DNA of 64,000 bases from the NCBI GenBank assembly GCA_964016885.1, contig OZ024748.1, positions 31,806,001-31,870,000 on the forward strand, in the 5' to 3' direction. Made by a program: the position numbers and the translations under genes. The DNA comes from Eledone cirrhosa. Its lineage: Eukaryota. The number at the start of each line of letters is the position of its first letter. The first letter of the stretch is position 1. The notes under the pieces were generated by a model that was not told the origin of the DNA, searched no databases, and was given only the letters and a program-made list of their open reading frames with translations. This document shows, one piece after another, positions 1 through 64,000 of the stretch.

Positions 1-279
1 CAAACAAAAAACAAAATTATTCAACAAGACTTATTTAGCAGAAATCATTTAAAAGATTTAGGGGACCCTGTTGTTCTACAGATGCTCTAATATTTAGTAT
101 AGAAGTTTATCTAGCGTAAAATTTATTCAATAGATTGGGAGCATCTACATTTTAGGGTAGTTTAATTACATCATTAGTATATATCTATGAAGAAGGTTTA
201 AAAAAGAAAAAGTTGAAGGAATCGAAAGATTTATCGTCAGGTTTCATAATTAATTAAATAAATAACTTAACTAAATATA

Positions 280-1223
280 CTACATTTTAAATTTATATTT
301 ATATTTAAACGTTGAGTTCAATCTATGTCTGCAGCAACTGAATAAATTGGTCCTTAGATTAAGGGAATTTTTAGATTTTAATATAAAGAATATCTCCTCC
401 ACGCAGAGGTCACATGTCTCAGATGAGGAATTAAAAGGAATCCCTCTTGAGACTATATTCCAAAACAACGAATATCCAACGTTATCATGTTTAAGTTGCC
501 AGAGTAAGCCTGATAGTGAAGTTGAAGATTTTTTGCCTGGATCTGTGAAAGAATTCTTATGATTATTATAGCGAAGTTTAAATTCTGTCGAGCTGGAACC
601 AACATAGTTAAAAGAATTTAAGTCAGTTTTAACATTACAATTGTATATTATATTTTTAACTAAGCAATTGTTATTTAACGGACATTTAGATTTATTTCTA
701 CAGTTACAGTTGTTTAATTGAATATTGTTTAGGCTATTATCGGTATTTTGGCTAGGTTTTAGATTCCTATTATTTATTCTGTTAATATTTTGTGCTAAGT
801 TTTTGGTGGACGAGTAAGTTAATTTTATAGTATGTCTGATATTTATGTGTTCTAGGGAAGCGTTTGTCAAGAGCACTAAAAAATAGTTTAGCAATGTGGG
901 TTTTAATATTTTGTGAGAAAGGGGGAGCAAACCATATTATATTTCTAGTTCTATTTCTTTTCTGGCTTTTAGAATTATTGTAATGTTTTCTATTATAGTT
1001 GTTAAAGTTGTTACCGTAATTAAAATTGTTGTTATATTGGTTAGTTTGCCTATTAGTATCGATGTACATAATTTTATCACTATATCCTGCTCTAGCTAAC
1101 GCTTCATTGTAATACTGCGCTTTTTCGTCGAAAATATTTTTATTAGATGAAATTCTTGAGATACGTTCTTGAATAGAGTTCACTATAGTATGTTTAACAG
1201 ATCTGGGGTGATTAGAGTTAAAC
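280..1223 (-). pseudogene. 5'-truncated, frameshifted PLE ORF (RT thumb, CNC..CP..C linker, GIY-YIG); family A1
   Basis: ORFs 782..1183 (NIIWFAPPFS) and 280..930 (CNCRNKSKCPLNNNCL, IIY..YVG, RY.NH, CDLC) are consecutive parts homologous to the 773-aa ORF at 16750. Confidence 0.85.
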
Positions 1224-1225
1224 TA

Positions 1226-1304
1226 TCCATTTCACAAACTAAATGAAAACTTGAATTATGTCAGTTTTAACTCTAATCACCCCAGATATGTTAAACATAC
1301 TATA
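1226..1304 (+). mobile_element. Inverted 5' piece of PLE A1 (FHKLNENLNYVSFNSNHPR)
   Basis: 1266-1304 is the near-perfect reverse complement of 1183-1223, and 1231-1265 encodes the upstream thumb residues on the opposite strand. Confidence 0.8.
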
Positions 1305-1826
1305 TATATATATATTGTATATATATATATATATTGTATATATATATACATTGTGTATATACATATAGTATAGATAAATATATATATTGTATACATATTT
1401 ATATATATATATATTGTATATATATATTGTATATATATATATATAAATATGTATATATATATGGTATATATATATATATATTGTATATATATATATTGTA
1501 TATATATATACATTGTGTATATATATATAGTATAGATATATATATATATTGTATACATATTTATATATATATATTGTATATATATATTGTATATATATAT
1601 ATAGTATAGATATATATATATATTGTATACATATTTATATATATATATTGTATATATATATTGTATATATATATATATATATATATAAATATTGTATATA
1701 TATATATATAGTATATATATATATTTATTGTATATATATATATAATATATATATTGTATATATATATATTGTATTAATTGTATATATATATATTGTATAT
1801 ATATTGTATATATATATTGTATATAT

Positions 1827-1911
<85 letters not shown>

Positions 1912-2141
1912 CTATATATATATATATATATACTATATATACATATTGTTTATATATATATATTGTATATATATATATATGGTATATATATATATTGTAT
2001 ATATATATATTGTATATATATATATATATTGTATATAGATATATATTGTATATATATATATATATTGTATATATATATTGTATATATATATATATATATA
2101 TTGTATATATATATATATATATATATTGTATATATATATAT

Positions 2142-2172
<31 letters not shown>

Positions 2173-2345
2173 TGTATATATATATATATATTGTATATAT
2201 ATATTGTATATATATATTTTATATATACATTGTATATATATATATATTGTATATATATATTGTATATATACATTGTGTATATATATAGTATATATATATT
2301 GTATACATATTTATATATATATTGTATATCTAAATATATATATTG

Positions 2346-2391
<46 letters not shown>

Positions 2392-2790
2392 ATAAATATT
2401 TTAAATATATATATATTGTATATATATATATTTATTGTATATATATATATATTGTATATATTGTATATATATATATTTTATATATATATATATATATTGT
2501 ATATATATATATATTGTATATATATATATATATTGTATATAGATATATATTGTATATATATGTATATATTTTATATATATATTGTATATATATATATATA
2601 TATATATTGTATATATATATATATATATATATTGTATATATATATATATTGTATATATATATTGTATATATATATATATTGTATATATATATTGTATATA
2701 TATTGTATATATACATTGTGTATATATATAGTATATATATATATATATTGTATACGTATTTATATATATATTGTATATCTAAATATATAT

Positions 2791-2856
<66 letters not shown>

Positions 2857-3093
2857 ATATATATATAAATATTTTAAATATATATATATATAGTATATAT
2901 ATATATTTATTGTATATATATATATATTGTATATATTGTATATATATATATATTTTATATATATATATATATATTGTATTAATTGTTTATATATATATTG
3001 TATATATATATATATATATATTGTATTAATTGTATATATATTGTATATATTAATATATATATATATATATATATATACTATATATATATATAT

Positions 3094-3127
<34 letters not shown>

Positions 3128-3465
3128 TATATATTGTATATATATATATATATATATTGTATATATATATATATATTGTATATATATTGTATACATATAT
3201 ATATATAAATATTGTATACATATATATATATATATATATTGTATATATATATATTGTATACATATATATATTTATTATATATATATATATATATATATTG
3301 TATATATATATATAGTATATATGTATATATTGTATATATATATATATATTGTATATATATATATATATATATATATTGTATATATATATATTGTATATAT
3401 ATATATATATATATTGTATTTATATATATATATTGTATATATATAAATATTTTATATATATATAT

Positions 3466-3503
<38 letters not shown>

Positions 3504-3921
3504 ATATATATATATATTGTATATATATATATATATATTGTATATATATATATATATTGTATATATATATATATATTGTATATATATATATATGTATATA
3601 TATATATTATATATATATATATATATATTGTATATATATTGTATATATATATTGTATATATATATTGTATATCTATATTTGATATATACATTGTGTATAT
3701 ATATATAGTATAGATATATATATATATTGTATACATATTTATATATATATATTGTATATATATATATTGTATATATATATATACAATATATATATAAATA
3801 TTGTATATATATATATATAGTATATATATATATATTTATTGTATATATATATATATTATATATATTGTATATATATATATTTTATATATATATATATATT
3901 GTATTAATTGTTTATATATAT

Positions 3922-3956
<35 letters not shown>

Positions 3957-4002
3957 TATATATATATATTGTATATATATATATACAATATATATATATA
4001 TA

Positions 4003-4048
<46 letters not shown>

Positions 4049-4636
4049 TATATATATATAAACAATTAATAATATATATAAACAATTAATATATATATAT
4101 TGTGTATATATATATATATATATACTATATATATATATATTGTGTATATATATATATTGTATATATATTGTATATATATATGTATTTTGTATATAAATAT
4201 ATTATATATATATATAGTTTGTGTATATATATATATATATATATATTGTATATATATATATTGTATATATATATATATATTGTACATATATATATATCGT
4301 ATATATAAATATATATATTGTATATATATATATATATTGTATATATATATTGTATATATATATATATTGTATATATATATTGTATATATATATTGTATAT
4401 ATATATTGTGTATATATATATAGTATATATATATATTGTATACATATATATATATATTGTATATATAAATATATATATTGTATATATATTTATAGATATA
4501 TATATTGTATATATATATATATATTGTATATATATATATATATTGCATATATATATTGTATATATATAAATATATTGTATATATATATTGTATATATATA
4601 TATATATATGTTGTATATATATATATATATATATAT

Positions 4637-4671
<35 letters not shown>

Positions 4672-4724
4672 TATATATATATTGTATATATATATATATA
4701 TATTGTATATATATATATATATTG

Positions 4725-4758
<34 letters not shown>

Positions 4759-4899
4759 ATATATTGTTTATATATATATATATTGTATATATATATATAT
4801 TGTATATATATATATATTGTATACATATATATATATAAATATTGTATACATATATATATATATTGTATATATATATATATATTTTGTATACATATATAT

Positions 4900-4947
<48 letters not shown>

Positions 4948-5014
4948 ATATATATATATTATATATATATATATATATATTGTATATATATATATTGTAT
5001 ATATATATATATAT

Positions 5015-5045
<31 letters not shown>

Positions 5046-5059
5046 TGTATATATTGTAT

Positions 5060-5091
<32 letters not shown>

Positions 5092-5241
5092 TGTATATAT
5101 ATGTATATATATTGTATTTATATATATATAATGTATATATATATATATATATAGTATATATATATATATATTGTAAATATATATATATATTGTATATTTA
5201 TATATATATATTGTATATATATATATATTGTATATATATAT

Positions 5242-5285
<44 letters not shown>

Positions 5286-5703
5286 TATATTGTATATATA
5301 TATAAATATTTTAAATATATATATATATAGTATATATATATATTTATTGTATATATATATATATTGTATATATTGTATATATATATATTTTATATATATA
5401 TGTATATATTGTATTAATTGTTTATATATATATTGTATATATATATATATATATTGTATTAATTGTATATATATTGTATATATTAATATATATATATATA
5501 TATATATACTATATATATATATATATTGTATATATATATATATATAGATAGATATATATTGTATATATATATATATATATATATTGTATATATATATATA
5601 TATATTGTATATATATTGTATACATATATATATATAAATATTGTATACATATATATATATATATATATTGTATATATATATATTGTATACATATATATAT
5701 TTA

Positions 5704-5734
<31 letters not shown>

Positions 5735-5782
5735 ATATATATATATATAGTATATATATATATATTGTATATATATATATAT

Positions 5783-5820
<38 letters not shown>

Positions 5821-5904
5821 ATATATATATATTGTATATATATATATATATATTGTATTTATATATATATATTGTATATATATAAATATTTTATATATAT
5901 ATAT

Positions 5905-5946
<42 letters not shown>

Positions 5947-6372
5947 ATATATATATATATATATTGTATATATATATATATATATATATATTGTATATAT
6001 ATATATATATTGTATATATATATATATATTGTATATATATATATATGTATATATATATATTATATATATATATATTGTATATATATTGTATATATATATA
6101 TATTGTATATATATATTGTATATCTATATTTGATATATACATTGTGTATATATATATAGTATAGATATATATATATATTGTATACATATTTATATATATA
6201 TATTGTATATATATATATTGTATATATATATATACAATATATATATAAATATTGTATATATATATATATAGTATATATATATATATTTATTGTATATATA
6301 TATATATTATATATATTGTATATATATATATTTTATATATATATATATATTGTATTAATTGTTTATATATAT

Positions 6373-6411
<39 letters not shown>

Positions 6412-6457
6412 TATATATATATTTTGTATATATATATATACAATATATATATATATA

Positions 6458-6521
<64 letters not shown>

Positions 6522-6590
6522 TATATATATAAACAATTAATAATATATATATATATATAAACAATTAATATATATATATTGTGTATATAT
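1305..6590. repeat. (TA)n-TTG compound satellite with ~2.45-kb higher-order duplication
   Basis: TA runs punctuated by ttg; rare landmarks recur, e.g. atctatatttgatatatacattgtg at ~3670 and ~6122. Confidence 0.9.
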
Positions 6591-6697
6591 GATGGCTGCC
6601 CCCTCGTTATCGAGTATGGCCATTGCACAATAAAAAAAAAAAATAAATAAAAAAAAAAATAAAAAAAAAAATAAAAAAAATAAAAAATTAAAAAAAA

Positions 6698-6762
<65 letters not shown>

Positions 6763-6934
6763 TTAAAAAAAAAAAGGGAAAAGATATATATATATATATA
6801 TACACACATATATATACATATATATATATATACACATATATATACACACACACATACATACACATACATACATATATACACACACGCATACATACACATA
6901 CACTCACACATATATACACACATACATTAATAAC

Positions 6935-6983
<49 letters not shown>

Positions 6984-7064
6984 GCAATAATAATAATAAC
7001 GACAACAACAATAATAATATACATATTCATATATATATATACACACACACGCACGCACATAAGC

Positions 7065-7102
<38 letters not shown>

Positions 7103-10100
7103 GATAGCAACTAACAGTGCTGCGATCGAATGTGGCTTTTTAGCCCAGCCAATGATCTAAAATGTCTTGCACAGAGTCGGCAACCAAAGCATTTACTGGG
7201 AATAGTCGGCTGTGGTTGGAGTTCGTGTACTTTTGCATGTCGCTTGAGTCCTCCTGCTGATTTACATTCTCTACCACATGTTTGGCAAGCATGATGAGTA
7301 GCATCTCCAACAGCAGCCTGGTAGTCAACCACTGGTCTTACTTTATGACTGCGAAGATGACTTTCGAGTCCAGCTTTGCTTAGGCAGAGTCTCGCACAGA
7401 CGCTGCATGTCAGAAACATAGGAGGACCCTCGCCGTCTGGAAGTGCAACAGCAATACCCTTCCTCACGTCCCGCTTTACTTTCTCGTGTGCGATTCGAGA
7501 TGCCTCAAAGGCAACTTTTCCCTCATATACAGTCTTTCTCCATTTATTACGATCAGCAGCAATATTTTCCCATGTATCAGCAGAGATGTTAGCGTCTTTC
7601 AGAGAGGCCTTCAAGGAATCCTTATACCTCTTTTTTGGTTTATGTGGCGGTCGTTTTCCTTTAACCAACTCTCCATAGAAGAGTTGTTTTGGTATTCTAG
7701 AATCCTTCATCCTGGCAAGGTGACCACTCCAACGGAGTCGCTGCTTAAGCACAAGAGCTTCTATACTGTCACACATAGAGCTTTCCAAAATCTCGACATC
7801 ACTGATGTGGTCCCTCCAGTGAACGCCATGTATCCGTCTGAGACACATCTGATGGAAACGCTCCAATTGCTTAAGGTGGCGTCGATATGTGACCCAGGTC
7901 TCGCAGGCATAAAGAAGACAAGAGAGTACACATGCCCTGTACACCTTTACCTTTGTCCTCCTGCATATGTCTCGCCGACCCCAGAGTCGCCTTTCTAGCT
8001 TTCCGAAAGCATCACTTGCTTTCCTAATCCTAAGTGAGATTTCACTGTCAAGGTTGCCGTATCGATTGACAGTGCTTCCCAGGTAGACAAACTGATCAAC
8101 CACTCCAAGTCGTTCGCCATACACATAGATGTTTGGTTCAGTGTACTGCCTACCAGGTGCAGGTTGGTACATGACGACGGTTTTCTTGAGACTGACAGTC
8201 AAACCCAGGGCAGTGCAAGCGTCAGAAAATACATTCAAAATGTGCTGCATATCACTCTCTGTGTGCGCTACAAGATCGCAATCATCTGCATACAAGAGGT
8301 CTCTTATGACTGATGTAAATACCTTTGTCTTCGCAGCAAAGCGCCTGATGTTAAATATGCTGCCTGAGGTTCGATATCGGATGTAAACACCATGCTCGCA
8401 ATTCCTGAATGCAATACAGAAAACCATTGCAAAGTATATGGCAAACAGGGTCGGTGCTGGAATATCCCCCTGTTTCACTCCATTTTTTACTGAGATAGGC
8501 TCCGACATGTTACCTCCGACATTAACCCAAGCCTTCATGTCGTCATGGAAAGACCTAACTAAAGCAAGGAACTTATCAGGGCAACCAAGTTTCTGGAGAA
8601 CCTTCCATAATGCATCTCTGTTGACAGTATCGAAAGCCTTTGTCAGATCGACAAAAACCTGATACAGATCCAAGCCCTGTTCAATGCACTTCTCCTGGAG
8701 CTGTCCAGCTGAGAAGATCATATCAGTAGTGCCGCGTCCAACACGAAAACCAGATTGACTTTCAGGAAGGACACAATCTGCAATGTGTGTCAGCAGACGG
8801 TCCAGAAGCACCCTACATAAAACTTTCCCCACGACAGAAAGCAATGATATACCTCTGTAGTTCCCACAATCATTCCTGTTACCCTTTCCCTTGTACAAGA
8901 CCACCATTACTGCATCTCTCCAGTCCTCAGGCACGGATTCATTAGCCCATATCCTTCCAAACAGAGAGTGAAGATGTTGCAGGAGTCTCTCACCACCATA
9001 TTGTAGGAGCTCAGCATGTATGCCATCCATACCTGGAGATCTTCCACTGTTCAGCTTCGAAATAGCCACTGCAACCTCCACAAGTGTCGGAGGTTCTGCG
9101 AGAGCTACTTTCACAGGACTTTCCGGAATGAGATTGAGGAAATCTTCACTGACGACAGACGGCTGATTCAAAAGATCATCAAAGTGCTCTCGCCACCTTC
9201 GTAGAATTCCCTGTGAGTCACGAAGAAGTTCTTTGCCATCCCTGCTGCGAATCGGTGTCACCAGAGAAGAAGACGGTCCATAAACCTCACGCAAGAGACT
9301 GTACAACAGCTTTGTGTTATTGCAATCAGACGCAGTTTGTATCTCACCAGCCTTCTCACTCCACCACTGATCCTTCATCTGAGAAAGACTCCGCCTAACA
9401 CGTGATTTTACATCCCTGAGCTCCTCATGCAACGTATTCCTCTCCTGTGGTTTTGCCGTCAAGTAGCGTGACAGAGCGCGCCTCCTATCAGCCAACAAGT
9501 CATCTATATGCACATCTTTCTCATTAAACCAGTCCTGATGTTTTCTCTGCACCAATCCCAGAACACGTCTGCCTACATCATAAACCGACTTTTTAAGGGT
9601 CGGCCAATCCTCACCAAGATCTGCAGCCTGCATCTCTTCTTCCAATGTCCTCTTCACATTTTTATCCTTAAGACGAGCAGCATTCAATCTTTTGGGCAGG
9701 GTAACACCAGGAGCCCGGATTTTACGTTTGGTGATTAGATTCACTTTTGCGCGTACCAGGCGGTGGTCCGTCCAGCACTCAGCTCCACGAAGAACACGAA
9801 CACACTGCACATCCTGTCTGTCACGCATCCTGACTAGGACGTAGTCCAAAAGATGCCATTCCTTAGATGCAGGATGCATCCATGTGGTCTTGAATTTGTT
9901 CTTTTGTTGGAACATGGTGTTGGTAACACACAGATCCAGCTCCTCACACATCTGCAGCAAGAGCATACCATTGCTGTTACACTTTCCCACCCCATGCCTT
10001 CCGATTACATTCCATGTGTTAAAATCCCTACCCACTCTAGCATTAAAGTCACCAAGCACGATGACTTTGTCTGCCTGAGGGATATTTCTTAAAACACCTT

Positions 10101-10142
10101 TCAAGGCATGGTAAAAGGACAGTTTTTCTTCATCGACAGAAA
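6591..10142 (-). mobile_element. 5'-truncated RTE-clade LINE with 11-bp TSD (tgtgtatatat, 6580-6590 / 10143-10153)
   Basis: APE+RT ORF; 3' UTR with (GT)n, (ATT)n and poly-T ending ...gggggcagccatc; the satellite resumes in register on both sides. Confidence 0.9.
7111..10140 (-). CDS. RTE ORF: partial APE endonuclease, RT, three C-terminal C2H2 zinc fingers
   Basis: GDFNARVG, LDY, TDH (APE); QSGFR, FVDLTKAFDTV, GVKQG, LLYADD (RT); CxxC..H..H x3. The N-terminal YI part of the track ORF is satellite. Confidence 0.92.
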   Translation of the reverse strand, partial: SVDEEKLSFYHALKGVLRNIPQADKVIVLGDFNARVGRDFNTWNVIGRHGVGKCNSNGMLLLQMCEELDLCVTNTMFQQKNKFKTTWMHPASKEWHLLDYVLVRMRDRQDVQCVRVLRGAECWTDHRLVRAKVNLITKRKIRAPGVTLPKRLNAARLKDKNVKRTLEEEMQAADLGEDWPTLKKSVYDVGRRVLGLVQRKHQDWFNEKDVHIDDLLADRRRALSRYLTAKPQERNTLHEELRDVKSRVRRSLSQMKDQWWSEKAGEIQTASDCNNTKLLYSLLREVYGPSSSLVTPIRSRDGKELLRDSQGILRRWREHFDDLLNQPSVVSEDFLNLIPESPVKVALAEPPTLVEVAVAISKLNSGRSPGMDGIHAELLQYGGERLLQHLHSLFGRIWANESVPEDWRDAVMVVLYKGKGNRNDCGNYRGISLLSVVGKVLCRVLLDRLLTHIADCVLPESQSGFRVGRGTTDMIFSAGQLQEKCIEQGLDLYQVFVDLTKAFDTVNRDALWKVLQKLGCPDKFLALVRSFHDDMKAWVNVGGNMSEPISVKNGVKQGDIPAPTLFAIYFAMVFCIAFRNCEHGVYIRYRTSGSIFNIRRFAAKTKVFTSVIRDLLYADDCDLVAHTESDMQHILNVFSDACTALGLTVSLKKTVVMYQPAPGRQYTEPNIYVYGERLGVVDQFVYLGSTVNRYGNLDSEISLRIRKASDAFGKLERRLWGRRDICRRTKVKVYRACVLSCLLYACETWVTYRRHLKQLERFHQMCLRRIHGVHWRDHISDVEILESSMCDSIEALVLKQRLRWSGHLARMKDSRIPKQLFYGELVKGKRPPHKPKKRYKDSLKASLKDANISADTWENIAADRNKWRKTVYEGKVAFEASRIAHEKVKRDVRKGIAVALPDGEGPPMFLTCSVCARLCLSKAGLESHLRSHKVRPVVDYQAAVGDATHHACQTCGRECKSAGGLKRHAKVHELQPQPTIPSKCFGCRLCARHFRSLAGLKSHIRSQHC

Positions 10143-13261
<3,119 letters not shown>

Positions 13262-14954
13262 TCAAATCAGTTCCCCGGAGTATTTCTCTTAGAATCTCTC
13301 GCCTATCGTCTAACTCTGATATTTTTAGTGAACATGCTGAATACTACAATAATGCATTAAGGAATGCTGACCACCGGGATACAATAGAATACATCGATTG
13401 GAATTTCCACAACACACATAGCTCTATACGTAATCAAGCTATACGTAACCGGGGGACTAAAACACAAGCACACACACACGGTACTACCAGACATACTAAT
13501 AATAGAAGATCACCACCAAATAAATCACGTTGTAGAAAGTATATCTGGTACAATCCTATTTTTAATGCCTCGATTAGTACAAAACTATCTCTTTCATTCT
13601 TTAAATTAATCAATAAACACTTCCCTAGTTCCCATAATTACAGCAAAATTCTGAACTCTAAAACTATTAGACTATCATACTCCACGGCACCAAACCTTGA
13701 AGCATACATAAAAAAACTTAACTTAAGGCAATTAAACAACTCTACAAAACAAAACATTTTAGTAACAGATGGGCAGAACGCAATATCTGCCTCCCAACCA
13801 CTAAATGGGAGACGGGTATTGCACAACCCACCTGTACCGCTATCACAACCTATCCATGGTATACCCGCTACCCACAACAATGAATGTAACTGCCATCTAC
13901 CTGAAAGATGTCCATTGCAGAATGAATGCCTAAAGTCCAACATTGTTTACCAATGCACGGTTGAATCGAACGACCAGAAATGGTATTATATCGGATCTAC
14001 CACCACATCGTTTAAATCTCGCTGGTACCGTCATCGATTCTCAATCAAACATCCGAATCACCGTTTTGTGACCACGCTCGCCAACAAGACCCGCCAACAA
14101 CACAACCAACATTTCACCTTAAAATGGGATATACTTTCCAGCGCAAATGCATATCGGAGTGGATTGAAGTACTGCAGGTTATGTAACCTTGAGCTATTTT
14201 ACATACTAAAATCCAAAAACAAACTACTTAACGATAGAATCGAACGATCATTATACTGCAACCACAAACTAAAAGCTAAATTCTCTCACTATAAAATAAC
14301 TTAACATTCGAACCCGTAACTACAACACCACTTTCTAGCTAACAACCTTCTCTTCCCCCCACACTACAAGATAATACACTGCTTATCACTATACATGGTA
14401 ACTCAGTACAATTCCTAGATTACTACTACAAAACCAAAAGTTCACTCACCACACATACTTTATCTGTCCCCTCTCTACCTATATATCTCTCTCTATATCC
14501 ATTACACTCTCTCTCTCTCTCACCTTTGACCTACCTCCCTCTCAACATCTATGAACCTGCCCTCTGGGGCAATAAATAATTCCGACCTCAACTATCTACG
14601 CATCTCTCCAAAAGTAACCAATAAAACCCCTACCATAACATTTTGATTAAGATATCTACAAGCCACTCTCTCCTACTTCTCCAACCCCTGCATATCTTTC
14701 CTTCTCTCTCCCTCTTCCCTACTTTTCTCTCTTCCTGTTCCACTCTATCTTCCCCAACAACCCCACTTAAGGGTTTTTACATTGTACATTTACCATTCTG
14801 CTCTGAGGAAACAGTGGTCACAGCATTGGATATTCGAGTTCTGCAAGTACTTGTGAATTTGCACGTAGCGGAACTAGGCTGCAGTACCACCGTGGAAACA
14901 CTTGTAAGCACACGGAATAAGTTACCTTTTTCTGATGTCTACCTGTTATTATTC

Positions 14955-14960
<6 letters not shown>
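13262..14960 (+). mobile_element. 5'-truncated PLE (family A2, related to B): decayed thumb, GIY-YIG ORF 13819..14304, 3' UTR with HHR
   Basis: [46 protein letters not shown]; flanked by TA. Confidence 0.85.
14799..14910 (+). ncRNA. Type I hammerhead ribozyme with ~85-nt stem II
   Basis: tgct-CTGAGGA(14803)-[gtggt..accac]-GAAA(14895)-cacttg-TA-agca. Confidence 0.7.
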
Positions 14961-15022
<62 letters not shown>

Positions 15023-15024
<2 letters not shown>

Positions 15025-15537
15025 GATAAATCTACCAAGAGTTTACGGTAGTGTCCAATCCGTATGAAGAACTCAATGTATTCCGGATATCATGGAAAGA
15101 AGAGATGTAATGAAAAATCACTTTCGGTGAAAGATAAACGGTATACAGAGTCAAGATAAAATATTAAACAAATAATGAATAAACAATTCCTTATATTAAA
15201 CAAAAAAAGTTCATTATTTAACGATCGTTTCTAGGATATATATGTGTTAGAATTGGCATGCATATTCAACAGATCTATGTACAAAATTATACAAAATTAT
15301 ACAAACTATCAAGATTAACGTCTTCAGAAATAATTATTTCTGAAGACGGCGTATATATGTGTTGGTATGTATATTTAATCTTGATAGTTTGTATAATTTT
15401 GTATAATTTTGTACATAGATCTGTTGAATATGCATGCCAATTCTAACACATATATATCCTAGAAACGATCGTTAAATAATGAACTTTTTTTGTTTAATAT
15501 AAGGAATTGTTTATTCATTATTTGTTTAATATTTTAT
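15023..15537. mobile_element. Fold-back (inverted) PLE pseudo-LTR pair, non-coding
   Basis: ~15156-15318 is the reverse complement of ~15375-15537; inner palindrome cgtcttcagaaataattatttctgaagacg. Confidence 0.8.
15333..15480 (+). ncRNA. Type I HHR with ~115-nt rod-like stem II
   Basis: attattt-CTGAAGA(15340)-long hairpin-GAAA(15462)-cgatcg-TT-aaataat; 7-bp stem I, palindromic stem III. Confidence 0.7.
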
Positions 15538-16182
<645 letters not shown>

Positions 16183-16310
16183 GAGACCCTCCATCTCAAC
16201 TCACCTTTTGAAAAGCAGAAGAACTGCGAAACCGGTAAAGGAACCAAATAAATATATATATTTTTAAAAAAAATAAGACTTCAGTTGCATTTTCGATTTC
16301 ATCTCTTTTT

Positions 16311-16346
<36 letters not shown>

Positions 16347-16390
16347 AAAAAGAGATGAAATCGAAAATGCAACTGAAGTCTTATTTTTTT
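16183..16390. repeat. Fragments of unclassified repeat X: forward 16183-16316, inverted 16341-16390
   Basis: Matches 20206-20565 and 60566-60780. Confidence 0.75.
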
Positions 16391-16428
16391 AATATTCTCT
16401 ATAAAAACTAAATAGGTCCTCAGTAATA

Positions 16429-16545
16429 TTATTCTGATGAAATGACAGTAAATAATAACATTGAAATATTGAATGTCTGCATAACTAAAAGTTTGTAGAT
16501 AGCTGTTTTAGGTTATGTAACTGTTATAGAAACACGTGTCAATAA
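16429..16545 (+). ncRNA. Type I HHR with ~88-nt branched stem II (5' pLTR)
   Basis: ttatt-CTGATGA(16434)-[atgacagt..actgttat]-GAAA(16529)-cacgtg-TC-aataa. Confidence 0.75.
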
Positions 16546-16749
16546 ATTCCTTTCAACTAAACTGTATCCATTCAAATCTTTCTATTTTTCTCCGGATTAC
16601 TTTTGGAACTACAACTGGAACCGTCGAGCAAACTCTACGTGAGCTGATAATCTACTGTGTGTAATATTTATATTACAACACAACGGAAAATACTGTATAT
16701 TTACCACCTGTAAAGTCGAGCAACCCACACAGCAAACGCAACCACAACA

Positions 16750-19071
16750 ATGGAAAAACACTACCTGGATATGTCACTCAAAAACATACCAACCCAGGGT
16801 AGAAGGGAATATTTATTGAGCATGATTCAAAAAACTAATGAATTCATTCGACGTGTCAGGTGGAAAACGCTCCACTATGATAGAAGCCGTATGAACTCAA
16901 CATTAGAAAGTGGTGTAAACAACAAATTCGGTTTTAGGACTTGTAAAAACCCACTCACCAACCCACTATTAGATGCATTTGAGCAGGACCTTATGAACTT
17001 AATCCTTAAAATTAAATTCAAAGGACGCAACACCAACAGCAAATTACAGAAAGATATAAAAAAACTACTGGACGACCTTAAAAACACCAAAGGAATTGTA
17101 GTAAAAGCGGACAAAACATCAAACCTGTACACTATGGATTGCACTACATACAACAACTTCATTCGAAAAGAATTACATAAAAAATATAGAAAAACGAGTG
17201 AAGTAACCCTTAAGCACATCAATGATGAGGCATGCGAAATAGTGAAAAATCTCGGAATCGAAGATAGGACAGGACCACTCTTACCGGCGGTACCCACCTT
17301 CAACCTTAAGGACCACAAGGTAAACTTTGATAATGACCCTAAAATTAGATTAATCTGCCCCTCTAAATCAGATATAGGTAAAATAAGCAAATATATCTTA
17401 GATAGAATCATCCCCCAAATTAAGGCTAAGGTTAACATTAAACTCTGGGGGAAGACCCAAGAAGCAATAAGATGGTTTAATAGCATTAGCAATAAGAATA
17501 AATCTAAGTTTATCCAGTTTGATATCGATGAATATTACTCATCGATATCACCTGAAACTTTGAATAGAGCCATTAAGTTTGCTAAGGATAACTCTGACCT
17601 TACAAACGATGAAATTAAGATTATATTAGAAGCTAGGAAAACTATAGTCAAATTTGAGAACAGTTATTGGGTACGTAAAGATAGACCCTCTAACTTTGAC
17701 ATAACAATGGGCTCTAACGATTCGGCGGAAATAACTGATATTGTGGGGTTATTTATCGCCTTTAGACTCCAGGAAAAATTCAGCAATCTCCACGGCGGAA
17801 TATACCGCGACGATGTTCTCCTCCTAGCTAAAAACCTTAATAACCAAAAACTAGAAAAACTACGCAAAGATATAAGAAAACTACTACTCGAAATAAGACT
17901 AACTATAACATATGAATACAACCTTAAAGTAGTTAACTTCCTGGATGTCACACTCAATTTAAACTCTGGTTTGATTAAACCGTTTCATAAATTGAATGAA
18001 AATCTCAAATACGTAAATGTTGGGTCTAACCACCCCATCTCTATAATTAAATCTATCCCTAAAAATATTTCCCTTAGAATCTCGGGTCTATCTTCTAACA
18101 TACAAGTATTTAAGGAACACGCCGAGTACTACGATAACGCCCTTAGTAAAGCAGGCTACCTCAACAAAATAGAGTACATAGATGGGAACAATCAAAACAC
18201 CCAAAATAAATCCCACATAGGTAGATATAATAACACAACACCAAACCACACTTACTACCATAGTATGCACACCAGTAAACCAACAAACAAAACTAATAGA
18301 AAGCGATGCAAAGAGTACTTATGGTATAACCCCGAATACAATAGCTCCATTAGTACAAATTTACCAGTACTCTTCTTTAAAATAATTAAAAGACATTTTC
18401 CCACATCACACAAATACCACAAAATCCTAAACCCTACCACTATAAGACTGTCATACTCTACAGCGTTAAACCTTGAACAACACATAAAAAAGATCAATAC
18501 TAGAAGGTTAAACGAAAACACTAAGAACTTAAGTACAAAGAACACAAAAAAAACAGTAGACAATACACTACAGAACATAAATAAACCACACCTAAGTTCG
18601 TCCGCAATACTACTCCAGAGAAAACCCAACGTACACAACTGTAACTGCACCTATCCTGACAACTGCCCCTTCGGCAATAACTGCCTGGAAAAAAATATTA
18701 TTTATAAGTGTACCATTAAATCCGGAGGCAACGAGTGGTATTACGTGGGATCAACGGCAACATCGTTTAAATCTCGATTGTATAGGCATTCTTACTCAAT
18801 AAAACACCAGAGCCAAAGAAATGTAACAACTCTAGCAGAAAAAGCTTGGACGCTCAGGGATAGCGATCAAAAGTTTACCCTAAAATGGGAAAAATTAGCT
18901 AAAACCCAAAGCTTTTCCAGGAGCCAAAATTTCTGCAAATTGTCTAATCTTGAGATTTATTACATAATCACACACAAGAAGAAACTGCTGAATAACAGAA
19001 TTGAACGAACATTATTCTGCCGTCACAGAACTAAAACCCTTTTTTCCCACTACAAGCCGAATATTACATAA
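16750..19071 (+). CDS. PLE polyprotein, 773 aa: RT plus C-terminal GIY-YIG endonuclease
   Basis: KADKT, FIQFDIDEYYSSI, ITMGS, GGIYRDD, VNFLDV, CNC..CP..C, IIY..YVG. Confidence 0.93.
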   Translation: MEKHYLDMSLKNIPTQGRREYLLSMIQKTNEFIRRVRWKTLHYDRSRMNSTLESGVNNKFGFRTCKNPLTNPLLDAFEQDLMNLILKIKFKGRNTNSKLQKDIKKLLDDLKNTKGIVVKADKTSNLYTMDCTTYNNFIRKELHKKYRKTSEVTLKHINDEACEIVKNLGIEDRTGPLLPAVPTFNLKDHKVNFDNDPKIRLICPSKSDIGKISKYILDRIIPQIKAKVNIKLWGKTQEAIRWFNSISNKNKSKFIQFDIDEYYSSISPETLNRAIKFAKDNSDLTNDEIKIILEARKTIVKFENSYWVRKDRPSNFDITMGSNDSAEITDIVGLFIAFRLQEKFSNLHGGIYRDDVLLLAKNLNNQKLEKLRKDIRKLLLEIRLTITYEYNLKVVNFLDVTLNLNSGLIKPFHKLNENLKYVNVGSNHPISIIKSIPKNISLRISGLSSNIQVFKEHAEYYDNALSKAGYLNKIEYIDGNNQNTQNKSHIGRYNNTTPNHTYYHSMHTSKPTNKTNRKRCKEYLWYNPEYNSSISTNLPVLFFKIIKRHFPTSHKYHKILNPTTIRLSYSTALNLEQHIKKINTRRLNENTKNLSTKNTKKTVDNTLQNINKPHLSSSAILLQRKPNVHNCNCTYPDNCPFGNNCLEKNIIYKCTIKSGGNEWYYVGSTATSFKSRLYRHSYSIKHQSQRNVTTLAEKAWTLRDSDQKFTLKWEKLAKTQSFSRSQNFCKLSNLEIYYIITHKKKLLNNRIERTLFCRHRTKTLFSHYKPNIT

Positions 19072-19396
19072 AAGAGGGACATCCCCCAACTATATGAACC
19101 TTAATCTAGTTAGAAAAATATAAAAACAATCTCTTCTCAACATATATTAATAACCTTAAATTACCATACTAATAATGAAAAGATATGCTGATGAGAATAG
19201 GTACAAATATGCGATAATGAATGTGTCTAAAAACGTCCATAAGTATGTATATATATGTGAAAATGTATATAAATAAGTAAATATATATATATGTTTGATG
19301 TGTATAGTTAGATGTAAGTGTATTCATGTATTAAAGTGCTTATATATATATATATATATATGTATATGTGTGTATATGTATGTTTGTGTATGTATG

Positions 19397-19441
<45 letters not shown>

Positions 19442-20027
19442 GTATATATGTATGTATATATGTGTATGTATATATGTGTATATGGATGTGTATGTATGTG
19501 TATGTGTGTACACATGGACTAGAGTATGTATGTATATATGTGTGTGTCTATACGTGTGTATATAAAGATAAGTTGAGTATGAAAATGTATACACATGAGC
19601 GCGTATGTATGTACATGAATACATGTGTGTATATATATGTGTATGCATGTGTATATATATGTAAGTATGAATATGTGAATTGTGTGTATATGTATTTTGT
19701 AGAGGTGTGCAAATATATTTGTGTGTGAATGCGTGGGTGAAAGGATACGTACACTTGAAAGAAAAATTTAAGTCTGAATGTTAATTAAGTGCAAACACAA
19801 AACCAACCACGCATATCTTCACTATCTCTAATCCTTCTATAGATTTAGAAAAGTAACCAATAATATATTCTATAAAAAATGTCAAAACAACAGATGGGAA
19901 TCTAATTACTCACTGCCACCAAGAATTCTCACTGCTATCGAAAAACCACTCCTTCAACTATTCTTCTAACAACTTCACCCCTCCCTCCTAATATTCTCTA
20001 TAAAAACTAAATAGGTCCTCAGTAATA

Positions 20028-20144
20028 TTATTCTGATGAAATGACAGTAAATAATAACATTGAAATATTGAATGTCTGCATAACTAAAAGTTTGTAGATA
20101 GCTGTTTTAGGTTATGTAACTGTTATAGAAACACGTGTCAATAA
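20028..20144 (+). ncRNA. Type I HHR (3' pLTR copy of 16429-16545)
   Basis: Same sequence at offset 3599. Confidence 0.75.
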
Positions 20145-20178
20145 ATTCCTTTCAACTAAACTGTATCCATTCAAATCT

Positions 20179-20205
<27 letters not shown>

Positions 20206-20212
<7 letters not shown>

Positions 20213-20566
20213 AAAAAGAGATGAAATCGAAAATGCAACTGAAGTCTTATTTTTTTAAAAAATATATATATTTATTTGGTTCCTTTACCGGTTTCGCAGT
20301 TCTTCTGCTTTTCAAAAGGTGAGTTGAGATGGAGGGTCTGTGGTTTTTCTCACATCTGAGAAAAACCACAGACCCTCCATCTCAACTCACCTTTTGAAAA
20401 GCAGAAGAACTGCGAAACCGGTAAAGGAACCAAATAAATATATATATTTTTAAAAAAAATAAGACTTCAGTTGCATTTTCGATTTCATCTCTTTTTCTTT
20501 ATACTTCCACTCGTGTAGGATACCTCGGTTATTTTTCATTTTGTAAAAAAAAACCTCACTTTCTAA
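20206..20566. repeat. Repeat X fold-back palindrome (centre ctca-catc-tgag at ~20355)
   Basis: ~150-bp inverted arms; the right arm continues to the X terminus cctcactttctaat. Confidence 0.8.
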
Positions 20567-22095
20567 TATATATATATATATATATATTGTATATATATAT
20601 ATATATATTGTTATATTTGGGGAGGGTCATATTTGCGTAATATTGCCAGAATTAATAACAGAACACACTCACTGTTTGGTTGGTTTTCGCTTCTCGCTGT
20701 CTTTTATATATATATATCTGCGATCTAACTTACTCGGTCCTCAATGTTGCCATTGACTGACCGGCGGTCAAAAATAATACAGATACAATATAGACAAACA
20801 CATATAAGTTTACATAAATCTTTCGTTGCACATCTGCAACATCGTCAGTGGTGTTATATTCATTGTTCCTCCTGTTGTGTTGTATGTCTACGCCATTTTT
20901 TTGTTCAGTCTGTCTATATATTTATTTATTTATTTGCTTGTTTGTTTATCTTATTTTATTTTGTCTTCTTTGCGCATGCGTTTGCGTGTGTGTATAGTGT
21001 TATGTGTGATGTGTGACTAGTGTGTATAGTGTTGTGTCTGCTGGGTGACTAGTGTGTGTTTATGTGCTTGTGTATGTATTTATTTATCTTATTTTATTTA
21101 ATTTAATTTACTTATTTATTTATACTTCTCTTAGGTCAGTGTTGTTTGTTTGGGTGTTGTTGTTGTTCCACTCATTCTTTCTGTTTAGCTTTGGTCTTCT
21201 AATTTCTATTTCACTGGCCTCTCTGATTTGCCTATCTGCTGGGTCATTCCTATGTTTAGATATTATTCTAATTTCTATGTTGTCTATGTTACCGTCATGA
21301 TGTTGTCTAGCATGTTCGTATAGTACTGACCCGTTTTTTCGTCCTTTTAGTTCCCCCCAGTGTTGGTCTATCCTTTCACCTATGCTACGAGCTGTCTCAC
21401 CTATGTATGTTGTTGTCGTGTTTCTGCAAGTACCCTCTGTACATCTTATGCTATAGACTACGTTTCTAGTTTTACAGTTTATCCGGGGGTTCACCTTACA
21501 TATGATACATTTCCTATTGGTACAGTGGGTTTTCTTAAAAGGGTAGGTTTTGCTGATCAGGGATTTTATGGTGGTTCCTGGCTTTTCTACCACCTTTATT
21601 TTTAAGTGGGTCTTTCTCAGGGCCTTTCTACACTGGTTAGCTAATTTCCCTCCAGGGGTGGCGTCCACAAACATGACACTCTGATATCTAAACATAGGAA
21701 TGACCCAGCAGATAGGCAAATCAGAGAGGCCAGTGAAATAGAAATTAGAAGACCAAAGCTAAACAGAAAGAATGAGTGGAACAACAACAACACCCAAACA
21801 AACAACACTGACCTAAGAGAAGTATAAATAAATAAGTAAATTAAATTAAATAAAATAAGATAAATAAATACATACACAAGCACATAAACACACACTAGTC
21901 ACCCAGCAGACACAACACTATACACACTAGTCACACATCACACATAACACTATACACACACGCAAACGCATGCGCAAAGAAGACAAAATAAAATAAGATA
22001 AACAAACAAGCAAATAAATAAATAAATATATAGACAGACTGAACAAAAAAAATGGCGTAGACATACAACACAACAGGAGGAACAATGAATATAAC

Positions 22096-22137
22096 ACCAC
22101 TGACGATGTTGCAGATGTGCAACGAAAGATTTATGTA
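22096..22137 (+). ncRNA. Minimal HHR-like core in family C pLTR (copies 26221-26262 +, ~20812-20852 -, variant ~44735-44777 -)
   Basis: CTGACGA-t-gttgc-agatgt-gcaac-GAAA-gattta; stem I is weak (2 bp). Confidence 0.5.
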
Positions 22138-22322
22138 AACTATATATATATGTGTTTGTCTATATTGTATCTGTATTATTTTTGACCGCCGGTCAGTCAA
22201 TGGCAACATTGAGGACCGAGTAAGTTAGATCGCAGATATATATATATAAAAGACAGCGAGAAGCGAAAACCAACCAAACAGTGAGTGTGTTCTGTTATTA
22301 ATTCTGGCAATATTACGCAAAT

Positions 22323-25300
22323 ATGACCCTCCCCAAATATAACAATATCTGTTTCGACACACGATTTCATATAAAAAACCTCGCAAAACTAATTCATCGC
22401 CGCTATGGCATTAGCTTGTGCCAAGCTGAAAGGTTATTGAAAGACACTGTTTTCTGTTATATAAAAACTACAATAACAACAGAACAAATCCGCTTCTTAA
22501 AACACTGTGTTTCCTCCAAAACATACACAACAAACATATCAAAACAAGTAAATAATTTATTATTGAACAAAACACAAGCTGAACGGCTAAAACACACAAT
22601 AACAGTTAATATGAAAAGAACAACATACACAAAAGTCAACGCACTCTACAGACAAAAACGCATCAACGGTAAGGAAATCCGAAATCTCATCACAGCAAAC
22701 GAGAGAGATGACTTCATGAGCGTCATCCGACGCGAAACGAAATATGCTCAAAACGAATGCTGTAGGCATTTCAAGAAGAAATTAGAATGGATGAATAAGA
22801 AAAAACTACAAGAAAGGAAAATCGAATATTCTCAAAAATACCCAGATAACATCGACAACATCCGTATGAGTGATGTAAAACTACCGGAAGAATTTACCAA
22901 TGACCACACAGTAAATATCTATGGGAACACTTTAATCAGTGAACAAGAACAACAAATCCTAAAGTTACCACCAAAATTTGCCATCTACAAAAAGATTAAT
23001 CCTATGGAATGCAAAACGGAGCTGGAAAAGTGTTTCACAAAAATACGTTGGAATGCAAAGGTAAACAACAACAACAATAATAACGGTAGTAGTAATATAA
23101 ACAATAACTCTGGGTATAGAAATAACAGCCATAACCATAACAATGGCAGGAAAGTGAGAAATAGTGATAATGGTAATAATACTAGCGATAGACAGAACAA
23201 CAACAACCACAATAATAATAATAATAGAAACGTTAACCACAGACACAGCAACAGTGACCACAGTAGTAGTAACGGTAACAATACGAACAACAACAACAAC
23301 AATAACCACAGTGGTAATAATGGAAATAGTACATGTAGCAACATCAACAAAAACAAGAAACATAATAATAGTAACAACCACAATGGTAGAAATAGCAGTA
23401 ACAACAACAATAACGGTGAAGTAAACAACAATACATCTAGCAATCATAACAATAATAATATTAATGCTAAGGATAGAAACAACAACAACCACCATGATAA
23501 CAATAATAGCAACACACACAACTATGACGATAGAAATAACGACAACCCCTTAGAGAAACTATTTTTCAACCCAGCTGACAAAACATATAAGATGGGTAAT
23601 ATCTATCCTACGAGGTTACCCTTTAATAAAAGAGTTTGCATACCACAACAAATAGATGACGAGACGGAGGCACAGTTCACCATAGCTAGAAATAAGATTA
23701 GACAAGTAGTAGACAGGTACACTATGAGACAGAGCAGACCAGAGGCCCAACAACTTGGGATAAAACCTGTAGAAGGCTTGGTTAGCCTCAAGCAGCGCAC
23801 AAGGGATGGTGAGGTAGTGTGTCTACCCACAGATAAGTCTGGTAGGATGTCAATAGATAGCATGCCGAACTACATCGAGGCAATGCAACCCCACATCACC
23901 AACACGAGCGAAGTTGCACAACTAACACACGATGGGAGAGAAAAAATCCTCAACGCTCACATGATGATGTGGACTGACATCCTAAAGCCAAGCAGACGCA
24001 CTGCCAACAACTTCCAGGCGTCTAACAATGGCATACCACCCTTGTATGGGCTCCGCAAAGACCACAAGACAGTCGACGACCCGACAATAGGACCACCAAC
24101 AAGACCTGTATGCGGAGCTAATATAGCTAGCAACTACAGGATCTCCTACTTCCTCTCAATGGTTATACGCCCCATAATCAAGATGTCCCCAGATGTATGT
24201 GAAAGTACAGAGGACCTCCTCAGCAGAATCAGTGAGTGCAACAAAAACAGGAGCCTATCCAACTGCATAATAGGCAGCATGGATGTGGTGTCACTGTACC
24301 CATCCATTAACATTGATTTTGCTGTGAAAAGATGTGTGGAGATGATCATTGAGAGTGAGGTGGAGTTCTGCGACGTCGACACAGACGAACTGGGCCTCCT
24401 ACTTAGACTTACCTACGACACTGACTACCTAGACAGCCATGACCTTAGATGTTTCTGCCCTAGTAGACCTATAAGAGGTAGACCCCCCACCATAACCTCA
24501 ATGGCTAAAAAGACTCCCATAGGAAGGTGGATTGGGTGGACCAAAGCTATACGGACCCCCCAAAACACTGATCAGGTAAGAAAAATGGTCGCACATGCAA
24601 TAGGGGCTAGTATCAAAACTACCCTAAAGGGCCACATATTTAAGTTCAATGAGAAAATCTACACCCAAAATGAGGGAGCAGCCATCGGCGTCAGCATAGC
24701 TGGCGATGTTGCCAACCTTTTCATGGTATGGTGGGAAAGGAGACTTAAAGATCTCCTTAATGAAAGCTCCATAGACCTCATCATGTACTCTCGTTATGTA
24801 GACGATATCAATATAGTTATAAGAACACCCCCACTAGAGAGCACTAACAAGTTTGATTTAGAACGTAGCACGATGGAAAGCATCCAGCAGATAGCTAATT
24901 CTATACACCAGAGTATAACTGTAACTATAGACTTCCCTTCCAAACACCCTAACAATAGACTACCTGTATTAGACACAGAACTCTGGATTAACACTATAGA
25001 CGAGAGAGCCCAAATTCTCCACTCACACTATGCTAAACCCATGGCCTCCAAATACCTGATACTCAAAAACTCAGCAATGTCCAGTAGTGCTAAGTTTAAT
25101 ATTCTGATCGCAGATTTGGTACGAGTGATGAAGAATGTGTCCAGCATGTGCGACCCAACAGAAATGGAAGGACACATCCAACACTTCATCAACCGCATGC
25201 AGTTCTCTGGCTACAACCAAAGAGACAGAGTCAGAGTATACGAAGGAGCCATGGAAAAGTATAAGACCCTCATAGAACTGGACATGAAAGGAATTTGCCC

Positions 25301-25952
25301 ACTATACAGGAGCAAATCATGGAATAGCTTAGATAGGGCTAGACATAAGATAGGGAAGGCCACATCATGGTACGACAACCAGAGATATCAGAGTGTCATG
25401 TTTGTGGACGCCACCCCTGGAGGGAAATTAGCTAACCAGTGTAGAAAGGCCCTGAGAAAGACCCACTTAAAAATAAAGGTGGTAGAAAAGCCAGGAACCA
25501 CCATAAAATCCCTGATCAGCAAAACCTACCCTTTTAAGAAAACCCACTGTACCAATAGGAAATGTATCATATGTAAGGTGAACCCCCGGATAAACTGTAA
25601 AACTAGAAACGTAGTCTATAGCATAAGATGTACAGAGGGTACTTGCAGAAACACGACAACAACATACATAGGTGAGACAGCTCGTAGCATAGGTGAAAGG
25701 ATAGACCAACACTGGGGGGAACTAAAAGGACGAAAAAACGGGTCAGTACTATACGAACATGCTAGACAACATCATGACGGTAACATAGACAACATAGAAA
25801 TTAGAATAATATCTAAACATAGGAATGACCCAGCAGATAGGCAAATCAGAGAGGCCAGTGAAATAGAAATTAGAAGACCAAAGCTAAACAGAAAGAATGA
25901 GTGGAACAACAACAACACCCAAACAAACAACACTGACCTAAGAGAAGTATAA
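22323..25952 (+). CDS. PLE polyprotein, 1209 aa: N-terminal domain, Asn-rich insert, RT, Cys linker, GIY-YIG
   Basis: TDKSG, RPVCGA, SMDVVSLYPSI, GAAIG, SRYVDD, LPVLD, CTNRKCIIC, VVY..YIGET.R, H..H, E. Confidence 0.93.
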   Translation: MTLPKYNNICFDTRFHIKNLAKLIHRRYGISLCQAERLLKDTVFCYIKTTITTEQIRFLKHCVSSKTYTTNISKQVNNLLLNKTQAERLKHTITVNMKRTTYTKVNALYRQKRINGKEIRNLITANERDDFMSVIRRETKYAQNECCRHFKKKLEWMNKKKLQERKIEYSQKYPDNIDNIRMSDVKLPEEFTNDHTVNIYGNTLISEQEQQILKLPPKFAIYKKINPMECKTELEKCFTKIRWNAKVNNNNNNNGSSNINNNSGYRNNSHNHNNGRKVRNSDNGNNTSDRQNNNNHNNNNNRNVNHRHSNSDHSSSNGNNTNNNNNNNHSGNNGNSTCSNINKNKKHNNSNNHNGRNSSNNNNNGEVNNNTSSNHNNNNINAKDRNNNNHHDNNNSNTHNYDDRNNDNPLEKLFFNPADKTYKMGNIYPTRLPFNKRVCIPQQIDDETEAQFTIARNKIRQVVDRYTMRQSRPEAQQLGIKPVEGLVSLKQRTRDGEVVCLPTDKSGRMSIDSMPNYIEAMQPHITNTSEVAQLTHDGREKILNAHMMMWTDILKPSRRTANNFQASNNGIPPLYGLRKDHKTVDDPTIGPPTRPVCGANIASNYRISYFLSMVIRPIIKMSPDVCESTEDLLSRISECNKNRSLSNCIIGSMDVVSLYPSINIDFAVKRCVEMIIESEVEFCDVDTDELGLLLRLTYDTDYLDSHDLRCFCPSRPIRGRPPTITSMAKKTPIGRWIGWTKAIRTPQNTDQVRKMVAHAIGASIKTTLKGHIFKFNEKIYTQNEGAAIGVSIAGDVANLFMVWWERRLKDLLNESSIDLIMYSRYVDDINIVIRTPPLESTNKFDLERSTMESIQQIANSIHQSITVTIDFPSKHPNNRLPVLDTELWINTIDERAQILHSHYAKPMASKYLILKNSAMSSSAKFNILIADLVRVMKNVSSMCDPTEMEGHIQHFINRMQFSGYNQRDRVRVYEGAMEKYKTLIELDMKGICPLYRSKSWNSLDRARHKIGKATSWYDNQRYQSVMFVDATPGGKLANQCRKALRKTHLKIKVVEKPGTTIKSLISKTYPFKKTHCTNRKCIICKVNPRINCKTRNVVYSIRCTEGTCRNTTTTYIGETARSIGERIDQHWGELKGRKNGSVLYEHARQHHDGNIDNIEIRIISKHRNDPADRQIREASEIEIRRPKLNRKNEWNNNNTQTNNTDLREV

Positions 25953-26527
25953 ATAAATAAGTAAATTAAATTAAATAAAATAAGATAAATAAATACATAC
26001 ACAAGCACATAAACACACACTAGTCACCCAGCAGACACAACACTATACACACTAGTCACACATCACACATAACACTATACACACACGCAAACGCATGCGC
26101 AAAGAAGACAAAATAAAATAAGATAAACAAACAAGCAAATAAATAAATAAATATATAGACAGACTGAACAAAAAAAATGGCGTAGACATACAACACAACA
26201 GGAGGAACAATGAATATAACACCACTGACGATGTTGCAGATGTGCAACGAAAGATTTATGTAAACTATATATATATGTGTTTGTCTATATTGTATCTGTA
26301 TTATTTTTGACCGCCGGTCAGTCAATGGCAACATTGCGGACCGAGTAAGTTAGATCGCAGATATATATATATAAAAGACAGCGAGAAGCGAAAACCAACC
26401 AAACAGTGAGTGTGTTCTGTTATTAATTCTGGCAATATTACGCAAATATGACCCTCCCCAAATATAACAATATCTGTTTCGACACACGATTTCATATAAA
26501 AAACCTCGCAAAACTAATTCATCGCCG

Positions 26528-26574
<47 letters not shown>

Positions 26575-27056
26575 ATATATATATATATTGTATACATATA
26601 TATATATAAATATTGTATACAATATATATATATATATATGTATATATATACAATATATATATATATATACAATATATATATTATATATATACAATAAATA
26701 TATATATATACTATATATATATATACAATATTTATATATATATACAATATATATATATATACAATATATATATACAATATATATATATATATATATATTG
26801 TATATATATATATATGTATATATATATATTATATATATATATATATATTGTATATATATATTGTATATATATATATATATTGTATATATATATTGTATAT
26901 ATATATATATATTGTATATATATATTGTATATATATATATATATTGTATATATATATTGTATATATATATTGTATACATATTTATATATATATATTGTAT
27001 ATATATATATATTGTATATATATATATATATATATTGTATATATATATAAATATTG

Positions 27057-27093
<37 letters not shown>

Positions 27094-27367
27094 TATATAT
27101 ATATATATATTATATATATATATTTATTGTATATATATATATATTATATATATTGTATATATATATATTTTATATATATATATATTGTATTAATTGTATA
27201 TATATATTGTATATATATTATATATATATATATATATATACTATATATATATTGTATATATATATATATATAATATATATATATATTGTGTATATATATA
27301 TATATATATAGTATATATATATTGTGTCCATATATATATTGTATATATATATGTATTTTGTCTATAA

Positions 27368-27413
<46 letters not shown>

Positions 27414-27558
27414 GTATATATATATATTGTATATATATATATTGTATATATATATATATATTGTATATATATATATATTGTACATATATATATATATATT
27501 GTATATATAAATATATATATTGTATATATAAATATATATATTGTATATATATATATAT

Positions 27559-27626
<68 letters not shown>

Positions 27627-28010
27627 ATATATATATATATTGTATATATATATATATATATTGTATATATATATATTGTATATATATATTGTATATATAT
27701 ATATATATATATTGTATATATATATTGTTTATATATATATTGTATATATATTGTATATATACGTTGTGTATATATATATATCGTATAGATATATATATAT
27801 TGTATACATATTTATATATATATATTGTATATATATATATATATTGTATGTATATAGATATAGATATATATTGTATATATATATATAAATATTGTATATA
27901 TATATATAAAGTATATATATATATTTATCGTATATATATATATATTATATATATTGTATATATATATATATTTTATATATATATATATTGTATTAATTGT
28001 TTATATATAT

Positions 28011-28055
<45 letters not shown>

Positions 28056-28372
28056 TATATATATATATATTGTGTATATATATATATACTATATATATAT
28101 ATTGTGTATATGTATATATTGTATATATATATGTATTTTGTATATAAATATATTATATATATATATATATATATATTGTGTGTATATATATATATATATT
28201 GTATATATATATATATATTGTATATATATATATATTGTACATATATACATATATATTGTATATATAAATATATATATTGTATATATATATGTATATATTG
28301 TATATACATATATATTGTATATATATATGTTGTATATATATATATATATACTGTATATATATATATATATTG

Positions 28373-28403
<31 letters not shown>

Positions 28404-28680
28404 TGTATATATATATTGTATATATATATATATTGTATATATGTATTGTATATATACATTGTGTATATATATATAGTAAATATATATATATATATTGTAT
28501 ACATATTTATATATATATATTGTATACATATTTATATATATATATTGTATATATAAATATATATATTGTATATATATATATATATATATTGTATATATAT
28601 AAATATTGTATATATATATATATATAGAATATATATATATTTATTGTATATATATATATATTGTATATATTGTATATATA

Positions 28681-28711
<31 letters not shown>

Positions 28712-28756
28712 GTATTAATTGTTTATATATATATTGTATTAATTGTATATATATAT

Positions 28757-28805
<49 letters not shown>

Positions 28806-29054
28806 TATATATATATATATTGTGTATATATATATATATATTGTATATATATATATATATTGTATATATATATATTGTATATATATATATATATTTTATA
28901 TATATATATTGTAAATATATATATATATATATATTGTATATATATATATATATTGTAAATATATATATATATATATATATATATTGTATATATATTGTAT
29001 ATATATATATATATTGTATATAATATATATATATTGTATATAATATATATATAT

Positions 29055-29110
<56 letters not shown>

Positions 29111-29398
29111 ATATATATATATATTGTATATATATATATATATATTGTATATATATATATTGTATATATATATTGTATATATATATATATATATTGTATA
29201 TATATATTGTTTATATATATATATATTGTATATATATTGTATATATACGTTGTGTATATCGTATAGATATATATATATTGTATACATATTTATATATATA
29301 TATTGTATATATATATATATATTGTATGTATATAGATATAGATATATATTGTATATATATATATAAATATTGTATATATATATATAAAGTATATATAT

Positions 29399-29904
29399 GT
29401 AAAGTTATATTTAAAATTGTTGGATTACAACTAGTAAATATTTATAACTGATATAAAAGCACTCGACAAATACTTGGAGTATATTTACAATATTAAATAA
29501 ATGGAAAACTATATTTATAAAACCATATTTATTTCATTATATATATTACGGGGATATCATATTAACAATATGCTATGCCTTCATCAGACAAAATACAATA
29601 TAAACAGTTTTATAGATAAATATATTCGACATACCGTAATAAACATCAACTTCATTTGAAGAGGTTCACTCTAGCAGTGAAAATACAGAGAGAAAGAAAG
29701 AGAGACTTTCTCTCTGTATTTTCACTGCTAGAGTGAACCTCTTCAAATGAAGTTGATGTTTATTACGGTATGTCGAATATATTTATCTATAAAACTGTTT
29801 ATATTGTATTTTGTCTGATGAAGGCATAGCATATTGTTAATATGATATCCCCGAAATATATATAATGAAATAAATATGGTTTTATAAATATAGTTTTCCA
29901 TTTA
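29399..29904. mobile_element. Non-coding HHR-bearing element E, fold-back with ~200-bp arms and ~18-bp TSD
   Basis: Arms 29498-29696 / 29706-29904; tatataaagtatatatat at 29381-29398 and 29903-29920; empty site at ~27903. Confidence 0.82.
29810..29869 (+). ncRNA. Type I HHR (family E)
   Basis: tttgt-CTGATGA(29815)-stem II with catatt/aatatg-GAAA(29853)-tatata-TA-atgaa; the left-arm copy has GTAA instead of GAAA. Confidence 0.65.
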
Positions 29905-30019
29905 TATAAAGTATATATATATATTTATCGTATATATATATATATTATATATATTGTATATATATATATATTTTATATATATATATATTGTATTAATTGT
30001 TTATATATATATTGTATAT

Positions 30020-30078
<59 letters not shown>

Positions 30079-30393
30079 TATATATATATATATTGTGTAT
30101 ATATATATATACTATATATATATATTGTGTATATGTATATATTGTATATATATATGTATTTTGTATATAAATATATTATATATATATATATATATTGTGT
30201 GTATATATATATATATATTGTATATATATATATATATATATTGTATATATATATATATTGTACATATATACATATATATTGTATATATAAATATATATAT
30301 TGTATATATATGTATATATTGTATATACATATATATTGTATATATATATGTTGTATATATATATATATATACTGTATATATATATATATATTG

Positions 30394-30424
<31 letters not shown>

Positions 30425-30703
30425 TGTATATATATATTGTATATATATATATATTGTATATATGTATTGTATATATACATTGTGTATATATATATAGTAA
30501 ATATATATATATATATTGTATACATATTTATATATATATATTGTATACATATTTATATATATATATTGTATATATAAATATATATATTGTATATATATAT
30601 ATATATATATTGTATATATATAAATATTGTATATATATATATATATAGAATATATATATATTTATTGTATATATATATATATTGTATATATTGTATATAT
30701 ATA

Positions 30704-30743
<40 letters not shown>

Positions 30744-30785
30744 TTAATTGTTTATATATATATTGTATTAATTGTATATATATAT

Positions 30786-30844
<59 letters not shown>

Positions 30845-31509
30845 TATATATATATATATTGTGTATATATATATATATATTGTATATATATATATATATT
30901 GTATATATATATATTGTATATATATATATATTTTATATATATATATTGTAAATATATATATATATATATATTGTATATATATATATATATATTGTAAATA
31001 TATATTGTATATAATATATATATATTGTATATAATATATATATATATTGTATATATATATATTCTATATATGATAATAAGGGCGCTGCGGAGTTGCAAAT
31101 GGGTTACATATGAAAAAAGTTTGTCCTTCATCAGTGATCTTCCAACTATCATAGGCATTTCATCGCTTTAAAGACCATATACCTCCGGTTGGTGCGAGCA
31201 ACGGCTAAAAAAAGTCGTTGGGACACGTAAATAAAGGGGAATCGAGGGTAAACAAACAAAATGGTGAGGCAACAGAAAATGAGGAAGAAGGAGACAAGTC
31301 CCAGATTTCTATGAATTTAAGTTCGGTGAAATCGTGAACGAGAGAATAAAGACCATCAAACCTGGTTGAAATGTGAGCAAGGAAGGAATTTCGCACAGGT
31401 CTAACGGAGGAAGAAGGGGTCTGGTCTGCGAATTCGGTAAACATAAGTTCTGTGAAATCGTATTGCATAAATATATATATATATATATATATTGTATATA
31501 TATATATAT

Positions 31510-31566
<57 letters not shown>

Positions 31567-31578
31567 TTAATATAGATG

Positions 31579-31629
31579 AGATTCTACAGGACTAGAACTG
31601 TTTCATTCATTAGAAATCATCAGGAATCT
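31579..31629 (-). ncRNA. Type I HHR (family D)
   Basis: agattc-CTGATGA-tttctaatgaat-GAAA-cag-ttctagtc-ctg-TA-gaatct. Confidence 0.85.
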
Positions 31630-32351
31630 GGGTATCAAAAAATAAATATGGTATTTATAGGTCTCTACAAGTGGTAGGAGAGGGTGGGGAGTGGGATGGG
31701 TGCAGGTCATTGGTTAATAGAAAAGGGAATTCATTAAAAGCTAATTCTACAAAGCTATAGTTAATTTTTATTTTTATTTATATTTATTTATGTTTTTAGA
31801 GTAACAAAGGCAGACAGAATTCTATAAACAGGTTCCGGATGGCATACCATTCCTTGTCAATAAGTTTCTCTTAAGCTAACAGATGTCTATAAAATCAGTG
31901 GGGGGTCAGTCATGCTCGATAGAATTAAAGAAAAGGGAGATTCTTTAAAAGCTAAGGTCATTAAGGTTCTACTAAGTGACAAAGGTCTAGAGAATTCTGC
32001 AGACAGATTCAAAATAATGAGTGCATATCTTACTATTATCTTCGAACTTCTCTTAAACTAATCAACAATATGCCAAAAATCAACAGACACATTCACAAAA
32101 AAACAAAAAAACAAAAAAAAACAGAAAAACAAAAAAACACACATAAAAAACAAAAAAACACACATACTCACTCACACACTTACGCGCAACCATAAACACA
32201 CACACAAACACATATACACACATAAAAACACACACACATATATAAAAAAATATATAAATATATATAAATATATATTCATGTACACACACATACATACACA
32301 CATACATACATACATACATATATAATACATATACACATATACATACACACA

Positions 32352-32447
<96 letters not shown>

Positions 32448-32482
32448 TATATACACACATACACACACACACACATATATAC

Positions 32483-32535
<53 letters not shown>

Positions 32536-32689
32536 GATACACACACACATACACATACATACACACACACACACACACATATACACAAATAAATACACTC
32601 ACACGCATACATACAAACACGAGTATACATATGTATAAATATCTATACACACACATATACACACATATATATATATACATATATATACA

Positions 32690-32727
<38 letters not shown>

Positions 32728-32869
32728 TCTATACACACACATACATATACATATATATATATATATATCCATACATACACAAACATACACATACATACAC
32801 AGACCTATACATAAATATACACATATATATACAGACATATAACGCACATATACACACACATATATACAT

Positions 32870-32940
<71 letters not shown>

Positions 32941-32951
32941 TATACATATAC

Positions 32952-32983
<32 letters not shown>

Positions 32984-33094
32984 GCGCATACACACATACA
33001 CACACCCACACACAAAATATATATACACACACTCTCTCTCTCATGCACATATATATATATATATATACACACATATATACATATATATACATAC

Positions 33095-33160
<66 letters not shown>

Positions 33161-33319
33161 ATACATACATATATACACATATATATACATACATACATAT
33201 ACACACATATATATACATATACACACACAAATACACACACATACACACATATATACATATACATACACACATACACATACATATACACATATATATACAC
33301 ACACATATACACACATACG

Positions 33320-33361
<42 letters not shown>

Positions 33362-33374
33362 TATACACATACAT

Positions 33375-33431
<57 letters not shown>

Positions 33432-33446
33432 TACAAATACACATAC

Positions 33447-33527
<81 letters not shown>

Positions 33528-33631
33528 CTCACATTCATATACATACATATACACACACACACATACACGCATATACATATATACATACAAATACACACAC
33601 ATACACATATATATACATATATATACATATG

Positions 33632-33680
<49 letters not shown>

Positions 33681-33716
33681 CTGCCCACACAATCATATAC
33701 ATATATATATACATAT

Positions 33717-33812
<96 letters not shown>

Positions 33813-33816
33813 GCAC

Positions 33817-33847
<31 letters not shown>

Positions 33848-33872
33848 TACATATACATATATACATATACAC

Positions 33873-33904
<32 letters not shown>

Positions 33905-33929
33905 ATACACACATACATACATATACATG

Positions 33930-33997
<68 letters not shown>

Positions 33998-34251
33998 TGT
34001 ATATATATATATATACACACACATACATATACACATATATATATACACATATACACACACATACATACATACACACATACACATACATATACATAAACAT
34101 ACACACACACATACACACATATACATACATACATACATACATACACACATATACACATATAAATATATATATATATATATATATACATACATATACACAA
34201 ACACATACATATACATAAATATACACACATAAAACACATATACACACAAAC

Positions 34252-34344
<93 letters not shown>

Positions 34345-34448
34345 TACATACATACATACATACATACATATACACAAACACATACATACATATACCTACA
34401 TAAATATACACACATAAAACACATATACACACAAACATATATATATAC

Positions 34449-34513
<65 letters not shown>

Positions 34514-34731
34514 TACACATATACACATATACAAACAAATATATACACATACAAGTAAATAGGTACTCAATAAATATACGCATATACACAGGCACATAAA
34601 GACACCTCTACAGGCAGAAAATGTAGATACGAAAGAGGTACTCACATGACCATAGTGGCCGTATTTCAGGTTGAGGAGGGGTGGGGGTAGAGTGGGGAGG
34701 AGGTATAGGGGCCAATAGGGGGAGGTCGTTT

Positions 34732-36159
34732 TTAGCCATCGGGCTTTAACACTGGCTTAAAGTGTTTGAATGTTGCAAAGTTCTTGTGCATGCAGTTCGG
34801 GCAGTGTTCAGAGAGTTTGTTCAGTAGCGGGCCCTTGGCGAATAAAATTTCGTAGCTCTCTGAAATACAAAGGTCGCAGCCCTTGTGTCTTCCGTTGTAA
34901 GAGCGCGCTTTCTGGAGTATTTTCCAATTAAGCGTGAAGGGGGTGGAGTTCCTTTTGAGGTCCCAAACGTAGGAGGCGAGTGTTGTTTGATTTGATTTAT
35001 CCGGTCTTCTGAAGGAGTGGGTATGGGCATACCAACGGGTCTTAAAGTTGTTGGAGGTCATGCCGATGTAAGTTTTTTTGCAATCCTCGGTGCCTGAGAT
35101 GACATCGCATTTGTATACGATGTCATTTGTGAGGCATTTGTTTTCTAGTGGGCATGCTTCCTTATTTAGGCAATTACATAGAGCCCATGTCCGGGGATTG
35201 GTTTCGGAGGTGGTTGGCTTATTTAGTTTAGAGTTGTGGTTGGCTATATTCCTAGCTAGGTTAGGTGTGGTGGAGTAAGACAGTCTTATAGTGTTCTTAT
35301 TAAAGATGGTGTAGTACCTATGTTGTATGGGGAAGTGTAATTTCAGTAAAGTGAAGAAAATCCTAGCTATCGGAGTAGATACCTCTCTATTGAAGGGAGG
35401 GTTGTACCAGCTAATCTGCCTATGTCTATTCCTCCTCTGCAATTTTGCGGTGGTTTCTAGGTAAGTTATCTTATCTTTAAATCCGCTACGGGCTAGGGCG
35501 TCATTGTAGTAGGAGGCAGATGCATTAAAAATATCTTTGTTGGCGGAGAGGCCAGATATTCTAATAGAGACGCTTTTTACTAGGTTATCAGTAATGTTTT
35601 GGGGGTGGTTTGAATTAACATTAATATATTTAAGGGACTCGTTAGGTTTGTGGTACGGGTAATAGAGGGAAGTATCTAGGTCGAGAGTGACATCTAAGAA
35701 GTTGGCCCTAGTCAAATTAGAATCTATAGTTATACTAAATCCTAGATTAGAGAAGAAAGAGCTTAAGTTTTTCCGAAACCCATCGGTGGTTCTGGGGCTA
35801 ACCTTATGCAGGGCGAAGAGGCCGTCGTCTCGGTATAAACCTCCAGTTAGGCCGGTAAAGAGGTTCTTCAGGTTATGTAGGATGTACAGGCCCACAAGGT
35901 CGCTAATTTCAGCCGAGTCACTCGCCCCCATGCTAACGTCAAATGGGGTCTGAGATTTCTTGTTGATCCAGTAAGATCCATCGTGGTATAGAAAGGTCTT
36001 ACGAGCGTGGAGGATAATAACTTGCTCGGCATCGGTAATGGTGGTAAAATTCCTGGCAAAGTTAATTGCGTCCTTCAGGAGGGGCTCCGAGATAGAGGCA
36101 TAGTAGTTTTCTATGTCGAGTTGCAGGAAGCAGGTGTTTTTTTGTAGCACATCTTTGAA
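34732..36159 (-). CDS. PLE RT (from motif A) plus GIY-YIG, 5'-truncated, open frame
   Basis: [42 protein letters not shown]. Confidence 0.88.
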
Positions 36160-36161
36160 CC

Positions 36162-36282
36162 GTACACTATGTAGCACTATGTAGCACACTATGTAGCACA
36201 CTATGTAGCACACTATGTAGCACACTATGTAGCACATTTTTTGAACCGTACACTATGTTCAAGAAGAACATAGTGTACGGTT
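36162..36282. repeat. Junction filler: ~6 copies of (ac)actatgtagc plus a 17-bp-arm hairpin
   Basis: aaccgtacactatgttc-aagaa-gaacatagtgtacggtt; the repeat unit is built from both neighbouring element ends. Confidence 0.85.
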
Positions 36283-37900
36283 GTAGGGTTAAAACCCCCA
36301 ACTCCGAACACCTCTACATAGGAGCCACATCAACGAGCTTTAAGGACCGCTGGTACAACCATCGCCATTCATTCAAGAAGGAGGCCAAAAGGAAAAGCAC
36401 AGCTCTCTCCGACCTGATCTGGAAGCTTAAGCTGGACAGGACCCCATACTCTCTGGCCTGGTACATAATCAGGAAAGTACCACCCGATAAAGGGGGATCT
36501 TGCATATGCAAACTATGCCTGAACGAGACCCTCGAGATACTAAGAGGTGGAAGCGGCCTGATAAACCTCAGAACCGACTTCTTCGGGACATGCAGACACC
36601 TTTCTCAAAATATATGGACAGTAGCAACACAAGAAGATGTGAACTCCCCTCAAGCTATAGGGACTTCTACAGAACATGAAAACACCTCTCGGCCAGACAA
36701 GCTATATGGACAATTACAACACCCTAGGTTGTGAACTCCCCTCAAGCCATAGGGAACAACCCAGGCGGAGCAGACACCATGATAGCCTAGAGATAGAATC
36801 GGACACAGCCATAATAATCTGGTCAACATCTATAACACAAACACTTTTAATTTATCTGACTTTAAAGTTCCAATCTTAAATCTTGATTTCTCTTTATTAA
36901 TTTGTTATTTGTTTTCTGCCCTCTTCACTGTATAACCTTATATTTATTTATTTTAAGTTGAGATAGATTATAACACAAACACATTGAATATCTCATCTTA
37001 ACATCTTGTATCATACCAATCTATCCAACATATTCTGACCTTGAGATTGGTTATAGCACACACACACACACACTTTATCCTACATTATTTCTCACTTCTC
37101 CATATACATTATCATTACTTTTTCACCAATCTCTCATTTACTCTTTATTCTTTATTCTCTATTTATTTATTTATTTTCAAATTACACAAATTATATTAAT
37201 TATTTTATTTTATTATATTATTTATTTATCTTCTGTTTTCTTCATTTATCGCCTTATATTTCTTCATATACATGAAAGAACCCCCCCCCCCCCGCCACCA
37301 CCACTACGATGGTGGCGAGTGGGATGAAGAGAAAACACAAACTGAATACTTCTAAATTGTTAGCAGCAGCAAGGTATAAGCTGACCACTACAACAACAAC
37401 AGTACCAAAATAATGGTGGAGGTCAAATGTACTGAACAATAGCAGGCATAAACACTACAGGGAGCCTCACCCCAGAAAGAATTCTATAGACTTCTGACTG
37501 AGGAATGCTCTCAGAACTGAACAATGGGAAGTTTGACACATTTTTTGATATTTTGTTCCTTCAACACCTTGTCCCTTCTACCATTTTATCAATTTTTAAG
37601 CTAACTCCAACAATGACAACACTAATAACTGACCAACGAGAGGAGAAGGGGACCTGTGACACGAAAATTCGTTTGTTTGAATTCATATGACTCCAGTTCC
37701 CCAGTGAATTAACAACCCAGCAAGGAACTGGGCATATCAGAGTATTGACAATATCATACACCTAAACAACATATGTACTTGTCTATACCATACTAATTCA
37801 AACTGCCTGAAGAGGTCACAGCCAAAGATGGCTGTCACTGAAATATATATAGCAGTAATAAACGAAGCTAAATTTTAATCATTTGACTTTTATTTAACTT

Positions 37901-37905
<5 letters not shown>
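36261..37905 (+). mobile_element. 5'-truncated PLE family F: GIY-YIG ORF (to 36734), 3' UTR, HHR
   Basis: IVYGC..YIG, RWYNH, STALS, CKLC..E; ends in TA. Confidence 0.82.
37802..37856 (+). ncRNA. Type I HHR (family F)
   Basis: actgc-CTGAAGA(37807)-ggt c acagcca aaga tggctgt c act-GAAA(37840)-tatata-TA-gcagt. Confidence 0.85.
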
Positions 37906-37944
<39 letters not shown>

Positions 37945-38073
37945 ATATGTGTGTATGTATGTATGTATGTATGTATATGTGTGTATGTGTGTGTGTATGT
38001 TTATGTATATGTATGTGTATGTGTGTATGTATGTATGTGTGTGTATATGTGTGTATATATATGTGTATATGTA

Positions 38074-38175
<102 letters not shown>

Positions 38176-38200
38176 CATGTATATGTATGTATGTGTGTAT

Positions 38201-38246
<46 letters not shown>

Positions 38247-38267
38247 ATATGTATATATGTATATGTA

Positions 38268-38298
<31 letters not shown>

Positions 38299-38306
38299 GT
38301 GCGTGC

Positions 38307-38422
<116 letters not shown>

Positions 38423-38465
38423 ATATGTATATATATATGTATATGATCGTGTGGGCAGGTGTGTG

Positions 38466-38505
<40 letters not shown>

Positions 38506-38615
38506 TATATACATATGTATATATATGTATATATATGTGTATGTGTGTGTATTTGTATGTATATATGTATATGCGTGTATGTGTGTGTGTGTATATGTAT
38601 GTATATGAATGTGAG

Positions 38616-38978
<363 letters not shown>

Positions 38979-39013
38979 ATTACGCTATATATGTATATGT
39001 ATGTGTAGTTGTA

Positions 39014-39078
<65 letters not shown>

Positions 39079-39099
39079 ATGTATGTGTATATGTGTTTG

Positions 39100-39135
<36 letters not shown>

Positions 39136-39294
39136 CGTATGTGTGTATATGTGTGTGTATATATATGTGTATATGTATGTGTATGTGTGTATGTATATGT
39201 ATATATGTGTGAATGTGTGTGTATTTGTGTGTGTATATGTATATATATGTGTGTATATGTATGTATGTATATATATGTGTATATATGTATGTAT

Positions 39295-39342
<48 letters not shown>

Positions 39343-39500
39343 GTATGTATATATATGTATATATGTGTGTATATATATATATATATGTGCATGAGAGAGA
39401 GAGTGTGTGTATATATATTTTGTGTGTGGGTGTGTGTATGTGTGTATGCGCGTGTGTGTGTATATATATATATATATATATGTGTATATGTATATATATG

Positions 39501-39617
<117 letters not shown>

Positions 39618-39931
39618 ATGTATATATGTGTGTGTATATGTGCGTTATATGTCTGTATATATATGTGTATATTTATGTATAGGTCTGTGTATGTATGTGT
39701 ATGTTTGTGTATGTATGGATATATATATATATATGTATATGTATGTGTGTGTATAGAGATATATATATATAGAGATATGTATATATATGTATATATATAT
39801 ATATGTGTGTATATGTGTGTGTATAGATATTTATACATATGTATACTCGTGTTTGTATGTATGCGTGTGAGTGTATTTATTTGTGTATATATGTGTGTGT
39901 GTGTGTATGTATGTGTATGTGTGTGTGTATC

Positions 39932-39998
<67 letters not shown>

Positions 39999-40019
39999 GT
40001 GTGTGTGTGTGTATGTGTG

Positions 40020-40125
<106 letters not shown>

Positions 40126-40848
40126 TATGTGTGTATGTATATGTGTATATGTATTATATATGTATGTATGTATGTATGTGTGTATGTATGTGTGTGTACA
40201 TGAATATATATTTATATATATTTATATATTTTTTTATATATGTGTGTGTGTTTTTATGTGTGTATATGTGTTTGTGTGTGTGTTTATGGTTGCGCGTAAG
40301 TGTGTGAGTGAGTATGTGTGTTTTTTTGTTTTTTATGTGTGTTTTTTTGTTTTTCTGTTTTTTTTGTTTTTTTGTTTTTTTGTGAATGTGTCTGTTGATT
40401 TTTGGCATATTGTTGATTAGTTTAAGAGAAGTTCGAAGATAATAGTAAGATATGCACTCAGTATTTTGAATCTGTCTGCAGAATTCTCTAGACCTTTGTC
40501 ACTTAGTAGAACCTTAATAACCTTAGCTTTTAAAGAATCTCCCTTTTCTTTAATTCTATCGAGCATGACTGACCCCCCACTGATTTTATAGACATCTGTT
40601 AGCTTAAGAGAAACTTATTGACAAGGAATGGTATGCCATCCGGAACCTGTTTATAGAATTCTGTCTGCCTTTGTTACTCTAAAAACATAAATAAATATAA
40701 ATAAAAATAAAAATTAACTATAGCTTTGTAGAATTAGCTTTTAATGAATTCCCTTTTCTATTAACCAATGACCTGCACCCATCCCACTCCCCACCCTCTC
40801 CTACCACTTGTAGAGACCTATAAATACCATATTTATTTTTTGATACCC

Positions 40849-40899
40849 AGATTCCTGATGATTTCTAATGAATGAAATAGTTCTAGTCCTGTAGAATCT
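40849..40899 (+). ncRNA. Type I HHR (family D, inverted copy)
   Basis: As 31579-31629 but GAAAtag (U-G wobble). Confidence 0.8.
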
Positions 40900-40982
40900 C
40901 ATCTATATTAAAACTGTTATACTCTGCTATGTATTGAGTACCTTATTTACTGTGGTTACCTCCGATTCAACCCGGAACAACG

Positions 40983-40992
40983 TATATATATA

Positions 40993-41031
<39 letters not shown>

Positions 41032-41144
41032 ATATATATATATTGTTTATATATATATATATTGTATATATATATATATATATATATTGTATATATATAT
41101 ATATATATATATATTGTATACATATATATATATATAAATGTTGT

Positions 41145-41179
<35 letters not shown>

Positions 41180-41244
41180 ATATATATATATATATATATA
41201 ATTGTATACATATATATATATATTGTATATTATATATATATATT

Positions 41245-41285
<41 letters not shown>

Positions 41286-41416
41286 TATATATATATATAT
41301 ATTGTATATATATCTATATATTGTATATATCTATATATTGTATATATATATATATATTGTATAATATATATATATATATATATATATATTGTATATATAT
41401 ATATTTTTTATATATA

Positions 41417-41456
<40 letters not shown>

Positions 41457-41632
41457 ATATATATATATTGTATATATATATATTGTATTTATATATATAT
41501 ATTGTATATATATATATTTTATATATATATATTGTATATATATAATATATTGTATATATATATTGTATATTTATATATATATATATATATATATTGTATA
41601 TATATATATATATATTGTATATATATATATAT

Positions 41633-41663
<31 letters not shown>

Positions 41664-41878
41664 TGTATATATATATATGTATATATATATATTATATATA
41701 TATATATATATATTGTATATATATATATATTGTATACATATATTGTATATATATATATATTGTATATATATATTGTATATATATATATATATATACATTG
41801 TGTATATATATATAGTATAGATATATATATATATTGGTATACATATTTATATTATATATTGTATATATATATATATAT

Positions 41879-41938
<60 letters not shown>

Positions 41939-42148
41939 ATATATATATAAATATTGTATATATATATATAGTATATATAGATATTTATTGTATATATATA
42001 TATATTATATATATTGTATATATATATATTTTACATATATATATATTGTATTTATTGTTTATATATATATTGAATATATATACATTGTATATATATATAT
42101 ATATTGTATACATATTTATATATGTATATTGTATATATAAATATATAT

Positions 42149-42232
<84 letters not shown>

Positions 42233-42352
42233 ATATATATATTAATATTGTATATATATACTGTATATATATATATATATTGTATATATTGTATATATAT
42301 ATATATTTTATATATATATATTGTATTAATTGTTTATATATATATTGTATTA

Positions 42353-42394
<42 letters not shown>

Positions 42395-42435
42395 ATTAAT
42401 TGTGTATATATATATTGTATATATATTGTATATAT

Positions 42436-42492
<57 letters not shown>
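40983..42492. repeat. (TA)n-TTG satellite
   Basis: Direct sequence inspection. Confidence 0.9.
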
Positions 42493-42496
<4 letters not shown>

Positions 42497-43006
42497 ATTA
42501 GAATACTGGAGCGTGTTTGAGTCAAACACCCTCTTCGTATTATAGAAATGACAGTAAAAGGTATAGCTCAATGCTGTTAAACAGAGCCAAAAAATTAAGA
42601 GAGTAAAACAAAGAATCTTTTAATACATCAAAAGTTGTTATTAGCCGACAATGTTTCGTCCTATTAAGGACTCATCAGGACAATCAAAACAACAAGAGGT
42701 AATTTCGGCAGATACAAGCCAGAAACTCTGAAGAATATGGAGTGTACGTACACTAATGTCTTGCAAAGATATACGATAATAAAAATGAAAATAAAGATAA
42801 AAATAATAAAATTATAATAACTAAGGATGTAGATAACATTAAGAACTATATTACAAAGCCACCAACTTAAATCTAAACAAATTTGGTTATATAGAGCAGG
42901 AATTATATATAACACAATATAATACATTATAATAATAATATATTTATACCAACATTAAAATTCCAAATTAAAAATCAAAAGGTACAATATATACATGTAT
43001 ATATGT

Positions 43007-43074
<68 letters not shown>

Positions 43075-43545
43075 TACAATACACATATCTATTTTCTATT
43101 ACACAGAAATTAAGCCCTATTAGAAGTTTGAATATTAAAAATAAGCATGGTAATAGTGAAAATAATACTAATACATCTACCCAATATACATGAGGCAATA
43201 ATATGATATAATTACAAGAAACACTTATAACATATAATAAACAACAAAATTATATAATTCAATACAATATAATAAAGTAGGATAGATAATCCCCGGTTAA
43301 TTTACAGAAACAATATAGATGTCACAGTGAAATACAATGATAAAATGTTAACATTATATTAACAATTACCATAAACAATATGTACAAAATGATTCATACT
43401 GGGTTACATAATAGATGAGAAAATATAAATCATATAATATAATACAATAATACTCAAAAAAACTATAATTGTACAGGGAACAATTATGATGTTACAGAAA
43501 AAATATGATGTTACAGAAAAAAATATACAGACATCTAACATGATA
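42493..43545 (-). mobile_element. Non-coding HHR-bearing segment, probably an orphan PLE 3' UTR
   Basis: HHR ~150 nt from the TA junction, internal (CA)n, no ORF. Confidence 0.55.
42641..42684 (-). ncRNA. Minimal type I HHR with canonical core
   Basis: gtc-CTGATGA-gtcc-ttaata-ggac-GAAA-cattg-TC-ggc. Confidence 0.8.
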
Positions 43546-44415
43546 TGTACGTGTATTTGACTGTTATAGCGTATAATTTTTACATATTCTGGTATTTAGA
43601 GTTTGGCTATGTGTATACGAGAGTTTTGCGTCTGCGTGAGTATGCAGGTTCGTACGTATGGTGGGTGTGTGTATATGTGTACTTCTTGTTTTAGTTGACT
43701 TATGTCTCTGAACATTCGTGTATTTATTTGTAGGTATGTGTGTGCGCTTGTTATATACGTATTTATCTACTTATATACGTTTATATAATTATTTATTTAT
43801 TTGTACACAAGCATACACACATATTTATATGTGCGTGGTTTTGTATACCTATGGTAAGGTTTTGCGTATGCTTGTGTATGTACGTATCTGTTTGCGTGTA
43901 TGTATTTATTTGTTCCTATTACTTCTGTATTGTATTTATTTACTTTGTTCTTAACTCTGTAGCGGAGATTCATTTGGTCTCCTAGTTAGAATTTTTGTCT
44001 ACGACTTCTGCTATACCATTTACGTGGTTTTGTCTTTGCGTGCTATTGTTCTCCACGCTCCACATATGACTTATTATCTTCGTTTTTTCGTTCATTGCCA
44101 GAGAATGTCTCTATGCACCACCTAAGAGAACATTAGTCTACGACCTCTTTTATACCATAAACATGGTTCTGTCTTTGCGCGTAATTGTTTTTCACCGCTC
44201 CTATTAATGACGTATTATTCGTTTTTTCCCGTTCTTTGCCAGCGAACGTTTCCACGAACCAAAGTATCGTCTTCCTGTCTTCCTCCGGTTGCAACGTTTT
44301 TTGAAATATCCGGTTCTGCGTTTACAGATTGACTTTGTTAGTTTCCGAAGATCCCGTTAAGGGTGAAAGCAGCGATTCTTTGCTTAAACTTCAATCTGTT
44401 ATTTTAATAAATATT
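43546..44415 (+). mobile_element. Solo 3' UTR/pLTR of PLE family G
   Basis: Reverse-complement homolog of ~56612-57490. Confidence 0.85.
44340..44390 (+). ncRNA. HHR variant with CCGAAGA core (family G; CAGAAGA copies at 58877-58927 + and 56636-56686 -)
   Basis: agttt-CCGAAGA-t ccc gttaa ggg t-GAAA-gca-gcgattctt-tgc-TT-aaact. Confidence 0.6.
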
Positions 44416-44422
44416 GTATACT

Positions 44423-44512
<90 letters not shown>

Positions 44513-44527
44513 ATATATATATATATA

Positions 44528-45050
44528 GTTAAACTTGGGGAGGGTCATATTTGTGTAATATTGCCAGAATTAATAACAGAACACACTCACTGTTTGGTTG
44601 GTTTTCGCTTCTCGCTGTCTTTTATATCTGTAATCTAGCTTACTCGGTCCTCAATGTTGCCATTGACTGACCGACGGTCAAAAATAATACAGATACAATA
44701 TAGACACAAACACATATATATAGTTTACATAATTTACATAAATCTTTCGTTGCACATCTGCAACATCGTCAATGGTGTTATATCTTCCTCCTGTTGTGTT
44801 GTATGTCTACGCCATTTTTTATTCAGTCTGTCTATATATTTATTTATTTATTTGCTTTTTTGTTTATTTTATTTTGTCTTCTTTGCGCATGCGCTTGCGT
44901 GTGTGTATAGTGTTATGTTTGCTGTGTGACTAGTGTGTATAGTGTTATGTTTGCTGGGTGACTAGTGTGTGTTTATGTGCTTGTTCTTATTGTGCTTGTG
45001 TATGTATTTATTTATCTTATTTTATTTACTTATTTATACTTCTCTTAGGT
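44528..45050 (-). mobile_element. Diverged solo pLTR of family C
   Basis: Homologous to 20615-21135. Confidence 0.88.
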
Positions 45051-45125
45051 TATATATATATATATATATTGTACATATATATATTGTATTTATATATATA
45101 TTTATATTGTGTATATATATATTGT

Positions 45126-45196
<71 letters not shown>

Positions 45197-45426
45197 ATAT
45201 ATATATTGTATATATATATTGTATATATATATATTGTATATATATATTGTACATATATATCGTATATATATATTGTATATATATATTTTATATATATATT
45301 GTATATATATATTGTATATATATATTTTATATATATATTGTATATATATACTGTATATATATATAGTATATATATATATTGTATATATATATAGTATATA
45401 TATATATTGTATATATATATATATTG

Positions 45427-45462
<36 letters not shown>

Positions 45463-45639
45463 TTACAATTGTTTCCTCCAAACCGAGGTTTGGATTCCTC
45501 GGAGCAACTATTTATAACATACTTGACCTCCTTTTCAACCCAAGAGACACATTAAACATATGCGCATATTGATCAACAGTGGGGTGACATTCATCAAATG
45601 AAACAGCATGGCAATTTACATATAAAGTGTTACATGATA

Positions 45640-47681
45640 AAACTATGAAAAACTTAGAAGATATTAATATGGAAGGCTATAATATAGTATCCAAACTAGG
45701 GCTCCAGAGACATACACAACCTTACACCCTAAACCCCCCTAGATTCTCTCTGAAGGACTATAAGGTAGACTTCATTAGCAACCCCTCGATTAGACTAATC
45801 TGCCCCTCCAGGTCTGACATTGGCATTATCAGTAAAAAAATCCTAGACAAAATCATCCCACAGATTAAACACAAGATTTACCTTAAGCAATGGGGAAATA
45901 CGGGTGAAGTGATTGAATGGCTCAAAAATATCATAGATAACAAGGATAAAAAATTTATCCAATTTGATATCAACTCTTACTACACCTCTATTTCCCCTAT
46001 CTTACTAAATAAGGCACTTATAATGGCCATGGACAATAGTGACTTGACTAGACCCCAGATTGATGTCATACTTGCGGCCCGTAAAACAATAATCACCTTT
46101 GAGGACCAATTATGGACCCGCAAGGATACGCAAAACAACTTCGACATTACTATGGGGTCTAGTGACTCGGCGCAGGTCACTGATTTGGTTGGCCTATACT
46201 TACTTAACCTAATCCACAGGGAACTTCCGTACCTCAGCGGTGGTTTGTATCGCGATGGTGCACTCCTACTTATAGACTATAAAAAATTCAATATAGAAAG
46301 GACTAGAAAACTATTGCACAAAACATTCAAAAACTTTAACCTTAGTATTACCATGGACAAAAACACCAAAAACGTCAACTTCCTAGACGCCACACTCTAC
46401 TTAGACTCAATGATATATGCACCTTTCCACAAACCTAATGAAAAACTCATCTACGTAGATACCAAGTCTAACCACCCTAAATCTATATTGAACTCTATCT
46501 CTAAGGGAGTATCTAATAGAATCTCTAATCTATCCTATGACATAAACACATTTAACAATAACTCGCAGTATTATAATCAGGCATTAGCTAGATCAGGCCA
46601 TAATACAGGGATAGAGTTCCTACCTACAAAAACACATAGCTACAACATCATTTCACACAACATGTCCATGAGAAAATTTAATAATAAGAATAGCAACTGC
46701 ACACACACTAATAGGGATTGTAACAACAAGAGTAACCCGCACCACAGAAATGACCATAGGAACATTAAAGGAAACAAATCACCAGACATAAAAAACATAA
46801 AAAACAGAAATAGAAGAAGAAATAATACATTTTTCAACCCTCCTTTCAATTTAAACGTCTCTACCAACCTTCCTAGGGATTTCTTCTCACTACTAGATAA
46901 ACACTTCCCATCCGGCCACAGGTACCACGGCCTTTTAAACAAAAACACTATTAAGATCTCATACTCTACTACGCCCAACTTAGCATACCACATAGCTAGT
47001 ACAAATAAAAGAAAAATTAATTCTTACTTCCAACAAACTAAATCACAACGGTCGATAAACCTTCAAAATAACATTCAAAATGACAGTCAAAGTAACATTA
47101 TAACTAATAACCGTAATATCAATGGAAATAGTAGTAATAGCACTAGTGTAAACATTAACGCTGCGTACCACAACCCGCATAACCATAATCCTATAGCTAA
47201 CCTCCAAACTTCTACACAGCATAGTAACCGGCAGACTAGCACCCAGAGTAATTGTAACTGTAGATCAAGTAGAACCTGCCCTTTAGATAAAAAATGCTTA
47301 ACCAAGGATATCATATACTCATGTACAGTCACAACTAACAGCTCTTCTGAAACCTACATAGGCTCCATTTCTAACTGCTTCAAAACTAGATACAATTCGC
47401 ACCTCCACTCTTTCAAAAAACACAGTCTAGCCAACTCCACTTCACTATCTAGCTACATACACTATCTAAAAACTAAAAATAAAATATATACACTTAAATG
47501 GGAAGTGGTAGGTAGTGCAACATCGTACAAACCACCTGATAAATTTTGTAACCTCTGTCTACTAGAGACCCATACTATCCTATTCTCTAAACATAATCTC
47601 CTTAATAAAAAATCAGAAGTGTTCGCAAATTGCCAACACCGCTTCCGACACTCGTTCCAAAACTTTAAACCCTATATATAA
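45640..47681 (+). pseudogene. PLE RT plus GIY-YIG; open frame but catalytic YRDD changed to YRDG
   Basis: FIQFDINSYYTSI, ITMGS, GGLYRDG (the sister copy at 53.3 kb has YRDD), CNC..CP..C, IIY..YIG. Confidence 0.85.
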
Positions 47682-49220
47682 TAATGTCAGACTGGAACCG
47701 GCACCACCCCTAGCAATTAACATCAGTAGCACACCTTACACCTCACATCCACACCCATCTCTATACCCTAAAGATAATACTGACAGCATTTGAGTGCCAC
47801 CTACCCTGGGAATACCCCCTTGTACCTCTAATACTGATATCCCGACCGTGGACTACTTATTCTGCATTGCACAAATATAAGATTAGTATAAACTGGGGAC
47901 ACGGTACTCGTTGTGATAGCATAGTCCTGTGCATAGATTACCACCAAGAGATAGATTGATGATTAGATAGATAATCGTATTGTTAAGTGAGTATATACTG
48001 TAAGCGATCAGTTCATTGAATTATGAACGTAATCATCTTGATGTGGACTCCTTTAATACCTATTAATAGACTCCACTCTAGCTTGGAAATGAGATACATA
48101 ATTGATTTATATTTGAGACGGGGGTTGTCTATTACCTGATGGCCAGACTAGTGCGTTTATATGAGAGATCGGATCTCCGGACCATACCGAAGATTTACTG
48201 GAGATGCAGGCAAGCAATGACCCGGAGCCTACCGGGTGGCATATATAATAGTGGGACCATACCAGGTCCTACTGTTGTATTACATTTGCATGGAGCAGTG
48301 ACTTGAGAGTCCGACTCCTCTTATAGAACGTTCAGATATGACACCCCTAATTATTGGTTGGCAATCATCCTAGTATATACACCCTTGTACTTCTTAATGA
48401 ACAACTCTCTAACTTATAAATGGGTACCATACTCTAGATATTAGTTATAACTTCACATGATAGGCACGTATTTGAATCACCATTAATGTAGTTTAGCATA
48501 GTAATGTAACTAAAATAACTAGCTAGTTACCTCCCCTTACGCATTAATTCCCCTTAATCATTCAGGCACTTCCGGAATTTGGACAGCATGATATATTAAT
48601 TAAGAACGGACTGGATACCATTTATAGCTTGACTATATGCTGAACCACTGCGAATTATATGATAGACGCGTGTTCTCTATATATATATTGCGTCTCACGG
48701 ATTATGTGACTGGTGGTGTGAGCAAGGACAGTGGTACGACCTTGCCTACGATACAATAAGGTTTATAGTATGTTGAAGGTTTTTGATATTTTGGTGTTTC
48801 CCCGCATCCGAGACTGTATATCATACAGATGTATGAGAATTAATGACTTATTAATTCAGCCTATATTATTAGATTGATTGCCTGCTTCAACTGCCTGACC
48901 CTGCAAATATCATTCTGACGCACTCTAATCATGTATAGATAAGACAAGCGTGCATGCTACACGGGAGATTGCATCATGCACTGACTACTCTAAGCTTTCC
49001 TCTTGCTTTATCTTCATAGACTGCCTACGCTTCATGTTTATCTTTATTTTCACTCTTGCTTTTATTTTATTTTATTTTATTTTATTTTTATCATGTAACA
49101 CTTTATATGTAAATTGCCATGCTGTTTCATTTGATGAATGTCACCCCACTGTTGATCAATATGCGCATATGTTTTATGTGTCTCTTGGGTTGAAAAGGAG
49201 GTCAAGTATGTTATAAATAG

Positions 49221-49269
49221 TTGCTCCGAGGAATCCAAACCTCGGTTTGGAGGAAACAATTGTAAGCAA
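49221..49269 (+). ncRNA. HHR variant with CCGAGGA core (family H)
   Basis: ttgct-CCGAGGA-a tccaaac ctcg gtttgga g-GAAA-caattg-TA-agcaa; related copies at ~45463-45507 (-), ~51874-51921 (-), 56363-56410 and 59522-59570. Confidence 0.72.
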
Positions 49270-49470
49270 ATAAATGACTTAAACTGAACTTTGATTACTG
49301 TAATCTCTATATAACTGCTCTGTATAACAACTGATGTTATTACATTCAGCTATTTAACTTACTGGTAATAGGATAGTAATTAAAGACTATCTCTCACTAT
49401 TTAGGGTTTGTGTATATATAATATATTACCATCAAAGGTTTTATTGCATACATAACCATAAATAGTACCC

Positions 49471-49476
<6 letters not shown>

Positions 49477-49544
<68 letters not shown>

Positions 49545-49593
49545 ATATATATATATATATATATATATTGTATATATATATATATATATATAT

Positions 49594-49679
<86 letters not shown>

Positions 49680-49736
49680 ATATATATATATTGTATTTAT
49701 ATAAATATATATATATATTGTGTATATATATATTGT

Positions 49737-49819
<83 letters not shown>

Positions 49820-50022
49820 ATATATATATTGTATATATATATTGTATATATATATATTGTATATATATATTATACATATATATCGTATATATATATTGTA
49901 TATATATATTGTATATATATATTGTATATATATACTGTATATATATATAGTATATATATATATTGTATATATATATATATATTGTATATATATATATATT
50001 GTATATATATATATTGTATATA

Positions 50023-50112
<90 letters not shown>

Positions 50113-50126
50113 ATATATATATATTG

Positions 50127-50200
<74 letters not shown>

Positions 50201-50210
50201 ATATATATAT

Positions 50211-50272
<62 letters not shown>

Positions 50273-50283
50273 ATATATATATA
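49477..50283. repeat. (TA)n-TTG satellite, partly duplicating 45051-45445
   Basis: Shared landmarks ttgtacacacac, tatcgtata and tactgtata. Confidence 0.85.
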
Positions 50284-50689
50284 AATGAAGTCATTCCGTC
50301 GGAAAAGTCCAGGAAAAAAGAGTGTTCTATGTAGGTTACAGAGCTTAATAATTATGTAATAAACAACATAAGGCAATTATTTCACTTACCAGTGGTTTCT
50401 TAAAAGCAAACAAATTTTGCTTTCAAGCATCAGAATGAAAAAATCCTGCTGTATTTATTGACATTGGATTTTAAAAACAAAAATATAATCTGTATCTAAA
50501 TGAGGCTGGAAAAGGAAGAAGGAATGGAAAAATAAACACACATGCACACACACACAAACACATACACACACACATATATACATACACATATATACACACA
50601 CATACATACACACACACACATATATATGTATATATATACATACACATACATATACACATACATACATACACACATATATATCAATATCG

Positions 50690-50768
50690 ATACATACACA
50701 TACACACAAATACACAAACACGCACACACACACACACACACATGCATATATATATTTCTATACTTTTA

Positions 50769-50827
<59 letters not shown>

Positions 50828-51244
50828 CATACACACAATCATACATATATACACACGCACATACACACACATACATACATATATATATATATATACGCAT
50901 ACATACGCATGCACAAACATAGATATATGTACACACACCTACATACGCACACACACACATAATTATAAGAAAACATATAATAATAAAAATACCGTCACAT
51001 AAGAATAAAAATGAATAAAAAATTATTATAAAGTTGACAGCAATACAGGCAACAAATAAATGAATAAACACACGTTGTAAGCAATACACGCAATTACACA
51101 TACACATACATATGTAAAAATAAATACATACACACACACACAAACACATACATATACATATACACATACATACACATACACACAAATACACAAACACGCA
51201 CACACACACACACACACATGCATATATATATTTCTATACTTTTA

Positions 51245-51283
<39 letters not shown>

Positions 51284-51660
51284 CATACACACAATCATAC
51301 ATATATACACACGTACATACACACACATACATACATACATATATATATATACGCATACATACGCATGCACAAACATAGATATATGTACACACACCTACAT
51401 ACGCACACACACACATAATTATAAGAAAACATATAATAATAAAAATACCGTCACATAAGAATAAAAATGAATAAAAAATTATTATAAAGTTGACAGCAAT
51501 ACAGGCAACAAATAAATGAATAAACACACGTTGTAAGCAATACACGCAATTACACATACACATACATATGTAAAAATAAATACATACACACACACACAAA
51601 CACATACATATACATATACACATACATACACATACACATATACATATACACACACACACA
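50690..51660. repeat. Tandem duplication (~460-475 bp) of a CA/TA-rich unit
   Basis: catgcatata..tacttttaat at 50741/51217; accgtcacat at 50991/51447. Confidence 0.85.
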
Positions 51661-52359
51661 TATATACATAGTATTAAGGATACTGTTTATGGTTATGTAT
51701 ATACTAAAACTTTTTATAGTTATATATATTTTAAACCCTAAACAGTGAAAGACAGTAATTTATTACTACCTTATTACCAGTAAGATAAATAGCTCAATGT
51801 AATAACATCAGTTATTCTACAGAGCAGTTATATAGAAATCACATGAATCAAAGTTCTGTTCAAACCATTTATTAGCTTACAATTGTTGCGTCCAAACCGA
51901 GGTTTGGATTATTCGGAGCAATTTTTCAATGATTGTTTACATACATGACCTCCTTTCCAACACAAGAGACATCCAGAAACATATGTATATATTGATGCAC
52001 AGTGGGGTGACATCCATTATAATATTTTAGCATGGTAATTTACATTCAAAAATTAAAATCATATTAAAAGAAAATTAAAACAAAATTAAAGTTAAAATAC
52101 AACATCGGCAGTTTACGAAGATAATGCAAGAGGATAGTTTTAAGTAGTTAGTGTATGCAATAGTTACACGTGGGGCATGCACGTGTGTCTTATTTATATA
52201 AGATTAATGTGCGGCAAGGTGTTATATGCAATTAAGCACTTTAAGCGGGTAAACAAGAGTATTATGGGGGTTGTACTGGTAAAGTATTTTTTATGTATGA
52301 TAAGAAGCTTGTGTGCAGAGAAATATTAAAAATGAGAAGCATAATAATGTTATTGATCG

Positions 52360-54720
52360 ACAGTGTAAACTCCTTTATCAATAGTGTGAGATGGAGGACA
52401 TTCTATTATGATAAAAACAAATCTAACAAGGTTAATAATACTAACAAATTCGACTCCTTCGGCTTTAAAACCTTTAGAAGCCCCCCTCACAACACACTAC
52501 TAAACTCCTTTGAAAATGACCTAATAAAACTAGTTAAGAACATTAAATACAAAAAGCAACATAATGAAAACAACACCTTCTTCAACAAACTTAACACCTC
52601 TATTAATGAATTCAAAACTAGTAATAAAATTATTGTACATGCGGACAAAACTAATAACATATACAGCCTAGATTATAATACATATAGAAAGTTTATATAT
52701 AATGAACTACATAAAAGCTACAAGAAAACTACTATGAAAAACTTATATGGAAGGCTATAATATAGTGTCCAAACTAGGACTTCAGAGACATACACAACTA
52801 TATAACCCAAAACCCCCTAGATTCTCTCTGAAGGACCATAAGGAGGACTTCATTAGCAACCCCTCGATTAGACTTATCAGCCCTTCCAAGTCTGACATTG
52901 GCATTATCAGTAAGAACATTTTAGATAAAATCATCCCACAGATTAAACACAAGATACACCTTAAACAATGGGGGAAATACGGGCGAAGTTATTGAATGGT
53001 TCAAAGATATCAAGGATAACAAGGATAAAAAAATTCTTAAATTTGATATCAATTCATACTACACCTCTATTTCCCCTATCCTATTAAATAAGGCACTAAT
53101 CATGGCCATGGACAATAGTGACCTGACTAGACCCCAGATTGATGTCATTCTTGCGGCCCGTAAAACCGTAATCACCTTTGAAGACTAATTATGGACCCGC
53201 AAGGATACGCAGAACAACTTCGACATAACCATGGGATCTAGTGACTCGGCGCAGGTCACTGATTTGGTCGGCCTATATTTACTTAACGAAATCCATAAGG
53301 ACCTTCCATACCTCAACGGTGGTTTGTACCGCGATGATGCACTTATAGACTATAAAAAATTCAATATAGAAAGAACTAGAAAACTATTGCACAAGACATT
53401 CAAAAACTTTAACCTTAGTATCACCATAGACAAAAACACTAAAATCGTTAACTTCCTAGACGCCATCCTCTACCTAGACTCAAAGATATATACACCTTTC
53501 CATAAACCTAACGAAAAACTGATTTACGTAGATACCAAGTCTAACCACCCTAGATCAATATTAAACTCTATCTCTAAGGGAGTATCCAATAGAATCTCTA
53601 ATCTATCCTATGACGTAAAGATATTTAGCAAAAACTCGCAATATTATAATCAGGCATTAGCTAGATCAGGCCATAATATAGAGGTCGAGTTCCTACCTAC
53701 AAAAACACATAGCTACAACATTATTTCGCACAATATGTCCATGAGGAAATTTAGTAATAAGAATAGCAACCACACCCACACTAATACGAAGGATGCCAAC
53801 AAACGTAACCCACACCACAGAAGTTACCATAGTACCATAAAAGGAAACAACTCATCAGACATAAAAAACAAAAGTAGAAGAAGAAATAATACATTTTTCA
53901 ACCCTCTTTTCAATCTAAACGTCTCTACCAACCTACCTAAGGCTTTCTTCTCACTCCTAGATAAAAACTTCCCATCTGACCACAAGTACCATAGCTTTTT
54001 AAACAAAAATACAATTAAAATCTCCTACTCTACTACGCCTAACATAGCATACCACATAGCTAGAAGCAATAAAAGAAAAATTAATTCTTACTTCCAACAA
54101 ACTAAATCACAACAGGCGGTAAACCTTCAAAATAACATTATATCAACTAACCTTGATAACAATAGTTATAATAGTAATAGCACTAGTGTAAGCAATAACG
54201 CTGGGAACGACAACCCCATAACTATAATCTTACAGCTACCATCCAGACTTCTACACAACATGATAACCGGCAGACTAACACCCAGAATAATTGTAACTGT
54301 AGATCTAATAGAACCTGCCCTTTAGATAAAACATGCTTAATCAAGGATATCATATACTCATGCACCGTCACAACTAGCAACTCTTCTGAAACCTATATAA
54401 ACACTACTTCAAACTGCTTCAAAACCAGATACAATTCGCACCTCCACTCTTTCAAAAAACACAGTCTAGCCAACTTCACTTCACTATCTAGCTACATACA
54501 CTATCTAAAAACTAAAAATAGATCTTATACACTTAAATGGGAAGTGATAGGTAAGGCGACATCGTACAAACCACCTAATAAATTTTGTAACCTCTGTCTA
54601 CTAGAGACCCATACTATTATCTTCTCAAACCATAACCTCCTTAATAAAAAATCAGAAGTGTTCGCGTCATGCCAAGCACCGCTTCCGACACTCCTTCCAA
54701 AACTTTAAACCCAAGATATA
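52360..54720 (+). pseudogene. Frameshifted PLE RT plus GIY-YIG
   Basis: [17 protein letters not shown]; split over ORFs 52293, 52747 and 53231 with an in-frame TAA near 53186. Confidence 0.88.
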
Positions 54721-55631
54721 GCAACGTCAGACGTGAACCCATCACCACTTCTAGCAACACACCTCAAGGGCACACATTACACCACAACTCCACACTCAAT
54801 GATCCACCCTATCTTAACACAATTAGTGACATCTATCTAGAACCTTTTACCCTAGAAATATCCCCATGTACATCTACTTTTAGTATGATTGCCTTCAATT
54901 ACTTAGACTACATTACACCACTATATAATTAAATGTAAACTTTTAACACTGAATTGTTTGTGCTATTGTTGTTCTATGTATGGATTGCCATCATTGGATA
55001 AATAGAAGATTAATTTATTAACATAAAAGAGCTATATAACCTATATGTTGAGTACAATGAATTATGTACAAGTGGTATATGAGTTATACATACATGTATG
55101 ACATACATGATAGACAGATTAATGACATTGTAAGTGAGAATTGCTCTCTGGTCTACCCTAGAGATATTTAACTTTGCCATACAATCAGACATGCGCTGAC
55201 CCAGAGCTTACCATGGGTTGTATATAGACGTAGTTCTAATAAAACCCTGCCAGGTTCTGTGGGTAGACTACATTTACAAAGATCATTGATTTGAGATCTG
55301 ACTCTTCATGTCGAATATTCAGTGATGGCACGCTATGATAGAGGGTAATCATCCTAATATGGATACCTTTAGTACTTCTTGATAGAGTAGACTGTAATTT
55401 AAAGATAGGATACTTAAATTTAGAAACTGTTCATAACCATATATGTAAGGGACTTTTGGGACACCGTTTAATGTACATTGGAATAATAAATTTAGTTATA
55501 GAAATCAGCTAGTTACCTCCCCTCATGCATTAACTCCCCTTAATCACACACATACTTCCGGAAAATAAAACGATGTAAACAAAAACAACCTGCACTTAAA
55601 ATTGGATTAAAGAACAACATGCTGTAATAAT

Positions 55632-55819
55632 TGTTTCTACTTTTGGCACAAGGCCCGCAATTACTCAGTGTATTACTGGTAGTTTATTTTATCGACCCCG
55701 TAAGGATGAAAGGCAAAGTTAACCTCGGTGGGATTTGAACTCAGAATAGCAAGGGACGTAACTCTATGCGTCAAAGCATGGCGTCCGACCTTCTACCGAT
55801 ACTGCCAATCCTCCGCCCT
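55632..55819 (-). mobile_element. tRNA-derived SINE with 16-bp TSD aacatgctgtaataat (55616-55631 / 55820-55835)
   Basis: A-box-like tggcagtatcgg, B-box gagttcaaatcc, central gcctttcatcc..ggggtcgataaaat (Meta-domain-like, from memory). Confidence 0.85.
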
Positions 55820-56452
55820 AACATGCTGTAATAATCTAACCTAATATATCAAGATTCAAATACTGAATCATCGTGAATTATGTGAAGGACATATAATCTA
55901 ATAATTACGTTTCCTGGATTGTGAAAATGGTGGTGTATACGATAACCATAACATTATTTTGCTTCTCATTTTTAATATTTCTCTGCACACGAGCTTCTTT
56001 ATCATACATAAAAAATACTTTACCAGTACAACCCCCATTTAAAGTGCTTGTATTGCATATAACACCTTGCCGCACGTTAATCTTATATAAATAAGACACA
56101 CGTGCATGCCCCACGTGTAACTATTGCATACACTAACTACTTAAAACTATCCTCTTGCATGATCTTCGTAAACTGCCGATGTTGTATTTTAACTTTAATG
56201 TTGTTTTAATTTTATTTTAATATGATTTTAATTTTTGAATGTAAATTGCCATGCTAAAATATTATAATGGATGTCACCCCACTGTGCATCGATATATACA
56301 TATGTTTCTGGATGTCTATTGTGTTGGAAAGGAGGTCATGTATGTAAACAATCATTGAAAAATTGCACCGAATAATCCAAACCTCGGTTAGGACGAAACA
56401 ATTGTAAGCTAATAAATGGTTTGAACAGAACTTTGATTCATGTGATTTCTAC

Positions 56453-56526
<74 letters not shown>

Positions 56527-56530
<4 letters not shown>

Positions 56531-58950
56531 ATAATAATAAAATTGAAGACTAAAATCCAAAGAGGGCTCGATAAGGAAAATATATATCAAATATATAAGA
56601 ACCGTAGAGCAAATATTTATTAAAATAACAGATTAAATTTAAGCAAAGAATCGCTGCTTTCACCCTTAACGGGATCTTCTGAAACTAACAAAGTCAATCT
56701 GTAAACGCAGAACTGGATATTTCAAAAAACGTTGCAACCGGAGGAAGACAGGAAGACGATACTTTGGTTCGTGGTAACGTTCGCTGGCAAAGAACGGGAA
56801 AAAACGAATAATACGTCATTAATAGGAGCGGTGAAAAACAATTACGCGCAAAGACAAAACCACGTTTATGGTATAAAAGAGGTCGTAGACTAATGTTCTC
56901 TTAGGTGGTGCATAGAGACGTTCTCTGGCAATGAACGAAAAAACGAAGATAATAAGTCATATGTGGAGCGTGGAGAACAATAGCACGCAAAGACAAAACC
57001 ACGTAAATGGTATAGCAGAAATCGTAGACTAAAATTCTAACTAGGAGACCAAATGAATGTCCGCTACAGAGTTAAGAACAAAGTAAATAAATACAATACA
57101 GAAGTAATAGAAACAAATAAATACATACACGCAAACAGATACGTACATACACAAGCATACGCAAAACCTTACCATGGGTATACAAAACGACGCACATATA
57201 AATATGTGTGTGTGTGTGTATGCTTGTGTACAAATAAATACATAATTATATAAACGTATATAAGTAAATAAATACGTATATAACAAGCGCACACGCATAC
57301 CTACATAGAAATACACGAATGTTCGGAGACGTAAGTCAACTAAAACAAGAAGTACACATATACACACACACACACCATACGTACGAACCTGCACACTCAC
57401 GCGGACGCAAAACTCCCGTATACACATAGCCAAACCCTAAATACCAGAATATGTAAAAATTATACGCTATAACAGTCAAATATACGTACGAGAAGGTATA
57501 TATACCTTCACAAAACATACGGGTAATATATACTTACCTATGCAAATAAGTAAAGGAATAAACAAAACATATACTTAGCTCCCACATCAAGACGTAAAAT
57601 ATCCACGTATAGATCGTGCTATCCGTTAGGGTATAACGTGGGGCCGAAATACAGGAAAGTTTTGTGCAATTTATGTTTACAAGCCGAAATTGCCTCAGAT
57701 TTTTTGTTTAAGATGTGGTCTGTAGCGTAGAGTATTTCCAGGGCCTCAGCGGCGCAGAGGTCACATGGTCTTTTATTTCCGTTATACGATCTAGCCCTAG
57801 CTAGGATCTCCCAGTGTAACTTATATTGGATGTGGTTGTCTTTTAGACTCCAGATATAAGCTGAAAGTGACGTCATATTCCTTCTTAGAGGGAAACGAAA
57901 AGAATGGGTATGCATGTAAAGACGCTGCTTGAAACTATTGGCGGTTAACCCTATGTAGGCCCTACGGCACGTGGGTCTTACAACCTTACATTTGTAGACA
58001 ATGTTACTAGAGAGGCATTTCCCGGATAGGGGGCAATCAACCCGATTCCTACAATTACAGTTAGTACTAACTACAGGGTTGCACGTGTTCCTACGGCTAG
58101 GTAGTTTAGCTAAATTTGAAGCTGTGATGTTATGTGCAAGGTTAGGAGTCGTAGAGTAAGAAATTTTAATAGTATTTCTATTAAAAATGTTACTATATTT
58201 ATGTGTAGGGGGAAAATGCTTCGTAATAAGGGAAAGAAAGATCTTAGCTAATGGTGTGGCCACCTCCATATTATATGGTGGGTTAAACCAACAAATGCGA
58301 CGGGATCTATTTCTTCTAGGTCTATTTTCGTACTCTGTATATGCTACCTTATCGACAAGTCCACTTCGAGCAAGAGCTTCATTGTAATAAGTGGAATGGT
58401 CGTTGAAAATGCGCTCGTTGGTGGAAAGAAGGGAAAGCCTCAACGAAACGTTTCTTACCAGGTTCTTGGTTATGCTGGCAGGATGGTTGGAATGCTTACT
58501 TATGTAATGAAGCGTATCATTCGGCTTTCTATACGGGTAATACAACCCATTCAATAAATTGAGGGTAACGTCGAGGTAATTAACGACCGAGAGATTGGCC
58601 TCAACCTGTATAGAGAGGTTGAAGCCTTTAAAGAAGGCTGTGAGTTCTTTTCTGAACCTGTCGCAAGCACAGGTCCGCACTTAGTCATGGTCAAAAGACC
58701 ATCGTCACGGTACGCGCGTAATTGTTTTTCACCGCTCCTATTAATGACGTATTATTCGTTTTTTCCCGTTCTTTGCCAGCGAACGTTACCACGAACCAAA
58801 GTATCGTCTTCCTGTCTTCCTCCGGTTGCAACGTTTTTTTAAATATCCAGTTCTGCGTTTACAGATTGACTTTGTTAGTTTCAGAAGATCCCGTTAAGGG
58901 TGAAAGCAGCGATTCTTTGCTTAAACTTTAATCTGTTATTTTAATAAATA
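56527..58950 (-). mobile_element. 5'-truncated PLE family G with inverted pLTR 58714-58950
   Basis: 58714-58950 is the reverse complement of ~56612-56850. Confidence 0.87.
57619..58712 (-). pseudogene. PLE ORF from YRDD to GIY-YIG, with a frameshift just after YRDD
   Basis: taccgtgacgat (YRDD) at 58701-58712; VNYLDV, WFNPP, CNC..CP..C, IVY..YIG. Confidence 0.87.
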
Positions 58951-59169
58951 TATATATATATATATACATACATACACTCACGCACACATATCTATATATA
59001 AAAGAAAATACATAAATATTATATATATATAAAAAAATAAAAAGAATGAGAAAATGGTGGTGGATACGAAAGCCATAACTCTCTTTTTCTTCTCCTTTCT
59101 ATTTCTATTTTTCTGCACACATACTTTTTTATTATATACAAAAAATACCTTACCACTACAACCTCCATA

Positions 59170-59770
59170 ATACTCTTACCTACCCACGTAAAGTGCTTGT
59201 ATTACATGTAACACCCTGCCACACAATAATCATATATAAATGAGACACACGTAACTAACGCATACAATAACTACTACATCTGCCCAACAAACTATCCTCT
59301 TGCATTATCTATGTTAACTGCCGAATGTATTTTAATTTTAATTTTAATTTTGCTTTAATTTTGTTTTAATTTTGATATTGATTTTGACTTTGAATTTGAA
59401 TTGCTATACGGAAATAATATAATATAATATATGTCACTCCACTGTACATCAATATATACATATGTATCTGTATGTCTCTTGCGTTGGAAAGGAGGTAAAT
59501 TATGTGTACAAACATTGAAAAATGGTCCGAAGATTCCAAGCCTAGGTTTGGATGAAACAATTGAAGTGAATAAATGCTTTGAACATAGCTTTGATTCTTG
59601 TGAATTCTATATAACTGCTCTGTAGAACAACTTATGTTATTATATTGAGCTATTTATCTTACTGGTAATAAGGTAGTAATAAATTACTAACATTCACTGT
59701 TTAGGGTTTAATATATATATAACTATAAAAAGCTTTAGTATATACATAACCATAAAGAGTGTCCTTAATA
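59170..59770 (+). mobile_element. Solo pLTR related to family H with decayed CCGAAGA HHR
   Basis: Homologous to 56020-56450 and to the reverse complement of 51670-52240; ends ccttaata. Confidence 0.8.
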
Positions 59771-60040
59771 TTATATATAAGTATAGTATAAAGAGAGAGG
59801 AAGGGGGAAGAGGTAGGAAGTAGAATATAAGGTTGCACTTAGCAATGAAACGGTCGTAAATACCTGGATTAAATCCTTCTCATAAGTCTTACCTGTGTTT
59901 TCTCTTCTATACTTTATACTCCAAGATTGAACGGAATTCTTACAAACTTGTGGAGTTACCCCTAACCGTACGTTGAAGCCATCCATGAAACTGGCTTTCT
60001 TAACCAAAAACTGGATCACAATAAGCAATTTTTTGCTTCT

Positions 60041-60113
<73 letters not shown>

Positions 60114-60117
<4 letters not shown>

Positions 60118-60773
60118 CAGTCTCAATAGAAAATCTAAACTCTGACACCTGAACTCTGACAGCTGGCCATATTCACTGAACCAGAACATTTCTCCCAATC
60201 CCTTTTCCCTTGACCACTATCTCTCCATTGTCATAACATTCACTATAAAGACTACAGAATAGTTTTCCAAATAAGGGCGCAAAAATGTAATGAAAACTTG
60301 TTCACGTGACAGCCAAGTTTCATTTATAACCAACCAAAAAAAAGCCTTCGTGAGCCTCATTTTTTCAAGTAAAAAGAAATTCAAACACTCATATATGAAA
60401 AAACAACCTGTGACAACCCCCCCTCTCTTATTTGAAGAACTATTGTAACGCGAACTGGCGCGAAATTTATTATAATTATTGACAAACCAATCAAATTACT
60501 TCTCGAAAAACCTGGCCTTCGAGCCACTTTTTCAATATAAAACAAGTAACATTTAGAGACCAACCAGATGTGAGAAAAACCACAGACCCTCCATCTTCAA
60601 CTCACCTTTTGAAAAGCAGAAGAACTGCGAAACCGGTAAAGGAACCAAATAAATATATATATTTTTTTTTTAAATAAGACTTCAGTTGCATTTTCGATTT
60701 CATCCCTTTTTCTTTATACTTCCACTCGTGTAGGACACCTCGGTTATTTTTCATTTTGTAAAAAAAACCTCAC

Positions 60774-60780
<7 letters not shown>
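60114..60780. repeat. Longest copy of unclassified repeat X, TA-flanked
   Basis: 60566-60780 matches the 16.2-kb and 20.2-20.5-kb fragments; same terminus as at 20565. Confidence 0.65.
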
Positions 60781-60850
<70 letters not shown>

Positions 60851-61106
60851 ATATATATATATATTGTATATATAAATATATATATATATATTGTATATAT
60901 ATATATTGTATATATAAATATATATATATATATTGTATATATATATATATATATATATATTTATTGTATATATATATATATATATATTTATTGTATATAT
61001 ATATATATATTGTATATATATATATATATATATATTGTATATATATATATTGTATATATATATATATATATATATTGTATATAAATATATATATATATAT
61101 ATATTG

Positions 61107-61140
<34 letters not shown>

Positions 61141-61190
61141 ATATATATATATATTGTATATATATATATATATTGTATATATATATATAT

Positions 61191-61221
<31 letters not shown>

Positions 61222-61238
61222 TGTATATATATATATAT

Positions 61239-61274
<36 letters not shown>

Positions 61275-61286
61275 ATATATATATAT

Positions 61287-61322
<36 letters not shown>

Positions 61323-61374
61323 ATATATATATATATATTGTATATATATATATATATTGTATATATATATATAT

Positions 61375-61451
<77 letters not shown>

Positions 61452-61486
61452 ATATATATATATATATTGTATATATATATATATAT

Positions 61487-61562
<76 letters not shown>
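60781..61562. repeat. (TA)n-TTG satellite
   Basis: Direct sequence inspection. Confidence 0.9.
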
Positions 61563-61567
<5 letters not shown>

Positions 61568-61773
61568 TAAGTTAAAAATGTACATCCACATATGTATACT
61601 GAAATACTAGTATGCATATGAATACACACACGTGTACATATGTAGATGTACCGAGTTTTTCACTGGACACTTTACTGTGAGTGTCCAGCTATTCTGTATG
61701 TAAACCGGTTTTTAGAGTCATACTGGTTTTCGAGGAAACACCTTTCCTCTATTCTCCAGAAAGCCAGACAAGG

Positions 61774-61818
61774 AATATTGGACTAGTTTCGATGTTGTTA
61801 CATCTCATCAGCAATATT
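61774..61818 (-). ncRNA. Type I HHR, copy 1
   Basis: aatattg-CTGATGA-gatgt aaca acatc-GAAA-ctag-TC-caatatt. Confidence 0.88.
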
Positions 61819-62239
61819 TACCTATCTTCCGGCCTTTCTAGAGAATCGTAAAAGCACATATCGTTATATGCTTTTTCTATGAAAATTAGTAGTGGGCAGA
61901 CTAATTTGCATAGAGCGTGAGTACGTACCGGTTCAGCGGAGACGATAAAAACAAATAACGAAACGAAATTAAATTTCGTTTCGTTTGTAACTCACTTTTG
62001 TATGACTGACGCTTAAACAATTAAGTTAAAAATGTACATCCACATATGTATACTGAAATACTAGTATGCATATGAATACACACACGTGTACATATGTAGA
62101 TGTACCGAGTTTTTCACTGGACACTTTACTGTGAGTGTCCAGCTATTCTGTATGTAAACACACAGACAAACCGGTTTTTAGAGTCATACTGGTTTTCGAG
62201 GATAAACCTTTCCTCTATTCTCCAGAAAGCCAGACAAGG

Positions 62240-62284
62240 AATATTGGACTAGTTTCGATGTTGTTACATCTCATCAGCAATATT
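62240..62284 (-). ncRNA. Type I HHR, copy 2
   Basis: Identical motif 466 nt from copy 1. Confidence 0.88.
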
Positions 62285-62365
62285 TACCTATCTTCCGGCC
62301 TTTCTAGAGAATCGTAAAAGCACATATCGTTATATGCTTTCTCTAGAAAGGCCGGAAGATAGGTA

Positions 62366-62410
62366 AATATTGCTGATGAGATGTAACAACATCGAAACTA
62401 GTCCAATATT
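62366..62410 (+). ncRNA. Type I HHR, copy 3 (inverted arm)
   Basis: CTGATGA at 62373, GAAA at 62394. Confidence 0.88.
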
Positions 62411-62698
62411 CCTTGTCTGGCTTTCTGGAGAATAGAGGAAAGGTTTATCCTCGAAAACCAGTATGACTCTAAAAACCGGTTTGTCTGTGTGTTTACATAC
62501 AGAATAGCTGGACACTCACAGTAAAGTGTCCAGTGAAAAACTCGGTACATCTACATATGTACACGTGTGTGTATTCATATGCATACTAGTATTTCAGTAT
62601 ACATATGTGGATGTACATTTTTAACTTAATTGTTTAAGCGTCAGTCATACAAAAGTGAGTTACAAACGAAACGAAATTTAATTTCGTTTCGTTATTTG

Positions 62699-62854
<156 letters not shown>

Positions 62855-62879
62855 ATATATATATATATATATATATATA

Positions 62880-62923
<44 letters not shown>

Positions 62924-62946
62924 TATATATATATATATATATTGTG

Positions 62947-63010
<64 letters not shown>

Positions 63011-63114
63011 ATATATATGTATATGTATATATTGTATATATATATATATAGTGTATATATATATATATAAATATATATATATATTGTATATATATATATA
63101 TATATTGTATTTAG

Positions 63115-64000
63115 ATATATAGACGTTAATTCTAACCACCCCAAAAATATATTAGACAACCTAGTAAAAAGTGTCTCCATTAGGATATCTAGCCTCGCCG
63201 CCAATGAAGATATCTTTAGAGCAGCAGCGCCCTATTACAACGAGGCCTTGGCCCGCAGCGGCTTTAGAGATAAGATCACCTACCTTAGTATAGCCCCACG
63301 CCCACCCAGGAAGAATAGACGAAGGCACATTAGCTGGTACACCCCCCCCCCCCTCTTCAACCGCGAAGTTTCAACACCTGTACCTAAAATTTTCTTCACT
63401 CTCTTACAAAAACACTTCCCCACCCAACATAGGTACTATACTATCCTTAATAAGAATACCATTAGACTCTCTTACTCTACCACACCTAATCTAGCTAGGA
63501 ACTTAGCCAACAATAACATCAAGAAGCTAAATAAGTCTACTTTCTCCGAAGCCCATCCAGCAACCGATAGCAACTGCAATTGCCCTGATAAGACGACCTG
63601 CCCTCTCAACAACAACTGTCTAAAAAAAGATCTCGTCTATATATGCGATGTACTCTCAGGCCCCGATGAAAAAAGAAACTCGTACATTGGGATGACTTCT
63701 AATAGTGACATTCGTTCCGGCGCCCAGACAAATCTAACCAAACTACACTCGCCGCCCACATCTGGCACCTTAAAAGGAACTCCATCCCCTTCAAAACCCA
63801 ATGGAGACTACTCCAGAGAGCGCGATCCTACACGGGAGGCCATAATTGCTGTGACCTCTGTATCTCCGAGAGCTATGAGATTCTATTCGCCAAAGGCCCT
63901 CTCCTCAACAAGATCTCGGAACACTCCCCTAATTGCATGCACAAGAACTATGCAAATTACAAAAACTACAGACCCACCCGGCCCCCCCGACTGACCCCCC
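63115..64000 (+). pseudogene. 5'-truncated, frameshifted PLE related to family D (thumb plus GIY-YIG)
   Basis: [52 protein letters not shown]. Confidence 0.85.

Follow-up and report, generated by a model that had tools for sequence, protein, structure and literature searches.

Elements and hammerhead motifs of the locus

The window analysed here, 64,000 nt of the Eledone cirrhosa genome, contains eight hammerhead motifs in which the normally conserved U4 is replaced by C or A. All eight, listed in the initial annotation, were confirmed by sequence, with C3 at 44345 (+ strand, CCGAAGA), 45502 (-, CCGAGGA), 49226 (+, CCGAGGA), 51916 (-, CCGAATA), 56368 (+, CCGAATA), 56681 (-, CAGAAGA), 58882 (+, CAGAAGA) and 59527 (+, CCGAAGA). 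Three are 5' inverted duplicates (45502 of 49226, 51916 of 56368, and 58882 of 56681), so that the motifs, previously counted as independent cases, represent five insertions of two Hydra-clade families, G and H, of Penelope-like elements (PLEs).

Family H is represented by two insertions. H1 (43547..44415, +) is a 5'-truncated copy comprising only the 3' UTR and end, 96% identical to the 3' region of H2, with a type I hammerhead of the CCGAAGA core at 44324..44399 (+). H2 retains a 5'-truncated, stop-free open frame of 353 aa (57619..58680, -) that encodes the RT end, a CxCx5C linker and EN. The type I hammerhead at its 3' end (56628..56702, -; CAGAAGA, i.e., U4A) has lost 1 nt of the 3' P1 strand, while the inverted duplicate at its 5' side (58861..58936, +; CAGAAGA, position 4 at 58883) equals the family H majority. 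The latter comprises a 5-bp P1, a 7-nt bulge, a 9-bp distal P1, a P2 of U.U and 3 bp, a 5-bp P3, and a CUU cleavage site followed by 25 nt to (TA)n. Genomic H copies likewise extend 25 nt beyond the cleavage site, and their ends adjoin TA runs. The U.U at 10.1/11.1 and the U17 of H were considered as signs of decay and rejected as such, since 31/73 and 12/73 relatives, respectively, share them. When three nearly identical H copies were folded to a consensus, no covariation was seen. A search for the full-length H protein among proteins of 619-2000 aa did not find it, the best match being 47% identical.

Three insertions belong to family G. G1 contains a 5'-truncated open frame of 697 aa (45588..47681, +) for a Hydra-clade RT, with the motif YRDG, together with a C-terminal GIY-YIG-type EN. 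Its minimal type I hammerhead (49221..49269, +; CCGAGGA, GUA site), with a 5-bp P1, a near-palindromic P2 and a palindromic P3, is the best-kept G copy; the inverted 5' duplicate of the element end (45463..45667, -) lacks the 3' P1 strand. The G2 coding region (52245..54708, +) consists of several broken frames that are 87% identical to G1 in DNA and retain the motifs RWR, ADKT, YRDD and CxCx5C. It is flanked by an inverted 5' duplicate of the element end (51663..52232, -), whose motif at 51916 bears A13C in addition to U4C and G8U, and by a hammerhead remnant with a P2 mismatch (56363..56411, +; U4C, G8U). Of G3, we describe a hammerhead remnant (59522..59569, +; CCGAAGA, position 4 at 59528) in which U16.1 is deleted. 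C4 is present in all three G insertions of the window, which are 78-87% alike. Genomic G copies extend about 200 nt beyond the cleavage site, and their ends also adjoin TA runs.

The folds had been described as otherwise well formed, which is not the case for the motifs at 45502, 51916, 56368 and 59527, and CCGAATA, proposed as a variant core, is a product of decay on top of C4, as its G8U is a second core defect that disrupts C3-G8. The conserved core apart from U4 (C3-G8, G5, A6, A9, G12-A14, A15.1-U16.1, and H17) is present in the H copies, in G1 and in the majority of G3 reads, and is broken in G2, its inverted duplicate and the G3 copy of the window. Three helices around the core, with the ends in stem I, follow the type I plan in G1, H1 and the inverted H2 copy. 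Only the U4 of the CUGA turn is absent, being C in G and A in H. Judged by their sequences, the G and H motifs qualify as variant-core homologues of the hammerhead and not as canonical members.

Outside microsatellites, in 37.7 kb of the window, a type I descriptor with a non-U position 4 gave four matches; each of 100 shuffles gave none, so that such motifs exceed chance. The G1, H1 and inverted H2 hammerheads pass this descriptor, and the decayed copies fail. A covariance model trained on 45 relatives, all with U4, recovered H1 (E 0.023), 58861-58936 (E 0.038) and 56628-56702 (E 0.19), but G1 just at E 0.8 and 56387-56406 as a partial match; the motifs at 45502, 51916 and 59527 were not recovered by this U4-only model. 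None of the eight motifs was matched by Rfam hammerhead models at E up to 1, the only Rfam matches in the window being 61758-62426 (HH9) and 42640-42684, both under the gathering score. Matches to CCGAGGT at 20528 and 60743 were dropped because their stems are weak; the real hammerhead of that repeat is a nearby U3-A8 motif.

Relationship to other Hydra-clade elements

A third family of the window, F, served as a comparator. Its open frame (34732..36252, -) is a sister of that of H (52% identity, SH-aLRT 99), and is linked through a TA/CA simple repeat and unique 3' sequence of about 0.7 kb to the hammerhead at 31623 (31579..31629, -; inverted copy at 40849-40899, +). The latter has the canonical core CTGATGA and a plan like that of H, with U.U and 3 bp in P2 and a long P3. 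In our RT tree, built without named Hydra, Neptune or Nematis references, H pairs with the canonical F and not with G.

The features of Hydra-clade PLEs in Craig et al. 2021 (PMC8557442) that recur in the elements studied here include RW[KR], DKT, CxCx5C, and CxxC with CxH around E/N of the EN, as well as (TA)n insertion, 5' inverted copies and a 3'-end type I hammerhead, in which U.U at 10.1/11.1 and U17 are common, as in H. In the elements studied here, RT and, at the C-terminus, a GIY-YIG EN within one ORF were seen by motifs, while Pfam gave a weak GIY-YIG match for F alone and none for G1 or H2. The CxCx5C linker and CxxC with CxH around E and N occur in G1, H2 and F; RWR and ADKT were found in G2, the relevant region being missing in the truncated H2 and G1. 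The canonical hammerhead, a described trait of the clade, is present in the sister family F and absent in G and H. According to PMC8557442, canonical hammerheads are universal in the clade, and the published Hydra rows, including Hydra-1_oBim, have CUGA in 26/26 cases; in contrast, the turn reads CCGA in G and CAGA in H, which also has a CUU site instead of GUH. Among the distinct motifs of relatives that we collected, U4 is kept in 72 of 75. This near-invariance implies that cleavage usually matters in the Hydra clade. Since H's sister F keeps CUGA, the position-4 changes likely arose independently in G and H. Exact-pattern scans detected the H motif in neither viral contigs nor metagenomes and the G motif not in viral contigs, and a search for relatives in viral contigs gave none.

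Position 4 in public reads

Public reads were aligned to positions 58760-59660, which hold the inverted H2 and the G3 hammerheads. In two other organisms, the deepest H contigs carry A4, and C4 is found in G contigs of both. As far as these sequences indicate, the position-4 changes are family traits and not single-copy decay, which upholds the earlier suggestion that a single decay mutation is unlikely. Among H contigs, X6 record 19 (58875-58934, depth 126.5) shows no differences, X5 record 10 (depth 136.7) a single one, at 58840, and X6 record 17 three, all upstream. Contigs of diverged H subfamilies (X5 record 9, 10 differences/116 nt; X6 record 18, 17/139 nt) stop at 58904, as do the main contigs, while record 19 starts at 58875; from this contig-graph overlap we infer that H subfamilies 9-12% apart share the A4-bearing 30-mer. 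In the case of G, X5 record 16 has five differences, all among the listed variant rows and none at 59528. Reads of the G3 family keep C4 and have U16.1, and loose ends of other G subfamilies in X5 and X6 have the cores CCGATGA and CCGAAGA. The claim of U4C in two families needs amending: the H majority is A, and the C4 of H1, at 44345, is an outlier found in just one of the three H motifs of the window.

Post-insertion decay from a CUGA consensus, with the window copies as outliers, is highly improbable and already largely refuted. It could draw on the other core lesions of G copies and on two variant motifs of a relative contig (L067) that are possibly decayed themselves; on the opposing side, the deepest contigs from two other organisms carry A4 in H and C4 in G, and raw reads show no majority U at either position. 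The best 40 of 129 variant rows, apparently sorted by share, each have a share of at least 49.7%, and none lies at 58883 or 59528; no other letter thus makes up about half of the raw reads there, as it would if the family consensus were CTGA. A U4 minority of 10-49% could exist in reads beyond these 40 rows and might contain active masters.

Family H looks young and abundant: of the 9878 X1 contigs aligned along the full window, 2970 match at 99% or higher, and the read depth of H is 25-100 times that of the G3 hammerhead. The X15 reads are RAD-seq and sample copies unevenly. Twelve high-share variants in 58780-58874 versus none in 58875-58934 were dropped as a proof of selection, since depth doubles there and dilutes the shares.

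Discussion

Viroids and viroid-like RNAs are known to contain active U4C hammerheads in nature; the change lowers activity in vitro, yet viroid infection is supported (PMC3088659), and zeta virus ZV1 has a CCGA hammerhead that cleaves. The change in G is the same as in these cleaving cases; however, they are cleavage-dependent circular RNA replicons (type III hammerheads in zeta, betaviroid), whereas G has a type I hammerhead in a genomic retrotransposon. U4A of H is without a counterpart among them. The literature searched reports neither change in a retrotransposon family, nor any natural U4A family, although the supplements of Lunse et al. 2017 could contain position-4 PLE variants; PMC11014351 holds nothing on position 4, and what PMC4105743 offers on the subject is general U-turn context. 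The G hammerhead, in which P2 is long, P1 short and P3 tiny and palindromic, resembles the minimal PLE hammerheads described in 2014 by Cervera and De la Pena (PMC4209133), a form proposed there to act as a slow dimer; the family-level core change given in that text is U3-A8, with no position-4 change.

Full activity of both variants, with A4 of H offset by the long distal P1 and an extra basal G-C pair in P3 and G rescued by palindromic P2/P3 dimers, seems quite unlikely. It would accord with the H motif being unchanged across subfamilies 9-12% apart upstream, as contig ends suggest, although such 3'-end conservation may stem from protein recognition or recombination. H has G15.2-C16.2, where 72/73 relatives have G16.2, and this two-sided change implies selection on the fold. 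Against full activity, the H hammerhead fold lies 2.1 kcal/mol above the predicted minimum, compared with 0.3 for F, and U4A was reportedly inactive in the viroid study of Ambros and Flores 1998. While tertiary contacts have been proposed as an offset for core variants (PMC3088659), a mutational scan found low activity of CUGA-turn mutants and no rescue within two mutations (PMC9901934). Likewise unlikely is the reading that the CAGA motif of H still works as a ribozyme, its turn rebuilt and its activity rescued by the long, bulged stem I and the additional stem III pair; it would then be the first U4A hammerhead known from nature and would set the ratio of cut to uncut RNA of a very abundant retrotransposon.

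The changes had been proposed to be tolerated or rate-tuned. The first term gains support from the fact that the families kept amplifying; the second is unproven, with a weak folding hint. Adaptive tuning, under which slower cutting would be of advantage by leaving the template its 3' end and position 4 would be selected away from U, is rather unlikely. The same position is altered in two independent lineages of one genome, but such changes are rare among relatives (3/75), and one base common to three G lineages at 13-22% divergence requires no selection. C4 lies in a CpG and yet persists; in methylated DNA, reversion of such a C to U is easy. Predicted folds that hide the core become more probable with A4 in H (core-core helix, 0.02 to 0.32) and with C4 in G1 (core-loop helix, 0.38 to 0.83). 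However, the alternative G1 helix relies on loop sequence missing from G3, and the folding leaves out tertiary contacts and dimers.

Hammerhead cutting may or may not be needed for PLE mobility: one in vitro study speaks against such a need, and the motifs are nearly invariant in nature. In that study (Frangieh et al. 2024, PMC11167929), as far as its in vitro insertion experiments go, uncut RNA was the main insertion substrate of the Anolis PLE PAc, and dead hammerhead mutants had no effect on insertion by the PLE protein. PAc belongs to the Poseidon clade and has a canonical core, impaired in engineered mutants, whereas G and H are natural families with an impaired core, to which the mechanism would extend; the difference in clade is a point against our reading. 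Naiad PLEs proliferate without hammerheads (PMC8557442).

We consider it somewhat more probable than all other readings together that the motifs are variant type I hammerheads of two Hydra-clade families in which independent master changes, predicted to impair cutting, are tolerated as the copied RNA is uncut. U4 would be ancestral, as suggested by sister F and 72/75 relatives; C4 or A4 would have arisen independently in the master element of G or H, and the master lineage would have kept amplifying. Cutting is predicted to be slowed by C4 and nearly stopped by A4, which was likely tolerated since the RNA copied is uncut at the hammerhead site. The helices are perhaps retained as the 3' end is also recognised by the element's protein, while G8U, A13C and the loss of U16.1 would be ordinary decay of individual copies. 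The hammerheads are thus inferred to be attenuated ribozymes, tolerated because copied RNA is uncut. The families kept spreading despite likely impaired cutting, so that G and H can probably multiply without cutting fast. The strong conservation of U4 among relatives counts against this reading, as does the absence of a full-length H protein from the search results, with H autonomy only putative.

Spread in trans of non-autonomous or crippled variant copies, with protein from a minority CUGA master or from a sister family, for example F, is very unlikely. A full-length H ORF was not found among proteins of 619-2000 aa, G1 has YRDG, G2 is frameshifted, and minor alleles below 50% could lie outside the best 40 of 129 variant rows; on the other hand, the insertion that bears the A4 motif also holds the H2 frame, which runs uninterrupted for 353 codons and has its EN motifs intact, and A4 RNA was copied many times regardless.

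Whether H is active or not, whole families escape CUGA-based searches, as the Rfam result (0/8 motifs) illustrates. F with CUGA and its sister H with CAGA, two families with similar stems in one genome, constitute a natural pair for testing the need for cutting. If H is inactive, a retrotransposon would have multiplied to high copy number while carrying a dead ribozyme of preserved fold; if it is active, the hammerhead core rule must be widened.

Variant hammerheads and the elements that carry them

The window is AT-rich animal DNA crowded with TA runs and Penelope-like elements (PLEs), and all eight variant-core hammerheads that the initial annotation placed in the Hydra-clade PLE families G and H are present at those positions (motifs are named by the position of C3). 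A type I descriptor with a non-U position 4 picked out four motifs in the native sequence and had no match in 100 shuffled versions. With a covariance model built from 45 canonical relatives, the H motifs scored E 0.02-0.19 and the G1 motif E 0.8; an Rfam search of the window recovered none of the eight.

These motifs sort into five insertions. G1 (ORF 45588-47681) has a terminal hammerhead at 49226 and a 5' inverted duplicate at 45502, G2 (coding region 52245-54708) has them at 56368 and 51916, and H2 (ORF 57619-58680, minus strand) at 56681 and 58882, such 5' duplicates being typical of PLEs (PMC8557442). G3 (motif 59527) and H1 (motif 44345) are truncated copies. Identity within family G is 87% for G1 and G2 and about 78% for G3; that among H copies is 96-98%. 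The proteins bear Hydra-clade marks. Species-named homologues of the G protein come from Argonauta hians only, which makes a cephalopod host probable.

The description of the folds as otherwise well-formed does not hold for several G motifs, which are decayed beyond position 4: G8U is found in the G2 motif and its inverted duplicate 51916, A13C in 51916, and the G3 motif lacks U16.1. The RT site of G1 is YRDG, and the G2 coding region is frameshifted. Decay of copies is nevertheless a scarcely credible source of the variant cores, given their state at the family level. The P2 loop of G1 contains CCTCGG, the complement of CCGAGG in the core (49226-49245), a match missing in G3; C4 of G1 could have originated by a quasi-palindrome template switch.

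State of position 4 in families G and H

Public reads from 4 of 17 listed runs were aligned to 58760-59660, which holds one H motif (position 4 at 58883) and one G motif (59528). In H, CAGAAGA is matched by the deepest contigs of organisms B (set X5, record 10) and C (set X6, records 17 and 19), both sets being from a single study and summed contig depth being no measure of copy number. Since contigs of H subfamilies diverged by 9-12% all stop at base 58904 and the next contig begins at 58875, we infer that these subfamilies share the 30-mer 58875-58904 containing A4. In G, X5 record 16, whose five differences all correspond to listed variant rows, retains C4 and has U16.1; C4 also occurs in two more G subfamilies (loose ends of X5 and X6 contigs), where N7 is variable. 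In the RAD-seq raw reads of organism A, neither position 4 is among the 40 of 129 variants listed, all with a share of at least 49.7%; a U4 minority below 50% may therefore be present. Depth at 58875-58883 works out at about 5,000 reads, so reads were not clipped there. It is very unlikely that variant copies were mobilised in trans by a minority of canonical elements.

The change had been presented as U4C in both families; C4 indeed recurs in G, but in H most copies have A4, which had been overlooked. This predominance of U4A in a young, abundant family is a stronger result than U4C, which is already known from RNA replicons. Our literature search turned up no natural U4A family and no PLE family in which a position-4 change is fixed, and Lunse et al. 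2017 and the Cervera supplements could contain cases of either kind.

Relatives and ancestry

Protein alignment yielded relatives at 15 loci in genome bins and at 78 in metagenomes, the latter drawn from the 80 best of 422 confirmed. A canonical sense-strand hammerhead is present in 68 of the 93 loci (73 distinct motifs). The model gave 94 matches in these 68, to which were added six of 17 from the remaining 25 loci, one of the six having E 0.3; matches that were partial or weak were discarded. At position 4, 72 of 75 distinct motifs have U and one each C, G, and A, each variant being known from one contig; 3/75 is a lower bound because the model's training set consisted of U4 motifs. CUGA occurs in 26/26 rows of the published Hydra table (PMC8557442), and U4 is kept in window families F (canonical CTGATGA) and E (U3-A8) and in motifs 37807, 42678, and 61811. 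A quick, unfinished tree whose rows differ in length places H beside F and a fragment at 63071 (SH-aLRT 99), separate from G; H and F proteins are 52% identical, and identity to G is 37-40% in longer matches. As relatives and window families keep U4 and H groups with F, apart from G, we infer that U4 is ancestral and was lost two times.

Other variants occur among the relatives. Hydra-type loci L058 (4045-4086, plus strand) and L052 (2596-2637, plus strand) have a swapped G3-C8 hammerhead (core GTGATCA) directly before the (TA)n end, and L052 has a second, 97% identical copy of most of it near the 5' end; this swap is known as a laboratory rescue mutant (PMC9901934, PMC11167929). Locus L064, a unit-length contig, has an otherwise well-formed U4G hammerhead (CGGAAGA; 2302-2345, plus strand) 3' of the ORF, which may be another family-level change. 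Two variant motifs in the single contig L067, CAGTGGA (U4A, A6U; 2166-2224, plus strand) and CCGATGA (U4C; 2421-2470, minus strand), are possibly decayed copies. Hydra-type PLEs with hammerheads within bacterial genome-bin contigs (L079-L093) are most likely host-animal contamination.

Other elements in the window

Hammerheads with the U3-A8 core (TTGAAAA) lie at 16202-16243, 20388-20429, and 60603-60644 (plus strand) and 20280-20321 (minus strand) in a repeat flanking a 785-aa ORF at 16714; another motif, with the core CTGATGA and poorly formed stems, lies at 16434 and 20033. A hammerhead-like motif at 50433 (minus strand), with a 7-bp P1, a P2 of about 11 bp, and the core CTGATGC (A9C), has one copy in the window. 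The only Rfam HH9 matches in the window are at 61560-62705, where three canonical hammerheads lie in both direct and inverted orientation, with a 367-nt perfect inverted repeat. A LINE-type endonuclease-RT long open frame (7111-11247, minus strand) and a 1216-aa PLE ORF of another clade (22302-25952, plus strand) are also present; the 3' end of the latter recurs in partial form at 20.6-21.8 kb and 44.5-45.0 kb.

Functional interpretation

Genomic copies run beyond the cleavage site by 25 nt (H) and about 200 nt (G), and therefore the template that was copied had either stayed uncut at this site or been rejoined. Folding prediction, with tertiary and dimer terms left out, indicates that folds with the core paired away are favoured by the variant base both in H (A4) and in G1 (C4). 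In a viroid study (Ambros and Flores, 1998), U4A reportedly gave no significant cleavage. U4C lowers activity, yet is functional in vivo in a viroid (PMC3088659), and a citing paper describes it as leaving cleavage ability unaffected; a zeta-virus CCGA motif cleaves. Full activity of the variant ribozymes through compensation is quite unlikely; CUGA-turn mutants have low activity (PMC9901934). Adaptive tuning of the cutting rate is also unlikely. A dead hammerhead makes no difference to how well a PLE protein inserts RNA (PMC11167929).

Two points count against a tolerated loss of activity: U4 is nearly invariant in the clade, and stem III of H has changed on both sides, suggesting that its fold has remained under selection. 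We nonetheless consider it somewhat probable that C4 would slow cutting by the G ribozyme and A4 would leave the H ribozyme nearly silent, both being tolerated because cutting may not be limiting for these elements.
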